Assembly: GCA_046314355.1 (NCBI GenBank) | Contig: JBKBWQ010000001.1 | Coordinates: 800,001-864,000, forward strand | Direction: 5' to 3' | DNA: 64,000 nt | From: Candidatus Altimarinota bacterium | Lineage (GTDB): Bacteria; Patescibacteriota; Gracilibacteria; 1-14-2-50-48-13 | Part shown: one piece after another, positions 1-64,000 of the stretch | How the letters are laid out: each line of letters begins with the position of its first letter | Position numbering within the stretch: position 1 is the first letter of the stretch | Program-made: the position numbers and the translations under genes | The notes under the pieces: generated by a model | Database searches by the model: none | The model's input: only the letters and a program-made list of their open reading frames with translations | Told to the model about the DNA's origin: nothing

Positions 1-327
1 TCCATTGTCCTTTGCTGCCTTGACTACCAGGGCAAGTACAGTTCCAGATTCTGCTGTTATTTTGGAGTCTTCAACTCTCAGCATATTCATTTCATTCTTT
101 ATCACTAATCCTGGGAATCCCTTTGAGGATACAAGCACATTACTCCCTCCTCCAAGTATAAAAACAGGAAGAGATTCTTCTTTTGCTATCTCAAGAGCTT
201 TTTTTAGATCCTCTCGATTTTTTATTATGAGAAAGTATCTTGCGGTTCCTCCAACCCGAAAGGTGGTGTACGGTGCAAGAATTTCATTTTCACGAATGGA
301 AGGAAATATGCTCAGCAGTTCTGACAT
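1..327 (-). CDS. murB: UDP-N-acetylenolpyruvoylglucosamine reductase, N-terminal part (runs off window start)
   Basis: Manual minus-strand translation from ATG at 327: MSELLSIFPSIRENEILAPYTTFRVGGTARYF...ILGGGSNVLVSSKGFPGLVIKN, with the MurB TTFRVGG and GGGSN FAD-binding motifs. Absent from the ORF track. Confidence 0.93.
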   Translation of the reverse strand, partial: MSELLSIFPSIRENEILAPYTTFRVGGTARYFLIIKNREDLKKALEIAKEESLPVFILGGGSNVLVSSKGFPGLVIKNEMNMLRVEDSKITAESGTVLALVVKAAKDNG

Positions 328-329
328 AA

Positions 330-710
330 CTAAAAAGATGAGTGTCTATTGATAAAGTAAAGCTCCACAAGAAGAAAGGCTACAAAAAGCAGCACAATAT
401 TCCACCATGTCACCACTTTTACTATACTAAAGCCTAGAAAGGCCAAACAAAATAGTGCAAGCAGCATCCCTTGTCTCAACGAGATCATGAAATGTATAAA
501 ATAAGTCTCATGACGATGAACCGCAAGTCTAATAAGAGATCCTATCAAAGCAAAAACGCTTGAGAGACAGATAAAACTGCTCAGAAAAAAGAGTCCAAGG
601 GAGAGCCACCAAGTCTCGTCAAAGGGACTAAGCCTGTGTAACACAATCCATACTGCTGCTCCGCTTATTAAAGCCGATCCTAATAATAGTGAAAGATATG
701 ATTTTTTCAT
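330..710 (-). CDS. Hypothetical membrane protein (about 4 TM)
   Basis: 126 aa, four hydrophobic segments, co-oriented and tightly spaced between UDG and murB. Confidence 0.75.
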   Translation of the reverse strand: MKKSYLSLLLGSALISGAAVWIVLHRLSPFDETWWLSLGLFFLSSFICLSSVFALIGSLIRLAVHRHETYFIHFMISLRQGMLLALFCLAFLGFSIVKVVTWWNIVLLFVAFLLVELYFINRHSSF

Positions 711-725
711 GAAAGTTCAGAAAAC

Positions 726-1319
726 TTAAGATATGAGAGCAAGTATTTTTGGGATTCGCGCAAAATCCTCCTTAAGAGTTTCACGCATCCCGCCATTATA
801 GAGGGCAACTGCAGGATGATAACATGGGAAGATAATCCGTCCGTCACTTTGGCGTTTTTTTGGTTTACCGTGAACTTCAGATATCTTTACACCGGGTAAA
901 AACTTTGCCATTGAATACCTACCAAGCGTAATAATAATCTTTGGATTAATCACCATAATCTGAGCTTCAAGATAGTTGTCACATGCTTCAATTTCATTCG
1001 GCTTTGGATCACGGTTCTCAGGAGGACGGCATTTCACTACATTTGTAATATAAATTTTTTCGCGAGAAAGTCCAATGCTTCCCAGAAGTTCGTCTAAAAA
1101 TCTACCTGACGCACCTACAAAAGGTAGTCCCTGAAGATCCTCGTTTTTTCCAGGACCTTCCCCTACGAGCAAAATATCTGTCTGCTGCGTACCCATACCG
1201 GGCACATAGAAGTTATTATTTTCAAACAATTCACATCTTATACAGCCATCAACCTGCTGATGAATCTGTAAAAGTAATTCTGATCCGCTTTCCGGTAATG
1301 CTTTTGGATTAATTGCCAT
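726..1319 (-). CDS. Uracil-DNA glycosylase, family 4 (4Fe-4S)
   Basis: CxxC, GEGPGKNED, PFVG, TNVVKCRPP and YHPA motifs. Confidence 0.95.
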   Translation of the reverse strand: MAINPKALPESGSELLLQIHQQVDGCIRCELFENNNFYVPGMGTQQTDILLVGEGPGKNEDLQGLPFVGASGRFLDELLGSIGLSREKIYITNVVKCRPPENRDPKPNEIEACDNYLEAQIMVINPKIIITLGRYSMAKFLPGVKISEVHGKPKKRQSDGRIIFPCYHPAVALYNGGMRETLKEDFARIPKILALIS

Positions 1320-1379
1320 GAAACGAAATAGAGTAATCTGTTACTTAACAGATTACTCTATTTTTCCATCAAGACAATG

Positions 1380-1859
1380 TCACTTTATTTCCTCGACAAG
1401 CTTCGATCCACTTGTCTCACTAAAATCATGGGCATCTTCCACATGCAGAATCACGATCACACTTTTATCAATCAGCATTGAAAAACGTCTTGAGCGCTGC
1501 CCCATGTGATCTGAAGATAAATCCTGTTCTAGTCCAAGGTACTTTATATAGGTACCTGAGCCGTCTGAGAGCATGGTGATTTTGTCACTAGAGCCCAGTG
1601 ACTTCCACCAATTCTCCATTGTATTGGGATCATTGACCGACAAACAATAGATAGCTTCAATCCCTTTGTCCTTGAGGGCATCATAATTATCTAAAAAACT
1701 CTGGTACTGCTGCTCACACATGGGATTGAATGCGCCAGCGATACCAAATAGGACTACTCTTTTGTCATAGAATAAATCATTGGTATACACATCCCTTTCA
1801 CTTCCGTATGTTTTTGTTTGAAGTGTTCCCGAAGGAATAGTGTCATTTATAGCAACCAT
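1380..1859 (-). CDS. Peroxiredoxin (Prx5/redoxin family)
   Basis: GAFNPMC (variant of PGAFTPxC), CLSVND, MLSDG, RSRRFSM. Confidence 0.88.
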   Translation of the reverse strand: MVAINDTIPSGTLQTKTYGSERDVYTNDLFYDKRVVLFGIAGAFNPMCEQQYQSFLDNYDALKDKGIEAIYCLSVNDPNTMENWWKSLGSSDKITMLSDGSGTYIKYLGLEQDLSSDHMGQRSRRFSMLIDKSVIVILHVEDAHDFSETSGSKLVEEIK

Positions 1860-2004
1860 AATGAGGGGGATTACGGATAAGCTCTCGCTTTATTCTACAC
1901 CCATATTAACTTTTATTAAAAGGAATATTCTATTTTCTTTGAAATGATTATCTCGTATGCTACAACTATAATGTTTATCCGAGGGTATCAATAATAGTTA
2001 AAAT

Positions 2005-4641
2005 ATGGCAACGATCCCGCTTCACCGCAACTACTACGTCATCGACGGCAACTCATATCTCTACCGTGCATTTTTTGCCATTCCAAAGTTTTCTACAAAA
2101 GACGGCTTTGTCACCAATGCCATTTACGGCTTTGTAAAAATGCTTCTCAAACTTATGGCAGACAAACACTGTCATGAGATTATTGTAGTATTTGATCACA
2201 AAGGCGGTTCTTTCCGGCAGGAGCAGTTTGTAGAATATAAGGCACATCGTGAGAAAATGCCTGATGAACTGATACCGCAGATACCTTATATTCAAAAATT
2301 TGTAGGGTTACTTGGACTTCCAATACTTGTCATACCTGGAGTAGAGGCTGATGATACGATAGCAACCATTGCCTGTAAGCTAAGAGTAGATGATGAAAAG
2401 CACACATATATTATCACAGGAGATAAAGATATGATGCAGCTCGTACAGCATAATGTGTTCATTTACGACACGATGAAAAATGTCATATATAACCGTGAGG
2501 GAGTAAAACAGAAAATGGGAGTATATCCGGAACAGATACCTGATCTCCTCGGACTTATGGGAGATAGCGCTGATAATATTCCTGGAGTACCGGGAGTAGG
2601 ACCAAAGACCGCCTCAGATCTTCTTTCCAAATATAAAAACATGGAAGAGATCCTGGAGCATGCAGAGGAACAAAAAGGATCTCTGAAAACGAAGCTGGAG
2701 GAAAACCGGGAAATAGCAACGCTAAGCAAACAGCTTGCCATCGTAAAATGCGACGTAGAGATAGAGCATATAGATCTTGCTATGACGGAGCCGCAGATGG
2801 ATGAAATAATAAAGCTTGCAAAAGAACTGGAATTTCATTCCCTTATACGGGAGCTTGAGACTCTAGCAAAGGAACATGGAGGTACAGCCGCTGAACCTGT
2901 CCACGAGCTTCCTAGCTATGTAAAAGAAGAGATGAGTACAGAGTCAGAGTGGAAGAAAAATTTGAAGATCTTTGAAGCAGCTTCTACTTTGTATATAGAT
3001 TGCGATGCTTCAACTATGCATATGTATATGACAGTTGAAGGTAAAGTATATCCCATCGATCTCACTGATGAGAGTCTTCGTGCTCAAGTAAAACATTTTC
3101 TCTCCCAAAGATTTGAGAATAAAAAAGAGTCTCTTGTCTGCTACTCCACAAAACAATTTCTGCACTTTATTGGTACAGAAGTAAAGATCCTATCAAAGGA
3201 TCAAATGTCCATTTTCTAATATAAGATCATCTCTATGTTCGATATACAAATAGCTGGTTTTCTATTAGATCCAGCAAGAAGAGAGCCTACACTCTCACAT
3301 TTAGTAGAAAAGCATCTGGATATAATCATCCCTGATGACCATGAAGAGCAGAAAGTTGTGGAAGCTCATTTTATGCCGCAGCTTCAGGAGATCCTGACAA
3401 AGAAATTAAAAGAAGAAGGACTCTATGATGTGTACTCTACGATGGAAGTGCCTCTTTCAGAAGTCCTCTCAGAGATTGAGATCACAGGTATAAAAATAGA
3501 TACTGCCTATCTCAAGGAACTCTCCGTAGAAATGACACGGGATATGCATGTGCTGGAGAAAGAAATTTATAAGATTGCCGATGAAGAGTTCAATATCAAT
3601 TCACCAAAGCAGCTCCAGGTAATTCTCTTTGAAAAATTGAAGCTGAGTTCCTTTAAAAAAACGAAAACTGGATTTTCTACAAACGTACAAGTACTTACGG
3701 AACTTGCAGAAGTACATCCTCTGCCAGCGAAGATTCTTGAGTACCGGCAGTTTCAGAAACTCCTCTCCACCTATGTGGATGTGCTCCCTACCCTAGTGGA
3801 TAGTGAGAACCGCCTCCATACTACATTTAGACAAACCATTGCGGCTACAGGGCGCCTCTCTTCCTCAGATCCGAATCTTCAGAATATCCCTATCAGAACA
3901 GATCTAGGTAGAAAGATACGAAAAGCATTTATCGCAAAAGAAGGATATAAACTTCTCTCCGCAGATTATTCTCAAATCGAGCTTCGTATGCTTGCTCACT
4001 TTTCTGGAGATCCTACACTTATTGAAGCTTTCACTGAGAGTGATACAGATATTCATTCCAAAACCGCAGCTCTTATCTTCAGCAAAACTCCAGAAGAAGT
4101 CACTTCTCAGGAAAGGCGTATAGCCAAGACTGTAAACTTTGGTGTGATTTACGGCATGGGACCTTTCAAGCTTTCACAAGATCTCAAGATCAGCCGAAAG
4201 GAAGCATCAGGATTTATAGAAAGATACTTTGAGACTTACAGCAAAGTAGATAGCTTTATGAAAGGACTAGAAGCTAATGCAAAAGATATAGGATGTCTAC
4301 AGACTCTCTCCGGCAGAAAACGCTACTTCCCAGAACTAAAAAGCAGCAACCGCGTACTCTACGAAGCAGCAAAACGAGAAGCCATCAACTTCCCTATCCA
4401 AGGATCCGCAGCGGATCTTATCAAGATTGCAATGCTGAATGTAGCAGCAGAGTTAAAGAAAAGAAAACTCTCTTCCCGTATGGTGCTCCAAATCCATGAC
4501 GAACTGCTCGTCGAAGTAAAAGAGGAAGAGGCAAAGGAAGTGACACATCTTCTCGTTGAGGAAATGCAGAATGTCTTAAAGCTTAAAGTACCGCTGAAAG
4601 TAGAGGCTGGGATTGGAGACAACTGGCTTGATGCACACTAG
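2005..4641 (+). CDS. polA: DNA polymerase I, interrupted by one in-frame TAA (3217-3219)
   Basis: 5'-3' exonuclease motifs (IDGNSYLYRAFF, EADD, GDSADNIPGVPGVGPKTA) in 2005-3219. Polymerase motifs (TGRLSSSDPNLQNIP, ADYSQIELR, AKTVNFGVIYG, QIHDEL) in 3235-4641. Both ORFs share one frame. Confidence 0.93.
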
Positions 4642-4650
4642 AAGTTTCAC

Positions 4651-4732
4651 CCCCTATCCTCATACCTTATCATTATCCTCATCCTTTTTTTAGGCTCTTA
4701 GGATAAGGATAGGGATGAGGATAAGAATTATG
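4651..4732. repeat. Inverted array of hexamer repeats (TATCCT-like / AGGATA-like) between convergent polA and lspA
   Basis: ccctatcctcataccttatcattatcctcatcc...aggataaggatagggatgaggataag; a related half-copy lies at about 60284-60327. Confidence 0.65.
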
Positions 4733-4741
4733 GTTGGGCTC

Positions 4742-5218
4742 TTACTCCTGACTAGCTCCTGGTGTTTTTCTTTCTTTCCACCAAAGATACCCTACAAGAC
4801 CTACTCCACCAATCGTCACAAAACTATCCGCCACATTAAATACAGGGAAAGATCCTATACTGATAAAATCCACCACGAATCCTCTGAATATTCTATCTAT
4901 AGCATTGCCTAGTGCTCCTCCTAGGATCATCATTACACATACGTAGAGATAAATATCCTGATATACCTTATACTTTTTGATAGCATAGATAATAAGTCCC
5001 AATAGGATTATAGTCACGATCTGCAGTGGAAGACCAGTGAGCGGTAGAGAGAAAGCAATACCTCTATTCTCCACGTAGAAGAGCTTCAGAAAATCGGGAA
5101 TAACTATAATCTCAGGTTTATAAGTAGCAAAACACCATTTCGTAATCTGGTCTGCAATGATAATATCAGTACAAAAACCACTTGCGAGCATGATCTGGGT
5201 ACGGGATGGAATTGCCAT
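4742..5218 (-). CDS. lspA: Lipoprotein signal peptidase II
   Basis: DQITK, NRGIAFS, GGALGNAIDR, VVDFI and FNVAD motifs. Confidence 0.95.
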   Translation of the reverse strand: MAIPSRTQIMLASGFCTDIIIADQITKWCFATYKPEIIVIPDFLKLFYVENRGIAFSLPLTGLPLQIVTIILLGLIIYAIKKYKVYQDIYLYVCVMMILGGALGNAIDRIFRGFVVDFISIGSFPVFNVADSFVTIGGVGLVGYLWWKERKTPGASQE

Positions 5219-5266
5219 GAGAAGAAAAGTGAATAAAAGTGCAGCAACTATAACAGATTTCTAAAT

Positions 5267-5303
5267 AAAAAAAAGCTGCTGCGTTTGACGCAGCAGCTTT
5301 TTT
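5267..5303 (-). terminator. Rho-independent terminator (symmetrical)
   Basis: A-tract-gctgctgcg-tttga-cgcagcagc-T-tract. Confidence 0.85.
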
Positions 5304-5319
5304 AGTACTTTTCCGGAGA

Positions 5320-5592
5320 TTAATACAAAGAGATATTCATATTTGTATTCATTGCATCCATCATCATTCGCTCGTTCATCATGGCTCCAGACATAGTCAT
5401 AGAGTTCATGTTCATCATCATAGCATTTGTATTCATCATGTCATCCATAGCCATACCATTAGCGTTTACTTCAATAGTCGCTGGTACAGTGGCAGTGTTT
5501 ACATTCATATTCGTGTCAGTATTAGCACCACAGCTAGTAACGAACACAAGTCCAAACATAGCTACTGTAGCAAGTTTTGCATTGAGGTTCAT
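5320..5592 (-). CDS. Small Met/Asn-rich lipoprotein
   Basis: Signal peptide with lipobox-like VTSC; low-complexity Met/Asn tail; followed by a terminator. Confidence 0.7.
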   Translation of the reverse strand: MNLNAKLATVAMFGLVFVTSCGANTDTNMNVNTATVPATIEVNANGMAMDDMMNTNAMMMNMNSMTMSGAMMNERMMMDAMNTNMNISLY

Positions 5593-5705
5593 AGTTTCCA
5601 AGTAACAATTATAAAAAGCAAAGGGATCATACTATGAGGCTCTGAGTATGTCAATTTTGCCCCAACAAAGATATTTCCATATAGTGAAAATACGTGTCTA
5701 GTAGT

Positions 5706-5739
5706 AAAAGCCCCGCCATACAAGTACGGCGGGGCTTTT
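5706..5739 (-). terminator. Rho-independent terminator
   Basis: aaaagccccgcc...ggcggggctttt directly after the SLH protein gene. Confidence 0.85.
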
Positions 5740-5752
5740 AGATTATTTTCTC

Positions 5753-8700
5753 TTAATATCCTTTCACTAATACTATTATCTTCGCCGCCTCTGCTCTTGT
5801 GAGCTTGTTTCCTGGGAAGAATACTCCAAGAGAATTTCCATCTGAATCCTTGTATCCATTTACGATTCCCATTTCATATGCAAAGTGGATGTATCTTGCA
5901 AACCATTCATCTGACGGAACATCAGTGAATACATCTGAAAGCCCGCTATGAATTTCCAAATCACTGAAAACTGTTCTTAAGATAAGCTTGAGAGCTTCTG
6001 CTCTGTTCACAAGATCATAAGGTCTGAATGTATTATCAGAGTATCCTTCAATCCATCCTTTTGCCTTTGCTACTCTCACAGCAAGGTCGAACCACTCAGG
6101 ATTCACATCTGAGAAAGGTTTTCCAGTCATGTTTGTATTCATTGGTACTTTCTTTCCGTCACATCCGAAGAGCATCTGTACGAGCTCTGAACGTGCTACA
6201 TAGGTATTTGGTCTGAATTCACCTAAAAGATTACCTGCTGCATCTTTATATCCTGTGAGACCGCATTTTGCAGCAAGTTTGAGAATATACATTTCTCCCC
6301 AATGTCCGCTAATATCATTGAATTTCATATCAGAATTACTGGAGGATCCGCCAGTACCTGTATTTCCATTCGTATTTGTACTAGTGCTTCCGCTTCCAGT
6401 AGCTGTAGAACCAGTGTTTGTATTAGTATTTCCCCCAGTACTCTGAGTTCCCTGAGCTGTTCCCACAGTTGAAGAAGTTCCTCCACCTCCACCACCTCCT
6501 CCTCCGCTTCCAGCAGTTGGAGTAGAAGAATTTTCAGCTACATTAAATGTTACGCTGTAGAGACTTGTTGCATCATTCTCAGCTGTCACTTCAATAGTTG
6601 CGGTATCACTTAAAGTCGCAGCTTGATTAGCAACCATAGTTGCTCCGGAGTTTGACACCACTCCAGAGATTGTTGGCACTGTCGTAGTCCCTGCAGGGAG
6701 ATAAACTACATAGGTATATGTAGATGGTGAGAAAGCTGGAACAAGGCTTCCTGACGATGTTGTAAGAGAGCTAAGAGTTGCATCTCCATTAGCTTGTGAA
6801 AAAGTAATCAAACCAAGTGCTGCATTATCAGGCTGATGAACCATTTTAAGTTCTATAAGATTCGCAGCAAGCAGACCTGCAAAATTATTTACTGTAGCCG
6901 TAACGTTACCTGCATAAGGTGCTCCTGTTGTCATAGAAGCTCCATTGGAAGCAGCATATTCAGGATAAGCAGTAGTCTGCGTCTGAGAATTCGCAAAGGT
7001 CTGATCATCGAGTTTAATAAAATTTCCAAGTGAAGCAGCAAATGTATTCTTTGTATTAGCTGTACCGCCGAAGACTACAGTACCGTACGTTGCTCCAGTG
7101 GAATTGTGGTTAAGGAATGTTACACCATTACCATTCGTACCATTAAAAGTATTCTTATTAAAAGTAATGTCCATTGCTCTAGGCGCAATCATACCGCTTG
7201 TGATTACCTTATTTGTGATCACAATATTATCAAAGGTACTGAGAGATGCCTCAGGAGTAAATGTATTTCCTTCAATAGTTACATTTGTGGAATTTGCATT
7301 ATTGATAGCCACTCTATGCTTTGTAAATGTATTATTTTTTACAAGTACTGGAGCTGAAGAAACGTTCTTTATGAGAAGACTCTGAAGTCCAGGTGTCTTT
7401 GGAGCAAAGGTATTTGCCTCAATAGTGATATTCCCACCTGAATTTGGCTCTGTAATATCAATACCCGCCCCCTGTATTTCATTGTATGAAATCTCCAATG
7501 GACCATTAGAAAATTGACTTAAGATATCATTATAGGAAAAAATAGTATTTTTCTTATCATCTGCTCCTCCGATAACTCCACGTACCTGTGCAACATAGAT
7601 CCCTCGTCCAACAAAGGGAGTCTGCGCATCAACACCATAAACTGTATTTCCATAAATATTTACCTCTGTAGTTGTTCCTGTTACTTCTATACCATGTGAT
7701 CTCCATGGAGCATTTACATCCATGATGAGATTATCATGAATAGTAACAAGTCCAGGAATATTGGTTGCCTTTATACCATTTTGCGCACTAGCATTTGTGA
7801 GCTGAATGGTAAGATGATGTATATTCACATCTGCAGCCGTAATACTTACTATACTAGTACCATTACCAGTAAGGACAGTACCTCCTCCACTCTCACTACC
7901 TGCTATTTCAAGTGATTTATTGATCGTGATATTCTCTGGAAAAGTTCCCTCAGCAATGCTAATCACATTTCCGTTCTGAGTTACCATATCGTCAATGGCA
8001 CTCTGAATAGTACAGAATGAAACACCCTTTGTAGTGTTCTCTGCCACGATAGTTCCTGCTACACCTACTGTTCGTGGAGTAACGCCTCCATTATCATAGA
8101 TGTTAGCACATACCACTGGAGAATTTCCTCGTCCAAAGTATTGATCAGAAATATTACTCTGATCTCCGTCTGATCCTGGAGCGGTTGAACTTACTCCCAT
8201 AACATAAGGTGTATGACCTGCTTGCTGCTGAAGATCTACATCATTGCCGCTAAGTTCATTTCCGTAGACGGTCATCGCAACTCCCTCCACCACAATACCA
8301 AATCCTTCACTAGTGCTCGGTTGTACATAACCTGATACTTCATTATTTTTTAGTACAACACCTCTTGGGATATCAGCATTATTATTTGCTGCTATCCATC
8401 CTCTTCTCATAACTGCTATGCCTGCCATGTCTCTGACATCTCCACTTGCAATGGGACCTGTCATACTCACTTTATTCCCAGAAACAACAATACTACCATC
8501 ACCAGATTCTGCTCCAGTACCATTTGGGACCTTGATTTCAATTCCGAATCGTCCGTTATTTGTCAGGATATTATCTGCAATAATGTTTGCACCTGCTCCA
8601 GAAGTCAGTCCTGTTGCAGCAATTCCATTATCAGTATTACCAGTAACTGTATTTCGTGAAATATTTACTCCTGAAGCTGAACCATCCTGAAGCTCGATAC

Positions 8701-9322
8701 CGCAACAGTTATTTCCAGTTACCGTATTATCTGTAATTGTAATGTTTTTCTTAAATCCGTTCCAGATAACAATACCTCGTGTCTTGTTATTAGAAGAAAT
8801 TACATGAGTAATAGTGACTCCATCAACTGGTCCATTAGCATAGATACCCGCAGGGTTTGATCCACCTGAGATACCATTACCACTAACCGTAGTGTTATTA
8901 ATATTTAATCCGTTGTTTCCTCCATTCGCGTGAATACCACTTCCCATAGTAAAGTTCTGAACAACGAGATTTGCTATCTCAACATTTATCGTACCAGTAG
9001 TGATAAAAATTCCATTACCAGCCTTTGAAGTACCATCGATAATAGTACCTGTCCCAGTTCCCACTAGCTGAAGCGTCTTACTTACAGTTACATTTTCATT
9101 ATATGTACCTGCATCAATTTGAATAATATCACCTGCCGTGGCAGCATCTATTGCAGCTTGAATTGTTGTATATGTTTGTGTTGGTCCAACATTGTGGGTA
9201 GTAGGTCCTACCGCTTGTGCTACAAAAAAACTGACGGACATGATAGCTGCAGCTGCGACAAAAAACGTACGAAGAGACGTGCGATTCATTCGCATCCACA
9301 TGCTTTGAGTAGTCAAATTCAT
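5753..9322 (-). CDS. Large surface protein: parallel beta-helix repeats, cadherin-like beta-sandwich, Gly/Thr linker, three C-terminal SLH domains
   Basis: Signal peptide; TIQAAIDAA/GTYNENV beta-helix caps (twice); LSSLT..L.PAFSP.TY.Y; SLH motifs GY.D..FRP...RAEA. Confidence 0.88.
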   Translation of the reverse strand: MNLTTQSMWMRMNRTSLRTFFVAAAAIMSVSFFVAQAVGPTTHNVGPTQTYTTIQAAIDAATAGDIIQIDAGTYNENVTVSKTLQLVGTGTGTIIDGTSKAGNGIFITTGTINVEIANLVVQNFTMGSGIHANGGNNGLNINNTTVSGNGISGGSNPAGIYANGPVDGVTITHVISSNNKTRGIVIWNGFKKNITITDNTVTGNNCCGIELQDGSASGVNISRNTVTGNTDNGIAATGLTSGAGANIIADNILTNNGRFGIEIKVPNGTGAESGDGSIVVSGNKVSMTGPIASGDVRDMAGIAVMRRGWIAANNNADIPRGVVLKNNEVSGYVQPSTSEGFGIVVEGVAMTVYGNELSGNDVDLQQQAGHTPYVMGVSSTAPGSDGDQSNISDQYFGRGNSPVVCANIYDNGGVTPRTVGVAGTIVAENTTKGVSFCTIQSAIDDMVTQNGNVISIAEGTFPENITINKSLEIAGSESGGGTVLTGNGTSIVSITAADVNIHHLTIQLTNASAQNGIKATNIPGLVTIHDNLIMDVNAPWRSHGIEVTGTTTEVNIYGNTVYGVDAQTPFVGRGIYVAQVRGVIGGADDKKNTIFSYNDILSQFSNGPLEISYNEIQGAGIDITEPNSGGNITIEANTFAPKTPGLQSLLIKNVSSAPVLVKNNTFTKHRVAINNANSTNVTIEGNTFTPEASLSTFDNIVITNKVITSGMIAPRAMDITFNKNTFNGTNGNGVTFLNHNSTGATYGTVVFGGTANTKNTFAASLGNFIKLDDQTFANSQTQTTAYPEYAASNGASMTTGAPYAGNVTATVNNFAGLLAANLIELKMVHQPDNAALGLITFSQANGDATLSSLTTSSGSLVPAFSPSTYTYVVYLPAGTTTVPTISGVVSNSGATMVANQAATLSDTATIEVTAENDATSLYSVTFNVAENSSTPTAGSGGGGGGGGGTSSTVGTAQGTQSTGGNTNTNTGSTATGSGSTSTNTNGNTGTGGSSSNSDMKFNDISGHWGEMYILKLAAKCGLTGYKDAAGNLLGEFRPNTYVARSELVQMLFGCDGKKVPMNTNMTGKPFSDVNPEWFDLAVRVAKAKGWIEGYSDNTFRPYDLVNRAEALKLILRTVFSDLEIHSGLSDVFTDVPSDEWFARYIHFAYEMGIVNGYKDSDGNSLGVFFPGNKLTRAEAAKIIVLVKGY

Positions 9323-9421
9323 GAGGTGTAATGTTTTAAATATAAAATTAGCCTAATATATACTTATCACGTATCTACATCTTTGTCAAAATATCAAAAC
9401 TTTGCTCTAGCAAAGGCTCTA

Positions 9422-9751
9422 CTAATATGAAGGTAACTGAATTTTATCTAATCCTGGTATAGACTGCAGATTTACTGATGGAAGAGTTGGGACACTTTTC
9501 TCTACTCTTGTAAGGGTATCGTTGAGAAGATTAGTCGCAAATAAAAATAAACTATATGCAATAAAAGCCATGATAGCGTATTTTACTATACTAAATACAA
9601 TCTCAAGAGTACTCCAGATCCTTCTATTTCTTCTATCTTCTTGTAGATGGGTAAGAATTTGTCTTAAAAGTACTGTCTGTTCCCGAAGCTGATCCTCTGA
9701 AGAGGCAGGTACACTAGACGTTTCAGTAGTTGTGGTAGGCAATGTATCCAT
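9422..9751 (-). CDS. Hypothetical single-TM protein
   Basis: 109 aa ORF with one hydrophobic helix. Confidence 0.65.
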   Translation of the reverse strand: MDTLPTTTTETSSVPASSEDQLREQTVLLRQILTHLQEDRRNRRIWSTLEIVFSIVKYAIMAFIAYSLFLFATNLLNDTLTRVEKSVPTLPSVNLQSIPGLDKIQLPSY

Positions 9752-9871
9752 AATTTATTCTCAAAAAATACTATCTCTAGTATAAAATGAAAATGATCAA
9801 ACGCCAGGCGCTCTTTTGCTTTCTAGGTAGAAAGAAATACGCTACAATAGTCTTACACTCATCAAACTACT

Positions 9872-10645
9872 ATGATAACAAAAGCCCAAATACATTTTGT
9901 AAAAGATCTTCATGCCAGAAAGCAGCGGCTCACTGAAAAGCTTTTTTTCTGTGAAGGCACGAAAGGTGTCAAAGAGCTGCTAGCAACCTTTGAACTTCAC
10001 AGCCTGTTTACTACTGCATCGTGGGTAGAGAAAGAAGAGAGTACTCTCGTAAATATACCATCTGAAAAGATCTTTCTCTCTGAGGGAAAAGAGCTTGAGA
10101 GAATGTCCGCTCTCAAGACTGCGCAGGATGTAATAGCGGTGTTTCATATTCCAGATGTAAAATCTCAAATAAGTACAACGGAGAGTACTCTTATCCTCGC
10201 TCTAGATCATATAAGTGATCCTGGAAACCTCGGCACCATTATAAGAACCGCAGACTGGTACGGCATCGACACTATTCTCTGCTCAGAGGACACAGTAGAT
10301 GTATGGAGTCCAAAGGTAGTCCAGGCAACCATGGGCTCTCTGGGTAGGGTTCATCTCCATTACACTGACCTAAAAAAAGCACTTTCAGAAATACAGAGTC
10401 CGGTATTTACTACGGCAATGACAGGTGCTTCTATCCAAACTTTTGATTTTCCAGAAAGCTGCGTCCTCCTTATGGGAAATGAATCTGTAGGTGTATCTGA
10501 GCAGCTCACAGCATTATCTACATCAAAGCTACACATTCCAGCATATAGGCATAAAAACCCTGCAAATGGTCAGGCAGAATCTTTAAACGTAGCTATAGCT
10601 ACAGGAATAGTACTTCAAGCATACCGAGGTAAGCATTCACATTAA
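9872..10645 (+). CDS. TrmH/SpoU family RNA methyltransferase
   Basis: DPGNLGTIIRTADW, MGNES.G and ESLNVAIA SPOUT motifs. Confidence 0.93.
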   Translation: MITKAQIHFVKDLHARKQRLTEKLFFCEGTKGVKELLATFELHSLFTTASWVEKEESTLVNIPSEKIFLSEGKELERMSALKTAQDVIAVFHIPDVKSQISTTESTLILALDHISDPGNLGTIIRTADWYGIDTILCSEDTVDVWSPKVVQATMGSLGRVHLHYTDLKKALSEIQSPVFTTAMTGASIQTFDFPESCVLLMGNESVGVSEQLTALSTSKLHIPAYRHKNPANGQAESLNVAIATGIVLQAYRGKHSH

Positions 10646-11166
10646 ATACCAGCAGCAGGTCCAAAGGCAGCTGCATTTCTTACCTTCGTAATAGCCTCAA
10701 GGTAATAAGCAGGATTTGTAATACCTGAGATATTTACACGCTGCTGATTGGCACTATCGAAAAGCTTTACAGTACCGTAATTCATAAGACGGGCAAAAAG
10801 TCCCTGACTCAGAGTAATATGATCAACAGTTGCAAGTGAGTAATTGGCCTGTCTCTTTTTAAAAAGTCCCTCATGAACAGTGATCTCTTTAAGGTTGATG
10901 ACATAATACTTATTCATCCACTTAAAAAGAATGTATACGAGTATCATAGCATTGACGATCTGTATAAAAAATATATAGATCAGATAAAAAGAAATACCCT
11001 CTGCTACATTTTGAGTGAGAAGCCCCGTCAGGTTCAAGATAAATCGAAAAAATACGTGAATAAGTCCCATAACCACTTCGAGAAAAAATATTCTCGTCAT
11101 AAGAAAAAATTTGCTCTCCCGGAGCATGATAATTCCCTCTGGTTGCTGTGGAAATACGTCTGCCAT
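10642..11166 (-). CDS. Membrane protein with bacterial PH domain (bPH_2-like)
   Basis: Two TM helices, then Y.I...I.V.EGLF and QGLFARLMNYGTV. Confidence 0.8.
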   Translation of the reverse strand: MADVFPQQPEGIIMLRESKFFLMTRIFFLEVVMGLIHVFFRFILNLTGLLTQNVAEGISFYLIYIFFIQIVNAMILVYILFKWMNKYYVINLKEITVHEGLFKKRQANYSLATVDHITLSQGLFARLMNYGTVKLFDSANQQRVNISGITNPAYYLEAITKVRNAAAFGPAAGI

Positions 11167-11322
11167 GGAGAGAATGATAAGAAATAGTATATTCTATTCT
11201 ACAAGATTTCTTATGAAAGAAAAGCGGAAAATATGGCTTGAAAATCACAAGACAGAAGGGTACTCTTTTGCAGTCAGGACTGATTCCGAATACTAAGATT
11301 CCATCAAACATTCATATTTTCA

Positions 11323-11868
11323 ATGCTCAATACACTTATACTTATAGCTATCTCAGCAGTCATTGTGCTGATTATTGTCTTTTTCTATCAGCTGCTGGCA
11401 AGGATGCGCGGCGCTCCTGTGGTGATCGCCCATGATGAGACAATGAAAAAAGCACTGACACTACTTGCACTGAAAGCCGGAGATACACTCTATGATTTGG
11501 GGAGCGGCAATGGAAAAGTACTGTTTTATGCAGAAAAAACATATAGCGTAAAGACAATTGGGATCGAGGCAGCATTTCTGCTAGTACTTTACACAAAAGT
11601 AGTAGGATTTTTCAAAAAAAGTAAGACACACTTTATCCACGGAGACTTCACTAAAATGACGCTTCCAGTGAAACCTGATGCGATCTATTTGTTTTTGATG
11701 AAACCGATCCTTTTGAAGATGGACCATGTATTTGACGCACTTCCCTCCGGCACAAAAATCGTCTCACCTGTATTTGAGATAAAGCATCCAAGAATAGTAG
11801 AAAAAGAAAAAGTCAAAGATGATCTCTTTAGTAAAGGACAGTTTATATACCTTTATGAAGTAAAATAA
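11323..11868 (+). CDS. Membrane-anchored class I SAM-dependent methyltransferase
   Basis: N-terminal TM; YDLGSGNGK motif I; GDF. Confidence 0.85.
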   Translation: MLNTLILIAISAVIVLIIVFFYQLLARMRGAPVVIAHDETMKKALTLLALKAGDTLYDLGSGNGKVLFYAEKTYSVKTIGIEAAFLLVLYTKVVGFFKKSKTHFIHGDFTKMTLPVKPDAIYLFLMKPILLKMDHVFDALPSGTKIVSPVFEIKHPRIVEKEKVKDDLFSKGQFIYLYEVK

Positions 11869-11913
11869 AAAAGACCATCCACTCTCGTGAGATGATCTTT
11901 CATTTTTTTATCT

Positions 11914-12510
11914 TTATACTAATACTTCATTCTTTTTTGCAGTAGGTAATTTGTCTCTCCATAAAGCAAAAAACATAAAAGAAGTGATAATAACAAACAC
12001 TGCGGGCTGTAATGCAGCTTCCCATGTAAATGTATCAACAGATGCCCATAGGAATAGACACGAGAACCAGTTAATTAACCATGCAATTGGATCTTCTTCA
12101 GGAGTATGCAAATTGTGAACACCCATAGGATAGAAGGCAACAAGCATAGCAAACTGACTCGAAATAATCCCAAATAGCGGATCAGTTGAAAATCCCCATA
12201 AGAGAATTCCGAGAATCGCCATTACAAAGCAAATCTTGTCTTCTGTACTCCATCCTTTTTGTCCGTACTTATAGGCAATGAAAGCAATAGCAAAGCTTGT
12301 CATTACTGCCGCTAGATTGACTAAATTCCAGCTTTTAGCAATAAACATACTGACAAACCCTAATACATCTAATCCAGCCCAGATAATCCAGGTTACCTTA
12401 TACGTTTCCTTTCCATTCAGGAGACTTTTTATGTAAAGAACTCCTGAGATGATGAAGAGTACACTCGCTATAATCTCTAAGATTCCTTTTCCCACGTTAT
12501 TTCCTTTCAC
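11914..12510 (-). CDS. Hypothetical multi-pass membrane protein
   Basis: About 7 hydrophobic segments with duplicated TWIIW/AWLINW motifs. Confidence 0.75.
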   Translation of the reverse strand: MKGNNVGKGILEIIASVLFIISGVLYIKSLLNGKETYKVTWIIWAGLDVLGFVSMFIAKSWNLVNLAAVMTSFAIAFIAYKYGQKGWSTEDKICFVMAILGILLWGFSTDPLFGIISSQFAMLVAFYPMGVHNLHTPEEDPIAWLINWFSCLFLWASVDTFTWEAALQPAVFVIITSFMFFALWRDKLPTAKKNEVLV

Positions 12511-12678
12511 CTCTTTCGAGGATTTTTTGTTTTAATATTTATACGTACAAAATAACACTAATTTTATTTTTATCAATTAATTCAGTCAGTTTATCCATAG
12601 TTCTGGGTACTAATTGATTTCTTCAGACTTGCCTTTCATCCAAAAATCCACATAGTAGAGGTACTTAACTGACGTTTT

Positions 12679-13653
12679 ATGAAATCTATAAAAGAACAAC
12701 TTTTTCGAACAGTCGTAGAAATCCCTGAGTCTACAGTAAAGATTGATCATACACTTCCTACACTCATGATTGGTTCCTGCTTCACTGAAAATATGGGAGC
12801 TTTTATGCAGCATTCCAAATTTCCCATCATCATTAATCCTACCGGCATAGTCTACAATCCCCTCTCTGCACTGAGAGTATTGGAAGTGCTTATGAGTAAG
12901 AAAATATACACTGCCTCCGATCTATTTTTTTCAAACGGTCTCTGGGCTTCCTATGATCATCATGGAAGTTTTTCTTCCAGTTCTCAGGAAGAGTGTCTCA
13001 CCAAGATTAATACTGCTCTCTCAAATGCAAGAGCACATCTTGAAAAAACAAAGATACTTTTTATTACCTTTGGAACCTCATGGATCTATAGATTGAAAGT
13101 AACAGGAAAAGTTGTCTCAAACTGCCACAAACAGCCTGATACTTTATTTGAGAGATCTCTACTTAAAGTAGATGAAATAACAGATGCATATAAAATTGTC
13201 CTGGAAAAACTCCATACGCTCTACCCTGACCTTCATGTTGTCTTTACTGTAAGCCCCATAAGGCATTGGAAAGAGGGAGCTCACAATAATCAGATCAGCA
13301 AGTCTCTCCTGCATATTTCCATTGAAAAGTTGACTTCAAATTTTTCATATACAGGATATTTCCCAAGCTACGAAATAGTTATGGATGAGCTTCGTGATTA
13401 CCGGTTTTATACTGAAGACATGCTGCATATCTCAGATGCTGCTACCAGATACATATGGGAACGGTTTCAAGAAACTTTTATGTCCCCTGAGACCCGTACT
13501 CTTTCAAAAGAAATTGAAGATATACAAAAATCACTCTTGCATCGTCCTTTCAATTCTGATACAACACAACATAATCAATTCAGAGACAAGTTATCCCAGC
13601 GCATTCAAAACCTGGTACATACATATCCTTTTTTGATTTTCGAAGGAATTTAG
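12679..13653 (+). CDS. GSCFA domain protein
   Basis: IGSCF, NP.GIVYNP, ITFGTSW, NCHK, FTVSPIRH, YFPSYEIVMDELRDYRFY..DMLH. Confidence 0.9.
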   Translation: MKSIKEQLFRTVVEIPESTVKIDHTLPTLMIGSCFTENMGAFMQHSKFPIIINPTGIVYNPLSALRVLEVLMSKKIYTASDLFFSNGLWASYDHHGSFSSSSQEECLTKINTALSNARAHLEKTKILFITFGTSWIYRLKVTGKVVSNCHKQPDTLFERSLLKVDEITDAYKIVLEKLHTLYPDLHVVFTVSPIRHWKEGAHNNQISKSLLHISIEKLTSNFSYTGYFPSYEIVMDELRDYRFYTEDMLHISDAATRYIWERFQETFMSPETRTLSKEIEDIQKSLLHRPFNSDTTQHNQFRDKLSQRIQNLVHTYPFLIFEGI

Positions 13654-13669
13654 AGGATTACAGTTCAAG

Positions 13670-14653
13670 ATGAATCTTTATGTTAAGGAAATTCTTCATA
13701 CCCTGGTAGACAGTCGAAATACTAGTGAAGAAGTGGATATTGCAATAGGGTACGGCTCTGCCGTAATGGAACATGGTGATCAGCGAAAATCCCCAGGTCT
13801 GGATATAATATTAGTTGTAAAAGACGTCATTCGTTTTCATCAAGTAAATATGAGAAAGTACCCAGAGGACTATTCTCTTTTGATGCATCTAGGAGGAGCA
13901 GAAATGTTTACTAGGATTCAAGATACAGGAGGCGCGATTTCATATAATTTAATGACTACACCTAAGAATCATAGACAGGAATACGGAGCTTCTCAACGAA
14001 TAATCAAGTACGGAGTAATCAGTACTGAAGCCTTTATCAAAGATCTCAGAGAATGGCTGAGACTCTATGTCGCCGGAAGAATGCATAAACCCTTTTATAT
14101 CATTAAGCAGGGTTCTGCGGAAATTCAGGAAGTAATAGAAGAAAACCTTAGCTTTGCAGTAAGAGTTGCACTACTTTTATTAGCAAAGGATGAAGTGACA
14201 CATGAAGAACTTTTTAAAGCGATCACTTCCCTCTCCTACATGGGAGATCCGCGTCCTGAACATCCTGATAAGGTCCGAAATATTGTCTCTGCAAATAGAG
14301 AGCAGTTTCATTCTCTCTATAAAAATGTGCTCACAAATAATGAATTTTTTCAGAATGATCAAGATGCAAAACTGATCTTGCCTCCTCATGCCCGTGACTA
14401 TATGAAGCTGCATCTACCAAAGCAAGTAGCAGCAATGCTTCCTGAATTCTATATGACATTTGATGATAATGTCTTTCAAAAAGTCATGACTGACGCTATT
14501 CAAAGAATCGTTTCACAGCCGGCACTTATACAGATTTTTAAAGGTGTTTTGACAGGCAAGCCTTCAGAGACTATTCCCTATGGAATCAGCAAAGGACTGA
14601 AATCACCAAAAATTAGAAAAATACTTACGCCATTTGGGTATAGAGAAAAATAG
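13670..14653 (+). CDS. Tam41/Mmp37-type phosphatidate cytidylyltransferase (CDP-DAG synthase) homologue
   Basis: YGS...DIILVV, H..N....DYS, IKYGVIS, DL.EW..LYVAGRMHKP, LSYMGDPR..HPDKVRNIV, Q..KG.LT: Tam41 family signature blocks in order. Confidence 0.85.
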   Translation: MNLYVKEILHTLVDSRNTSEEVDIAIGYGSAVMEHGDQRKSPGLDIILVVKDVIRFHQVNMRKYPEDYSLLMHLGGAEMFTRIQDTGGAISYNLMTTPKNHRQEYGASQRIIKYGVISTEAFIKDLREWLRLYVAGRMHKPFYIIKQGSAEIQEVIEENLSFAVRVALLLLAKDEVTHEELFKAITSLSYMGDPRPEHPDKVRNIVSANREQFHSLYKNVLTNNEFFQNDQDAKLILPPHARDYMKLHLPKQVAAMLPEFYMTFDDNVFQKVMTDAIQRIVSQPALIQIFKGVLTGKPSETIPYGISKGLKSPKIRKILTPFGYREK

Positions 14654-14759
14654 AATGCTTAAAGTAAATCATAGACATTTACCCTGTCTGCGTGCTATAA
14701 TTCATCGATAAGGCTGTCTTCGCCAGATCCATTCTTTACATTCTCTGATTCTCCTTCCT

Positions 14760-16022
14760 ATGCGTATGAATGAAAAGCAGGTGCTCTCACATTTATCTGA
14801 AAGCGCTCTTTCTGCCCATAAACGTGCAGCTGTATTCAAAAAGCTCTCCTATAAGGAGCAGGCACATATGCTCAATCTTCTTGATAGTAAGACGAAGAAG
14901 AAACTTCTTGATACCTTGAAAAATAAAGAAATTGTACCACCACTCGAACATCTGGATCCTGATGAGGCAACAAATGCACTAAAAATGCTCCCGCCAAAAC
15001 GACAGAAAAAGATCATAGAAGAACTCTCTAAACAGCTCAAAGAAGGTATACAGGTGCTCTCTCAGTTTGATCCTGAAACAGCAGCAGGACTGATGAATCT
15101 AGATTACATCCAGATTGAGCAGGATGATGTACTCTCCAGCGTTATCAAGAAGTTTAAGGAGCACGAAGCTCGAAGAGGCAGACCACCTACTATTATAGTT
15201 ATAAAAAAGAATGAAATTACGGGGTATCTTCCCGGTTATTCATTAGGAATTGGAAAACACACGGATAAAGTAAAGAAATTTACTAAAAATATCCCGACTA
15301 TTCAGTTTGACGCGGATCATGATGAAGTCCTCCAGACCTTTAAAGATAATCCCCATAATCAGGTCGTGGTACTTGGAGATATTGGAAATGTACTTGGTAT
15401 CATTTATTCGGACGATATCTTAAGAGTGATGGAAGAACAGAAGTCTGCATCTCTATACGATTTTGCCGGTGTCCATGATGAAGAAGGTGTATCAGATGGT
15501 ATGATGATCAAAGTACACTCTCGATATAAATGGCTTATTATCAATCTAGGTACTGCTTTTCTCGCTGCTTTTACAGTAGGACTCTTTGAACCCATCATTA
15601 CAAAATATGTACTGCTCGCAGTATATATGCCAATCGTAGCTGGAATGGGAGGAAACGCCGCTACTCAGACCCTTGCGGTAGTGGTAAGAGGTATCGCTCT
15701 CAAGCAGATAGATCTTAAAAGCGCATGGCATACTCTCAAAAATGAGATTGGAGCTAGTGTCATCAATGGACTTATCAATGGTATCATTGTTGCCGCTATT
15801 GTACTTATTTTTAACAGAGATTGGAAAATCGCGATCATATTAGGATTTGCAATGATCTTCAATCTATTAGTTGCAGCATTATTCGGAACGATAGTACCGC
15901 TGATCATGCAGAAACTTGGAAAAGACCCTGCTACTTCAGCAACAATTTTTATTACAACAGCCACAGATGTACTTGGATTTATGGCTTTCCTAGGACTTGC
16001 GACACTGATTTTAGGAATGTAG
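14760..16022 (+). CDS. mgtE: Magnesium transporter MgtE
   Basis: N-domain, ETAAGLM, CBS pair, GMGGNAATQT, DPATSATIFITTATD. Confidence 0.93.
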   Translation: MRMNEKQVLSHLSESALSAHKRAAVFKKLSYKEQAHMLNLLDSKTKKKLLDTLKNKEIVPPLEHLDPDEATNALKMLPPKRQKKIIEELSKQLKEGIQVLSQFDPETAAGLMNLDYIQIEQDDVLSSVIKKFKEHEARRGRPPTIIVIKKNEITGYLPGYSLGIGKHTDKVKKFTKNIPTIQFDADHDEVLQTFKDNPHNQVVVLGDIGNVLGIIYSDDILRVMEEQKSASLYDFAGVHDEEGVSDGMMIKVHSRYKWLIINLGTAFLAAFTVGLFEPIITKYVLLAVYMPIVAGMGGNAATQTLAVVVRGIALKQIDLKSAWHTLKNEIGASVINGLINGIIVAAIVLIFNRDWKIAIILGFAMIFNLLVAALFGTIVPLIMQKLGKDPATSATIFITTATDVLGFMAFLGLATLILGM

Positions 16023-16140
16023 AATACAGTTTAAGAAAATACCTGGGCAGAAATATTTCTACCCAGGTATATCATTAAGCTAATTTTTTATTTGAATTAA
16101 TCTCATGCTTTATTGCTCCGTCGAGCAGTAAAGCAGTTTT

Positions 16141-16182
16141 TTATACTACTTTTTCCAGAAACTCTTCCAAATCTTCCTTCAT
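16141..16182 (-). CDS. Possible 13-aa microprotein MKEDLEEFLEKVV
   Basis: Strong SD (GGGAGG) 7 nt before ATG; stop followed by a hairpin. Confidence 0.35.
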   Translation of the reverse strand: MKEDLEEFLEKVV

Positions 16183-16337
16183 AGAGACACCTCCCTTTTC
16201 TATTAATAACATTATTTATAGTACTAATGAACTCTTAAAAATCATTAAGATAAAACATTCTATTAGTTCACCACATTTACATTACGGTAACAAGGTGCTA
16301 TATTCTTCCTAGTTTACTACATAGCTTCCCGTTTCTT

Positions 16338-16769
16338 ATGAAAGAAAATACCCATATCGGAGTGTACGGCGTCGTAGAACAGGATGGAAAAGTACTGATG
16401 ATTAAGAAAACAAGAGGAGCCTATAAAGGTCAGTATGATCTCCCGGGAGGTGGTATCAAATTTCGTGAAAGTATTGAAGATGCGCTTAGAAGAGAGTTTA
16501 TGGAAGAAGTAGGTGTAGAAATAGAAACCATCAAAGCTTTGGAAAATTCTTGTAAAACCTCCATTTGGAATAATAATGCAGATGACGTGGAGACACATCA
16601 TATCGGCATGTATTACCGAGTCACCATAAAGCCAGGTCAGGCAGTAAAAACTGAACCAGACGGTCATGACTCTGCCGGATGTGAATGGATCGAGAAAGAT
16701 CAACTTACTGATACACCCGTCGCAAGTATCTTAATACCTATTCTCGCACTTATACAGTGCACTAAGTAG
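16338..16769 (+). CDS. NUDIX hydrolase
   Basis: LPGGGIKFRESIEDALRREFMEEVG Nudix box. Confidence 0.92.
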   Translation: MKENTHIGVYGVVEQDGKVLMIKKTRGAYKGQYDLPGGGIKFRESIEDALRREFMEEVGVEIETIKALENSCKTSIWNNNADDVETHHIGMYYRVTIKPGQAVKTEPDGHDSAGCEWIEKDQLTDTPVASILIPILALIQCTK

Positions 16770-16862
16770 TGAATTGGCTGCATTATTTTTAATACTCTTT
16801 CTTTTTTACTATTTATTCACTACTTTGATACAAAATGACTCAAATATTTTTTAGGTACACTT

Positions 16863-17681
16863 ATGGACCAGCTTAAAGAGCCGGAAGGATTTAAGAGCCA
16901 GAGTACAGAGGGTACCTATCTCCCTTCATTCAAGGGACTAAGCATCGAGCATGATGTAAATAATATGCTTACTCCTGTTCTTGGTATTCTTGATACTATT
17001 TTTTTTAAATATCATGGTGAGGCTTATGCTGTACTGGACTGCGAGTATAAAAAAATAAAAGAAGATGCGAATCACACCTTTGATGCAGTGCTACTTATAA
17101 AAGATAAGATTATTCCAAAGCTCCGGACAATACTTTCTCAAAGTAAGGAAAAATCTGACTATTTAAGTAAACTAGAAAATATAAATAAGACCATCCAGGC
17201 ACTGATCGCATACCATGAAAGTCCTGCAAGGGTCTCTCTAAAAACAATCCTTGAGGACGTGAAGGATTGTTTCTTGATCTATCTTGGAGAATCAAAAATC
17301 AATCTTTCCATGGAGATATGCCAGAATATTCATATATTCATACCTCCAGAACATTTTAAATCAACTCTCTATAATATTTTGAAAAATGCTGCAGAAGCTA
17401 TCAGTGTTCTGCCCAAAGAAGATGGTATGATTAGAGTTCACGTGACAATATTGCCTGAACAAGCTCAAGTGAGTATTACTATAAGAGATAATGGGATTGG
17501 TATGACACCATCTCAACTTGATGCATATGGGGAAAGACAGTTTTCAACAAAATCTGACCAGAGAGGTATCGGTGCCCTTAGTACAAAATTCTTTATGACT
17601 GCTCAGAATGCTGATTTTAAAATAATCAGCAAACCTGGCTGCGGCACGCAGGTAACTATTAAGCTTCCCATGATCTCCTAA
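16863..17681 (+). CDS. Soluble histidine kinase-like protein (H-box plus HATPase_c)
   Basis: EHDVNNML H-box; NILKNAAEA, IRDNGIGM, FSTK, GIG and GT.V.IKLP boxes; no TM or sensor domain. Confidence 0.8.
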   Translation: MDQLKEPEGFKSQSTEGTYLPSFKGLSIEHDVNNMLTPVLGILDTIFFKYHGEAYAVLDCEYKKIKEDANHTFDAVLLIKDKIIPKLRTILSQSKEKSDYLSKLENINKTIQALIAYHESPARVSLKTILEDVKDCFLIYLGESKINLSMEICQNIHIFIPPEHFKSTLYNILKNAAEAISVLPKEDGMIRVHVTILPEQAQVSITIRDNGIGMTPSQLDAYGERQFSTKSDQRGIGALSTKFFMTAQNADFKIISKPGCGTQVTIKLPMIS

Positions 17682-17687
17682 GATACG

Positions 17688-17924
17688 CTATCCTGCATTC
17701 TTCATATGTCTCCTAATCTGACCGAAATGATACTGCATGAGAAAGAGAGTTATTTCATCAGTACTCATGATCTTTTCTGACCTTCCTCTTCCCATCCCTT
17801 TATTCCACATAAGGACGTCTGGCACGTGATACTCCAACCCCCATTGATGACGGACATCAGGGTGTATATATACCATTCCGCTCTCCAGGAGAGTAATAAT
17901 TGTTCGAGCTTCTTTAGTAGTCAT
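17688..17924 (-). CDS. Hypothetical protein
   Basis: 78 aa ORF starting 2 nt after the upstream gene's stop. Confidence 0.5.
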   Translation of the reverse strand: MTTKEARTIITLLESGMVYIHPDVRHQWGLEYHVPDVLMWNKGMGRGRSEKIMSTDEITLFLMQYHFGQIRRHMKNAG

Positions 17925-17926
17925 AT

Positions 17927-19645
17927 TTATCTCAGATCATAGATAAAAATACTATTTCCAATGGTAGTATGCGGTAGCTGATCAAGATAAGAATAATCCT
18001 CTGCAGTCAGCCCTCTCTGCTTTACCCATTTACTTTGCTCAATCCATACGGGAAATATAGCAAAGATGCCCTGAGGACGTCCCCAGTCTCCATGCCAAGC
18101 TTTGAGAATGCCTTTTTTATCATAAAAGTTCAGAGGGGTTTTTCCCCAATAATCTACGTAAATAGCATCTATGCCCTGCTGCTCTGCCCATACAGAAAGG
18201 CGTTTGAGATTCTGTCCCCAGTCCACATTTGAATCAGAGAGATGTTTATATCCATTCAAAGAACCTCCAGAGAAATCATTGAAATAGGAGAGATAAAATG
18301 GATATGTACTATAAATAGTTACGCACTGAGTCAGAATCAATATACCAATCAGTATATATTTATGAGCATACTCCCATCTGCTTATTATCCAGACTCCGAT
18401 AACAGGAGTAAGTGCGAGCACAGGAGCAATATGACGGATACCAATATTCAGTGTCGACAATAGCGAAAGTAGGAGATACAGACCAGAAAATCCTAGCATC
18501 AAAAGAAGTGCGGTTTCAATTTTTTTCTTTTTCCAGAGCGAGAGACCTAGTATAGCTGCCCCAAGCAAAGTAAGAATCAAAATTGCAGGACTTTCCTTAT
18601 AGAGCCATGCCTTCGGGAAATAGTACCACCACCCCTTTCCCATTGTGCCATACTCTCCATCAAGAAACTGAGTGCCAGTTACCTCACTTCTTTGGATAGA
18701 GCGGTTACCCGCATAATCAAGTCCTGAAAGATAAGAAGGAATTGCCTTAGTAAATGTATAGTCAGAAAAGATAAGCTCCAGCTGTTTGATAGGAGCGGGC
18801 ATCAGAGAAGTATTTACAAAGGATCTCAGCTGAGATATAGGTGTATTAATATTAAAGAATGTATAGACTATATATACACAAAAGGCAGCCACAGAAGCAG
18901 TATTTAGAGTATTTTTAAAGATATTTTTACTTTTTTCTTTATCATACTTATACGTAATAAAAGAAAAGATGAGCAGTATTACAAAAATATAGAGTGTGAG
19001 TAGCACTCCTGAAAATTTTGTAAGCAGTACTCCCCCGAGTCCTAGCCCAAGATACAATGCATTTTTATGAGTAGGATCACGCATAAAAACTGCGGTAAGC
19101 AGAAGACTGATCACAGAGAATAATGCAATCCCCACATCCGTGGTGACATACCTGCTATGAGCAAAAATATTTGGTTCAAAGGCAAGAAAAAATAATGCAA
19201 TGAGAGACCAAGTAGGCGTAAGAAACTTTTTAAATAATACTCCGCAGACAAAAAGAAGCAGTCCATGAAATATGAGCACAGCAAACCTCGTCCAGAATAA
19301 AATATCATCTATATTATTCCCGCTTTCAAAAAGTATTTTATTTCCCTCCTGCCACTGATTCGGCATTCTGAGACCTGGTAGTTTGTAATCGATATCTTGA
19401 AAAAGAAGCGGGATAGCAGAGATCACTTTCACAAGCGGAGGATGCTCTATATTGAGATTATAATTCAGATTCGTAAGCGTGGAGTATCCTGAGACAATAT
19501 GTGCCACTTCATCAATAGTGACACTGTCATCTTTGACACTTGTGATACCTATTATGATAAATAAGGCACAAATAACCGATACTATGATGATAAAATACTC
19601 CTTTACGATACTTCTGATGAATTCAGTTTTCAAAGTAGGTAACAC
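17927..19645 (-). CDS. ArnT/PMT-like (GT-C) membrane glycosyltransferase
   Basis: TIDEVAH, EHPPLVK, AHSRYVTTD, TKFSG, DSNVDWGQ; about 12 TM. Confidence 0.88.
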   Translation of the reverse strand: MLPTLKTEFIRSIVKEYFIIIVSVICALFIIIGITSVKDDSVTIDEVAHIVSGYSTLTNLNYNLNIEHPPLVKVISAIPLLFQDIDYKLPGLRMPNQWQEGNKILFESGNNIDDILFWTRFAVLIFHGLLLFVCGVLFKKFLTPTWSLIALFFLAFEPNIFAHSRYVTTDVGIALFSVISLLLTAVFMRDPTHKNALYLGLGLGGVLLTKFSGVLLTLYIFVILLIFSFITYKYDKEKSKNIFKNTLNTASVAAFCVYIVYTFFNINTPISQLRSFVNTSLMPAPIKQLELIFSDYTFTKAIPSYLSGLDYAGNRSIQRSEVTGTQFLDGEYGTMGKGWWYYFPKAWLYKESPAILILTLLGAAILGLSLWKKKKIETALLLMLGFSGLYLLLSLLSTLNIGIRHIAPVLALTPVIGVWIISRWEYAHKYILIGILILTQCVTIYSTYPFYLSYFNDFSGGSLNGYKHLSDSNVDWGQNLKRLSVWAEQQGIDAIYVDYWGKTPLNFYDKKGILKAWHGDWGRPQGIFAIFPVWIEQSKWVKQRGLTAEDYSYLDQLPHTTIGNSIFIYDLR

Positions 19646-19766
19646 AGTCTTTCAAAAAGAGAAATAAGTGCACCGAGTATAGCACGCTCAAGGAAAAATT
19701 ATACTGAAAATTAAGATATAAGCATTATATCTATTTTATACATTCAATGCTGTTGGATCAGTTAAC

Positions 19767-22313
19767 CTATTCTTTATCGGCAAATACAACTAGCCGTTTA
19801 GAATACTGCTGTTGTTTCTTATCCCATACCCCGTCGCAAGTAATAAGATTCAAGTGCGCCTTACCGTCGCTAGAGCTGAAAATGGCAGCTGCATCATCAG
19901 AAGCACCATAAAGTTTGCTCTCACGCACAATAAATGAAACTATATTCCCTTTCTCATCCTTTACTAAAATCTTATCTCCTGGTTTTAGTTTTTGTAAATC
20001 TGCAAATACACCTCTCACATTATTGATCCAGTTGAGGTGTCCATCCATCACTGCGCTGCCAATATCACCTGGGTATGTTCCAAGTTCATACCAGCCTGCA
20101 TCAGAATAAGACTTTGGAATGTCCATCGCACCGTCTGCTGTCAGCCCTACTTTCTGGACTGCAGCATTAACCGCGATACTTGGGATAATAATATTTACTG
20201 GCAACACCCTTGTTTCAGGCACAACCCCTGTTTTTGGAAGCTTAGGAATAATAACAGGTGAAACAACGATAGGTGCTGGAACTGGAGCAGCGACTGGGGT
20301 GATAGCAGCAGGGACTCCAGGAACTGGAAGTGCAACAACTACAGTAGCTACTGCAATATCTCTGACTCTTATACCATTGCCAGTACCGCTCGCGATAGCA
20401 GTGTTTGTAGTAGTAGTTCTTAGGTATGCTCTACACGTATAGATCCATCTTTCATTCGTATCAAGCTTTGAATCTTTGTTTGTATCTCCAGAAACATATC
20501 TCACAGGGCGACATTTATCATCCGTCAAAGTCACGTTACTAAGTGGGACAGTACCAGTATTATTAATGATTTCTGTATAAGTTGCCCACCCCCCGCCTGA
20601 AGGTAAAGTAAGTGGTCTTGGAATTTTTATTACATGAATAGAAGGAGCCACAATAGGCTCGCCGACTATAACAGTAGCACTGGCTATGTCTACAGTACTG
20701 ATGTTATTTGCCCACCCAGTGGCAACTACTGTATTTGTATGAGTCTCTGTAAGTGTTGTGGTGCATTTATGTACCCAGACTTCCGTCAGATCAAGGATTG
20801 CATTCCCGTTGGTATCTCCTGAGAATAAGGCAATAGGACTGCATGTATCCCCCACTAACGTGATATTATTTACTACTACTGTTCCAATATTACGTAGAGT
20901 GTACGTATATTCTACTGCTCCAGGACCATTAGGTAGAGCAAGAGGACTTGGGGTTTTTACAATATCAATAAGCGGAGGAACTGCAGGTGTAGTAACTGGT
21001 GTACTCACAGGAGGAGTATATCCCCCTCCACCACCGGAAGTGGGAGGGAAAGGAATATCATTATTTGTAATAATACAAAAACGTGCCTCACTCACATTGA
21101 GCGTAACAATACCTAACGCATTACAGTCACCGGAAAATGACTGCGTATAATTAGGGTCAGCCGTTTCTGTCACCGTATATATAGCTGGAGCAAGTGTATT
21201 TGTAATACCTGAGACAACAGGTGCCCCATTGATGAATAATGGGAAATCGGCAATCACTTTAGTTCTGCCGCTATCATTGATCACCACCTTTGTGACTGTA
21301 ATTGTAGAAGGTGCAATATCATTATTTGTAACCGTACATGTCCTATCATTTTCTGATGCAAGAATAATATTTCCAGCCGCATCACAATCTCCGCTATAGG
21401 TCACCGTATACCCAGCAAGTGCATCTTCACTTACCGCGTAGGTACCTGGATCCAAAACATAAGTAGTCCCCAATACATCAACTCCTGCCTGCGGGCTGCC
21501 TGCAACATCAATGCCGCCTGTAGTTACATGCAGTGTCGCATCAGAAGAAACTCCAATACCTGTATTATCATTAATCACTGTCTTGATTACATGAAGCGTT
21601 GCAGTACATGTGGGAACAGTAATAGTATTCGTATCAGTAGTCACAGTACCTGCCCCAAGCGACAATGCTCTACCATTCCAAACTGTATTTGCTCCGATAG
21701 TAATGGCTGTAGCATCATCAATCACAGTTCCAGCAAAAATAGTATTTGCCGCAAGAGTAGTCGCTGCGGTTGGCGTCCAAAATACATCGCAAGCTGATGC
21801 TCCAAGTAGCGTCACAACGGAACCCGCCGTAGACGTAAGTGCTCCTGTCGGTCTAAAAATATAGGTACCCGCACCGCTCAATGTAAGTGGTCCTCCGATA
21901 TCCATAGCACCCGTGCTACAGTAGACTCCAGGTGTATATACTCCAACTGGACCATGAGTTGCATCTGTGGAAAGATCGATAGCTCCAGCAGCAAAAGTAA
22001 AGGTACAAGGTTGAACTCCTAAAGCACCAAGCGCAGTATTTACATCAATACGCGCAGCCGGTGTAGGGGCACCAGGACCATAACTGGTATGAATACCAGC
22101 AGGTACCGTTGCCGGTGGAGTAGTAAATCCAATACCGCCGTCGATCGTTGTACCCGCGGCAACATTCGTATATGTTCCTGCAAGAACGCCGTAAGTCTCA
22201 CCTGTTCCAAGATCAGGAGTCGTAGCTGCATTAGCCACATTTCCTGAGAAACCAAATAATAATGTAAAAGCGAATACGACTACAATCGTATTCTTCCTAA
22301 GGAAATTTATCAT
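19767..22313 (-). CDS. Ice-binding-like (DUF3494) secreted protein with Ig-like repeats, LPKTG motif and fused class F sortase domain
   Basis: Signal peptide; YGVLAG, TPGVYC, YIFR, ACDVFW, FAGTVI, GRAL (DUF3494); two pairs of repeats; LPKTG; sortase motifs AGWY, GSAVMDGH, LNLITC, YSKRLVVFA. Start could be 22343. Confidence 0.87.
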   Translation of the reverse strand: MINFLRKNTIVVVFAFTLLFGFSGNVANAATTPDLGTGETYGVLAGTYTNVAAGTTIDGGIGFTTPPATVPAGIHTSYGPGAPTPAARIDVNTALGALGVQPCTFTFAAGAIDLSTDATHGPVGVYTPGVYCSTGAMDIGGPLTLSGAGTYIFRPTGALTSTAGSVVTLLGASACDVFWTPTAATTLAANTIFAGTVIDDATAITIGANTVWNGRALSLGAGTVTTDTNTITVPTCTATLHVIKTVINDNTGIGVSSDATLHVTTGGIDVAGSPQAGVDVLGTTYVLDPGTYAVSEDALAGYTVTYSGDCDAAGNIILASENDRTCTVTNNDIAPSTITVTKVVINDSGRTKVIADFPLFINGAPVVSGITNTLAPAIYTVTETADPNYTQSFSGDCNALGIVTLNVSEARFCIITNNDIPFPPTSGGGGGYTPPVSTPVTTPAVPPLIDIVKTPSPLALPNGPGAVEYTYTLRNIGTVVVNNITLVGDTCSPIALFSGDTNGNAILDLTEVWVHKCTTTLTETHTNTVVATGWANNISTVDIASATVIVGEPIVAPSIHVIKIPRPLTLPSGGGWATYTEIINNTGTVPLSNVTLTDDKCRPVRYVSGDTNKDSKLDTNERWIYTCRAYLRTTTTNTAIASGTGNGIRVRDIAVATVVVALPVPGVPAAITPVAAPVPAPIVVSPVIIPKLPKTGVVPETRVLPVNIIIPSIAVNAAVQKVGLTADGAMDIPKSYSDAGWYELGTYPGDIGSAVMDGHLNWINNVRGVFADLQKLKPGDKILVKDEKGNIVSFIVRESKLYGASDDAAAIFSSSDGKAHLNLITCDGVWDKKQQQYSKRLVVFADKE

Positions 22314-22573
22314 TATATTTGGGTAACAGTTATATACTGACAATCATATCACGAATACTGCTTTACATGTAAAAAATCTATTGTTGAATTATAAAACTCT
22401 GTTAATTGATTAGGATACATATCCATCAAAAAGTAAATTAATCTCCTAGCTCCTGGTAGGCATAGCGTAATGGATACTCCTAAATCATATCGTAAATAAA
22501 CTTAACTTTTGATAACCTTGATTTTTAGCAGCATTAGAAATATTATTATCTATTATTTTCTGATGACTCTCCT

Positions 22574-23461
22574 ATGAAGACACAACAGATAAAGACTCTT
22601 CTCCTGGACACTTTCTCAGCATGGCAAAAGGATAACGTACCAAGGATGAGTGCTGCCCTTTCCTACTATACAGTATTTTCTCTGGCACCTCTTTTGATCA
22701 TTATCATCTCCGTCGCTGGTATATTCCTGGGACAAGATGCAGCTCAAGGAAATATAGTAGCTCAGATGCAGAGTCTCATAGGACAAAGCGGAGCAACTTT
22801 CATACAGGACATCTTAAAGAACGCTTCCAAGCCTGAGGCAAGCAGTATTGCTGCAGTCATCGGAGTCATCACGCTTGTGCTTGGTGCATCTGGAGTATTT
22901 TCAGAACTGCAGAGTTCTCTCAATACTATCTGGGGAGTAAAGCCTGATCCAAAAAAAGGTATTTGGGGAGCTATCAAGGATAGATTCCTTTCGTTTACTC
23001 TTGTCATCGGTGTCGCCTTTCTCCTGCTGGTATCTCTTTCAGTAGATGCAGTACTGTCTGCTCTCAATGACTATATCGCCTCCCTGCTCTCAAGCTTTGC
23101 AGCTACATATATGATACAAGGATTAAGTGTACTCATATCATTTTTGCTCATCACCGTACTCTTCGGATTGATCTACAAGGTACTGCCTGACCGCAATTTG
23201 AAATGGAGACATGTTATTATCGGAGCACTTGTTACTTCATTTTTATTCACCATTGGTAAATTTCTCATTGGTCTTTACATTGGGAATAGTAATTTTACAG
23301 ATACTTACGGTGCCGCAGGATCTTTGATAGTCATCCTGCTTTGGGTATTCTACGCAAGCTCTATCCTCTTTTTAGGAGCTGAGTTTACAAAGGTGTATGT
23401 ACGGAGTGAGGGTGCAAAGGTGGAAACTACAAAGGGTGCGAGAGTGCGTAAGGCTCAGTAA
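22574..23461 (+). CDS. YihY/virulence factor BrkB family membrane protein
   Basis: AALSYYTVFSLAPLL, LNTIW, YKVLP, YGAAGSLIVILLWVFY. Confidence 0.93.
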   Translation: MKTQQIKTLLLDTFSAWQKDNVPRMSAALSYYTVFSLAPLLIIIISVAGIFLGQDAAQGNIVAQMQSLIGQSGATFIQDILKNASKPEASSIAAVIGVITLVLGASGVFSELQSSLNTIWGVKPDPKKGIWGAIKDRFLSFTLVIGVAFLLLVSLSVDAVLSALNDYIASLLSSFAATYMIQGLSVLISFLLITVLFGLIYKVLPDRNLKWRHVIIGALVTSFLFTIGKFLIGLYIGNSNFTDTYGAAGSLIVILLWVFYASSILFLGAEFTKVYVRSEGAKVETTKGARVRKAQ

Positions 23462-23507
23462 TTGGGGCGCTATCATTAGGCTCAATAATTAAGTAATTGA
23501 ACTCAAT
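23457..23507. repeat. Short degenerate GTAATT(A/G)-type repeat element
   Basis: gtaattggggcgctatcattaggctcaataattaagtaattgaactcaat resembles the reverse complement of about 54360-54424. Confidence 0.55.
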
Positions 23508-23542
23508 GCTTCCGCTTATACATTCTTTTACAACTAATATCT

Positions 23543-24277
23543 ATGCCTGAAGGTCCATCTATCATTATACTAAAAGAAGAACTGCTTCCTTTTAAGGGGA
23601 AGAAAGTCATAGAAGTATCAGGAAACAGTAAACAAGATATCCAGAGAATAAAAGGCAAAAAGATTTTTGATTTTCAAAGCTGGGGAAAGCATACGCTGAT
23701 ACAGTTTCAGGATTTTTTTGTGAAGATTCATCTCCTCATGTTTGGAAGTTATAGAATCAACGAAAGAAAAGAAGAGAGAGAACCAAGACTTTCTCTGAAA
23801 TTTGCAAAGGGTGAAATAAATTTTTATAGCTGTGCAGTGACAATTTTTGAGTGACAAACAAAGGATATTTATAACTGGACTACTGACATTATGTCAGAGA
23901 ACTGGGATCCTGAAGCAGCTTATAAAAAATTAAAATCAATGCCAGATACGCTTGTCTGTGATGCACTGCTGGATCAGAATATTTTTTCAGGAGTGGGCAA
24001 TATTATAAAAAATGAAGTATTGTTTAGAATACGGGTTCATCCTTCAAGTACTATTGGCGCCCTTCCCTCCAGGAAACTTCGAGAACTCATCGAAGATGCG
24101 CATACGTATAGTTTTTTATTCCTTGAATGGAAAAAAGCATACACCCTTAAAAAACATTGGCAGGTACATACCAAGAAAGAATGTCCAAGAGATCATGAAA
24201 AAGTGAAGAAAGAATATCTTGGTAAGACTCACAGAAGAACCTTTTTTTGTGAGAAATGCCAAATACTCTATCTCTAA
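23543..24277 (+). CDS. Fpg/Nei family DNA glycosylase, interrupted by one in-frame TGA (23852-23854)
   Basis: MPEGP N-terminus, WGKH, HLLMFG; H2TH LLDQNIFSGVGNIIKNE; C-terminal Zn finger. The two ORFs share a frame, giving about 244 aa with readthrough. Confidence 0.88.
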
Positions 24278-24281
24278 TACT

Positions 24282-24701
24282 CTACTCGCAGGAACAGTAT
24301 GCAGCAGCAATCGGATACAGCTGTTTTAATAGATTCTCTGAGATACCACTTGCTCTTGCAGCCTGCAGTTTTGGGGTAAGTACCAATCTACTAAATTCAG
24401 ATATATTATCCATATTCTCCTTATACGAGAGCTGCCCTCTTTTTGCTCTTAGAGTAGTATTCAGCATGCCGTATACGATACTATCTATATTCTCATAGTA
24501 TTTCTGGTACAGCATCAATAATTCTTTATATAGAAAAAACTGCTCCGGAGTCATCTGGAGGAGCTCCTGCATTTTATGATTAAAATGTACCTTTATAGAT
24601 TCCGGCTGTTTGCCGTAATTTATCTCTAAGCTCTCCTTATCATTTATACTATTAAGCAGCAGTCCCTGGTAGAGTTCAGGACTTACTTGTTTTGCGTACA
24701 T
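24282..24701 (-). CDS. Hypothetical protein
   Basis: 139 aa ORF filling the intergenic space. Confidence 0.55.
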   Translation of the reverse strand: MYAKQVSPELYQGLLLNSINDKESLEINYGKQPESIKVHFNHKMQELLQMTPEQFFLYKELLMLYQKYYENIDSIVYGMLNTTLRAKRGQLSYKENMDNISEFSRLVLTPKLQAARASGISENLLKQLYPIAAAYCSCE

Positions 24702-24933
24702 ACTGATATAGTATAAAGAATAATATTTTTCTTTATTTTAGTTAAAAGAGTAAAAGAAGCGTTAGTTTGGTAAGGATCATTTAAAGTAATATTTAGAATA
24801 TAATTGACATAAACTAAATTAATATTAAAGTACCATATTCAATAGGCACTATCTTTTGATGAGCTGCTTAAAGAATACATGTTCATTAAAAATCAGGTAC
24901 ATTAAATATTGTTGGTAAAAAAGGGGAAAAGTA

Positions 24934-25728
24934 ATGAAAATTGTAAAAATGATTGTAGGTATCATAACAGTTATCCAGTGTGTAGGGTGTTCAGTACAAC
25001 CATTAGCTGCCATTCCTTCTGTACAGGCTGTAGCAATGGATACTTCAGATGTAAAAGTTATAGAAACTCATACACATGAAGATGAACATGCATCAAGTCC
25101 AGTTATTACAGAAGTATCTGTAGAAAAAAGTGCAAAACAGAAATTTGTTGAAGAACTTATCAGTAAGTTTCCAGCACATCTTTCTACAAGTCTTACTCTC
25201 ATACAGGTTAACGATAGTTTCGGAGTAAGAGGACTCTCAAACGGATCTCGTATGTATATCAACCTTGGAAAGATGTCCGACCAGGAACTTTCCGCTGTAG
25301 TTATACATGAGCTCGGTCATGTTATAGATCTAGGTTATCTCTTAGGTAAAGAGACTCCTAGTCCATTTATGGATGGTACCTCACAAGTGTATGCAAATGA
25401 CCCTAGTGTCGGCTTTTATTCTATTAGCTGGGAAGCTAGCAATAAAAGAAAAAGCAGAACCCCTCTGGATTATGTAAGTGGCTATGCCATGAGTGATCCT
25501 TTTGAAGACTTCGCAGAATCTTTTGCGTACTATGTTTTACAGGGGCAAAACTTTAGAAAAATGGCTAAGGAAAACGAAGCTCTCAAACAAAAATACTCCT
25601 TTATTAAAGAATTTATTTTCCAGAATAAAGAATTTGATCTTGGAGAAGCAGCTTATATTTCAGACGGTCGTTCATATGACGTCACCGTTCTGCCATATAA
25701 GTTTGAAAACCTAATTGCAGCATTGTAA
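24934..25728 (+). CDS. Secreted/lipoprotein zinc metallopeptidase
   Basis: Signal/lipobox (VGC); HELGH zinc motif; YVSGYA..DPFEDFAE. Confidence 0.8.
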   Translation: MKIVKMIVGIITVIQCVGCSVQPLAAIPSVQAVAMDTSDVKVIETHTHEDEHASSPVITEVSVEKSAKQKFVEELISKFPAHLSTSLTLIQVNDSFGVRGLSNGSRMYINLGKMSDQELSAVVIHELGHVIDLGYLLGKETPSPFMDGTSQVYANDPSVGFYSISWEASNKRKSRTPLDYVSGYAMSDPFEDFAESFAYYVLQGQNFRKMAKENEALKQKYSFIKEFIFQNKEFDLGEAAYISDGRSYDVTVLPYKFENLIAAL

Positions 25729-25895
25729 TGTACCTGAAGTTGATGCTCTTACTAAATAGTAAGAGCATTTTTTAGTATATAAACTTTCTTGTTTTAGTAA
25801 TCGATTAGTTAATAAATATTGACAATTATATAAAATAATATTAATTACTTATTGTCAAATAATTGATCATTGAAATAAAAAGGAGAAGTTCTAGT

Positions 25896-26933
25896 ATGAA
25901 AAATTCTTTCGAAAATCTTACTATTAAACAGAAAGAGGTTATTAAAATGGAAAGAAAATATTTTGTTATGGTAAGTAATCTTGATGAACTTACAGATGAA
26001 GAGTCTTTTACTATAATAGAAAAAGCAAAAGATATTGCACCAGATGCAATCTTATACTTTGCTCCACTTATAGCGAAGCGTTCATGGTTTAACGAAGATA
26101 TTTTCAAGTATGTTGTTAATAAACTTCATGGAAAAGAAGATGAAATTCTTATTGAAGCATACCATTGGTTTAAAAGATACTCATGGTATCGCGATATAGA
26201 TTTTAATCATGCAGCACAATTGTGTTTAATGAAAAAGAACTATAATAGTATTCTACTTGCATCAGGAGAGTTTCAGGAGACTACATGGTTTAATCCTTAC
26301 TTAGAAGAAGCAATTCATAGTTCTTTGAGTTCTAAGTCAGAAGAAGGATCGCATATTGTTTTAACACTAGTAGAAAGACCATATCTCTATTGGGTAACAA
26401 AAGATATAATAAAGAATATCTTCCAGGTATACCCTGATGATTTCTTATCCATAGTAGAAACTAAGTACTATGAAAAGATTTTTACCAAAAAAGAACTAAT
26501 TGAAGAATTAGCAGTATTTCCACTAAGTGAAGAAGCTATAGAAAAACTCTATTTTCTACATGTATTACCATGGGATATTGATCAGTCAGAAATCACTCAA
26601 GAAATTTTCAACTCTAATGAAAAAAGAGCAAATTTTCTTGTTACTCTTTCTGAAAAGAAAGAAGACGGTGATTTAAATTATCATGATTGGAGACAAAATT
26701 TCTTTGAAAATCTATTCCAGGTTATAAGTATCTATCAGCAATTTATAACCAAAGAAGATTTAGATAAACTGTTAGAGATGATTGAAGGAGTAGATGTTGG
26801 TGAATATTTATCTATTTGCGCTGATCTTTCTCATAAAAATTTGGAAGAAGAGTATAAAGATATTTTCACCTTTTGGATTGAAGATCATCTACACGCAGGA
26901 GAACTTTTAGGTAATAAATATAAAAATCAGTAA
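25896..26933 (+). CDS. Hypothetical acidic protein (AT-rich gene)
   Basis: Long ORF with AGGAG upstream of ATG 25896; no family recognised. Confidence 0.7.
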   Translation: MKNSFENLTIKQKEVIKMERKYFVMVSNLDELTDEESFTIIEKAKDIAPDAILYFAPLIAKRSWFNEDIFKYVVNKLHGKEDEILIEAYHWFKRYSWYRDIDFNHAAQLCLMKKNYNSILLASGEFQETTWFNPYLEEAIHSSLSSKSEEGSHIVLTLVERPYLYWVTKDIIKNIFQVYPDDFLSIVETKYYEKIFTKKELIEELAVFPLSEEAIEKLYFLHVLPWDIDQSEITQEIFNSNEKRANFLVTLSEKKEDGDLNYHDWRQNFFENLFQVISIYQQFITKEDLDKLLEMIEGVDVGEYLSICADLSHKNLEEEYKDIFTFWIEDHLHAGELLGNKYKNQ

Positions 26934-26990
26934 AGGAATATACACTCTTTAAGCACTTTAGAATACAAAGTGCTTTTTCTATGTATTATA

Positions 26991-27068
26991 AAAAACACCC
27001 GTCTATCTTTCAATAAACGGGTGTTACTTTCTTATTTACTCCTTCACTTCCCCTTCAATAACATCATC
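26991..27068 (-). repeat. Displaced direct-repeat copy of the dnaK 3' end and its terminator (att-like)
   Basis: 27036-27068 matches 29270-29302 at 32/33 nt ([10 protein letters not shown]). The terminator cacccg...aaacgggtg is also duplicated (26991-27023 vs 29228-29259). Confidence 0.9.
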
Positions 27069-27301
27069 TTCAACTCCCCGGCAGTGTCTCCCGCTAGGGA
27101 CACTGCCGGAGAATTGAATAGTATTTCATTAATTATACAAAGTCAGGAGATATAAAAGTATTGTGTGAAGAAAGATCACTTCAGCTCACCAGCAGTGCCA
27201 GATATATAAAACATTGCTATTTCATAAACTTTTCATAATATAAAGCCAGCTTCTTACACGTTGATCATTTACATTTTATTATAAGTCCCAAAGGAGGATT
27301 T

Positions 27302-27631
27302 ATGGAACAAGCACTAAAAAATAAAACGATACAGATCGTAAAACAGACCTTTTTTGCGATCTGTGCAGCATTTGCCATTTCATTGATAATTGTTCATGGA
27401 ATTCATTCTGTACCAATTATGTTTGGGAATGAATTTATCATGTCACGCTGCGAGGCAGGAATGTTCGTATCGTTCATGATGATTGTTATGATAGGTATTT
27501 TTAAGCTACATGATATTGTCTTCATGGAAGATAATTCTTTGAACGCTGAACAATACCTTATAGGTTTTCTCATGTTTGCAGCTATATATGTCGGAAGTGG
27601 ATTTCTGGCGATGTACTCGCTCATGCATTAA
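27302..27631 (+). CDS. Hypothetical 3-TM membrane protein
   Basis: AAGGAGG SD, hydrophobic helices, downstream terminator at about 27660-27690. Confidence 0.75.
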   Translation: MEQALKNKTIQIVKQTFFAICAAFAISLIIVHGIHSVPIMFGNEFIMSRCEAGMFVSFMMIVMIGIFKLHDIVFMEDNSLNAEQYLIGFLMFAAIYVGSGFLAMYSLMH

Positions 27632-27697
27632 TAAAAAAAGTAATCGTAAGAAGCATTACTGTCTGACAATATACTTGTCAGACTTTTTTTACGTACA

Positions 27698-28211
27698 GGA
27701 AACCCCGGAGCTAGTGTATGGTACAATCCCCTCATGAGAATTCAAAACTATCCCATAGCACGTACCAACACTTATATCACCTCGTGTGGGGTACGAAATA
27801 CCGTAGAAGGTATTTGAAGCCCTACGTGAAAGAGGAGCTTTTAGCATGGTTAAACAAAGAATTTAAGAAGTACCCTACACTCCATTTGGATGTAGTAAAT
27901 GTTGATGAAGATCATATTCATCTTCAAGTAGAGATTCCGCCGAATGTGTTGGTAAGTCGAGTGGTACTTGAAGAGTGGTTCGAGTAGGGTGCTGATCAAG
28001 AAGTTTCCGTTTATTCGGCGGATGTATGTAGAAAACAGCATCTGGAGTGTAGAATATTTCTCATCCACCGTAGGGCTGAATGAGGAGATAGTTAGAAAGT
28101 ACATCGAACAACAGGGCGCTCACGAGTACCCAGAGGAAACGAGTTTTTGAGTGCTCATGATGCCCGGAGGGAAACCCCGGAGCTAGCGTAGCGTACTCCG
28201 GGGAGGAAGTC
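27698..28211 (+). mobile_element. IS200/IS605-family element (tnpA only), degenerate
   Basis: 17-nt ggaaaccccggagctag at both ends (27698-27714 and 28170-28186); right-end hairpin ccccggag...ctccgggg followed by aggaagtc. Confidence 0.85.
27734..28150 (+). pseudogene. tnpA: IS200-type Y1 (HUH) transposase, frameshifted
   Basis: YHLVWGTKYRR, DHIHL (HUH), WS..YFSSTVG, KYIEQQ; split over frames, with shifts near 27745 and 27965. Confidence 0.88.
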
Positions 28212-28300
28212 CTTTGTGTTAAGTGAACACTGGACATTCATACTTGAAAGTACAGCCAAAATATTGATATACTACCTATATCAATATTCTATACTAATCT

Positions 28301-28735
28301 ATGAGCAGCTGGCTAAAGTTTATGCATATTTTACTTTTCATTTATGGTTTGACGACAGTTTATGTCTCAATAAATAATCAAGTAATTTCTTGGGACAATA
28401 CATTTATGTTATTTACAGGCATAGTTATCATAGGAAGTACCAGTTTGTTTCTTACTAGAGATCATCTTGCAGCTAAAAAACTTCAAACTCTTAAAAAAAT
28501 TGGTATTCCTATTACAACATTTTCTGTAAAAAGTAATAACTATACCTTAAAGAATAATAGAGGATGGCCAAAATTTTTTTTCACCCAAGGTATCTATAAC
28601 GGCACTGAACAAATGTTTAAAAGTGCACCCCTATGGAAAAATCCTAAGGAGAGCTTTAAGGAAAAACCTGTTACTGTTTATATCGATCCTAGCTTTAACA
28701 AAAATTATGCAATGGATTTAGAGGAATTTTTGTAG
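28301..28735 (+). CDS. Hypothetical membrane protein (DUF3592-like)
   Basis: Two TM helices, then FKS...W.NP and V.VYIDP....NYAMD. Confidence 0.65.
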   Translation: MSSWLKFMHILLFIYGLTTVYVSINNQVISWDNTFMLFTGIVIIGSTSLFLTRDHLAAKKLQTLKKIGIPITTFSVKSNNYTLKNNRGWPKFFFTQGIYNGTEQMFKSAPLWKNPKESFKEKPVTVYIDPSFNKNYAMDLEEFL

Positions 28736-28878
28736 TATTGGAAATACTAAGGTAGAGAACTTAAAACAAGATATTTTTTTTTCGTATATTCTTCAAGTTT
28801 CTCCTTCATTTAAAAACTTGTAAAAGATCTAATTCAATTAGAGAGCGAAAACCGATAGGATCATCATTTATAATTTTA

Positions 28879-29193
28879 TTAAAAAGATAATCGAAAATAC
28901 TTTTGCCTATTACCTTGTGGGAGAGTAGTTTCATCGGCTCCTAAGCTAGCTACCCTATTTATAGTTTTATGTGTAACCTGTAATTGCTTAGGATTTATAT
29001 TCTTTTCAATCAAATAACTTTTAACTTCTTTTTCCGTTTGTAACTTTTTATCAAGTGGAACTGTCAAAATATCAAAACCGTCTTCTCCATCTATATAACT
29101 ACTGATTCTTAACTGATCTCTTATTAGATCATCAATCCTAGCAATATTCTCTACATAATGACTCGATCTATAAATATAAGAGTACTTCTGCAT
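28879..29193 (-). CDS. Hypothetical protein
   Basis: 104 aa AT-rich ORF just downstream of the dnaK terminator. Confidence 0.6.
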   Translation of the reverse strand: MQKYSYIYRSSHYVENIARIDDLIRDQLRISSYIDGEDGFDILTVPLDKKLQTEKEVKSYLIEKNINPKQLQVTHKTINRVASLGADETTLPQGNRQKYFRLSF

Positions 29194-29227
29194 ATTTATT
29201 AAATTTAAAAACTAAGTAAATGATTTT

Positions 29228-29265
29228 AAAACACCCGCCTACTTCTCAGTAAACGGGTGCTTTTT
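29228..29265 (-). terminator. dnaK terminator
   Basis: aaaacacccg...cgggtgcttttt hairpin directly after the stop codon. Confidence 0.8.
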
Positions 29266-29269
29266 CCTC

Positions 29270-31195
29270 TTACTCCTTCACTTCCCCTTCAATCACATCA
29301 TCCCCTTCTTTCTTCTTCTCCTTCACCGTAGTCCCATCATCCTCAGCCGTTGCCCCTTCGGCACCAGCTCCCGGAGTTCCCTCCTGAGGCTGCTGCTTGT
29401 AGAGCTCCTCTCCTATCTTCATCGCAACATCAGAGAGTTCAGTAGTCGCCTTCTCAATATCTTCCTTAGAAGCATCTTCCTTAGCGAGTACTTCCTTCAA
29501 TGCCGCAATCTTCTCCTCTGATCCCTTCTTCATCTCATCCGTAGCCTTGTCTCCAAGATCCTTCAGAGATTTTTCAGTCATATAGATAGTCTGCTCAGCA
29601 TGATTTCGTGCCTCCACAGTTTCCTTTCGTTTCTTGTCATCAGCCGCATGAAGCTCAGCCTCCTGCTGCATCTTCTTGATCTCCTCCTCTGAAAGACCGC
29701 TTGATCCCTGGATCGTGATCTTCTGCTCTTTGCCGGTTCCCTTGTCCTTTGCAGATACATGGAGGATACCGTTGGCATCGAGGTCGAAAGTTACTTCAAT
29801 CTGAGGTACTCCTCGTGGAGCTGGCGGGATACCGTCGAGGACGAATCGTCCAAGAGATTTGTTATCCTTTGCGAACTCTCTCTCTCCCTGTACTACATGG
29901 ATCTCTACCGCAGGCTGAGAGTCAGCTGCTGTGGAGAATACCTGTGACTTGGAAGTTGGGATCGTAGTATTTCTCTCGATAAGCTTTGTAGCTACTCCTC
30001 CCATAGTCTCGATACCGAGTGAGAGTGGAGTAACGTCGAGAAGAAGTACATCTTTTACATCTCCCATAAGGATACCTCCCTGGATCGCAGCTCCGATGGC
30101 TACTACTTCATCTGGATTTACGCCCTTATGCGGCTCCTTTCCGAAGAATGCTTTTACCTTCTCCTGGATCATAGGAATTCGAGTAGAACCACCTACGAGG
30201 ATTACTTCATCAATATCTGAAACAGAGAGTTTTGCATCAGCAAGAGCTTTCTTACAAGGCTCCATACTTCGCTCTACGAAAGAAGAAATAAGTTGCTCAA
30301 ACTTCGCTCGTGTGAGCTTAAGGTTGAGATGCTTTGGTCCTGTAGCATCTGCTGTAATAAATGGAATATTGATATCAATCTCAGATGTAGAAGAAAGCTC
30401 CTTTTTTGCTTTCTCTCCCTCTTCCTTGAGACGCTGAAGCGCCATCTGATCCTTTGAGAGATCAATTCCCTGATCCTTCTTGAACTCTTCGACAAGCCAT
30501 TCAATAATGAGCTGGTCAAAGTCGTCTCCACCAAGATGCGTATCTCCATTTGTAGAGAGTACTTCAAAAGTTCCCTCTGGAGAAATATCAAGGATAGAAA
30601 CGTCAAAGGTTCCTCCACCAAAGTCATAGATCACTACCTTCTCTTCCTTCTTCTTATCAAGTCCGTAAGCAAGAGCAGCAGCAGTTGGCTCATTAATAAT
30701 TCTCTTAACATCAAGTCCCGCAATTCGGCCTGCATCTTTAGTTGCCTGTCTCTGCGAGTCATTGAAGTATGCTGGTACAGTGATTACTGCCTCAGTAACT
30801 GGCTGTCCAAGATAAGCCTCAGCATCTGCCTTGAGCTTTCCAAGAACCATAGCAGAGATCTCTGCAGGTTTCTTCTTCTCACCATTAAGCACGATGAGTG
30901 ACTCACCATCACTTCCCTCTGCAGTATCGTATGCGAGGTGACTAGTCTCCTCCTTTACTTCTCCAGCCTGTCGTCCGATGAGACGCTTTGCAGAATAGAT
31001 AGTATTCTTTGGGTTAGTCACTGCCTGTCGCTTTGCGATCTGTCCTACAAGTCTCTCTCCATTCTTTCCAAGTGCAAGTACAGAAGGTGTAGTTCTATTT
31101 CCCTCTGCATTTGGGATAATCACAGCCTCTCCACCTTCCATCACAGCTACCGCTGAGTTTGTCGTTCCTAGGTCAATTCCAATAATCTTACCCAT
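29270..31195 (-). CDS. dnaK: Molecular chaperone DnaK (Hsp70)
   Basis: [37 protein letters not shown]; real start taken at ATG 31195. Confidence 0.99.
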
Positions 31196-31221
31196 AAATA
31201 TATGTTTAGTAAATATCTTAA

Positions 31222-31262
31222 TTAGCACTCATAATTATAGAGTGCTAATTTTTTACAGTCAA
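31222..31262 (-). promoter_or_regulatory. CIRCE operator (HrcA site) overlapping the sigma70 promoter of dnaK
   Basis: Perfect TTAGCACTC-N9-GAGTGCTAA at 31222-31248; minus-strand TTGACT-N17-TATAAT (31262-31234). Confidence 0.97.
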
Positions 31263-31317
31263 GAATAATTTATGAAAAAGATGGTGATCTAAAGGAGCAG
31301 TACAGCAAGAAAGATCG

Positions 31318-31578
31318 TTAATCACCAAAGAGTTTAGCATTTTGGCTGCTCTCAATAGAAATATTGCTGTTTATTACTAGGTCATCCGGCATTAAAAAAG
31401 GATTGTTTTGATTCGTGCTCAAATACTCATTAGTTTCACGGTTAGTCGTGGTCTCAAGATTAACATTTACATTTCCTGAGAATTCTCCATTGATATTGCT
31501 GTTTGCAGTACCTCCGCATGAGGTAAACAGCACTATGGATGCTGCAGCGACAGCAATACCTTTAAAGTATTTTTTCAT
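31318..31578 (-). CDS. Small Asn-rich lipoprotein
   Basis: MKK signal, FTSC lipobox-like motif. Confidence 0.7.
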   Translation of the reverse strand: MKKYFKGIAVAAASIVLFTSCGGTANSNINGEFSGNVNVNLETTTNRETNEYLSTNQNNPFLMPDDLVINSNISIESSQNAKLFGD

Positions 31579-31614
31579 AGATAAATTTAGATAAATGATA
31601 ATATTGAAAGCAGA

Positions 31615-31989
31615 CTATTGTCCTCCTGGTCCTCTATTGTCCATACTACCTCTTCCTGAATTATCATCTCCGCTTCTATCATTGTTATCACTACTGCCTC
31701 GATTATTATCTCCATCTAAACTTCGATACTCTCCATTATTATCTTCACGTTGATTGTCATTCCTATTCTCTTTTTTGTCTTTATCATCTAAACGGTCATC
31801 CTTACCGTTCAGATTAAAGTTTAAGTCAAAGTTATCATTTATGTTTGCTGATGATGTCACAGGAGCAAGATCTGGAATACGGTTTACATTAAAATTCTGA
31901 TTCACGCTTTCATTTACCACTGTACTGCAAGAAGCAAGAATACATACAACAACGAGCATTCCTCCTAACTTTTTTGAATGATCTTTCAT
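31615..31989 (-). CDS. Small lipoprotein with low-complexity Asp/Asn/Arg/Gly tail
   Basis: LASC lipobox; DDNSGRGS-type repeats. Confidence 0.7.
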   Translation of the reverse strand: MKDHSKKLGGMLVVVCILASCSTVVNESVNQNFNVNRIPDLAPVTSSANINDNFDLNFNLNGKDDRLDDKDKKENRNDNQREDNNGEYRSLDGDNNRGSSDNNDRSGDDNSGRGSMDNRGPGGQ

Positions 31990-32183
31990 GGGATAATTTT
32001 GAAAAGCTAAAGAATGGATCAATATAGCTCAAAAAAATTTTATTGGCAAGCTCTGAGACTCAATAATCACATATGGCTTCTACATATCATCTCTAGTAGC
32101 CATGATAGAAAGCATGATTTATAGTAGAAAATCTTCTTTGTCTATCGTTTTTCTCTTCTTTCTCTTGTAAAAGATACGTCCCA

Positions 32184-33497
32184 TTATTCATATTTTCCTT
32201 CATACCACTCTCTCGAATCAACGATCACATCTCCAATAAAATGCGTAAAATGAAGATGTGGTCCAGTGGCAATTCCAGTTGCACCGACAAGTCCGATTAC
32301 ATCTCCCTTTTTAACCATGTCATCCTTTGCAGTCTTTCTCTCAGACATATGCATATACATCGTAAATACATTCTGCCCATGATCTATGATCACCGTATGC
32401 CCATAAGAAGGAGTGTAGTCAGAGAGCACGATTTTACCATTATTTGAAGCATGTACAGGTGTCCCCGTTTTATTCGCGTAATCAATTCCAAAGTGAGAAC
32501 CTGAAAGACTTCCGTTGATATAGACCGTATCTCCAAATCCCATGCTCACTTCCCCCTCAGCAGGTACTATGAAATTTCCCTCCCATAATTTTTCCGAATT
32601 TGTAGTCTTTTTAGCTCCATCAATCATTGCCCAGGTCTTGCTATAAGCATCATTGCCAAATAACGTAGTCTTGCTTGGCGGCAGAGAAAAACTCTCTACA
32701 TTATATTTTCTTTTTAAAACAGTAATTACTTTCTCAAAGCTTTCCTTCTCACCTCTGAGAGTCTCAGCATTGAGCACTAGTTTTTTGTCACCGATATCAT
32801 TAATACGATGAAGACCTACAAATCCTCTGAAGAATTTTTGAGTAGTTCTTTCCTTGAGATCTGATAAACCTGAAGCTCTTTTAAGTAAGGTCTCAGCCTC
32901 AGCGAAGTTGAGGAATCTGTCAGGCTTCACAGTACCATCTCCATATCCTTTGAATAATCCTGCCTGCATTGCCTGATACATATATGAGGCGAGTGAATGA
33001 GTCGGAGAAAGGTCAGAAAAAGATAAAGAAATCTCTACTGTTTGAGCAGGTGAAAAAGCAAGCATGAGTATTTTTGCAGCTTGAGCGCGTGTCAGAGGAT
33101 CATATGTATGAAATCTCCCATCCTCGTATCCCTTGATGATACCCAATGTCTGAGCTTTATAAATATCAGTTGCGTATTCCTGTGAGAGTGGGACATCAGG
33201 AAATAAAGTACCGCTTGAGGTATTTATTTCTCCAAAGGAATGATTTTTAAATATGATGGAAAGAAATTCACCTCTGGAGATTGGCTCAAAATCAGAGGGA
33301 GTTTGCGTCATTTCAAAAAGCTTGATCTCTTTACCAGCAAGAGTCCCCTGAACTTTAGCAAGATTATTGCCAGGAATAGCGATCTCCAAAGTCGTCCCCT
33401 GCTCTACAGAATCAGCTAACTGCATATCAAAGGCTGCCGCACTTGTAATACTTAGAAAAGATATACAGAATGCTCCAAATAATAGAATTCTTTTCAT
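32184..33497 (-). CDS. SLH-domain M23 family peptidase
   Basis: Signal peptide; SLH motifs (GYEDG.F....LTRAQ); M23 motifs HFGIDY, YMHM and TGPHLHF. Confidence 0.9.
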   Translation of the reverse strand: MKRILLFGAFCISFLSITSAAAFDMQLADSVEQGTTLEIAIPGNNLAKVQGTLAGKEIKLFEMTQTPSDFEPISRGEFLSIIFKNHSFGEINTSSGTLFPDVPLSQEYATDIYKAQTLGIIKGYEDGRFHTYDPLTRAQAAKILMLAFSPAQTVEISLSFSDLSPTHSLASYMYQAMQAGLFKGYGDGTVKPDRFLNFAEAETLLKRASGLSDLKERTTQKFFRGFVGLHRINDIGDKKLVLNAETLRGEKESFEKVITVLKRKYNVESFSLPPSKTTLFGNDAYSKTWAMIDGAKKTTNSEKLWEGNFIVPAEGEVSMGFGDTVYINGSLSGSHFGIDYANKTGTPVHASNNGKIVLSDYTPSYGHTVIIDHGQNVFTMYMHMSERKTAKDDMVKKGDVIGLVGATGIATGPHLHFTHFIGDVIVDSREWYEGKYE

Positions 33498-33602
33498 ATA
33501 TAGTGAGCTACAAATAAAATTATCCAAAGGAAGTATACTTAAAATTCTACTCTCATAGATTGCTTTTACAATTCATTTGTCTTTTAGATGTAAAAAAGAA
33601 AG

Positions 33603-34676
33603 TTAGGTTCGCACCCATTTTGTCCCTTCTACCTTTCGAATCTTTCCGGAAAGCTCCATCATTGTAAGCTCCATTTGAAACTCCTGAACCGTCCCTTCGT
33701 ATCTACTGAAAATATTCTCATGCTCCTCAGGTAAAAAAGAAAAGAGTTCAAGAAATGGTTCTATCATCGTACTTTCTTTGGGACTTTGAGGTACAGAAAA
33801 TCCTAAAATCTCAAGTATGCTTTTTGCATCTGTGACAGGATGTGCAGTCCCCTTCTTTAAAAGATCATTCGTGCCTACCGCATATGGTGCAAAAATATTT
33901 CCAGGCACCGCAAATACTTCTTTCCCTAGATCTACAGCAATCTCAGCAGTAATACACGCTCCAGATTTTTCTCCAGCTTCTACGACTAAAACTCCCTTTG
34001 AGAGAGCAGCTATAATTCTATTTCTCATAGGAAAATGAAAAGGTTCGGGCATCTTTCCAAGGGGAAATTCAGAGAGAAGTAAGCCGTCTTTTTTAAGCAG
34101 TTCCTCCACAAGTTTCTTATTACTTGAAGGATAGACAATATCTATTCCCGATCCGATGACAGCAATAGTTTTCCCACCATACTCCAGTACTTTTTTGTGA
34201 ACGTATGAATCTACTCCAAAAGCTAGACCGCTAACAATACTAAGATCAACATTCAAAAGATCAGGAAGAAAAGCATCAATAATCTGAGTTCCATATACAG
34301 TCATTTTACGGGTACCTACAATGGCAAAGTTGTTTGAACTTTCCAGAAGCTTCTTATTTCCTCTTAGATATAATAAGAATGGAGCAGGATTTGTTTCCAA
34401 AAAAATTCCAGGATATAAGGGATCTTTCTGAGTAATTAAAAAGATTTCTTTTTCTTTTAGATATTTTTCCATCACCGCTGGAGATATAGTCTCTTTTTTA
34501 TGAAGAGCTTTTTCTATCTGGTCATCTTTTATACCTAGCTCTTTTAATATCTTGGCGTCACAAATATCCCATACCTCTTTCCAATCACCATAGTATTTTT
34601 CAAAAAGTCTCTGAAGACGCTTATGGGTCATTCCGGGAAGCAGGTGGAGCAGTGCTAGATAAGGGTTTTGATTCAT
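33603..34676 (-). CDS. dprA: DNA-processing protein DprA
   Basis: AIVGTR, IVSGLAFGVD, FPMRNRIIAALS, VVEAGEKSGACITA. Confidence 0.96.
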   Translation of the reverse strand: MNQNPYLALLHLLPGMTHKRLQRLFEKYYGDWKEVWDICDAKILKELGIKDDQIEKALHKKETISPAVMEKYLKEKEIFLITQKDPLYPGIFLETNPAPFLLYLRGNKKLLESSNNFAIVGTRKMTVYGTQIIDAFLPDLLNVDLSIVSGLAFGVDSYVHKKVLEYGGKTIAVIGSGIDIVYPSSNKKLVEELLKKDGLLLSEFPLGKMPEPFHFPMRNRIIAALSKGVLVVEAGEKSGACITAEIAVDLGKEVFAVPGNIFAPYAVGTNDLLKKGTAHPVTDAKSILEILGFSVPQSPKESTMIEPFLELFSFLPEEHENIFSRYEGTVQEFQMELTMMELSGKIRKVEGTKWVRT

Positions 34677-34846
34677 AGATATTAGAAGTTATATAAATAC
34701 TATGAAGGAAAAGGAGATTTTTTTCTAAAGAGAAAATCCTATTCTGTTGTTAGCAAATTACAACATATGAATAATAAATTTGTGGTCTTTATCTTGACCT
34801 GTATTGTTAATTTTTCTAGAGTACTTGAAATACTTTTTCTTCTCTC

Positions 34847-35461
34847 ATGCAGCTCCACGAAAACATCAATAAAATAGCAGTCATAGGAACCTTTGGATGC
34901 GGGAAGTCCACAGTGGTTGATGATATCAAAGAAGAATTAAAAGACTCGAAAGCATCAGTACAAATTATAGAGGAATATCCTAAAAAACTTTTTCTTTCCG
35001 CTCCATACAATTCCCTCCCTACAGAGCAATGGCCCAAGGAGTGGTATCAGGAGATCCAAGAGAAAACAATACGGGGCGTAATTGAAGAAGAAAAAGATCT
35101 TCATCCTCAAAAAAAACTCTCTATTGTGGAGAGTTATTGGGCGAATATTCTTCCCTATACTATTTTGAATTTTGGAGAAGGTCACTGCCTCACTTCTCTT
35201 GTAAGAAAAAAGCTAGAAGAGACTTTGGATCAAACATTTTATATATACCTTTCTCATCAATCAATTCCACTAGATACTCTCAACCGACATGCAGATATTA
35301 GCTTACGAAATATCATTGCGCACCAGATTAAAGATATTCTTACACAGAACAAAGCAAACTACACTTCTCTCGATGAAGATAAGAATGTGAGAAAAAATTA
35401 TATAAAAGAACTTTCAGAGACTATTCTTCATTCAGCTCACTATGAGCTTTTGAAGTCTTAG
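34847..35461 (+). CDS. P-loop NTPase (AAA_28/nucleoside kinase-like)
   Basis: KIAVIGTFGCGKST Walker A at the N-terminus. Confidence 0.65.
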   Translation: MQLHENINKIAVIGTFGCGKSTVVDDIKEELKDSKASVQIIEEYPKKLFLSAPYNSLPTEQWPKEWYQEIQEKTIRGVIEEEKDLHPQKKLSIVESYWANILPYTILNFGEGHCLTSLVRKKLEETLDQTFYIYLSHQSIPLDTLNRHADISLRNIIAHQIKDILTQNKANYTSLDEDKNVRKNYIKELSETILHSAHYELLKS

Positions 35462-36206
35462 GCAGGTATTTCTGTTTCTTTACACGAGGTATTTTTACTG
35501 CAGGTTTTTCATCACCACTTTCCGACTCATCCCAGTTCTCTGGAGCTATGATCATTACAAATTCTCCTTGGATCTTTGATCGCTGTCTAAAAATAGCATA
35601 AAGCTCACTGACAGTTCCTTTCAGAAACTCCTCGTGGATCTTAGTAAGTTCCCGTGCTAGGACTATCTGACGATCCGGCATAATCAGAGTCATCTTTTCA
35701 AGAGTCCGGAGGATTCTATATGGCGACTCATAAGTGACGATTGTTTCATTTGTAAGTGTGGCAAATTTTTTGAATAGTGCCTCTCTTCCTTTTTTCGCAG
35801 GAAGAAATCCATAGTACCAAAATCTATTTGTAGGAAGTCCACTTGCCATGAGTGCAGTGAGAAAAGCACTTGCTCCCGGGATAGGAATAACACTTATATT
35901 TTCTTTTCGGCAAGCCTGTATGAGCATATATCCAGGATCTGAGATCCCTGGTGTACCAGCATCTGAGATAATAGCAGCAGACTTCCCTTCTCCCAGCATT
36001 CCCATTATTTTTGCAAGATCCCGTTCTGAGGAATGTGCATGAAAACTAATGAGTGGTTTTGAAATCTCAAAGTGAAAGAGAAGTTTTGAGGAATGACGAG
36101 TATCTTCGCAGATAATAAAATCCACTGTCTTAAGTGTTTCTAAAGCACGCAGCGTAATATCCTGCAGATTCCCTATCGGAGTTGCTACAATATATAGTGA
36201 AGCCAT
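35421..36206 (-). CDS. rsmI: 16S rRNA C1402 2'-O-methyltransferase
   Basis: LYIVATPIGNL, CEDTR, SDAGTPGISDPG, YESP, ARELTKIHEE. Confidence 0.97.
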   Translation of the reverse strand: MASLYIVATPIGNLQDITLRALETLKTVDFIICEDTRHSSKLLFHFEISKPLISFHAHSSERDLAKIMGMLGEGKSAAIISDAGTPGISDPGYMLIQACRKENISVIPIPGASAFLTALMASGLPTNRFWYYGFLPAKKGREALFKKFATLTNETIVTYESPYRILRTLEKMTLIMPDRQIVLARELTKIHEEFLKGTVSELYAIFRQRSKIQGEFVMIIAPENWDESESGDEKPAVKIPRVKKQKYLPKTSKAHSELNEE

Positions 36207-36207
36207 A

Positions 36208-38538
36208 CTAGAACTTCAAGAAAATAAATCCGCTCATTGTACTCATAAACCCTCCAAGCAGTGCAAGCACAATATTCTTCTCATTCTCCACTGGATGAGT
36301 ATTTGTAAATACTTCAGATGAAACAACATCACCTTGAACAGCGACATTTGCAGAATATCCTGCGGTAATTTGTGAGACATTCTCTATTGCAATGTCCTTA
36401 AGATTCGGAAGAGTAGTATTACCCGGTGCTTTTACAATAGAAGCAGTAGTTTTCGGCAAAACCTTAACCGTAGATTTAACTGCCGTCTTTACTTGAGTTT
36501 TTGCAGAGCTCACTGTAACCTTTTCATCATTTTTTATATCAACAGTTATAGTCTCCCCTGCTCCAGGATCTGTATATTCTAAAGTATCTATTACAACGCC
36601 GTCTTGAGATTTAAGCGCAATAGTTCCTGAATTTGGAATAGTCTTTGCAATATCTTCACCGGATAGCTTTTTCTTTTCTCCGGAAGCTATAGCGAGAGTA
36701 GATTTGAGAGCAGTATCCTTATCATTGATACTGATTATAAGTCCATTTAGTTCAACATTATCCTTCCCTGTATTCTGGATTTCAATCCATTCTGATGCCT
36801 TTGTATCTGTACCATCTGGATTTGGAAACAGAGCAGTTATTTTTAAATCCGAAAAGCCTCCTGCAATTCCCTGGCTAGCTCCTGCTTCTGTCATAATGAA
36901 AGGCGCAGATGCAAAGGACTGTACTTTATTGATATCTGTAATTTTTACTATAAGAGCCATATCAACAACACCGTCGGAATCCCATGAAAAATTTCCTAAT
37001 GCGTCACTTCTTACTTCTGCCACGAATTCTTCACTGGCAGTATATATCCCTACAGTCGCCGCGGGGAGAGTTCTTCCCGTCAGCATACCGTTTGCAGCAT
37101 GCAGTATGATCATATCCGCAAGGAGCTTCTTGTAGAAATACTTCTGAAATCCTCCAGTGAGTTCCTGCCCTTTATCATAGAAATCCGGCAGACCATTTTT
37201 GTTGGAATCAAAACGGGATGTAAGTGTTCCAAAATACTCTTCGTCATGCTTATTGAGCATATCTCCATCTTTGTCCTCAAGATATGTATAGGCGATAATA
37301 TTTTCTTTTCCTTGTGTCGGGAAATCTGTAGCTCCATAGAGCGCCGGGACTTCCTGAGTTGTAAATATTCTTCGAGTATTATTATATCTCGCAAAACTCT
37401 GCCCGCCCTTAAGAGGATAGATATGAATCTCATCTGCAATATTCCGCTCGCTATCCAGCAGATAAAACACATTTGCAGACTGCATCTGTGTTGAGAGGCT
37501 TAGTACTTTATAATTTTTAGAGTAGAGAAAAGTATTTGCATCAAACTTTATGCATGAGCTCTTTACAGTACATTTTCCTTCCTTCTCAGTAGTGATCATC
37601 CATCCACTGATATCAATTTTTTTCTGTGCAGATGATGTCAGTTCCATCCATGAACTATTATCTATAGTACTGCCTGAGCCTAGATATACTTCGTTGATTT
37701 TAGCGCCGTAATTTTTCACCTTTTGTAGTCCTCGCTCTACTCTAAAATGAGCTTCTTCTATCTTTGAAGATCTCCCTTCCACCACAGCATAGAATAAAAT
37801 ATCCATATCTGCTTCCAGCACGAGTGGTCCTTTATAGACTTCTTGAGACGCGGGATCAGGATTATTCCCATCGAGCGAATAATAAATATCTGCATCAGGA
37901 TTAGAACTAGATAATATGATCTTTGTTCCAAATGGATATGATCCGTCAATATGATCAGACATAACTTCAAGACTATCCTTCATATTTATATTTCCCGGAG
38001 TGGCAGGAGTGGATTCAAGGGAACAGAAAAGCAGTTCATAGACATCACAGAATCTACTGAGAGACTTCCCTTTTACAAGATCAGTTTTTGTATACTCAAC
38101 CATGTCCCGCTCTGTACCGTCAGTGCTTTTGAGTGTAATAGTATCTCCGCTATTATTCATGCTTACTGACTTCTCAAGCAGTACATATCCCTTTCCACCA
38201 ATAGTTACTTCATCGTTTATTGTAAAAATCGTGCCATTCTTGTTTGTTAGAGACCATTTATTCAAAGAGACAGCTTCGGATCCATAATTATAAAGTTCCA
38301 TGAATTCTTTTTCTCCCTTGGTAGTATCGGGATTTGCATATACTTCGTTGATAACTACAGTATACACATCTGATGCACCTGCATTATCTGACATACTGTT
38401 TATAGTGCCTTTTGTCGGGATAGTCCATTCCCAGACTCCCTCTTCTGCATAGCTTATCTGCAGGGCACCAGCTAATACAGCTGAAAAAATACACACCTGC
38501 AGCACTCTTATTCCAAATATACTTTTGACGCGGTTCAT
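36208..38538 (-). CDS. Secreted multi lamin-tail-domain (LTD) surface protein with C-terminal membrane anchor
   Basis: Three LTD-like blocks (VVINEVYANP..EFMELYN; INEVY...WMEL; PNPDG.D...EWIEIQN), Fn3-associated IYYSLDG..P, C-terminal hydrophobic tail. Confidence 0.82.
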   Translation of the reverse strand: MNRVKSIFGIRVLQVCIFSAVLAGALQISYAEEGVWEWTIPTKGTINSMSDNAGASDVYTVVINEVYANPDTTKGEKEFMELYNYGSEAVSLNKWSLTNKNGTIFTINDEVTIGGKGYVLLEKSVSMNNSGDTITLKSTDGTERDMVEYTKTDLVKGKSLSRFCDVYELLFCSLESTPATPGNINMKDSLEVMSDHIDGSYPFGTKIILSSSNPDADIYYSLDGNNPDPASQEVYKGPLVLEADMDILFYAVVEGRSSKIEEAHFRVERGLQKVKNYGAKINEVYLGSGSTIDNSSWMELTSSAQKKIDISGWMITTEKEGKCTVKSSCIKFDANTFLYSKNYKVLSLSTQMQSANVFYLLDSERNIADEIHIYPLKGGQSFARYNNTRRIFTTQEVPALYGATDFPTQGKENIIAYTYLEDKDGDMLNKHDEEYFGTLTSRFDSNKNGLPDFYDKGQELTGGFQKYFYKKLLADMIILHAANGMLTGRTLPAATVGIYTASEEFVAEVRSDALGNFSWDSDGVVDMALIVKITDINKVQSFASAPFIMTEAGASQGIAGGFSDLKITALFPNPDGTDTKASEWIEIQNTGKDNVELNGLIISINDKDTALKSTLAIASGEKKKLSGEDIAKTIPNSGTIALKSQDGVVIDTLEYTDPGAGETITVDIKNDEKVTVSSAKTQVKTAVKSTVKVLPKTTASIVKAPGNTTLPNLKDIAIENVSQITAGYSANVAVQGDVVSSEVFTNTHPVENEKNIVLALLGGFMSTMSGFIFLKF

Positions 38539-38668
38539 ATGAGTATGGACAACTTAAAAAAACGTGCCCCTAGTCTATCATGACTGCACTCATATACAAC
38601 TCTTCTCTTCTATTTAGTGTAGTAATAGTTTAGAAACAATGCTCTTATACCATCACTAGAGCAAATTA

Positions 38669-39790
38669 TTACATTGCAAGTCTCGCAATTGTTGAGATGA
38701 CCGCATAGGAAGAAATCACAATGATTATTCCCATAACTACTCTACGTACTATCCCATATCCCTTTTTCTTATTATCAGGAGTCACTCCCGATGAGACTAT
38801 AAGTACGCCTGCATAGATCAGCATAACTACAGCGATAAAGGACATGAATCCAAGCATATAGTTTGCGATATTCATCAGAAGCGAGATACCATACGCAACA
38901 TCCGGACCAAGTCTTGGATTAGACGAAGTAGGAAGACCATATACCGCTTTTACAAAGTACTGTCCCATCATCATCACTACAAGTCCCAGAGCTGTATTGA
39001 TAAGCCCTTCTCTTGCAGACTTTATCTTTTCAGGGTCACCTTGAGCAGTAATGATACGGAAAGTAGAAATAATAATAAAGAGAATAGCAAAGGCTGCGAC
39101 AAAACCGAAGAAATAATTGAGAAGCGGATATACTACCTTCTCAGATACAAGTATAGGACTTGTAGCATCCCGGAAGTTGACTACAAATGTTGGATCTGAC
39201 ACCGGAGTCATATGGACATAAAGATTTGGTGAGGCTGTATAGCATAATTTACCCTGTATCTCTGCAGCAGTACAAGGAATGTTCGTAGCAGCAGTAATAG
39301 CATCATTATTCGAAGTTGGATCAGAATAAATATTTGCCACAAAGAATCTTGCGGAATGCATTACGACCATACCAATTGCAATATCTCTGATCACAGTAAA
39401 CTGCTTCTTTACAGCTTCTTCTCCATTCTGGTCAATCACCATCTTCACACCCGCAAGTATTATAAATAATACCGCAATCGCAGTAATAACCCATACTAGG
39501 ATATCTAGAACAAACAGTATGGAGTTTCGGATGACTAGTTCTGGAGCAAGGTCTTGTCCTTGAGTATTCTGTGTAAGCTGTTTATAAATAGTCGGATATT
39601 TATTGAGGTTTGTCGTAGTATCAAGCGCTCCATTAGTTTCACCATACTTGTCAAAAAAATCCTGATAAGTCGTGCTTGCATGAGCACTTTCCATAGAAAT
39701 AATACCGGAAGAATATACTGCTGCCCCCAATAGAAGTGTACACAGTATAATACTTACAAACCGCAGATGATTTTTAAACAAAGATAGCAT
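38669..39790 (-). CDS. Membrane protein with three tandem VirB2/TrbC-like pilin repeats
   Basis: Three copies of IAVLFII.AG..(I/V)...G..E..KK...I....IG..(I/V). Confidence 0.72.
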   Translation of the reverse strand: MLSLFKNHLRFVSIILCTLLLGAAVYSSGIISMESAHASTTYQDFFDKYGETNGALDTTTNLNKYPTIYKQLTQNTQGQDLAPELVIRNSILFVLDILVWVITAIAVLFIILAGVKMVIDQNGEEAVKKQFTVIRDIAIGMVVMHSARFFVANIYSDPTSNNDAITAATNIPCTAAEIQGKLCYTASPNLYVHMTPVSDPTFVVNFRDATSPILVSEKVVYPLLNYFFGFVAAFAILFIIISTFRIITAQGDPEKIKSAREGLINTALGLVVMMMGQYFVKAVYGLPTSSNPRLGPDVAYGISLLMNIANYMLGFMSFIAVVMLIYAGVLIVSSGVTPDNKKKGYGIVRRVVMGIIIVISSYAVISTIARLAM

Positions 39791-40697
39791 TTCGTATAAC
39801 TTCAGAAACTAAAGCGTAGGCACTATATGCAATAATAACCGCAAAGATAGTACCTATAAAAATATTTTTAGCCTTTTTGATCCTATCCTCCTGACCATTG
39901 GCGGTCACATAGTAAAAGCCGGCAAGAATCATGAAGAAAAGAGCAATAGGACCCATCACGGTAAGAAGCGCTCCGCCAATATTTAAGATCAGCTCAGTAC
40001 CCCTCTGAGCACTTGTGGCACTACTATCTGTAACTCCTGGCGTCAGTTCGTAGCCATTTGGTATAAATACCTTCTGGACTAGATCCGCAATAGTCATCAC
40101 AAAAAGACCCGTTGCAATGGCAGTAAGATGCTTCTTTTCTGAATCAATCTTTGTAGACCTTGGTGAGAGAATCTTAAAGCCTGTAAGCACAATAAGCACC
40201 ACTGATACTGTGGCCATAGAGAACTTAATGAGATTCAATATGAGATTCAAAAATCCAAGGAAGGCTGATTTACTAAAGAGATCTCCTCCCGATGTAGCTG
40301 GATTAAAGATAGAAAGCCCCAGGTCTCCTATATTGATAATAATAAATCCATAAAGCGCATAGAGGAAAGAATTCTGCTTTTTCTTCAGCATATCTTCATT
40401 AGACATATTCATGATCATATCCATACCAATGAAAATGATATATCCCACTGCAATTGCCTGAAGAATGATTTTGATGAAATTAATCACCCTAGTCACAAGA
40501 TAAGTAACCATAGACTCGCTGCTTGCACCTGGGGTACCTTCAATCTTAGGCAGATCGATAGAGCTCTCTCCGAAGATTGGGAGACCTGTGGCAGTGGCGT
40601 GTGGAATATGCAGGAGAATAGTAGCAAGCACTGCTGCAGCTGCTCCCATGAGTACATGAATCCAGAGGTTTCTATTGCGTAGTTGAAAAAAAGTCAT
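39774..40697 (-). CDS. Membrane protein with three tandem VirB2/TrbC-like pilin repeats
   Basis: Repeats such as IALFFMILAGFYYVTANGQEDRIKKAKNIFIGTIF; overlaps the next gene by 17 nt. Confidence 0.72.
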   Translation of the reverse strand: MTFFQLRNRNLWIHVLMGAAAAVLATILLHIPHATATGLPIFGESSIDLPKIEGTPGASSESMVTYLVTRVINFIKIILQAIAVGYIIFIGMDMIMNMSNEDMLKKKQNSFLYALYGFIIINIGDLGLSIFNPATSGGDLFSKSAFLGFLNLILNLIKFSMATVSVVLIVLTGFKILSPRSTKIDSEKKHLTAIATGLFVMTIADLVQKVFIPNGYELTPGVTDSSATSAQRGTELILNIGGALLTVMGPIALFFMILAGFYYVTANGQEDRIKKAKNIFIGTIFAVIIAYSAYALVSEVIRNAIFV

Positions 40698-40763
40698 TAG
40701 TCTTGAGGAAAGTACGAAGAAGAATTCTTCTTATTATACCATTACCACTCTCACTTTCACAAG

Positions 40764-41795
40764 ATGCAACTTAATGATTTTGATTACGAGCTGCCTGAAA
40801 AATATATTGCCCATTCCCCTCTTGACCCCAGAGATCATTCAAAACTCATGGTCATCGATAGAAAAACAAGAACCATCACTCATCATCACTTCTATAATCT
40901 GCCCGATTTACTACCTGCAGACACAGTTTTAGTACGAAATAGTTCTCGGGTTATCAAAGCACGTCTCAAAGGAACTTTACCTACAGGCGGTCATGTGGAG
41001 CTCTTCTTTTCTGAACCAAAAGGAAAAAAAGGAGGAGTATTTCTCGTGAAACCTGGAAGAAAGTTTAAAGATGGTTCTATGGTAAATGTCACTATTAATG
41101 GTGAAAGTCTGCAGATCCAAGTACGTGGTGAACTCCCTACTGGTGAACGTGAACTTGTATTTCTCAATCTCCAGTCTACTCTTGAAGATTTTCTGAAAAA
41201 GCACGGAGAAATCCCTCTGCCTCCGTACATCAAACAAGAGGATCCTAATACATTTGAAAAAAGATATCAGACTATGTACGCAAAAGAAGAAGGATCAGTA
41301 GCAGCACCTACCGCAGGTCTGCATTTTACACCTGAAGTAATGAAGAATCTTGAGAACAAAGGAATTAAAGCTTTAGATGTAACACTTCATGTAGGTCTTG
41401 GTACATTTCTCCCTGTTAAAACTGAGAACGTCCTGGAACATCATATGCATGAGGAGCGGTATCATATTGAGGAGAATATCTGGAAAGAAATATTGAAAGC
41501 AAAGGAAGAACATCATCCTATTCTTTCCATAGGAACAACGACTACACGAGTATTAGAGCATGTAGCAGTTCATCCAGATAACCTCACAGGAGCAACTTCT
41601 ATTTTCATCTATCCTCCGTATGAGTTTAAAATAATAGATATGCTGCTTACCAATTTTCACCTTCCGAAAAGTACACTCCTCATACTTATCTCAGCCTTTA
41701 TCGGAGATCGTGAATTTGCACTTCACGCGTATGAAGAGGCGAAGAAGAATGATTACCGGTTCTTTAGTTTTGGTGATGCTATGCTGATTATATAG
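40764..41795 (+). CDS. queA: S-adenosylmethionine:tRNA ribosyltransferase-isomerase
   Basis: FDYELP, PLPPYI, YQT, GSVAAPTAGLHFT, TNFHLPKST, YRFFSFGDAM. Confidence 0.97.
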   Translation: MQLNDFDYELPEKYIAHSPLDPRDHSKLMVIDRKTRTITHHHFYNLPDLLPADTVLVRNSSRVIKARLKGTLPTGGHVELFFSEPKGKKGGVFLVKPGRKFKDGSMVNVTINGESLQIQVRGELPTGERELVFLNLQSTLEDFLKKHGEIPLPPYIKQEDPNTFEKRYQTMYAKEEGSVAAPTAGLHFTPEVMKNLENKGIKALDVTLHVGLGTFLPVKTENVLEHHMHEERYHIEENIWKEILKAKEEHHPILSIGTTTTRVLEHVAVHPDNLTGATSIFIYPPYEFKIIDMLLTNFHLPKSTLLILISAFIGDREFALHAYEEAKKNDYRFFSFGDAMLII

Positions 41796-41955
41796 TCTTC
41801 ATCCCGTTCGAAACTGATACTAGAAGCTACCAAGACTTTCACAACAAAATCCAACTCACAATTTGATTAGTACACAAATTAAGAAATATTTATATAAAGG
41901 TAATCTCAAAAAGAGCCGTCATATCTGACAGCTCTTTTATTTAATATGGAAATTA

Positions 41956-43218
41956 TTATTTATACTTCCCTCCCCAAATATTCAATTTAATACTCACCAA
42001 ATCAGTAAGAGTCCTAATAGCATCCTTAATCGGACGTACTCTTGAATCCTCAGAGTTATACCAAGCTACAGGTACTTCCTTGATAGAGTACTGCAGTATC
42101 TCGGCAAGCGCCAAAGCTTCCATATCAAAGCCAAATCCATCGATCTTCATGCGTGAGAATATATCCTGTGAGGCTTTATAGCTATAGAGTTTAAATCCGC
42201 ACTGGGTATCTTTGATATCATCTATGAGAGTTACCTGGATGAGCAGATTTGCCATTCTTCCAAGCATGATACGGTACCACGGCTGACGTATCTCAAGCTT
42301 GCTGCCTTTCATATACCGTGACCCAATCAGTATGTCTGCATCCGTAACCTGACTATCAAAGCTTGCGAGCTCTTCAATAGGAGTAGAATTATCTGCATCT
42401 GTAAACAATACATATTTACCTTTTGCATCGAGCATTCCCATACGTACCGCATATCCCTTTCCATGATTCTCTTTATTATCAATACATCTCAGATGAAGCT
42501 TAGGATATTTTTCAATAAACTTTGCTACTTCTTTTACTGTAGTATCTTTGCTACCATCATTTACCACCACTATTTCTACTTTCTTTGGAAAATCTGCGAG
42601 AAACTTTTCTATTTTTTCAAGAGTCGCAGGAAGACGTTTTGCCTCATTATATGCAGGAATTACTATAGAATATTCAAATTCAAAATTTTCCGGTATGTCT
42701 ATGTTTCTCTGGTCAATAAACCGTACTCTAAAGGTCCAATATTTATTTACCAGAAAGTTCCAGATCAGTACCACTCCTGAGGTTACTACCTTTGCTAGCA
42801 CCACCAGCATCACTGTAGATATAACGATACCTACAGAGCCCAAAAATAAATCAAATGCCCGTATAAGTACAAACATAAGAAGGTTGCTCAAAAGCAATCC
42901 GCCCAGCGCCACAAGAAGAAATTTTACAAATCTTCTCTTCTGTCCCTTTCTGCTGGATTTGAATGTCCACCATTGATTTAAGAGGAAATTATTTATAACA
43001 GCAAGAGTAAAAGAGATCGATACATATAAGTAAAAAATATGATCAATCTGCGGATCTATACCAGTTGCATCCACGAGAAAAGCAAGCACCCCTACATCAA
43101 TAAGAGTACCCAATACACCCACCAAAGCGTATTTGATAAATACCTTTGTGAAGAAAGAAGAGAAAATCCCGGTTTTAGATGAGGATCGAGACACGTGTGT
43201 GGGAGAATAAAACAACAA
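41956..43218 (-). CDS. GtrA-like flippase fused to a dolichyl-phosphate glucosyltransferase-like GT2
   Basis: KYALVG..NF.LN..WTF twice (GtrA), then SIVIPAYNE, NDGSKD, GKGYAV, FTDAD, DTQCGFK. Confidence 0.9.
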   Translation of the reverse strand: MLFYSPTHVSRSSSKTGIFSSFFTKVFIKYALVGVLGTLIDVGVLAFLVDATGIDPQIDHIFYLYVSISFTLAVINNFLLNQWWTFKSSRKGQKRRFVKFLLVALGGLLLSNLLMFVLIRAFDLFLGSVGIVISTVMLVVLAKVVTSGVVLIWNFLVNKYWTFRVRFIDQRNIDIPENFEFEYSIVIPAYNEAKRLPATLEKIEKFLADFPKKVEIVVVNDGSKDTTVKEVAKFIEKYPKLHLRCIDNKENHGKGYAVRMGMLDAKGKYVLFTDADNSTPIEELASFDSQVTDADILIGSRYMKGSKLEIRQPWYRIMLGRMANLLIQVTLIDDIKDTQCGFKLYSYKASQDIFSRMKIDGFGFDMEALALAEILQYSIKEVPVAWYNSEDSRVRPIKDAIRTLTDLVSIKLNIWGGKYK

Positions 43219-43256
43219 AAGTAAGTATAAAGGCTTACCCGATGTAAGTCAAAATA

Positions 43257-44354
43257 CTATCTGATTCCGCTTCCGATAATGGCAATGATTACGCCGACCA
43301 CAGCGAGCATCATACCTATAATCCATAGACGCATGACAATATTTGACTCCGGCCATCCGCAGGCCTGCAGCGCATGATGAAAGGGAGCAGCCTTATAAAT
43401 CTTTCTCTTAAGAAACTTTTTGGAAAGGATCTGAGTAAAGCTTGTAAATACTTCCCAGTAGAAGATTAGACCAATAATAACAAGTACAATAAATGTATTC
43501 GTCATCATGGCGATCACACCCAAGGTCGCGCCTAAAGCCAGAGATCCCGTGTCCCCCATAAAGAGCTTTGCCGGAGATACATTATACCAAAGAAATCCCG
43601 CGAGTGCTCCTACGATGACCGCACAAAAGGTCGCGAGAAAGATCATGTGATCAGATCCAAGACTTGGATTATTGCGGATATATGCGATAACAGCAAAAGC
43701 AGTAAAAGCAATAGCAAGGAGTCCTCCTGCAAGTCCATCTAGACCATCCGTCACATTCACAGCATTTGCAGTAGAGATGATAACAAACACAAAGAGAGGC
43801 ACATACCAAATACCAATATTAAAATCTCCGATACGGGGAATATGGATCGAATTCCATTCAAGCTTATAGTGAAACCAGAGAGCGCCAGCGAGAGCAAAGA
43901 TAGTAAGCCAGAGCATTTTTTTCCATGCGCTTATTCCCTTCTGCTTCCCTATGCCGTTTGCATTGAGATAGTCATCAAAGGCACCGAGAAGTCCTATAAA
44001 AATCAAAGTGAAAAACGGAAGCCAAACTTCAGATCTATTCAAAATAGAGTGATACACTTCATCAAAAGGAAGATAATATCCAATACCCGCATAGGCAAGG
44101 ATACGTGAGATAAGCAATACCGCAGCAACTGTACCCCAGATAATGATTCCACCTCCATTTGGAGTACCAGCCTTATGCTTGTGATGTTCAATAAAAATAC
44201 TTGCATCCTGACCATCTACAGCAGCTTCACGTATTTGTTTTACAAAGCCGAATCTGCGGAGAAGACGTATAGCAGGAGGAGTAGCGAGAATAGCTATGAG
44301 AAAAGCAAGGGAGCCATATCCGAAGATAAACACAAGGTCTGGTACGTAGTTCAT
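43257..44354 (-). CDS. mraY: Phospho-N-acetylmuramoyl-pentapeptide transferase
   Basis: KAGTPNGGG, DDY, NAVNVTDGLDGL, FMGDTGSLALG, APFHH. Confidence 0.96.
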   Translation of the reverse strand: MNYVPDLVFIFGYGSLAFLIAILATPPAIRLLRRFGFVKQIREAAVDGQDASIFIEHHKHKAGTPNGGGIIIWGTVAAVLLISRILAYAGIGYYLPFDEVYHSILNRSEVWLPFFTLIFIGLLGAFDDYLNANGIGKQKGISAWKKMLWLTIFALAGALWFHYKLEWNSIHIPRIGDFNIGIWYVPLFVFVIISTANAVNVTDGLDGLAGGLLAIAFTAFAVIAYIRNNPSLGSDHMIFLATFCAVIVGALAGFLWYNVSPAKLFMGDTGSLALGATLGVIAMMTNTFIVLVIIGLIFYWEVFTSFTQILSKKFLKRKIYKAAPFHHALQACGWPESNIVMRLWIIGMMLAVVGVIIAIIGSGIR

Positions 44355-44464
44355 AGATACTAGAAAAAGAGTGAACAGATATGTGCATTCTAATCGAATA
44401 ACTCAAGAGAGCAAATATAAGAGAAAAGAATTATTTACTTAGCTCTATGCAGTCGGTTATAGTG

Positions 44465-45673
44465 TTATGCTTCTTTTATATTTAGTTGCATTATTTTATT
44501 AGCATAAAGTATGTTTGTTGCTAAAACTACCAAAGCAATACAAACAAAAGCCGTCGAAAGCGGTAAAAAAGAGAGAACCTGCTTGCCTACAGTTGTATAC
44601 AATGCAAATATAGAAAATATGAGAGAACGCGTAGTAGCAATTGCTTTCCCTCCTACGACGTTCACAAGCACCTGATTCCAGGCTGGCTGCCAGAGTCCAT
44701 CAAATGCCACAAATATAATGTATATACCTGCAAGTATAACCCAATCATGTAGGAAGAAAGCTGCAGCACAAAGAATAAGACTTTGAATAATTGTTGCGAT
44801 GATCCAACTCAATCCATAGGAGTATTTTTCAGAAAAATTATTCCCAAACTTTAACATATACATCATCGCAGCAGTAGCTAGAGCAGAAATAATACCTGAA
44901 GCAAAAGAAGGCATATGAGCATCTGTCAGCACTGGAAAGATTACAAGCGGAAGATATGAGATATGATTTCCAAATGTACGGAAAATAAGAAGAGTCCTGA
45001 TATCTTTATTAGTCAGAACATTCATGAAAGCCATCTTTGCGGTTCGGAAATACTTTCTCACTCTACTTTCTTCCTCAACTAAATTTAGCTCTTTCTCCGT
45101 AACTTCCTTTAATCTAAATGTAAGAGCCACTAAAACAGTTGCTCCAATTATATCCATACCTGCAAGAATGCGGTACCCCTCTTCATGAAAGAAAAAAAGA
45201 ACTCCTGAGGCAATCAATGGACAGATTAATCCAGCAAATTGTTCAATTATCATAAATCCACTGATGACGCGTCCGAAACTTTTCTCTTTACCCAGAACCC
45301 TCAAATTAGTTTCCAAAAAAGCCTGCCCCGTTCCACTCCAGAAGCTCCAATATAAAGCAGCAAATACGGCCGCTGCAATAAATCCCCAAAAACCTGGGAA
45401 TAGAAACAGCAATAATGCACCAATAAAGTTACAAATAACTGAATATAGAAGAGACTTTTTTAATCCTGAAACATCAGCAAAAATAGAAGTAGGGAGCTCA
45501 AAAAGCCAGTTACAAAGTGTTGCTGCATTTGCAATAAGCGTTATCTCCACCAAACCCAATCCCGTATATTTATAGAGCAATGTCACTACTGGAGTCAGAA
45601 ACAAAAAACCTGCAAAAAGATTAATAAGACGCTGGAGCTTTATATTTCTTTCTGCAGTTTGTATAGTTATCAT
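44465..45673 (-). CDS. MFS transporter
   Basis: About 12 TM; FELPTSIFAD..G.KKS and SG...AFL motifs. Confidence 0.85.
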   Translation of the reverse strand: MITIQTAERNIKLQRLINLFAGFLFLTPVVTLLYKYTGLGLVEITLIANAATLCNWLFELPTSIFADVSGLKKSLLYSVICNFIGALLLFLFPGFWGFIAAAVFAALYWSFWSGTGQAFLETNLRVLGKEKSFGRVISGFMIIEQFAGLICPLIASGVLFFFHEEGYRILAGMDIIGATVLVALTFRLKEVTEKELNLVEEESRVRKYFRTAKMAFMNVLTNKDIRTLLIFRTFGNHISYLPLVIFPVLTDAHMPSFASGIISALATAAMMYMLKFGNNFSEKYSYGLSWIIATIIQSLILCAAAFFLHDWVILAGIYIIFVAFDGLWQPAWNQVLVNVVGGKAIATTRSLIFSIFALYTTVGKQVLSFLPLSTAFVCIALVVLATNILYANKIMQLNIKEA

Positions 45674-45685
45674 AGTACTTTTCTA

Positions 45686-46285
45686 TCAAACTATTAATTC
45701 ATACTGTGAAGTTTCAGTAGAAATCACTATCTTACCTTCTCGTTTCTGCACTGTTTGAACTGCTGTTGTATTACCGCCTTCCCGTAACTCTATATTTCTT
45801 CCAGGTATGATTTCATTTTTTAAAGTACCATATAGCTCTTTCCCAATAGCTACCCCTGAATTACTATTCAACACAATTTTTTTTAAACGAATCTTTTCAC
45901 CCGCTTTAGGTATTCTGATCTGATCTAAAAGGAGATCTTTTCTCGCATTAAAAACTGTATTTACTTTGTTTATTAAATTTAGAGAAGTGTTATTTTCAAG
46001 ATCCTTAGCTGAAAGCTGGTACCCTAAAGTTAGTCCCTTCTCATTCCAATACATACCAATTTCACGACCATTTCCAAGCTTAATATAATCTTTTTTATAT
46101 CCTCCTTCTAGATTCTTTCCCACATTAAACTGTTTGATCTTTCTCACAAATTCTTCCTTTGAAAGACCATATACCATTAATGATGGAAGTACTTGTTTTA
46201 GTCCAGGCATTCTTTCCATATAGAGATTCGCCTTTTCTTTATCTTCCGATTCTCTTGAAGAGAAATAGTTCGGTGAGTTATTCAT
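45686..46285 (-). CDS. Hypothetical protein
   Basis: 199 aa ORF; C-terminal T..V..V......I.T.TS.Y.L motif; ends TGA TAG. Confidence 0.65.
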   Translation of the reverse strand: MNNSPNYFSSRESEDKEKANLYMERMPGLKQVLPSLMVYGLSKEEFVRKIKQFNVGKNLEGGYKKDYIKLGNGREIGMYWNEKGLTLGYQLSAKDLENNTSLNLINKVNTVFNARKDLLLDQIRIPKAGEKIRLKKIVLNSNSGVAIGKELYGTLKNEIIPGRNIELREGGNTTAVQTVQKREGKIVISTETSQYELIV

Positions 46286-46347
46286 AAAATATTAGTGAAA
46301 GGTTCTTTTTATTATAACATAAGCCCTCATTACATACCCTATTTTAT

Positions 46348-48747
46348 TTATAAAGCTCCCATTCGAAACCTGATCTCCTGATCAACAAATTCTCTTTGTC
46401 GCCCGTACTTCAGACGTGAGAGCTGTCGATAGGCATCTGCTGCCTCCTTATCAAAGTCGTATCCCTGCATTGTGAAATGTCTCTGCACATCAAAGTTGAA
46501 CGGACGGGATGGAGTCAAATTAATACTAAGTTTCATGATTGCCTTAAATTCATCCTGATTTGAAATATCCTGTTCTGAAAATACCGGAGCAAAGATCTTT
46601 GCCATAAATTCCGCATCCACTTCACCAGTTTTATACGCAAGGATATTACCCACGTTACCGAATATGGCACCTTTCAATGAAGTACTACCTGATATATCTT
46701 TCTTCTCAAGCTGATCCATATACTGATGTGCAAGACAGAGACTTACACGATATTTTCGTGCTTCAGAAAGAATAGATTCGATAGAGTCCGTCACAAAGTT
46801 CTGGAACTCATCCACATACACAAAGAATTCTCTTCGGTCTTTCTTTTCAATCTTCTGTCTTCTCATAGCAGATACTTGTAGCTTTGAAATAAGAATCATA
46901 CCAAGTAGTTGTGCATTCAAGTCACCTATAAGACCTTTTGATAAACGGCAAAGTATGATTTTTCCATCCTGCATAGCCTGGAACATATCAAAGGATGATT
47001 TTGCCTGACCAAGGATATTCCGGATAGTGGAGTTGGTAGTAAACTGACCAAATTTCGCTGCAAAATACGGGATCATTTCCTGTTTTTCTCTATCACCCAT
47101 ACCATCAAAAGTATTATCCCACCATGATTTTACAATTGGATTTACCACATAAGAACGCATCTTTTTCTGAAAATCCTGATTTACGAAAAGACCAAGCACG
47201 TCAATAATAGTACCTCCTTCAGGAGCAGCCATAAGGGTCAGTACTCCATTTCGGAAGTAGTCCTGGATACGCGGACCAAACACTTCGTTACCGAAGAGCT
47301 TGATCATCATATTCATCGCATCTAATGCCACTAGTTCTTTCTCATCATCCCCTTCTGCCTCAAGCATATTCAGTCCAAGCGGCCGCTCAGTATCAGATGG
47401 ATCAAAGATGATAACATCGTCCGCACGTTCTCGAGGGATAAATCCGATAAAATCATCCGCCAGTTCTCCATGAGGATCCATCATCATCATCCCCTCACCT
47501 TTTCGTACACTTTGTTTCATCATGGTTTGAAGAATCGTACTTTTACCAGTACCAGTTTGTCCAATAATATAGAAATGTCTAAATCTATCTTCCTGTTTAA
47601 TACGGACCTCTTTTCGAGATCCCCGGTAATTCACATGACCAAGCAGAATACCATCTTCCGGAAGATTATCTGGTGGAGCCGACATCTTGGATTTTTGCCA
47701 CTTGATCGCAGGAGATCTATTGAACTTGATATGAGGAAAATGAAAGAGACTCGCGATTTCGTCCGTAGAGAGGATGACTTTTGGCTCCTTCCAGTAATCC
47801 TTTTCAAAAAGACGGTAAATAGCATGAGTAAGTATTCTTCGGGACTTTGCCTTCTTTATCTTTGTAATAGAGTTCATCCGCGGATGACTAAACTGTACAA
47901 AAGAACTCACTATGCTCTGCAGCTGATTTTTAGCCTGAAAAGCTGTAGGAGCTGAAGTTAGCACACGGATATGCGCCTCAAATCCTACTTTAAATGATTT
48001 TTGTTCTACAGATTTTGCCGTCTCTTCCGTCAGAGGAGAAAGACGTTTGTTCTCATCCTTCTTCGGCTGCGGGTTCATGATCTTCCAGAATTCATCCCAG
48101 ATACTCTTGATAGTCAATTTATCTTTCTTCTTATCATTCAAAATATTCTCCGCAAGCTTTTTGGATTCATCCTGCCATTTATCAGCCACAGGTTTTAAAA
48201 GTATCTGAATCATTGCCCCCTCATCCGGACCAATTTTGGAGAGTGAGTTAGTAATATTATTTAAAGGATCAGACTCAAGCTGTGCATATGTTTTAAGCGG
48301 ATATGTATATTCTTTTTTTAAAGTAAGGCTGCACGCCTCCTGCACTCCGTTCTCCTGAAAAATATTATAATCCTCCTCTATCTCAACAATAGCATCAGGA
48401 TAAAAACTCGTAATCTGCTTTTCAATAAGCTGCTGCAGCTCCCCAGGAACCACCACATAAAAATACACCTGCGTCTTCAATACCGCATATTCAAAGGAAA
48501 CATAGTTTTCGCTTCCTATCTCATGAAGCGAAGCAAGCAGCTGCTCCATCACGGACACCACATCCTTAAAAGGAAGATTCGACTGAGAGTCTTTCTTTTC
48601 ATCAAGATCAGACTCTTTTATCGGCAGTATTACTCGCATAAAACTCAAAGAAAGCGCCTTCTCAAGCACCTTTTTCCTACGGTTATCCCTCTTGTACCAG
48701 AGATACGCACCTACGACTATAATAAGAACAAGAAGAAGTTCTACCAT
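46348..48747 (-). CDS. Membrane-anchored VirB4/TraD/HerA-like ATPase (type IV secretion coupling-protein-like)
   Basis: N-terminal TM; RHFYIIGQTGTGKS Walker A; DPHGEL; YVDEFQNF Walker B; SEARKY; LAHQY. Confidence 0.88.
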   Translation of the reverse strand: MVELLLVLIIVVGAYLWYKRDNRRKKVLEKALSLSFMRVILPIKESDLDEKKDSQSNLPFKDVVSVMEQLLASLHEIGSENYVSFEYAVLKTQVYFYVVVPGELQQLIEKQITSFYPDAIVEIEEDYNIFQENGVQEACSLTLKKEYTYPLKTYAQLESDPLNNITNSLSKIGPDEGAMIQILLKPVADKWQDESKKLAENILNDKKKDKLTIKSIWDEFWKIMNPQPKKDENKRLSPLTEETAKSVEQKSFKVGFEAHIRVLTSAPTAFQAKNQLQSIVSSFVQFSHPRMNSITKIKKAKSRRILTHAIYRLFEKDYWKEPKVILSTDEIASLFHFPHIKFNRSPAIKWQKSKMSAPPDNLPEDGILLGHVNYRGSRKEVRIKQEDRFRHFYIIGQTGTGKSTILQTMMKQSVRKGEGMMMMDPHGELADDFIGFIPRERADDVIIFDPSDTERPLGLNMLEAEGDDEKELVALDAMNMMIKLFGNEVFGPRIQDYFRNGVLTLMAAPEGGTIIDVLGLFVNQDFQKKMRSYVVNPIVKSWWDNTFDGMGDREKQEMIPYFAAKFGQFTTNSTIRNILGQAKSSFDMFQAMQDGKIILCRLSKGLIGDLNAQLLGMILISKLQVSAMRRQKIEKKDRREFFVYVDEFQNFVTDSIESILSEARKYRVSLCLAHQYMDQLEKKDISGSTSLKGAIFGNVGNILAYKTGEVDAEFMAKIFAPVFSEQDISNQDEFKAIMKLSINLTPSRPFNFDVQRHFTMQGYDFDKEAADAYRQLSRLKYGRQREFVDQEIRFRMGAL

Positions 48748-48988
48748 GAAATCTTAAGAAATAGCATACATATACATTGTAACGTGAGTACAGACGCAAT
48801 GCAAGTAGTCTAATGAGGAGTGTAACTCAAGTGGTAGCATCTCCGAAACGTTTGTATTTGGAGACCCCTCCCGCAGCTCATATCTCCGCAGCTTAAGATA
48901 AAGAATAACTCTGCAGGATGACGCGCTCCCTATCCTTATTATGTACCACAGAGATATTGCCATCTCTAGAAGCGAGAGAATCGCACCG

Positions 48989-49423
48989 AATGATGAGAGT
49001 CTCCGGGCTCCAACCCCCTGTGTCCCCCTTCTCAGGGGGATAGCTCATAGGCTCCCTAACCCGAGTCCTGACATGTACGGCAGGTACATCGCCTGGCTGC
49101 GTAGTGGACTAGTAACTAGTGACGGTCACTAGTTACTAGTCACTCGAGCCCTCATCTAGACCACGCCGTCCCTGGGGGTTTGGGGGAGGAGAAGCGTCTG
49201 ATTACTTTTAGAAAGCAACCTCTCTGCCAGACGCTTTTCTCCTCCCCCAAGACTTTTGGTTACTTTTGGTCACAAAAGTGACGCCCCACCGGCAGGTGAA
49301 GAAGAAACCACTTACTTCATCAAGCACCCTTCACCTCACTCAAACCTTTATCTCTTATAAGAGGATTTGTGAAAACTATAAGAACACTAGTTGAATAAAC
49401 CAATATCCGACAATGGATTCCCG
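48989..49423. repeat. ~435 bp palindrome-rich intergenic repeat, copy 1
   Basis: Near-identical to 60517-60951 in the same orientation; contains a perfect 17-bp inverted repeat (49107-49141) and other hairpins. Confidence 0.93.
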
Positions 49424-49547
49424 CCGGAGTTTATGCTGGTGCAGATCAGTACGGGAATGACAGACATTTGATCACAAAAGTAACAAAGCTTTTGATTCTT
49501 TACCGAAAAGAATATATCCTCTCACTGTATATTTTTTCCAGTTTTCC

Positions 49548-50663
49548 ATGAGAATCGGTATAGATGCCCGCATGTACAGCCCTAAGTTTACAGGTATCGG
49601 ACGTTATAATTATGAGCTTATCAACCACCTTTTTGAGATAGATAAAGAAAACACCTATGTCATCTTCATGAACGAACCTGAATACTCAGAGTTCACCTTT
49701 TCAGCGAAAAATGTCGAAAAAATCTGTGCGGGAGCAAAGTATTATTCACTCGGCGAACAGCTAAGCTTTATGAAGAAGCTCTATCAGGCACGTCTTGATG
49801 TCATGCACTTCACACACTTCAATAATGCCCTGCTCTACTTTAAAAAGCAGACAGTAACCATCCATGATCTTACACTTTCTTTCTTTCCCGGAAAAAAGAT
49901 GACAAAGTGGTATCATAGAGTTGCTTACTTCTTAAGCGTATGGGGAGTTACAAAGAAAGCATACCGGATCATAGCAATCTCAGAGAATACAAAAAACGAT
50001 CTTATAAAAGTACTCAGGGTTCCAGAGAAAAAAATTACAGTGGTTACAGAAGGAGCTTCGCAGGATTTTTCAAAAATCACTGACAAGATGAGATTAAGTG
50101 AAACAAAGAAAAGACTTGGGCTTTCACGTCCTTTCTTTTTATATACAGGAGTATGGAGAGATCATAAGAATCTCGTTGGTCTTATAAAGGCATTTCATAA
50201 GCTCACTCTTTCAAAGGACTTTGATGCAGATCTCGTCATCACTGGACGCCATGATCCTGTCTATACAGAAGTAAAAGACACCGTTCAAGAACTGCACCTT
50301 GAAGACAGAGTCAAACTCGTAGGAATGGTCTCAGAGGGAGATCTCACTGCTCTCTATTCCCTTGCTACTCTTTATACTTTTCCATCATTCTATGAAGGAT
50401 TTGGTCTTACTATCTTAGAAGCCTTCGCGGCAGAACTTCCCGTAGCCTGCTCAAATACATCCAGTCTTCCAGAAGTTGGGGGAGATGCTGTTATCTATTT
50501 CGATCCTTATTCCATAGATGATATGGCTGAAAAAATAGGCATGTTATATGATGACAAAGAACTTCAGAAGGAGCTCATTCTCAAAGGAAAAAAACAACTC
50601 TCTGTATTTTCATGGGAAGATATGACAAAAAAGATACATGATATTTATCTAATGAAAAACTAA
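49548..50663 (+). CDS. Glycosyltransferase family 4 (GT-B)
   Basis: MRIGIDAR, TIHDL, HKNL..LI.AF, FPSFYEGFGL..LEAF. Confidence 0.93.
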   Translation: MRIGIDARMYSPKFTGIGRYNYELINHLFEIDKENTYVIFMNEPEYSEFTFSAKNVEKICAGAKYYSLGEQLSFMKKLYQARLDVMHFTHFNNALLYFKKQTVTIHDLTLSFFPGKKMTKWYHRVAYFLSVWGVTKKAYRIIAISENTKNDLIKVLRVPEKKITVVTEGASQDFSKITDKMRLSETKKRLGLSRPFFLYTGVWRDHKNLVGLIKAFHKLTLSKDFDADLVITGRHDPVYTEVKDTVQELHLEDRVKLVGMVSEGDLTALYSLATLYTFPSFYEGFGLTILEAFAAELPVACSNTSSLPEVGGDAVIYFDPYSIDDMAEKIGMLYDDKELQKELILKGKKQLSVFSWEDMTKKIHDIYLMKN

Positions 50664-50671
50664 TACCCACT

Positions 50672-50980
50672 ATGGCTTTTACTCCTCTTTCCTCTTTAAT
50701 ACTCAGGTCCGCAAAAAAATATAAGGTAGAGGATTCAGCAAAGGCTTCTCTTGTTATTAAAACAGCAAAAACTCTCGTGGGTGAAATTTTTTCAAAAGTA
50801 ACCTCTTCACCAGAGAACCTTATTACCAGAATATTCTTTGACCGCGATATGCTCACTATCTGCGTAGCCAATGCAAGCGTATGCCAGGAGCTACATATGA
50901 GACAGGACGACCTTATGGCTGACATTAATAAAACGCTCCCTTTTCCTTGGGTAAAAAAGATAAAGATCAAAATCTTTTAA
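50672..50980 (+). CDS. dciA: DUF721/DciA family protein
   Basis: About 100 aa; L.I...NA...QEL.M....L...IN.......VK.I.I pattern. Confidence 0.7.
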   Translation: MAFTPLSSLILRSAKKYKVEDSAKASLVIKTAKTLVGEIFSKVTSSPENLITRIFFDRDMLTICVANASVCQELHMRQDDLMADINKTLPFPWVKKIKIKIF

Positions 50981-51063
50981 AAAGTCCTTTGTAACTCTTG
51001 CGGGTTTTGAAAGCATCTGATAGAATTAGTTGATACATAACTTTTATTCGTTACCTTTTGTTT

Positions 51064-51486
51064 ATGTACAATTCCATTTCTTCATTTTTTAAGAAGCTAG
51101 CAGTAGGCGCAGGTGCACTTTACGCAGCTGCAACTCTTTCCCTGGTTCCTGTACTTGCAATAGGTTCAACAAATTTTGGTGTTGATAATGCCAAGGGACT
51201 GAACGTACAGGATGGTTCACTCCTTGATAACGTGACTAACATTATTAATACTGTCTTCCTTCTTCTTGGAATAGTGGCAGTAGGATTTATTGTATGGTCT
51301 GGTATCAGCATCATTACTTCTAAGGATAATGAGGAGAAGCTTAAAAAAGCTCAGAAGTACCTTATCAATGCAGTTATCGGTTTCGTTCTCATTGCACTTT
51401 CATGGACAATTGTGAGCTTTATCATCGCTGCAATCAATAGTGGTGAAAGTGGTTCTGAGGAATTCCAGACAGAACAGCTTTCATAA
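51064..51486 (+). CDS. VirB2/TrbC-like pilin (CPR type)
   Basis: Signal peptide, then NIINTVF.LLGIVAVGFIVWSG..IITS..NEEKLKKAQ..LINAVIG. Confidence 0.8.
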   Translation: MYNSISSFFKKLAVGAGALYAAATLSLVPVLAIGSTNFGVDNAKGLNVQDGSLLDNVTNIINTVFLLLGIVAVGFIVWSGISIITSKDNEEKLKKAQKYLINAVIGFVLIALSWTIVSFIIAAINSGESGSEEFQTEQLS

Positions 51487-51498
51487 GTTCTCTAAGTT

Positions 51499-51535
51499 AA
51501 AAAAACACCTTTGCATAAAGCAAAGGTGTTTTTTT
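51499..51535. terminator. Bidirectional terminator
   Basis: A7-cacctttgc-ataaa-gcaaaggtg-T7 between convergent genes. Confidence 0.88.
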
Positions 51536-51536
51536 A

Positions 51537-53066
51537 TTATCTTTTTAGCTTACGGAGCATCTCTTTATCTACGACACGAAGCGCTATCAGTAGTAATAGA
51601 TACGTAGTTCCTCCAATCATTAATGCTATAAGCATAGCTGGGTATTTTCCCATAGTGCTGAACAGAGGTCCTTCCAGGTATTTCAGCAAGACCGCCATAC
51701 TCACAGCTGCAAGAGCTATCTTTAGGAATTTTCCGGCACGGAGATGAAACTCTAAGCCCTTTCTTGCATAATAGTAAGTCATCACTAGTACAATAATTTC
51801 AGAAATTACAGTAATAATAGCCGCAGCCTTTACTCCCCAAATTGGTATACAGATAATGTTTGCCACCACATTAAGTACAAGCGTAGTGCAGTTTACAATT
51901 ATAAGTTTTTTCTGATTATCCTGAGCAATCAGCAGAAAGTTAAATAAGAGATTGAGAAAGGAGAAAACTATCGTAAAAATCAAAATCTGCAGATAAATGT
52001 CTGATCCTACAAATCCTGTCTGTAAGTTGGAAATGTAAGCATCAGAATTTGTTACCCGTATAACCTCACGGGACAGAGCCCATCCTCCGGCTACAATCGG
52101 TGCCGACATCAAAAAGAGAAAATCAAAGGAGTATTGAATCATGGCGGAGACATCCTTACTCTTTGTTTTGATACTCTCACTCAGAGCTGGTAGCAGTGCA
52201 TTGAGAAAGAATAAAGGAAGAATCGTAAAAATCTCTATTACTTTAATTGGTGCAGAATAAAGAGCCAGCTCCTCTGCTACGATTTCCTTTGGAAGAAAGA
52301 AATAGAGTAGAAGTGCATCTATCTTAAAATAGAGAGTCGCAAGTACAAGTGCAAACCCATAAGGCAAAGATTCCTTTATGATCCGTTTCCAAAACTCCCA
52401 GTTGAAAAGAAAACGTATCCTGACATATGCACTAGCCACATGTCTTGTATAAAAAAACATCACTATATTCCCTATGACTCCTGCCAAAAATAAAGCCTGA
52501 AAACCTAAAAATGTCGTATCTGCTGCATATCCCGGAGAGGGTTTTGCATATAATAGAAAGATGGAAATACAAAATATACTTACGATCACAATTTTGCCCA
52601 CCACTTGAGCAATAGTTGCATGGAGCATGTCATATTCTACTTGCAGCACACTCGTAAGAGCACCTGTAAGCAGAGCAAAAATAGTAGAAATACCAGCTAG
52701 TCCCAAGGCAATCAGGAACATCACTCCCCATCCTTTTTGAAAAGCAGGTACAAAAGAAATCACAAGAAGTGAAGCAACTACTACTAATATGCTCAGCACT
52801 AATCGTATACTTAAAATATTACCAATAGTCTCCTCCATTTTTTCCTTATTCTTCGCAAGCTCCCTGATTGCGATCGTATAGAGACCAAGGTCAGCAGCAA
52901 TACCAGCAAATCCAAGAAACATATATGCAAACTCATACATACCTCTCTCTGCCTTGGTAAGATAGCTTGCAAGAAGCACAGAAGTAATGAGGCTAAAAAA
53001 GCCGACGCCTACTTTTCCGACGACTTGTATAAATGTATTTGAAAGAATCTTGCGGGCTGTGGACAT
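51537..53066 (-). CDS. Polysaccharide flippase (Wzx/MOP family)
   Basis: RKILSNT, ADLGL...IRE, about 14 TM, IP.WG..AAAI.T. Confidence 0.9.
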   Translation of the reverse strand: MSTARKILSNTFIQVVGKVGVGFFSLITSVLLASYLTKAERGMYEFAYMFLGFAGIAADLGLYTIAIRELAKNKEKMEETIGNILSIRLVLSILVVVASLLVISFVPAFQKGWGVMFLIALGLAGISTIFALLTGALTSVLQVEYDMLHATIAQVVGKIVIVSIFCISIFLLYAKPSPGYAADTTFLGFQALFLAGVIGNIVMFFYTRHVASAYVRIRFLFNWEFWKRIIKESLPYGFALVLATLYFKIDALLLYFFLPKEIVAEELALYSAPIKVIEIFTILPLFFLNALLPALSESIKTKSKDVSAMIQYSFDFLFLMSAPIVAGGWALSREVIRVTNSDAYISNLQTGFVGSDIYLQILIFTIVFSFLNLLFNFLLIAQDNQKKLIIVNCTTLVLNVVANIICIPIWGVKAAAIITVISEIIVLVMTYYYARKGLEFHLRAGKFLKIALAAVSMAVLLKYLEGPLFSTMGKYPAMLIALMIGGTTYLLLLIALRVVDKEMLRKLKR

Positions 53067-53163
53067 GAGAAATTTGGGAACAAGAAATACTCTGTCATTC
53101 TAGGAAAATTATCCGAAGACAGCAAGCATAGTTACAAATGAGAATGGATCCAACCAAACAAAA

Positions 53164-53475
53164 TTACGCGACTAACTGAATTCTAATACCATCCGGACCG
53201 TCAACCATGTCTCCTTTATAAATCTTATAACCCATATTCTCTAATCGTAGTTTTATACCTTCTATATCATCTACATTCAGTGCAATATGATTGATAGTCT
53301 GCGTAGTATTGTCACCTGAAAAAAGTGCAAATACCTGAGTCCCTGCACTCATGAAGTATTCATCTCCATAATCTCCCTTCTCTTCCAATCCCAATCCCTC
53401 AATAAAAAACTTTTTTCCTTCCGCCATGTGAGATACATATACAGCGATGTGATCTATTCCAGTTACTTTAGACAT
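53164..53475 (-). CDS. VOC/glyoxalase family protein
   Basis: IDHIAVYV, INHIALNVDD, GPDGIRIQL. Confidence 0.85.
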   Translation of the reverse strand: MSKVTGIDHIAVYVSHMAEGKKFFIEGLGLEEKGDYGDEYFMSAGTQVFALFSGDNTTQTINHIALNVDDIEGIKLRLENMGYKIYKGDMVDGPDGIRIQLVA

Positions 53476-53600
53476 CTTATAACACGACAATAAATAGTTT
53501 TTCTTATTTTTCTACAAAAGAATTAATAATGAGAATTGAGAATAAAGCATCATGAGCCTACCCTTAATTACTAATTACTCCCTTACTCAATTACCTGAGC

Positions 53601-54215
53601 TTAAAACTTCCTTATCAAATACCTCACTACTCCCTGAATCTCCAGTTCATGTATTGCATGGATATCAGGATACTGAGCATTCTCAGCCTTTAAATACATA
53701 ACTCCTGAAGGTTCCTTCATAAGTCGCTTTAGAGTATTTTCCCCATCCACAAGCCCTACTACAATATCTCCCGGAAAGCCTTGAGTTCTTTCAACGATGA
53801 CAGTATCTCCTTCAAATATTCCCGCATCTATCATACTTTCTCCCCGCACAGTAAGTGCATAGATATCATTTTTAGTACCTAAAAATGATACATCAAACGG
53901 TATATACCCCTCTATATAATCCGAAAGATCCTGAGGATTTCCTGCAGGAATATTTCCAAAAAGCGGAACCTGCAGCATCGTGCTGTCTAGCTTTTGTCTT
54001 ACTTTATCAAAGAGAGCAATACCTCTTGCTGTATTATCTCTTTTTATAAATCCTTTCTTCTCAAGAGCACGTAAGTGTTTGATAACTCCATTTACACTTT
54101 TAATCTCAAAAGCCTCCTGGATCTCCGCAATCTTTGGAGAATAGCCGTTCTTTAATTGGTACGTTTCAATAAAATCAAGGATCGTTGCCTGCCTGGAAGT
54201 AAGTCCTGTAGACAT
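53601..54215 (-). CDS. lexA: SOS repressor LexA
   Basis: LTSRQ..IL.FI winged helix, HL.ALEKKG, Ala-Gly cleavage site (IPAG), GESM (Ser), TLKR (Lys). Confidence 0.96.
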   Translation of the reverse strand: MSTGLTSRQATILDFIETYQLKNGYSPKIAEIQEAFEIKSVNGVIKHLRALEKKGFIKRDNTARGIALFDKVRQKLDSTMLQVPLFGNIPAGNPQDLSDYIEGYIPFDVSFLGTKNDIYALTVRGESMIDAGIFEGDTVIVERTQGFPGDIVVGLVDGENTLKRLMKEPSGVMYLKAENAQYPDIHAIHELEIQGVVRYLIRKF

Positions 54216-54247
54216 AAGAATTGTTGGAAACAATATAGGTTACTTAA

Positions 54248-54276
54248 ATAGTAGTGATAATATGTTCACTAGTCAA
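54248..54276 (-). promoter_or_regulatory. lexA promoter with overlapping palindromic operator candidate
   Basis: Minus-strand TTGACT-N17-TACTAT; TAGTGA-N8-TCACTA palindrome at 54252-54271. Confidence 0.7.
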
Positions 54277-54290
54277 GGGAAGAAGGAAAA

Positions 54291-54425
54291 AGTAATTAAG
54301 TAATTGAGGAAGAAAGTAATTAAGTAATTGGGCTCAATAACTGGGCTCGGTAATTGGCTGCAATTATTGAGCTCAATTATTCGAGCCTAATAATGTGCGC
54401 CTAATGATAGAAGCCCAATTACTCT
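54291..54425. repeat. Degenerate short tandem/inverted repeats (GTAATTAA/GTAATTGA, GGGCTCAATAA)
   Basis: agtaattaagtaattgag...gtaattaagtaattgggctcaataactgggctc...gagctcaattattcgagcc; related runs at 23457, 53520 and 60200. Confidence 0.65.
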
Positions 54426-54538
54426 TCCCCCTCCCTCTGCTCAAAAAAATTTAAAAATTTTACTAAACTCCATGGACCCTATATACTATTTTAAATTACA
54501 AAAGAGTCTCCATATCTGCCTTTTACCCTACCTTATCC

Positions 54539-54787
54539 ATGTTTCTGATCCAGGTGTGTATCATAGTTATCCAGATATTTCTTTTTGTACTCTTCATGAG
54601 AGTGATGCTTTCATGGCTTCCTATACCGTCCATTGAAAAGGTTGTACGTATTTTAGGTGATATCGTTGATCCTGTACTGCAGCCTTTTCAAAAGATTATC
54701 CCGCCTATTGGTGGAATCGATCTGACGCCGATGATCATTTTTTTCCTGCTTTCTCTTCTTGAGCAATATCTCTTTTCACTCCTGTAG
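54539..54787 (+). CDS. yggT: YggT family membrane protein
   Basis: RVMLSW, DPVLQPFQKIIPPIGGIDLTPMI. Confidence 0.92.
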   Translation: MFLIQVCIIVIQIFLFVLFMRVMLSWLPIPSIEKVVRILGDIVDPVLQPFQKIIPPIGGIDLTPMIIFFLLSLLEQYLFSLL

Positions 54788-54790
54788 AAT

Positions 54791-56878
54791 ATGCACAAAG
54801 ACCACATTGCTTTCCTCTCCCCGGAAGATAGTATTGAACATCTCGCAAGCGATAGTACCTTTGGTCTAGCAGAACGTGAAGCACTCCTTCGCAAAAAAGA
54901 ATACGGCACCAACGAACTGCCTAAGATTACTCTGCAGGAGCTTTTAAGTGAATTCACTTCTCCGTTTTTTCCTTTTTTGATATTCCTCGCTGGTATTACT
55001 TTTTATTTTACACGAAGCATATTCACTTTCTGCTTTCTCCTGCTTTTTGCATTTATACATCAGGGTGCTCTTCTTATTCTTTATAGAAAAATAATTACGA
55101 GATATTTTGAAAAATATCAGTTTTTTGAAAATACTTTTCCAGAATATGTACATACGGTACGAGGTAATCATATAAAAGATATCCCGACAGCATATAGCGT
55201 TCCGGGAGACATTATTTATGTAGAGGCTGGAGATTCAATTGGCGCTGATATTAGAATCCTCTCAACTTCTCACCTTACAGTAGATGAGAGTATTTTGTTT
55301 GGTCCTATGCATGCATGCAGCAAAAAAACTGCAAAAGAACTCAAAGACCGTTTTAGAAATCCTCTCTCTGAAAATATTCTTCTTGCCGGCTCTTATATTC
55401 TTGAGGGAAGCGCAAAAGGTATAGTCTGGCATACAGGAAAAGATAGATACCTTCAGCAGCTTTACTTTCCTAAAAAGCAGGATATCTGGAAGAATAGACT
55501 TTACTCCTCTGTTGCACTGGTCTATTGGACTCTCTTGATGCTCCTGACAGGACTTACACTAGGCAAACTCCTTGAGCCGTATCTTTGGACATATATTGGC
55601 ATAACTTTAGGACTACTTGTGCCAGTGGCATACCCGCTTGCACTATTACCTGCTCAGGATTCTCTTAAAAAGTCTATTCCAAATGGTATGCTTGCTCAGG
55701 TTGAAACATATATTGAACCTGCTATCTCTGATACAAAGGTCTTCCTACAGGGACAGGAGATTGATCTCAGCAGCCACAGTGATGTAAAGAAACATAAGAG
55801 CCTTGTTGAGAACTTCTTCGAACTCTTCTTTCTAGCTGTCCCTGAAGAGGTGAAGAAAGAACAGCTCACAGAACTTAGATCTCTTGAAAGCTTTGTACAG
55901 AGGACTTGTAAGATGAGCCTTGATTCCCTTCCAAATCTTGAGAAGAACTCTACTCTTTCAAGATTCTCTTTTGATATTCATAAAAATGAGTGCTTTGGAA
56001 AAACAGTATACATTAATACACGACCTGAAGATGGTCTCGGAGAAAAGGATTTTCTCTTTGATACAGATCCTATTATTACATTAATATTCTCTGATCCCGC
56101 TGCTCTTTTAAAGGATGCTACATATATTTCTGATGAGAATATGCAGCTTATGAAAAGAAGGTTTTTTAAAGGAGAAAAAGAAAAGCTTGAAAAACACATC
56201 AAGGACCTTGAGCAAAAAGGATATCTACTCTATGCAGTGGGCGTAGAGGAAACATTGATGAAGACGAAACAAAGACATGAGACCACAGCAACTTTCGTAG
56301 GCTACGTGATGATCCCGTGGAGGTTTAAGCCTCATGGAGAAATGGCACTCAATAATCTCCAAAATCATAATAGCCATCTTTGGCTGTTTAGTTTCAGATC
56401 CTTTTCACCATCTTTTCTAGCAGAGACATTCTCTGTGCCTATGAAAGATATTATGGAAAGTGAAGATCTCATGCATAAAAGCGAACAGTTCAAAAAGCAG
56501 CTTTCTCAAATGCCTTTTAGGGTATTCCATAAGATGGAGCTCGAAGATATCATTACTCTTTCAAAGATCCTGAAAAAACACCGTGAAGCTCCTGTCATCA
56601 CACCTCTCTGGGAAAAGGAACTAGGGGAGTTTCTCCTCCCTGATACAGCTTTTACCTCTGCACCAAAGCTCTCGCGCGCACGGGATCATATACTTGCCTC
56701 TGAACAAAAAAAGAAGCAGGTACAGCAGCTCTCTCTTTGGTACTCATGGATATTGGCTCTTTCAGGAGCAGAACTACTTCCCTATATACTTCAGACTGAG
56801 TATCTCTATCTTCTTTTCATCCTGCCCTTTATTCCCGTCTTATTGATTATACTCTTTTGGACAAAGCGGTCAGCTTGA
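54791..56878 (+). CDS. Degenerate P-type ATPase-like membrane protein
   Basis: YGTNELP, VPGDIIYVEAGD.I.ADIRIL, VDESIL present; TGES replaced by FGPM; no DKTGT or GDGxND. Confidence 0.7.
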   Translation: MHKDHIAFLSPEDSIEHLASDSTFGLAEREALLRKKEYGTNELPKITLQELLSEFTSPFFPFLIFLAGITFYFTRSIFTFCFLLLFAFIHQGALLILYRKIITRYFEKYQFFENTFPEYVHTVRGNHIKDIPTAYSVPGDIIYVEAGDSIGADIRILSTSHLTVDESILFGPMHACSKKTAKELKDRFRNPLSENILLAGSYILEGSAKGIVWHTGKDRYLQQLYFPKKQDIWKNRLYSSVALVYWTLLMLLTGLTLGKLLEPYLWTYIGITLGLLVPVAYPLALLPAQDSLKKSIPNGMLAQVETYIEPAISDTKVFLQGQEIDLSSHSDVKKHKSLVENFFELFFLAVPEEVKKEQLTELRSLESFVQRTCKMSLDSLPNLEKNSTLSRFSFDIHKNECFGKTVYINTRPEDGLGEKDFLFDTDPIITLIFSDPAALLKDATYISDENMQLMKRRFFKGEKEKLEKHIKDLEQKGYLLYAVGVEETLMKTKQRHETTATFVGYVMIPWRFKPHGEMALNNLQNHNSHLWLFSFRSFSPSFLAETFSVPMKDIMESEDLMHKSEQFKKQLSQMPFRVFHKMELEDIITLSKILKKHREAPVITPLWEKELGEFLLPDTAFTSAPKLSRARDHILASEQKKKQVQQLSLWYSWILALSGAELLPYILQTEYLYLLFILPFIPVLLIILFWTKRSA

Positions 56879-56879
56879 G

Positions 56880-57941
56880 TTAAGCATCATTTCCTACAGT
56901 ATATACAAGCAGCGGTGACACACCCATAATTTTCTCTGGCGTATCCAGAATCTTCTCAGGCTTTCTCTCTGCCACATAGTATGCAGCAGCACCTATCATC
57001 GCAGCATTATCTGTGGAATAGAGCTTTTTCATAGGAAAGAATATCTGCTCTTCCTGAAAGCCATGCTTGTGAGCATGCGTAAGCATATACTCCTTTAAAG
57101 CATTATTTGCTGATACTCCTCCTGAAACACAGACAGACTGTGCATTCATGTATTTTGCTGCATCAAAAAGCTTTTCTGCGAGCACTTCCACTACACTTTC
57201 CTGGAATGCTGCAGCAATATCTATCCGTTCTTCCACAGTAAAGGTACCTTCATCCTTGAGAAGCTGGACATGACGCTTTACATCACTCTTGAGTCCGCTA
57301 AAACTAAAATGGTGATTTCCCTTCTGTTTTAGTGCGCGAGGCAGGTGACGCCGAATAGAGAGCCCCTCTGATTCTTTCAAAAACTTTTCTATAGCTGGTC
57401 CTCCAGGATATCCCAGTTCTAATATGCGCGCTACCTTATCAAAAGCTTCACCAGCAGCATCATCTAGAGAATGACCTATAAGCTCATATGAAAAGAAATC
57501 TTTCATATAATAGAGATCATTATGACCTCCTGAGACAGTAAGCACCACCAATGGAAACTTAATCTCATCCTTATCTCTTTCAAGCCAGTTTGCGTAAATA
57601 TGCCCTTCAATATGATGGACAGGTATAAGGGGCTTTCCTAAGAAGAGAGCAAGGGTCTGAGCTGTAGAAATCCCCACTATGAGTGAGCCTAAAAGTCCAG
57701 GTCCCTGTGTCATGGCAATAGCATCTATATTTTGAAATCCTCCAATAGCCTCTCCCATAGCACGGAGAGATGGAATCGCTTGTCTTACATGTTCCCGCGC
57801 GGCAACCTCAGGTACTACTCCTCCTGTGACAGCATGGAGATCAGCCTGAGAAAATACATGACAGGATTCTACATCAGTACCATCTTTTACTACTGCCCAT
57901 GACATATCGTCGCAGGAGGACTCTACAGCAAGTATTCTCAT
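56880..57941 (-). CDS. tsaD: tRNA N6-threonylcarbamoyltransferase
   Basis: ILAVESSCDD, GGVVPEVAAREH, HHIEGH, VSGGH, DDAAGEAFDK, TDNAAMI. Confidence 0.97.
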   Translation of the reverse strand: MRILAVESSCDDMSWAVVKDGTDVESCHVFSQADLHAVTGGVVPEVAAREHVRQAIPSLRAMGEAIGGFQNIDAIAMTQGPGLLGSLIVGISTAQTLALFLGKPLIPVHHIEGHIYANWLERDKDEIKFPLVVLTVSGGHNDLYYMKDFFSYELIGHSLDDAAGEAFDKVARILELGYPGGPAIEKFLKESEGLSIRRHLPRALKQKGNHHFSFSGLKSDVKRHVQLLKDEGTFTVEERIDIAAAFQESVVEVLAEKLFDAAKYMNAQSVCVSGGVSANNALKEYMLTHAHKHGFQEEQIFFPMKKLYSTDNAAMIGAAAYYVAERKPEKILDTPEKIMGVSPLLVYTVGNDA

Positions 57942-57995
57942 AAGTGTATATTTACAATGTATTCAGGTTATACCCTTTTTAAGATATGACAGCAA

Positions 57996-58039
57996 CAAAA
58001 AAAATACCCCCCGCGTCGAACGCGGTTAGGGTATTTTTT
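57996..58039 (-). terminator. Rho-independent terminator
   Basis: aaaaaaataccc..ccgcg-tcgaa-cgcgg..gggtattttt after the LysM/M23 gene. Confidence 0.8.
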
Positions 58040-58049
58040 ATTTATTTTC

Positions 58050-59183
58050 TTATAGGTATGAAAGTGGATTCATACGTACATTGTTCTTGATAACCTCGAA
58101 GTGAAGATGAAGTCCTGTTCTACCATATGATCGTCCAGTGTTACCCATCCAACCAATAGTTTCTCCAGCACTTACCTGCTGACCTGGAGTTACGTAGAGT
58201 TCTTTCATATGCGCATAGAGCGTTCGGAGACCGTCACCGTGATCAATAATGATCATATTTCCGTATCCTCCGTTATAACCTCCTTGTGCTTTAATTACTT
58301 TACCTCCCTTAGCGGCCACGATACCTGTAGTATGATTTCCCTTTGTATAACAGATGTCGATGGCAGGATGTCCTGAATGAAATTTCTGTGTAATCACAGG
58401 GCTTGCAGTAGGCCATCTAAGAGATAGTCCCTGCTCTGTTGGCTCACTAGTTTTAGGTGTTGTCTTCTTTGCAGCAGCCGTAGTAGTCTTCTTCGCTGTT
58501 ACAGCTACAGTTGCTGTAGTTTTCTTCGGAGTCGTCTGAGCTACATTTGCAGCAACTGTTGGAGCTGGAGTAGTATCTGCAACAATAGTCGGTTTTACAT
58601 CACTAAGCTTAAGTCCTGGAAGGATAAGCTGTGATCCCTTAAGTACAGCTGCATCATCAGAAAGTTCATTCTGATTGGCAATAATAACTGGATCTAGACT
58701 ATATTTCTTTGCTATTTCAGCAACATTCGTATCATTATCTATAGTATAGAGTACTCCATCTACAGGAAGCACCTTCAGTGTCTGACCTTCCTTAATCATA
58801 GATGTAGCTTTCAATCCGTTTGCTCCTATAAGAGTCTCCGTAGAGATACCATAACGTGCAGCAATTCCTCCTAGAGTATCGCCACCCTTTACCGTATATT
58901 CCACAAGATTATTGGATGTAATTCGTCCGGCATCATCTGTTCCTAAGATAGGATTAGAAAGAATACCGTCTTCACCAACATATACAGAGTCAAAGTTCTT
59001 AGCAAGTTCATCAATGTCATCTGCCTGCATGGAAATATACATTCCATCTCCATCAAATACAGGAGTAGCAGCAGTACCTACCGCAGCGAAGCTTGGTAAA
59101 ATACTTGCAGAGCCAAAAAATACAACCATTACAAGGGACAGTATTCTCTTTCGGAGATTTCCATGGGAGAACACGACATGCAT
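58050..59183 (-). CDS. LysM (x2) plus M23 peptidase (possible upstream ATA start at 59318)
   Basis: YTVKGGDTLGGIAARYGIS LysM; HPAID, LYAHM and TGLHLHFEV M23 motifs; frame open to 59336. Confidence 0.92.
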   Translation of the reverse strand: MHVVFSHGNLRKRILSLVMVVFFGSASILPSFAAVGTAATPVFDGDGMYISMQADDIDELAKNFDSVYVGEDGILSNPILGTDDAGRITSNNLVEYTVKGGDTLGGIAARYGISTETLIGANGLKATSMIKEGQTLKVLPVDGVLYTIDNDTNVAEIAKKYSLDPVIIANQNELSDDAAVLKGSQLILPGLKLSDVKPTIVADTTPAPTVAANVAQTTPKKTTATVAVTAKKTTTAAAKKTTPKTSEPTEQGLSLRWPTASPVITQKFHSGHPAIDICYTKGNHTTGIVAAKGGKVIKAQGGYNGGYGNMIIIDHGDGLRTLYAHMKELYVTPGQQVSAGETIGWMGNTGRSYGRTGLHLHFEVIKNNVRMNPLSYL

Positions 59184-59318
59184 AGATGAGTATGCATATT
59201 CAAAAAATGAAAAAAGTGAGGTGTGGGAACGGGATTTAAGTTCTGTTAAATGTTCTTCTCTTAAGCTTAGTTTCTGATGTCTTCGTTTTTGTGCTAGTTT
59301 GTTCGATCTGGTTCCTAT

Positions 59319-59498
59319 GGTCGACTCCTTTATTAGATATAACTATCATACGGTATACGTCTGTGAAGCTCGTAACTTCCACCTGTATGAGAGTTATTTT
59401 ACTCATACAAATGCAGATTTAGGGGGAATCCCCTGCGTATAGTGATAGCGGCAGACAGCGCCAAATGAATAAATTGTGTTCAAAAAATGAACAGTTCG
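59319..59498 (-). ncRNA. Candidate structured 5' leader (cis-regulatory RNA) of the LysM/M23 gene
   Basis: Promoter TTGTGT-N17-TATAAT (59533-59505); nested stems ctatca/tgatag, tatacg/cgtata, gggg/cccc, tgtatgag/ctcataca, gaag/cttc. Confidence 0.5.
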
Positions 59499-59561
59499 AA
59501 AGGGATTATAATGAAAATGATCAGACTACACAATAGACAATATTAAAAAATTATTGTCTAA

Positions 59562-60125
59562 TTATTCATTATCGCGCGAAAGGTACTCTCCTGTTCGCGT
59601 GTCAACTTTCACTTTCTCTCCTTCCTTAATGAAAAGCGGAACCTGTACAACTAGACCTGTACTAAGCGTAGCAGGTTTTGATCCTCCTGTTGCATTGTCT
59701 CCTTTCACTCCTGGAACTGTTTCCATTACTTCAAAAGACATGCTTGGAGAAAGAAGAATTGCAATAGGCCGTTCTCCAAAAAACTGCACATCCACATCAG
59801 ATCCTTCAATAAGATAGTCCTTTGCATCTCCAATCTCATCTTCACCCATCTGAAACTGCTCATACGTATTGCCGTTCATGAATTCAAACGCATCTCCAGT
59901 CTTATAGAGAAACTGTGCCTTTGAATATCCTACATCTGCAGGCTTTACCTTATCTCCAGACTTATATGTCTTTTCAATAATTGATCCTGTTACAAGATTT
60001 TTAAGCTTTGTGTTCATCATACCTGCCTGTCGCGCTACCTTGATATGCTGATACTCAACTACCTGATATGGTACACCATCAATATCTACACATACGCCTT
60101 TTTTCAGATCGCTAATTTGATACAT
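59562..60125 (-). CDS. efp: Translation elongation factor P
   Basis: SDLKKG, TKLKNL, FMN..TYEQ, PGVKGDNA, K.ATL.TG..V.VPLFI..GE.V.VDTRTGEY.SR; start taken at MYQISDLKKG. Confidence 0.96.
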   Translation of the reverse strand: MYQISDLKKGVCVDIDGVPYQVVEYQHIKVARQAGMMNTKLKNLVTGSIIEKTYKSGDKVKPADVGYSKAQFLYKTGDAFEFMNGNTYEQFQMGEDEIGDAKDYLIEGSDVDVQFFGERPIAILLSPSMSFEVMETVPGVKGDNATGGSKPATLSTGLVVQVPLFIKEGEKVKVDTRTGEYLSRDNE

Positions 60126-60516
60126 AAACCTTTCATGAATTATAAAACATTGAAATTGTAGCCAATAGAAAGTACTTGGCAAGGGAAAGGAGGAAGTAGT
60201 TGAGTAAAAGAGTAAGAGAGTAATTAAGTAAGAGGGGGAGACTCAGGGTGACTGGTGAGAGTGTGGGTAACTTGTTACTAGTTTGGCTCTAAGGATAGGA
60301 ATGAGGATGAGGGGTAAGAATTAGGGTAGATTCAAGTCATAGCACTGCCGAAACTTATGTATCTGGATGCTGCAGTTGTAATCTTGCGAAGAAAATAAAG
60401 GATTACCATCAACATGAAGTAAGTTCCTTTGATTACGACTGTGCACTGGAGCCCGTTGGGCAATCCTTTATGGCTAAAGAAATATCCTTTGAACGGGATG
60501 ACGCTCACGCGAGCGA

Positions 60517-60951
60517 AATGATGAGAGTCTCAGGGCTCAACCCCCTGGGTCCCCCTTCTCAGGGGGATAGCTCATAGGCTCCCCCTCCCCGAGCCCTGAC
60601 ATGTACCGCAGGTACATCGCCTGGCTACGTAGTGGACTAGTAACTAGTGACGGTCACTAGTTACTAGTCACTCGAGCCCTCATCTAGACCGCACCGTCCC
60701 TGGGGGTTTGGGGGAGGAGAAGCATCTAATTACTCTTAGAAAGCACCCCCTCTGCCAGACGCTTTTCTCCTCCCCCAAGACTTTTGGTTACTTTTGGTCA
60801 CAAAAGTAACGCCCCACAGGCAGGTGAAGAAGAAACCACTTACTTCATCAAGCACCCTTCACCTCACTCAAACCTTTATCTCTTATAAGAGGATTTGTGA
60901 AAACTATAAGAACACTAGTTGAATAAACCAATACCCGACAATGGATTCCCG
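60517..60951. repeat. ~435 bp palindrome-rich intergenic repeat, copy 2
   Basis: Near-identical to 48989-49423. Confidence 0.93.
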
Positions 60952-60981
60952 TCTGCACGGTAATGACGGGATTTTTGTCAC

Positions 60982-61019
60982 AAAAAAAGCCCTTCCACCG
61001 GCAAGGTGGAAAGACTTTT
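60982..61019 (-). terminator. Rho-independent terminator
   Basis: aaaaaaagccttccacc...ggtggaaagactttt. Confidence 0.7.
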
Positions 61020-61037
61020 AAGATCTCAATACTCATA

Positions 61038-61727
61038 TTATCTTCTCCTTATAGTCTTTCTCGGAGTTGTAGTAGTTTTCTTTGGAGTAGTAGTCTTCTT
61101 AATAGTAGGGCTTGCAGCCTTCGCTTTACTCTGAGTCACAGCCTGAGATAACCCTGAGCTCTTCTGTGCAGCATCAGTCTTCACCTGAGAGAGTGAATTC
61201 TTATCAATAGGTCTAGAGTACTCACTAGCAGTTCGCGCAGGAGGCATAGCGTATGATCTTCCAAAGATAGCATTCGCGATCATTCCGCCAACGATAGCTC
61301 CACCTACTGATGTGAGAAAAGTTTGGAGAAAAGGAGAAGTACCCCCCTGCTCTACCTTTTGTACCTCCTCATCAACTTTTGCCTTCAATTCATCAGGCGT
61401 CATAGTCTGGAATTCAGGCACAAGCTTTTGACTATAGTTGTATACAGCGAGTGTAGAACCACTTGCTGTTCCACATACCTGATATGCAGACATGATCTCA
61501 TCATGATTCTTGGTAGCAGAACAATCTGTGTTTAGTTTAGCAACACTCTCAGCACATTTATACGTACCAGCTGTATCAGTACATTGCATAACACTACATG
61601 GTCCTTTCCCAGATTCACACATCTGAGCATAGAGATTTGTAAGATCAGGGGTCTCAGCAGTAGATGTGCTACTTCCGCATGACGTTAAAAGAAAAAGAGC
61701 TGTAAGACTTAAAAATATTTTTTTCAT
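61038..61727 (-). CDS. Hypothetical lipoprotein (Cys-rich N-part, basic tail)
   Basis: MKK signal with LTSC lipobox; six Cys; GG...GG..A hydrophobic segment; K/T/R-rich tail. Confidence 0.75.
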   Translation of the reverse strand: MKKIFLSLTALFLLTSCGSSTSTAETPDLTNLYAQMCESGKGPCSVMQCTDTAGTYKCAESVAKLNTDCSATKNHDEIMSAYQVCGTASGSTLAVYNYSQKLVPEFQTMTPDELKAKVDEEVQKVEQGGTSPFLQTFLTSVGGAIVGGMIANAIFGRSYAMPPARTASEYSRPIDKNSLSQVKTDAAQKSSGLSQAVTQSKAKAASPTIKKTTTPKKTTTTPRKTIRRR

Positions 61728-61853
61728 ATATGAGTTTTTCATTAGCAAATACATTTCATACTAGTGAACGTAAAAATAAACACTTTGTTACTTAATCGTA
61801 GTTTTTTAGGTTGCACAATAAGACAGTCCTTTTAATACCCTACTTACAGTTTT

Positions 61854-62300
61854 TTAATAACATCCTTTATTACGAAAGTACTCTACCGCTGGACGAATAT
61901 TCATCGCGCAGTCTGCAGGAAGATCATCTATATCATGCCACGCATACTCACGTACATCTCGACCTGGGGTAATAGTCTCTGTTTGCCTACTAGCATAGTA
62001 ATGAAAGAGAATAATAGTGAGAGGTTTCCCGTCTTTTTCTTTCTGAATATCCATTACAAATGGTTCGCCTTCCTCAAGTATCACTTCAAGCCCCAGTTCT
62101 TCCATTACTTCCCTTTCTGCATTTGCTCTAAAGCTATCATCCTGCGCCATAGTTCCACCTGGAAACTTCCAGTAATTATCATCCCCATGCTTATCGAGAA
62201 GAACTTTGTTATCTTCAACAATTACGGGACCTGACGCCATGGTCAGAAGTCTTTCATTTCCTGAGTCATCTGAAGTTGGATAGTTTTTAATGCCAAGCAT
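61854..62300 (-). CDS. NUDIX hydrolase
   Basis: WKFPGG.......NAEREVMEELG. Confidence 0.9.
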   Translation of the reverse strand: MLGIKNYPTSDDSGNERLLTMASGPVIVEDNKVLLDKHGDDNYWKFPGGTMAQDDSFRANAEREVMEELGLEVILEEGEPFVMDIQKEKDGKPLTIILFHYYASRQTETITPGRDVREYAWHDIDDLPADCAMNIRPAVEYFRNKGCY

Positions 62301-62411
62301 AAAATGTGGTTAAGAATATAGAAATGATAAAACATTCAAAAATAGAATACAAGAAAAAGACACCTATACTATAAGTGCCTGACAAATTTTTGTTTTTTTA
62401 TTTCGCGGTAT

Positions 62412-62537
62412 TTACTTTTTAGTTTCGGCAATACCTCTTGTCTGCAATACATTTGGAGGCCTTGCTTCTGATTTCATCAACTGAGCACCGCAGCCTGCTA
62501 AATTCATAAAAACCAGCACTATTACTATTTTTTTCAT
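62412..62537 (-). CDS. Small 41-aa lipoprotein
   Basis: MKKIVIVLVFMNLAGCGAQLMKSEARPPNVLQTRGIAETKK; canonical LAGC lipobox; AAGGGG SD; below the ORF-track cutoff. Confidence 0.65.
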   Translation of the reverse strand: MKKIVIVLVFMNLAGCGAQLMKSEARPPNVLQTRGIAETKK

Positions 62538-62685
62538 TTTGTCCCCTTTCTTAGAACAATATTTTTATTTGTGTGCGCACTATACTTTTCTCAAAATAAT
62601 AGTCAAACACTACTTCATTTTTTATACCATTGCATTTAAAATAGACAAAATAAAACCCGCTTTCGCGGGATTCTTATTCATATGC

Positions 62686-63081
62686 TTAAGCTGCCGACTG
62701 TTGCCGCACGCTTAGCATTTCTTCTTTTAGTTGGGCTGCTATTTCTTTGAGCAGCTTTCTTTTATACCTATAAACATTTCTTCGCATATTCTCGTATGCA
62801 ATTCCCAGTGATGTGGATACAATATACTCACCCTGAGGAGTGTTATTTATGAATCCTTTGGATAATACTTTATCCCAGGCATTCTCAGTATCCTGCAAAT
62901 AGATGGCAGGATCCAATATATATTTGTATCTTTCAATCTTTTGAATCTGATCAATAAAATTAATCAGATTTTGTTTATAGTCATGAATCACCTGAATTCC
63001 TTCAAGTGTAAAAAAATACAGAATCCCTACTATAGCGTCTTCACCAGATAGTAGACGTTTCTTTAATTTTTTCTGCTGCAC
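62686..63081 (-). CDS. Hypothetical protein
   Basis: 131 aa, AAGGAGG SD before GTG start, downstream hairpin. Confidence 0.65.
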   Translation of the reverse strand: MQQKKLKKRLLSGEDAIVGILYFFTLEGIQVIHDYKQNLINFIDQIQKIERYKYILDPAIYLQDTENAWDKVLSKGFINNTPQGEYIVSTSLGIAYENMRRNVYRYKRKLLKEIAAQLKEEMLSVRQQSAA

Positions 63082-63179
63082 TTCACATACCTCCTTTTAA
63101 AATATACACTTACGAATGCATATTTAACACCTAAACACAGATAAGTCAACTATCATTATAAAATTCTCCCTATAATTTC

Positions 63180-64000
63180 CTATTCCTTGTCATTTGCAGG
63201 ACGCAGAGATATCAGCACTACATACAGCATCACAAATATCAAAATCATATCCATCTTCCAAAAAGGTGTATCCACCACTCCGTGAAGAAGAATATAGAGC
63301 AGCGGTGTAAAGAAAAGCCAGTCCCTGGAATAGAAAAAAGAAGCAATGCTGTCCCAGAGCATAATAAGAAACAGCAGTAATCCAAAGATACCTACGGAAA
63401 GCCAGATGGAAAGATAGAGATTATGCGGATGAAGCATGACCCATTCATAAGGTGTTTTACCAAGGACACGTACTGCGTTTACTTTGTACTGTGCTTCATA
63501 CTGCCCTACTCCTATGCCCGTCAGCCAGTTATCTTTTAATAGATCAGTGGAAATGTCATACACCTCAAGTCTAGTGGAAGTCGATGACTGATCTTGAGTC
63601 TCAAAGAAAGTAGTGAATTTTTTAGAACCCGCCTCGGTGCTTAGAAGACCTGCCGCCAGCAATACAAAAATAGCAGCAGAGATGATCTTTTGTTTTACTG
63701 TAAAATTCCAAAGACCATAAAGCAGCAAGCAGATACCTACTGCTATCCAGCTACCGTAGGATTTTCCTAATAGAAAAGCTCCTGTGAGTACAGGAAGTAT
63801 CACAAGAAAGAGCTGTACTTGTTTTTCATGGAACGCATATGAACCTAATGCCTTATATGCTTCAAGGATATAGAGAGCTGTATAGATCATCGCCGGAGCC
63901 ACAAAGAATATCAGATAATTTGCGGAAACAAACACCCCTCCCAAGCGGTCATCAATAGTATCAGGATAGTGGAGAATATATCTCCAGATCAGACTAAGAG
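63180..64000 (-). CDS. O-antigen ligase/Wzy-like family membrane protein, C-terminal part
   Basis: RLGGVF..ANYL, STSTRLEVY, GIGVGQY, HPHNLYL, GIFGL, LLHGVVD; frame open to the window end. Confidence 0.85.
   Translation of the reverse strand, partial: LSLIWRYILHYPDTIDDRLGGVFVSANYLIFFVAPAMIYTALYILEAYKALGSYAFHEKQVQLFLVILPVLTGAFLLGKSYGSWIAVGICLLLYGLWNFTVKQKIISAAIFVLLAAGLLSTEAGSKKFTTFFETQDQSSTSTRLEVYDISTDLLKDNWLTGIGVGQYEAQYKVNAVRVLGKTPYEWVMLHPHNLYLSIWLSVGIFGLLLFLIMLWDSIASFFYSRDWLFFTPLLYILLHGVVDTPFWKMDMILIFVMLYVVLISLRPANDKE

Follow-up and report, generated by a model that had tools for sequence, protein, structure and literature searches.

The 64,000-nucleotide stretch analysed here (the window; positions 800,001 to 864,000 of contig JBKBWQ010000001.1, assembly GCA_046314355.1) carries an intact gene of the Tam41/Mmp37 family, lodged in the genome of what we take to be a Peregrinibacteria-class CPR bacterium. 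Our favoured reading, which we hold at somewhat better than even odds (a probability of roughly 0.55), is a joint one: that the gene encodes a working prokaryotic Tam41 which makes CDP-diacylglycerol (CDP-DAG) from scavenged phosphatidic acid (PA), as the cell's only route to it; that the CDP-DAG is consumed by a phosphatidyltransferase of the PLD superfamily; and that the gene, long resident in this genome, is a member of a small prokaryote-like clade that branches deeply.

Bacterial Tam41 has already been described and the window protein is not new in kind; for that reason, the initial annotation overrated its novelty. In the available text of PMC11646218, Kimura 2022 (J Biochem 171:429) is cited for a bacterial Tam41 that makes CDP-DAG and binds membranes through its C-terminal part, and the PDB entry 7ECD is titled as Tam41 from a Firmicutes bacterium with CTP-Mg.

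The features discussed below are as follows.

12679..13653, + strand: GSCFA-family gene of 324 aa, upstream of the Tam41 gene and co-oriented with it (PF08885, 304.6 bits)
13653..13657, + strand: Shine-Dalgarno-like GAGGA, 12 nt 5' of the Tam41 ATG, read from the sequence
13670..14653, + strand: Tam41/Mmp37-family gene, putative CTP:phosphatidate cytidylyltransferase (ORF, PF09139, PDB matches, AF2 model)
13958..13999, + strand: lineage-specific loop insertion, residues ~97-110 of Tam41, TPKNHRQEYGASQR (alignments A1 and A3)
14465..14650, + strand: basic C-terminal region of Tam41, residues 266-327, candidate peripheral membrane-binding part (charge, model)
14672..14701, + strand: promoter-like site between the Tam41 stop and an MgtE gene, TAGACA-18-TATAAT (consensus match alone)

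Family membership and conserved residues

The open reading frame at 13670..14653 starts with ATG, ends with TAG and codes for 327 aa, exactly at the position and on the + strand originally given. Pfam places the protein in Tam41_Mmp37 (PF09139) with an E-value of 4.8e-65 and 220.5 bits against a cut-off of 24, the match taking in 291 residues (19-309) and profile positions 9-320 of 322; a six-frame search of the genome with the same model returns 216 bits at this gene. Sequence searches of the PDB recover 6ig2_A (4.1e-31, 111.7 bits) and 7ecd_A (1.2e-24, 90.5 bits), no NCBIfam model matches the protein, and neither does PF01148 (CdsA) nor PF01864 (CarS-like). The proposed Tam41/Mmp37 identity is thus upheld by the Pfam search that had been suggested for it, with sequence and fold in agreement.

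The window protein retains every one of the 25 columns that do not vary in a 15-sequence alignment of diverse homologues (A1), including D45, H57, N60, Y68, K113-Y114-G115, D125 and W129, and further along G136-R137, K140-P141, N159, S189-Y190, G192-D193, R195, E197 and K201. Seven motif blocks had been claimed, and five of these are present as written, namely YGS (28-30), D.I..V (45-50), IKYGVIS (112-118), DL..W..LYVAGRMHKP (125-141) and Q..KG.LT (288-295); the remaining two are also there, each having been given with one spacer off by one residue, and should read H..N....P..YS (57-69) and LSY.GD.R..HP.KV.NIV (188-206). According to the portion of PMC11646218 available, Tam41 keeps one of the three acidic residues of nucleotidyltransferases (NTases), a statement that the window protein fits, having one Asp (D45) after its G-S motif.

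Predicted structure

The AF2 model of the protein (pLDDT 86.8, pTM 0.87) conforms to the plan of the solved Tam41 structures, an NTase domain followed by a winged helix (PMC7018664). Foldseek's top five PDB matches are all Tam41 entries (7ecd, 6ig2 and 6ig4; E 5e-17 to 1e-11), the best being 7ecd (E 5e-17, TMt 0.84, 26% identity), with the S. pombe entries 6ig2 and 6ig4 at TMt 0.66-0.69 and about 29-30% identity; the matches that follow are generic NTases, at E 3.6e-4 or worse. Between two strands of the NTase domain sits the 14-residue loop insertion, which is missing from all 14 other aligned homologues, the closest ones included, and residues 99-104 within it form the sole stretch of the model with pLDDT <50.

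No transmembrane segment is seen in the protein (maximum Kyte-Doolittle 19-mer 1.32). Residues 266-327 carry a net charge of +7, as against -4 for residues 1-265, and are modelled with helices at 266-295, 298-311 and 313-322, whose hydrophobic moment is moderate (at most 0.44). For the S. pombe enzyme, membrane binding has been attributed to a positively charged C-terminal amphipathic helix (reviewed in PMC7018664), and a comparable peripheral role for this region may be envisaged here.

As a separate observation, the nearest clusters in a protein atlas are those of eukaryotic Tam41, with distant bacterial clusters (Gemmatimonadota, Pseudomonadota) at TM ~0.7 that bear no family name.

Genomic context, residence and assembly

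The stop codon of the GSCFA gene lies 16 nt from the Tam41 gene, with the GAGGA motif sitting within this gap, and the two genes are probably co-transcribed. Downstream, the promoter-like site matches 11 of 12 consensus positions and has an extended -10 TG; placed as it is 5' of the MgtE gene, it suggests that GSCFA and Tam41 form a separate two-gene unit. The GSCFA protein (AF2 pLDDT 89.5) has an SGNH/GDSL-like fold, with Foldseek matches to SGNH-type esterases/acyltransferases only (TMt <=0.59). None of 68 other genomes of the class has a homologue of it, and its nearest named homologues belong to Bacteroidota, where those with a genus or family name are 46-49% identical to it. Neighbourhood clustering of 31 Tam41 loci revealed no neighbour conserved across lineages, repeats occurring only within near-identical genomes, and synteny with same-family genomes was uninformative (an MgtE neighbour in one of three, at 31% identity).

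The genome is a metagenome-type assembly of 1.69 Mb, 98.26% complete and with 3.38% estimated contamination. Its size, along with the failure to find a ketoacyl synthase, PlsC or CdsA in it, accords with the CPR-like host originally proposed, as does the identity of the Tam41 N-termini of two same-class carriers to Candidatus Peregrinibacteria sequences.

This kind of assembly, its contamination estimate and the presence of two genes foreign to the class, GSCFA and Tam41, might lead one to suspect that the gene entered the contig through mis-assembly or contamination, an explanation we consider extremely improbable. The gene sits ~814 kb into a contig of 1,619,055 bp, and its composition is native: against 198 length-matched ORFs it falls at the 40th percentile for GC, the 47th for GC3 and the 2nd for codon-usage distance. 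Moreover, a Logan contig of 23,013 bp, built by a different assembler, spans 11500-16500 of the window with 0 differences, no joints and no change in depth; this is an independent assembly and not an independent sample, since its run may be the source sample. The stretch is absent from another run of that study, X3, and no RNA run is listed as containing it. To the extent that our tests reach, then, the contig shows no chimeric joint at this gene, mid-contig position, native composition and the Logan bridge all pointing the same way, and long residence of the gene forms part of our joint reading.

It may also be asked whether the gene has lost its function and survives only as a relic of a former pathway, drifting towards decay. 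Two other carriers in the class do have damaged copies (an in-frame TAG in G052, and a split into two ORFs in G522), and the genome yielded no CDP-alcohol transferase to act downstream (see below). Here, however, the reading frame is intact over 327 aa with every invariant column kept, a Shine-Dalgarno-like motif precedes the start codon, codon usage is unusually near the genome mean and the structural model is confident; we regard such a remnant as a very slim prospect.

Phylogeny and relationship to mitochondrial Tam41

In our careful tree the window protein falls outside the named eukaryote clade (100/99*) and within a small prokaryote-like clade (98/96*) that is long-branched and set apart from the characterised members; this clade lies several nodes from the eukaryotes, outside a group in which CPR, DPANN and eukaryote sequences occur together. 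A quick tree had made it sister, weakly (80), to a Bacillota clade, a relationship that the careful tree does not reproduce. Like the Firmicutes enzyme 7ECD, its best structural match, the window protein is prokaryotic and presequence-less, but the two share only the 26% identity noted above and their clades are not sisters in the careful tree.

With mitochondrial Tam41/Mmp37/TAMM41 (S. pombe 6IG2/6IG4; S. cerevisiae) the window protein shares the Pfam family, the NTase and winged-helix plan and a basic C-terminal part. Unlike the mitochondrial enzyme, it has no presequence (YGS begins at residue 28, with homology from residue ~19-20), it does not sit within the eukaryote clade as sampled, and no PGP synthase or CDP-alcohol-type cardiolipin synthase was found in the genome for it to feed. 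Its three closest relatives, of 301-320 aa, are likewise judged to be without a presequence, because they are short and their YGS also starts at residue 28.

The initial annotation raised the prospect of a eukaryote-to-bacterium transfer, in which a mitochondrial Tam41 gene would recently have been acquired minus its presequence. Consistent with such a donor, the best named sequence matches are fungal Tam41 proteins (~33% identity), the S. pombe entry 6ig2 outscores 7ecd by sequence (111.7 vs 90.5 bits), the gene is patchy in the class (11/401), and an AU test does not reject the joining of the window clade to the eukaryote clade (p 0.316). Set against this, the named eukaryote clade leaves the window clade out, the three closest relatives have no presequence, and identity to named eukaryotes is no higher than that to Peribacterales (about 33-34% for both). 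All the named eukaryotes sampled are fungi, and a second homology search, with alignment A1, brought up little but fungal names, so that a donor among unsampled eukaryotes is conceivable. A recent transfer appears unlikely in view of the fully native codon use and GC, and overall we give this scenario little credence. Nor is the label 'eukaryote-like' any better than 'prokaryote-like', given the missing presequence, the bacterial best structural match and the position outside the eukaryote clade. As for the suggested bearing on the origin of mitochondrial Tam41, our trees are too weak to settle it, since their backbone is weak and the AU test retains a sister relationship to eukaryotes.

Lipid gene inventory and proposed role

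Searches of the genome found no match to PF01148 (CdsA) or PF01864 (CarS), and the CdsA signature KDX5PGHGGX2DRXD occurs in none of the six-frame ORFs. Equally, PF01066 (CDP-alcohol transferases; positive control, 13/14 genomes) has no match, and phmmer with two CAP proteins of the class, together with a CAP motif search, failed to find a CDP-alcohol transferase. Also without a match in the genome are PF01553 (PlsC), PF00109 (ketoacyl synthase), PF02666 (phosphatidylserine decarboxylase, PSD) and PF01219; within this inventory, the search for acylation enzymes covered PlsC, by PF01553, and PlsY, by a sequence motif only.

One candidate for a hidden CdsA, at G000:C1:1371343-1372566, was rejected: it encodes a PAP2 phosphatase joined to a polytopic domain and lacks the CdsA signature. 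It was the sole match when CarS-like and CAP proteins from the class served as phmmer queries, and the motif of its polytopic domain is one that we take to be polyprenol-kinase-like.

What the genome does hold is a CTP synthase (753 bits), a YegS/Rv2252/BmrU lipid kinase of the YegS/DgkB type (TIGR00147, 129.2 bits vs a cut-off of 118.65) and two PLD/Cls-like proteins (G000:C1:605391-606497, minus strand, and 1187726-1189789, plus strand), each with two PLD domains, in whose sequences HxKx4D motifs can be read. The latter score best against cardiolipin-synthase models, below cut-off (136 and 81.4 bits vs 290), and match the PssA model over short stretches only (28.8 and 33.6 bits vs 314); a PDB sequence search with the 369-aa member returned only nucleases and a poxvirus-type nicking-joining enzyme (<=30.9 bits), and so gives no guide to the substrate. 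Of the three genes that the initial annotation proposed to look for (cdsA, pgsA and cls), cdsA and the PF01066 enzymes were therefore not found, whilst PLD/Cls-like proteins are present.

From these observations we propose the following course of events. Tam41, as a soluble, membrane-peripheral nucleotidyltransferase, would transfer CMP from CTP onto PA to give CDP-DAG, an activity that we suggest by analogy with the characterised yeast and Firmicutes homologues. Since no fatty-acid-making or glycerol-phosphate-acylating enzymes were found, the PA presumably comes from scavenged lipid, and could be generated by the YegS/DgkB-type kinase acting on diacylglycerol or by PLD-type hydrolysis of acquired phospholipids. 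With no CdsA or CarS found, CDP-DAG would be reached in this cell through Tam41 alone, and may then serve as substrate for a phosphatidyltransferase of the PLD superfamily that works by chemistry like that of E. coli type I PssA; the only candidates seen are the two PLD/Cls-like proteins, and this last step is the most tentative of those we envisage. The scavenged-PA activation put forward in the initial annotation hence survives as the likely role, but what had not been foreseen is that CDP-alcohol transferases are missing from the inventory as well, which leaves that activation with no evident next step.

Several precedents bear on this proposal. In the available part of PMC6362211, yeast Tam41 is described as making CDP-DAG and as relieving PA accumulation in E. 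coli cdsA mutants; in a cdsA knockout it brings back phospholipids without rescuing growth. The proposed reaction (CTP + PA -> CDP-DAG + PPi) is shared with CdsA/CarS, the integral-membrane CDP-DAG or CDP-archaeol synthases, whose fold, in contrast, is unrelated to that of Tam41 (PMC7018664), and none of which was found in this genome. For the consumer, the accessible text of PMC8027125 describes type I PssA as a PLD-family enzyme that uses CDP-DAG and a non-integral precedent, and the genome's only phospholipid head-group enzymes are likewise of the PLD family; unlike PssA, however, its PLD proteins match the PssA model weakly and partially and are more cardiolipin-synthase-like, and the phosphatidylserine decarboxylase was not found.

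CPR bacteria are thought to take lipids from their hosts, and how these are then tailored is largely obscure; a soluble CDP-DAG synthase found with a CTP synthase, a lipid kinase and PLD-type enzymes, and without the integral-membrane textbook steps that we searched for, makes head-group remodelling of scavenged lipid a testable proposal. PLD-type enzymes that use CDP-DAG may also be represented in Xanthomonas, by a cardiolipin/PE synthase that we mention as background and not as evidence. Among the best literature matches listed, none reports Tam41 with CPR, nor do the available portions of PMC11646218 and PMC7050145; subscription journals and supplements fell mostly outside the scope of this search, and a prior mention is possible.

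Distribution and partner genes

Tam41 scores above cut-off in 11 of 401 genomes of the class, this one included, and in none of 400 other genomes of the phylum, in keeping with the sparseness of homologues claimed at the outset. Two scans of metagenome contigs recovered no close relative, the second returning three distant loci (L034-L036); the scan of genome contigs used a 6-sequence alignment (A2).

Against our preferred reading, no known consumer of CDP-DAG tracks Tam41 across genomes. A PF01066 enzyme is present in 7/11 class carriers vs 18/58 non-carriers, a weak enrichment among genomes that are related, and 12 PF01066-positive genomes of the class have neither Tam41 nor a CdsA/CarS-like gene; with so loose an association, the notion that Tam41 and CarS-like genes are clean alternatives was dropped. 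PLD/Cls-like genes occur in 23/61 class genomes irrespective of Tam41 (the same-family genome G001 has one and lacks Tam41), and for this reason we view them as a lineage trait and not as a partner of Tam41. Also counting against the reading are the closer resemblance of the two PLD proteins to cardiolipin synthases, the want of a conserved neighbour among the 31 Tam41 loci, the merely moderate hydrophobic moment of the C-terminal helices and the unique loop insertion in the NTase domain. On the supporting side, all four other Peregrinibacteria/Peribacteria carriers (G041, G052, G446 and G448) have PF01066 and no CdsA over cut-off, as do two Tam41-bearing Bacilli/Firmicutes MAGs (G450 and G460). 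Bacillota-type carrier genomes, by comparison, have CdsA in 5/7 and PF01066 enzymes in 7/7, and this genome shows neither.

These patterns are pertinent to a rival that we think unlikely and yet deserving of serious attention, namely that a Tam41-fold nucleotidyltransferase here does another job, whether by cytidylylating or nucleotidylating lyso-PA, polyprenyl phosphate or a host-derived lipid, or by supplying CDP-DAG for a purpose other than head groups. Four of the 11 class carriers are without PF01066, three of these (G503, G507 and G654) also being without PLDc_2 domains, and two DPANN MAGs (G452 and G453) and a Pseudomonadales-labelled MAG (G456) carry Tam41 without CdsA, PF01066 or PLDc_2; the long branch of the window clade, away from characterised members, the unique loop in the NTase domain and the SGNH-like esterase/acyltransferase fold of the upstream GSCFA partner could all be accommodated in the same way. 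Weighing on the other side are the 25 family-invariant columns, all of them kept, the match of the fold to a CTP-bound bacterial Tam41 (TMt 0.84) and the fact that the fungal and Firmicutes branches, both characterised, make CDP-DAG; besides, the completeness of the other MAGs is not established, such that missing consumers may simply be unassembled.

Taken as a whole, the distribution of Tam41 is a scattered one, with copies in Peregrinibacteria, in DPANN archaea and in small genomes of gut Bacillota. We venture the broader speculation, doubtful as we consider it, that Tam41 is in origin a prokaryotic enzyme, belonging to symbionts that scavenge lipids and have reduced genomes (such as CPR, DPANN and small gut Bacillota) and providing a soluble means of re-activating stolen PA/DAG as CDP-DAG, which in this organism would feed a peripheral, PLD-type head-group pathway; the mitochondrial enzyme would then have come from such a lineage, being neither a eukaryotic invention nor alphaproteobacterial. 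If true, this would amount to a head-group route without CdsA and CDP-alcohol transferase, not described in bacteria. Present trees give no answer as to the origin of mitochondrial Tam41, and the scattered prokaryotic genes are the sampling needed to ask the question.

In this class, many genes for CDP-alcohol transferases are not accompanied by any known CDP-DAG synthase; together with the scattering of Tam41, this suggests that the inventory of CDP-DAG-making and -using enzymes in reduced prokaryotes is incomplete. In other genomes of the class, a short CarS-like gene adjoins the PF01066 gene.

Identity and fold of the Tam41-family protein

The initial annotation placed a Tam41 homologue in the window, and the position and length that it gave are exact:

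13670..14653, forward strand: Tam41 ORF, ATG to TAG, 327 aa

Five of the seven motif blocks listed for this protein match as given, with the other two present but each having one spacer off by a single residue. Family membership is borne out by the Pfam profile PF09139 (Tam41_Mmp37), which matches over nearly its full length (E 4.8e-65, 220.5 bits; residues 19-309 against profile positions 9-320 of 322), and the protein retains every one of the 25 columns found invariant in an alignment of 15 diverse homologues; no NCBIfam model matched it. By sequence, the mitochondrial Tam41 of S. pombe (6IG2 and 6IG4; 4.1e-31, 111.7 bits) scores higher among PDB entries than 7ECD (1.2e-24, 90.5 bits), whereas by structure the order is reversed. 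When Foldseek was run with an AlphaFold2 model built from a 15-sequence alignment (pLDDT 86.8, pTM 0.87), Tam41 entries took all five top places among PDB matches, led by the bacterial 7ECD (‘Tam41 from Firmicutes bacterium, complex with CTP-Mg’; E 5e-17, TMt 0.84) and followed by 6IG2 and 6IG4 (TMt 0.66-0.69); generic nucleotidyltransferases appear after these, at E 3.6e-4 or worse. The likeness to Tam41 extends to the predicted fold.

Tam41 has been characterised as a mitochondrial CDP-DAG synthase, unrelated to CdsA, with a nucleotidyltransferase (NTase) domain, a winged-helix domain and a basic C-terminal membrane-binding part (PMC7018664, in excerpt); of the three acidic residues in the NTase fold, it is described as retaining only one (PMC11646218, in excerpt). 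The window protein agrees with the latter remark in having a G-S motif and, after it, a single aspartate, D45. It is compatible with the domain plan in that residues 266-327 are helical in the model and basic (net charge +7 versus -4 for the remainder), though of moderate amphipathic moment, in a protein that has no transmembrane segment. No N-terminal presequence was found in it either. A 14-residue loop (about residues 97-110), seen in the window protein alone among the aligned homologues, is the sole stretch with pLDDT below 50.

Prokaryotic Tam41 as such is already known: Kimura et al. 2022 are reported (as cited in PMC11646218, in excerpt) to have described homologues from Firmicutes and Proteobacteria, together with a crystal structure and activity as a CDP-DAG synthase, and P0297, a Peregrinibacteria homologue, already carries the NCBI name ‘phosphatidate cytidylyltransferase’. 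On homology, we regard the window protein as quite probably a CDP-DAG synthase; even a true Tam41 would not be expected to rescue the growth of an E. coli cdsA knockout (PMC6362211, in excerpt).

Host and integrity of the contig

As far as could be tested, an assembly artefact does not account for the gene. The window occupies bases 800001-864000 of a contig of 1,619,055 bp, in an assembly of 1,688,208 bp that is estimated to be 98.26% complete and 3.38% contaminated. The gene lies at the 40th percentile of GC and the 47th of GC3 (681 long ORFs), and its codon usage departs little from the genome mean (2nd percentile of distance, 198 length-matched ORFs). A Logan contig of 23,013 bp, from a different assembler, spans 11500-16500 with zero differences, joints or depth changes; its run, labelled ‘hot springs metagenome’, may be the source sample, so that it provides an independent assembly and not an independent sample. 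With native composition and an agreeing second assembly, the chimerism at this gene that had been raised as a possible objection was not detected.

The host was correctly described as CPR-like. Relatives recovered by genome search have small genomes (0.7-2.0 Mb), the Tam41 N-termini of two same-class carriers, G041 and G052, are identical to Candidatus Peregrinibacteria bacterium sequences, and both the pattern of TGA recoding and the gene content of the window point the same way. Recoded TGA is expected in Gracilibacteria-type lineages; PLD-domain genes in class families f11 and f22 (e.g. genomes G024, G030, G047, G053 and G058) carry 1-8 in-frame TGA each, consistent with recoding in part of the class, and the standard code reads Tam41 and its neighbours in the window's genome. 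Other genes of the window encode SLH-domain, sortase, lamin-tail-domain, PMT-like and type-IV-secretion coupling proteins, the large ones being:

5753-9322, reverse strand: 1189-aa SLH and beta-helix protein
19767-22343, reverse strand: 858-aa protein with ice-binding-like, SpaA-like and sortase domains
36208-38538, reverse strand: 776-aa lamin-tail-domain protein
46348-48747, reverse strand: TrwB/TraG-type coupling protein

Phylogeny and distribution

A maximum-likelihood tree of 67 rows (LG+C20+F+G4 by PMSF; midpoint root only) was computed from eukaryotic, bacterial and archaeal homologues, leaving out one row with a long branch, labelled Pseudomonadales, as well as 28 of the 62 unnamed rows in a 91-row quick tree. 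The window protein joins P0082 (99/89*), then P0002 (100/99*), then P0084 (98/96*), all unnamed proteins without a presequence. This clade is separate from that of the Bacillota-type sequences (100/99*) and lies outside the eukaryote clade (100/99*), which comprises ten named eukaryotes, all fungi, and seven unnamed rows. The window protein is therefore firmly not nested in the sampled eukaryotes, and, just as firmly, no single origin shared with the remaining Peregrinibacteria copies is evident: among 200 bootstrap trees, class Tam41 never came together as one clade (0%), and other class members share a weakly resolved backbone with DPANN sequences. Four class rows have very long branches. 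A weak placement beside the Bacillota clade in the quick tree (80) is absent from the careful one, and an AU test did not reject a topology in which the window and eukaryote clades are joined (log-likelihood 15.3 lower, p-AU 0.316). With the deep branching order this weak, and named eukaryotes confined to fungi, the trees give no firm sign of where mitochondrial Tam41 arose. Of the initial interpretation, then, a Tam41 in a CPR bacterium stands; its ‘eukaryote-like’ label and its relevance to mitochondrial origins were not shown.

Tam41 is rare around the host. It exceeded the cut-off in none of 400 further genomes sampled throughout the phylum (one weak hit of 20.8 bits), in 11 of 401 class genomes with the window's own counted (6 families), and in none of the three other genomes of its own family. 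Damage is seen in two class copies: in that of G052 (L003 1459-2469) a TAG interrupts the frame after codon 236, past which homology runs on, and that of G522 (L044 1453-2407) is divided into two overlapping ORFs. A scan of the GTDB collection (one genome per species) confirmed at least 20 Tam41 loci; it rests on two peptide patterns and counts among the matches listed (at most 80 loci), and is thus a floor, not a census. Among the matches listed were Peribacterales, Peribacteria and Peregrinibacteria from the CPR, Woesearchaeota, Pacearchaeota and one Methanosarcinales-labelled MAG from the archaea, several gut Bacilli/Clostridia/Firmicutes MAGs, Coprobacillus sp. CAG:605, and one MAG each labelled Muribaculaceae and Pseudomonadales. 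If the archaeal bins are sound (loci L014, L015, L018, L021, L023 and L027), the substrate there would presumably be an ether lipid. Tandem pairs of Tam41-like ORFs occur in gut MAGs labelled Vescimonas and Muribaculaceae (L020 1223-3070 and L024 292-2311). When 1.84 billion representatives were searched exhaustively with HMMER, 1680 clusters matched at E <= 0.001, of which P0082 (53%, 320 aa) alone exceeds 50% identity to the window protein.

Lipid genes of the host and a proposed role

Whole-genome profile searches, with controls matched in well-known genomes, gave zero matches in the window's genome for CdsA (PF01148), CarS-like proteins (PF01864), CDP-alcohol phosphatidyltransferases (PF01066), PlsC-type acyltransferases (PF01553), ketoacyl synthase (PF00109), phosphatidylserine decarboxylase (PF02666) and DgkA-type kinase (PF01219). 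The following were found:

CTP synthase (NF003792, 753 bits)
YegS/Rv2252/BmrU-type lipid kinase (TIGR00147, 129.2 bits; cut-off 118.65)
PLD superfamily, two proteins with two PLD domains apiece (PF13091)

The PLD proteins lie in open frames of 369 and 688 aa with readable HxKx4D motifs, their best models being cardiolipin synthase at sub-cut-off scores (136 and 81.4 bits versus 290). When class CarS-like and CDP-alcohol transferase sequences were run by phmmer against all six-frame ORFs of the genome, one weak hit was returned, a fusion of a PAP2 phosphatase with a polytopic domain that lacks the CdsA signature (C1:1371343-1372566, reverse strand, equivalent to L047 1998-3170; 390 aa; PAP2 domain 66.2 bits). 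Its C-terminal motif, GD...AG..FG...K..EG, we take to be polyprenol/dolichol-kinase-like, and the fusion protein may be an undecaprenyl recycling enzyme. NUDIX hydrolases cleave nucleoside-diphosphate-X compounds, and a gene for one lies two genes downstream of Tam41 (16338-16769, forward strand).

Synthesising these findings, the simplest pathway that we can propose is one of scavenging. Diacylglycerol or phospholipid taken from outside would be converted to phosphatidic acid (PA) by the lipid kinase or by PLD hydrolysis; Tam41, by homology, would use CTP to turn PA into CDP-DAG; and, as a conjecture, a PLD-family transferase might then attach the phosphatidyl moiety to a new head group, a step for which type I PssA of E. 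coli offers a precedent (PMC8027125, in excerpt). CDP-DAG synthesis from scavenged PA is, in our estimation, the most likely function, and the whole proposed role has a probability of roughly 0.55. What seems to be new is the separate small Tam41 clade, a CPR host in which no de novo lipid-synthesis enzymes were found, and the absence of any match in its genome to a textbook CDP-DAG consumer; among the best-ranked matches of a partial literature, none named both Tam41 and a CPR term.

Do CDP-DAG consumers track Tam41?

Across 69 class genomes (61 relatives and 8 further carriers), PF01066 is present in 7/11 Tam41 carriers versus 18/58 non-carriers, an enrichment that is weak evidence since the sampled genomes are mutually related. 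PLD domains occur in 23 of the 61 relatives irrespective of Tam41, including the same-family G001, itself without Tam41. Outside the class, four Peregrinibacteria/Peribacteria carriers and two Bacilli/Firmicutes MAGs (completeness not given) have PF01066 without CdsA, which fits Tam41 as sole supplier of CDP-DAG; five Bacillota-type carriers have both. Set against this, PF01066 and PLD domains are both missing from three carriers in the class (G503, G507 and G654); CdsA, PF01066 and PLD are all missing from the Pseudomonadales-labelled MAG and from two Woesearchaeota MAGs (completeness not given); and no neighbouring gene was found to be conserved across 31 Tam41 loci. With consumers so patchy and no conserved neighbour, a different substrate or a different use for Tam41 stays a live rival to the proposed role. 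Pacearchaeota and Methanosarcinales-labelled MAGs have PLD domains only (completeness not given).

CarS-like genes, present in 9 of the 69 class genomes, are short (about 180-200 aa; PF01864 at 96.5 bits in G045) and often adjoin a PF01066 gene, a pair that we read from sequence as a putative archaeal-type CDP-lipid synthase module in bacteria. Such pairs lie at L004 809-1878 (G045), L007 1315-3203 (G039), G522:C48, G521:C71 and G032:C37. Twelve of the 69 genomes (G007, G012, G021, G022, G028, G029, G034, G035, G036, G046, G057 and G059) have PF01066 without Tam41 or a CdsA/CarS-like gene; either their enzymes use another CDP-alcohol, or their CDP-DAG synthase goes unrecognised.

The GSCFA neighbour

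Immediately upstream of Tam41 lies a second gene:

12679-13653, forward strand: GSCFA-family gene (PF08885, 304.6 bits)

It ends 16 bases before the Tam41 start on the same strand, with a GAGGA 12 nt ahead of that start and a strong promoter-like site after the Tam41 stop, before mgtE, such that the two look like one two-gene unit. A search of 68 other class genomes found no GSCFA in any of them. All of its closest relatives with a name come from Bacteroidota (46-49% identity where genus or family is given), two unnamed proteins are 66-67% identical, and it looks like a foreign gene now paired with Tam41. Its model (pLDDT 89.5) resembles SGNH/GDSL-type esterases and acyltransferases only, and distantly, with matches to E. 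coli thioesterase I/lysophospholipase L1 (TMt 0.59), PAF acetylhydrolase, PatB and CE2/CE3 esterases; the modelled fold would be compatible with a lipid-handling partner of Tam41.

Follow-up and report, generated by a model that had tools for sequence, protein, structure and literature searches.

One intact open reading frame on the minus strand of the window, the 64,000-nucleotide stretch of DNA analysed here, encodes an exported adhesin with a DUF3494 head and an Ig-domain stalk, an LPxTG motif and a dedicated sortase within a single chain, and it is moderately probable that this chain functions by self-processing at the motif followed by ligation of the adhesin to an amine. The frame, P0001, represents a genuine, unbroken gene from a Patescibacteria (CPR) bacterium, spanning positions 19770-22313 and encoding 848 amino acids from an ATG at 22313. 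Starting instead from a TTG at 22343 would lengthen it to 858 amino acids (19767-22343), and in an alignment of 13 proteins the starts of the homologues match the position equivalent to the ATG. Positions 19500-22600 are reproduced with 0 differences by a Logan contig of 23 kb at depth 19.8, the product of another assembler, though as an assembly of the probable source run it is built from the same data and is therefore not an independent sampling. The sole run found to contain the window DNA is labelled as a hot springs metagenome, and no RNA runs containing it were among the run matches. TGA recoding was rejected as an explanation for unusual gene structures: under translation table 11 there are 1287 frames of 150 aa or longer, totalling 506,174 aa, and the stop codon of this gene is TAG.

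The order of signal peptide, beta-solenoid, Ig repeats, LPKTG and sortase described in the earlier note was confirmed by Pfam and NCBIfam profiles and by alignment, with the motif lying exactly where it had been placed (Table 1). The signal peptide reaches a KD19 of 1.96 at residues 9-27, and the near invariance of Ala29 among the 13 aligned proteins is consistent with a putative cleavage site at ANA↓A. The first two Ig repeats score above the cut-off for SpaA_2 but reach only 14.8 bits with the Cna_B profile (cut-off 22.3). Both of these repeats and the consensus contain the pattern VxK...xE(T/D)...TNxD, the Lys, Glu and Asn of which would correspond to the positions of a putative isopeptide bond in the family pattern; together the profile matches and the alignment are consistent with a CnaB/SpaA-like nature of the repeats, for which CnaB-like isopeptide domains had been suggested in the earlier note. 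The PF24346 match in the following pair of domains was precomputed for the fused protein and its homologues. As the only run with this DNA is labelled as a hot springs metagenome, ice binding is an unlikely function for the DUF3494 head, which more probably serves in adhesion or as a structural element.

Table 1. Features of ORF P0001 and their positions in the window.
Feature	Residues	Position	Strand	Basis
Signal peptide (basic n-region, hydrophobic core)	1-29	22227..22313	-	Read from sequence
Ice-binding-like (DUF3494) beta-solenoid head	49-232	21618..22169	-	Pfam PF11999, 64.4 bits, cut-off 28.7
SpaA_2 prealbumin-like Ig domain 1 (VIK...VSE...TNND)	237-328	21330..21605	-	Pfam PF19403, 34.5 bits, cut-off 25, 2 stretches
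SpaA_2-like Ig domain 2 (VTK...TET...TNND)	~336-430	21024..21308	-	Second SpaA_2 stretch; limits set by eye
DUF7507/DUF11-like Ig domain 1	~457-547	20673..20945	-	First of 2 DUF7507 stretches; limits approximate
DUF7507/DUF11-like Ig domain 2	556-644	20382..20648	-	Pfam PF24346, 26.4 bits, just below cut-off 27
Pro/Ala/Val-rich linker	645-691	20241..20381	-	KD 2.16, hydrophobic but Pro-rich
LPKTG sortase motif	692-696	20226..20240	-	Sequence position
Spacer VVPETRVL	697-704	20202..20225	-	Homologous to sorting-signal spacer of split adhesins
Class-F-like sortase catalytic domain	705-848	19770..20201	-	Pfam, NCBIfam, AF2, triad
Catalytic codon, His759	759	20037-20039	-	
Catalytic codon, Cys826	826	19836-19838	-	
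Catalytic codon, Arg840	840	19794-19796	-	
Stop codon TAG		19767-19769	-	ORF P0001

The region around the motif combines strict conservation with loose surroundings, as Pro690, Pro693 and Gly696 are nearly invariant among the 13 aligned proteins while the linkers around them vary. The absence of membrane anchors claimed in the earlier note is borne out by hydropathy. Over the 152 residues that follow LPKTG, the 19-residue Kyte-Doolittle mean peaks at 1.46, and with ...VVFADKE at its C-terminus the chain shows neither a transmembrane (TM) helix nor a basic tail; only the LPxTG element of the tripartite sorting signal is thus present, the hydrophobic domain and basic tail being absent after it. 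Nor does the sortase have an N-terminal anchor of its own, as no TM-like segment was detected by hydropathy between LPKTG and the domain.

The catalytic domain is a class-F-like sortase with predicted transpeptidase activity. It matches the Pfam Sortase profile PF04203 over residues 708-847 (71.9 bits, cut-off 26.6), and the best-scoring class is NCBIfam class_F_sortase (NF033748) with 114.6 bits, other classes reaching at most 20.6; as the class F score lies below the curated cut-off of 166 and the class F structure is tied with other classes in the fold comparison, the label is kept to "class-F-like". The complete triad is present in DGH759, LITC826 and SKR840, with His759 and Cys826 invariant and Arg840 invariant or nearly so in alignments of 13 and 80 rows. 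An AF2 model of the domain has a mean pLDDT of 92.9, and its comparison by VIA with class A, C, E and F structures aligns 127-132 residues at Z 15-17 and rmsd 2.1-2.9, confirming the eight-stranded beta-barrel of sortases. These matches include 3tbe, 2w1j and 6bwe (class C sortases and Corynebacterium diphtheriae SrtA) and the C. diphtheriae SrtF structure 5uus at Z 16.0. A sequence search of the PDB returned distant sortases only, at E 0.001 or weaker.

Fusion of enzyme and substrate is a departure from the usual state of this system in Patescibacteria, which consists of two genes encoding an adhesin with LPxTG, TM helix and basic tail, followed by a TM-anchored sortase. Among 80 loci taken from 457 genome hits, 86 sortase-domain frames were found, 70 with an upstream TM-like segment, eight fused and eight of other kinds, and 55 of the 78 unfused sortases have, immediately upstream, a frame with xPx[TA]G, TM helix and basic tail at its C-terminal end. 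The split DUF3494/DUF7507 pairs of Patescibacteria (L006-L082, G014) resemble the fused protein in their adhesin domains, signal peptide and IPKLP[KN]TG context, and the Pro/Ala/Val-rich linker segment is also found in split adhesins; the sortases of such pairs belong to the same subfamily as the fused domain, with up to 66% identity (L005). The fused protein differs in lacking the TM helix and basic tail of the adhesin and the N-terminal TM helix and linker of the sortase, so that a single chain runs from the motif to the sortase core in 8 residues. Relatives carry SLH or PG_binding_1 modules where the TM helix would be, indicating that a membrane anchor is dispensable in this sortase subfamily.

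The junction itself points to how the fusion arose. The split adhesin of G014, 63% identical over residues 7-718, ends in IPKLPNTG-FPPEGENI-PWNIVFL...LRKKA, and strand 1 of the nearest TM-anchored sortases (L005 and L069) opens with PVNIKIPSI. The fused protein reads IPKLPKTG-VVPETRVL-PVNIIIPSIAV, in which the spacer VVPETRVL aligns with FPPEGENI and strand 1 (PVNIIIP) begins 8 residues past LPKTG. The join thus falls on a P-x-N-I heptad common to the TM start of the sorting signal (PWNI...) and to strand 1 of the sortase (PVNI...); a W-heptad occurs in 32 of 67 sorting signals, in 27 of these 7-9 residues past the Gly. This comparison shows that an in-frame deletion removed the TM helix and basic tail of the adhesin, the DNA between the two genes and, from the sortase, its N-terminal tail together with the TM helix and linker.

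A search for other fusions of adhesin, LPxTG and sortase found LP[KN]TG immediately before the sortase domain in 10 of 12 other long homologues, 38-70% identical. The fused forms differ in junction type, with linkers of 8-13 or 21-55 residues and different remnants; in the sortase tree they occupy scattered positions, and the AU test rejects grouping them in one clade (dlnL 95.7, p-AU 0.0017) and with it a single origin, the fusion having arisen several times from the two-gene system. With the motif retained in most homologues, His and Cys invariant and origins repeated, the fused state is probably kept under selection. The earlier note had allowed that the gene might result from a unique deletion or a misassembly fusing two genes that normally stand apart; two such genes have indeed been joined, but a unique event or misassembly was rejected, given the homologues of the same architecture, their repeated origin and the identical Logan contig.

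The genome (98% complete) contains no other DUF3494 gene and no other sortase of this subfamily. Three PBP transpeptidase genes indicate that a peptidoglycan wall is made. A screen of frames of at least 80 aa yielded 53 LPxT[GASN] motifs, of which 12 lie near the C-terminus and none of the 12 has a TM-like tail, and 1301 frames with 150 aa or more contain 10 LPxTG motifs, among which no other stands in a sorting context, though cases can be missed by these screens of stop-to-stop frames and simple hydropathy. The neighbouring genes (PMT-like glycosyltransferase, BrkB-like, kinase and 78-aa ORFs) were dropped as candidate partners, as none has a homologue in the 80 loci. P0078 (2166 aa, 19 stretches) was rejected as a sortase and is a cadherin-repeat protein.

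In the proposed mechanism, the protein would be exported by Sec and its signal peptide removed, after which the sortase domain would attack LPKT↓G either on a neighbouring copy (trans) or on its own chain (cis). The adhesin, about 666 residues, would then be held as a thioester on Cys826 and handed to an amine, most likely that of a peptidoglycan stem peptide, while the 153-residue sortase fragment beginning at Gly696 would be released as a leaving group or act on further copies. The adhesin would thereby be anchored to the wall with neither enzyme nor substrate tethered to the membrane, although a chain with no anchor could diffuse off before meeting its acceptor. The distance from Gly696 to strand 1 (8 residues here, 5-12 in the group to which the protein belongs) makes cis access to the active site uncertain; with so short a spacer LPKTG could fall short of the active site of the same chain, and the data are equally compatible with one copy processing another in trans. 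Residues 670-699 are not modelled as disordered by AF2, with block pLDDT values of 70, 80 and 73. Complex prediction of residues 660-704 against 705-848 gave a weak median ipSAE of 0.33 (0.40, 0.33 and 0.26; best control 0.00), which may only reflect chain continuity as the partner directly precedes the domain, with partner pLDDT of at least 49 and at least 90% contact agreement between runs. Of 157 solved complexes, 116 reach the mark used for such predictions, as do 2 of 215 mismatches, but passes scoring no more than 0.60 came from only 18 of the 157 and from both passing mismatches. A bolder version, in which the adhesin ligates itself independently of the membrane with the sortase as leaving group, bonding to any suitable amine of its own wall or of the peptidoglycan or S-layer of the host of an epibiotic CPR cell, and in which this system evolved repeatedly by PWNI/PVNI deletion, is improbable as a whole.

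It is also possible, but unlikely, that the chain stays uncut and serves as an adhesin-tethered sortase acting on other proteins, with LPKTG as a relic or pseudo-substrate lid. The 8-residue spacer may keep the motif near the domain in the absence of productive cleavage, the model core aligns to class C sortases at Z 15-17, and the SLH and PG_binding_1 modules of relatives would be other means of localising the enzyme. In class C sortases, the segment N-terminal to the core serves as a lid. However, the genome screens turned up no further LPxTG sorting substrate, in the split relatives this motif is a true sorting signal, and LP[KN]TG persists in independent fusions even though linkers vary, more than would be expected of a relic.

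Less probable than a tethered sortase is a self-polymerising fibre, in which Thr695 would be joined to an Ig-domain lysine of the next copy and each subunit would carry a single-use enzyme. SpaA_2 and DUF11-like domains are characteristic of pilins built by sortases, and a spacer of 8 residues makes trans processing the more likely geometry, but no pilin-motif lysine was identified in the protein, the sortase scores best as class F and not class C, and the split relatives consist of one adhesin with an ordinary wall-sorting signal and one sortase, with no second pilin gene. More doubtful still is cleavage of LPKTG by another, membrane-anchored enzyme, the fused domain being a discarded C-terminal pro-domain: the genome does encode a second sortase with a TM helix (G000:C1 356908-357987, 359 aa), but the three other sorting-signal proteins found carry [VAT]Px[TSN]GPE, suggesting a different specificity, a substrate with no TM helix would not be held at the membrane for that enzyme, and invariance of His, Cys and Arg across the homologues is unexpected of a discarded domain. 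The presence of the DNA in one run only, probably the source run, might point to a misassembly or to a gene lately disrupted and without function, but this is scarcely credible given the agreement of a second assembler at this depth, 848 codons of open frame, the same architecture in other assemblies and the gene being the genome's sole copy of both functions.

Self-processing and amine ligation by the fused adhesin-sortase would bear on an assumption of sortase biology, namely that enzyme and substrate are separate and that both sit in the membrane, where they can encounter one another and lipid II. A natural anchorless chain containing both, apparently kept and reinvented, points to sorting being possible with no membrane step, and raises the questions of cis or trans processing, single or multiple turnover and the identity of the acceptor amine. 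It may also help to explain how adhesins are secured to the surface of CPR bacteria, whose life depends on attachment to other cells. No description of a DUF3494 and sortase combination was found in the literature searched, nor anything on such a fusion in that on Patescibacteria and LPXTG sortases, nor a sortase domain fused with LPXTG in metagenome literature; the passages on sortase that were examined in candidate phyla radiation papers mention no fusion, and among the matches listed for self-cleaving sortase-LPXTG fusions all were engineering or unrelated work. A published account of a natural adhesin-LPxTG-sortase chain was thus not found, its parts being those of a known two-gene system.

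Canonical LPXTG cell wall sorting relies on membrane-anchored sortases, such as S. aureus SrtA acting on protein A. This process is treated in passages of PMC4736985. The fused protein shares with it the LPxTG motif, the His/Cys/Arg transpeptidase fold, an N-terminal signal peptide and a peptidoglycan-bearing monoderm-type cell, but lacks the tripartite signal and membrane anchors and holds enzyme and substrate 1:1 in one polypeptide. Class C sortases and C. diphtheriae SrtA carry an N-terminal lid over the active site, and the segment N-terminal to the core could likewise lie on or near the active site here; unlike those lids, it carries a true substrate motif and is not of the DPW type, and it ends a 690-residue adhesin. 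Autoprocessing by C-terminal domains of the Hedgehog and intein type proceeds through a (thio)ester formed by a Cys at the junction, from which the N-terminal module is passed to a nucleophile; the catalytic domain is again a C-terminal by-product, an analogy of logic only, as fold and chemistry are unrelated. The STEPL design of Warden-Rothman (2013) reportedly joins target, LPXTG, a long flexible designed linker and SrtA, the cargo being released by transfer to an amine nucleophile. The order of cargo, LPXTG, linker and sortase is the same in the fused protein. The engineered SrtA-LPXTG-target fusion of Mao and the BISOP fusion are described as self-cleaving in PMC2901362, and STEPL is used in the methods section of PMC11237011. 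In contrast to STEPL, the protein described here is natural and predicted to be exported, with a class-F-like enzyme and a natural spacer of 8 residues, and would be the counterpart, from a hot-spring organism, of engineered self-cleaving and self-ligating sortase tags.

The fused protein, in which an adhesin, an LPKTG motif and a sortase domain form one chain, is encoded by a single open frame. Read from a TTG it is 858 aa long; the ATG at 22313, which the alignment of homologues favours as the start, gives 848 aa. The protein belongs to the sortase superfamily, and its enzyme, which has no anchor, is class-F-like; class F is the top NCBIfam class at 114.6 bits, against at most 20.6 for the others, and falls below the curated cut-off of 166. 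The AF2 model of residues 670-848 has a mean pLDDT of 92.9, with sortase structures of classes A, C, E and F tied at Z 15-17 in comparison, and a PDB sequence search returned distant relatives only. In the homologue alignment, His759 and Cys826 do not vary, and Arg840 is almost invariant. Eight residues separate LPKTG from strand 1 of the sortase (PVNIIIP). The earlier note had likewise placed the motif at 20226-20240 and reported that neither a TM helix nor a basic tail follows it; both readings are upheld, as the 19-residue hydropathy mean after the motif peaks at 1.46 and the C-terminus reads ...VVFADKE. One of the three defining features of a sorting signal is present. The hydropathy maximum of the whole protein (2.16) lies at residues 653-671, covering the last Ig-domain strand and the Pro-rich linker, a segment also found in relatives with the adhesin and sortase as separate genes. 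A Logan contig from the probable source run spans 19500-22600 with 0 differences at a depth of 19.8.

Features of the fused open frame, its surroundings and related loci (window positions unless a contig, C1, or a kept locus, L, is named; residues are those of the 848-aa protein)
Feature	Position	Strand	Details
Fused open frame	19767-22343	minus	
Ice_binding	residues 49-232		Pfam, 64.4 bits (cut-off 28.7)
SpaA_2	residues 237-328 and a second stretch		Pfam, 34.5 bits (cut-off 25)
DUF7507	residues 556-644 and a second stretch		Pfam, 26.4 bits (slightly below cut-off 27)
LPKTG	residues 692-696 (20226-20240)	minus	
Sortase	residues 708-847		Pfam, 71.9 bits (cut-off 26.6)
PMT/PMT_2-like gene	17927-19645	minus	GT39-type membrane glycosyltransferase, 572 aa
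Fpg/Nei-like gene	23543-24277	plus	one in-frame TGA at 23852-23854
Second sortase	C1:356908-357987		359 aa, TM-anchored
[VAT]Px[TSN]GPE ORFs	G000:C1, start-side ends near 650277, 613298, 611988	minus	outside the window
SLH-preceded sortase	L019:7578-8912	plus	Pfam
PG_binding_1-preceded sortase	L064:7879-8760	plus	Pfam

Scanning a single genome for each species gave 472 pattern matches; relatives are encoded at 457 of them, and 80 loci were retained. By record title these belong mostly to Patescibacteria groups (Uhrbacteria, Peregrinibacteria/Peribacteria, Paceibacterota, Saccharibacteria, Kaiserbacteria, Yanofskybacteria, Moraniibacteriota and others), the remaining titles being some labelled only 'bacterium', a number of uncultured Gammaproteobacteria and one Candidatus Udaeobacter. 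The loci contain 86 sortase-domain frames. In 70, a TM-like segment lies no more than 130 residues upstream of the domain; 8 are fusions with an xPx[TA]G motif that lack a TM helix, and 8 are of other kinds. Directly upstream of 55 of the 78 unfused frames lies a same-strand frame of at least 150 aa that finishes with xPx[TA]G, then a hydrophobic stretch and a basic tail; among the remaining 23 are contig ends and loci with a different upstream gene. The ancestral unit is therefore a pair of genes, one for an adhesin bearing a canonical sorting signal and the other for its dedicated, membrane-anchored sortase. In a blast check of the 150 best representatives at 50% identity, 148 were scored: a TM-like segment is present in 113, 7 are fused by rule (a few more by eye) and 28 are other, including fragments and SLH or PG-binding forms. 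In L019 SLH domains, and in L064 PG_binding_1, take the place of the TM helix in front of the sortase, so this subfamily can substitute other modules for the membrane anchor. Similar forms are seen by eye in L032, L036, L009 and L060, the last two on the minus strand, and such sortases would be wall-tethered rather than membrane-tethered.

Two further arrangements occur among these loci. A small conserved gene, cupin-like by eye (...VVVVPGT.HNF.NTG...KIYTVYAPPNH.DGR.H...), replaces the adhesin upstream of the sortase in L003, L023, L029, L036, L052, L060 and L067. Just upstream of the fused adhesin-sortase genes in L008, L009 and L010 is a frame of approximately 390-430 aa, which in L009 encodes an Ice_binding protein with a PG_binding_1 C-terminus rather than a sorting signal (Pfam) and in L008 and L010 has similar C-terminal tails by eye; these frames would constitute a third anchoring solution.

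The earlier note had allowed that the fusion might be a one-off, which it is not. A search with residues 660-848, limited to proteins 466-1484 aa long, identified 12 other proteins, all with a sortase domain and 10 with Ice_binding in precomputed Pfam annotation. In the alignment, PKLP[KN]TG stands immediately N-terminal to the sortase domain in ten of these relatives (P0002-P0011), P0012 has LPNTG further upstream followed by a hydrophobic remnant, and P0013 has a different N-terminal domain and lacks the motif. Pro690, Pro693 and Gly696 are almost invariant amid variable flanking linkers. The distance from the Gly to strand 1 is 8-13 residues in the window's group and 21-55 elsewhere, the longer junctions consisting either of degenerate TM remains of a sorting signal (e.g., P0070, P0051, P0122, P0012) or of the sortase's own polar pre-strand linker (e.g., P0008, P0011). 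A quick maximum-likelihood tree built from 151 columns of 96 sortase domains is poorly resolved; on it, 12 changes are needed to account for the 16 fused rows, and starred branches force at least two. The AU test, run after the free tree had been inspected, rejects the best tree grouping the fused rows (dlnL 95.7, p-AU 0.0017), rejecting a single origin and suggesting that fusion arose several times.

The split adhesin of genome G014, one of 41 relatives searched, is 63% identical over residues 7-718 and ends IPKLPNTG-FPPEGENI-PWNIVFLSSILVASVSFYVVLRKKA. The TM-anchored sortases nearest on the tree (L005 and L069) open strand 1 with PVNIKIPSI, and the window's junction reads IPKLPKTG-VVPETRVL-PVNIIIPSIAV. 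From this comparison, the fused chain retains the sorting-signal motif and 8-residue spacer and crosses over to the sortase at a heptad reading P-x-N-I in both parents. A W-heptad of this kind is found in 32 of 67 sorting signals of the loci, 27 of them with it 7-9 residues after the Gly. A deletion between two similar heptads could have produced the in-frame fusion, with both TM segments lost at once.

The 1.69 Mb assembly is 98% complete and encodes two sortase domains, the fused one and a second enzyme with a class C/D/E-like score. The fused ORF is its only Ice_binding gene, and a search of the genome found no second LPxTG in a sorting context. At the C-terminus of three other contig proteins, VPQTGPE, TPANGPE or APQSGPE precedes a TM helix and basic tail; the shared [VAT]Px[TSN]GPE pattern resembles a sorting signal of a non-LPxTG type, and the second sortase probably reads it, which makes these proteins its likely clients. 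The genome encodes three PBP transpeptidases, and a peptidoglycan wall is therefore made. Searches of three genomes from the same family found no match to the fused protein. The PMT-like glycosyltransferase gene shares the fused gene's strand and begins 121 bases downstream of it, and was not found beside relatives in the 80 loci. In the Fpg/Nei-like gene (family assigned by eye), 103-aa N-terminal and 128-aa ORFs lie in one frame, 12 codons apart; the genome overall reads well under table 11, and pseudogene formation, an error or local recoding could each explain the TGA break.

Beyond its observed parts, order, conservation and origin, the fused protein would be exported by Sec and lose its signal peptide, after which Cys826 would attack the Thr695-Gly696 bond of its own chain or another copy. 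From the resulting thioester the adhesin would be transferred to an amine, for which a peptidoglycan stem peptide is the likeliest candidate, and a 153-residue sortase fragment would be released. Access of LPKTG to its own active site is uncertain because the spacer is only 8 residues, and processing of one copy by another, in trans, is just as compatible with the data. As a weak hint, AF2 does not model the pre-sortase segment as disordered (pLDDT blocks of 70, 80 and 73). Complex prediction of residues 660-704 with 705-848 gave a median ipSAE of 0.33 (runs 0.40, 0.33 and 0.26; best control 0.00), the partner pLDDT did not fall below 49, and the runs shared 90% or more of their contacts. In calibration, 116 of 157 solved complexes and 2 of 215 mismatches passed the mark; scores no higher than 0.60 came from only 18 of the 157 and from both passing mismatches. 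This weak support may reflect only chain continuity, the partner residues being contiguous with the domain.

Sortases are common in CPR bacteria (PMC6744442, PMC4736985). Engineered sortase-LPXTG fusions self-cleave, according to PMC2901362, and use of one design, STEPL, appears in the methods of PMC11237011. No description of a natural substrate-sortase fusion was found in the literature searched. To this the window contributes the DUF3494 family in such a fusion, its clear split ancestor, a heptad junction and a statistical test that rejects a single origin. The STEPL construct reportedly carries its parts in the same order as the window's protein.
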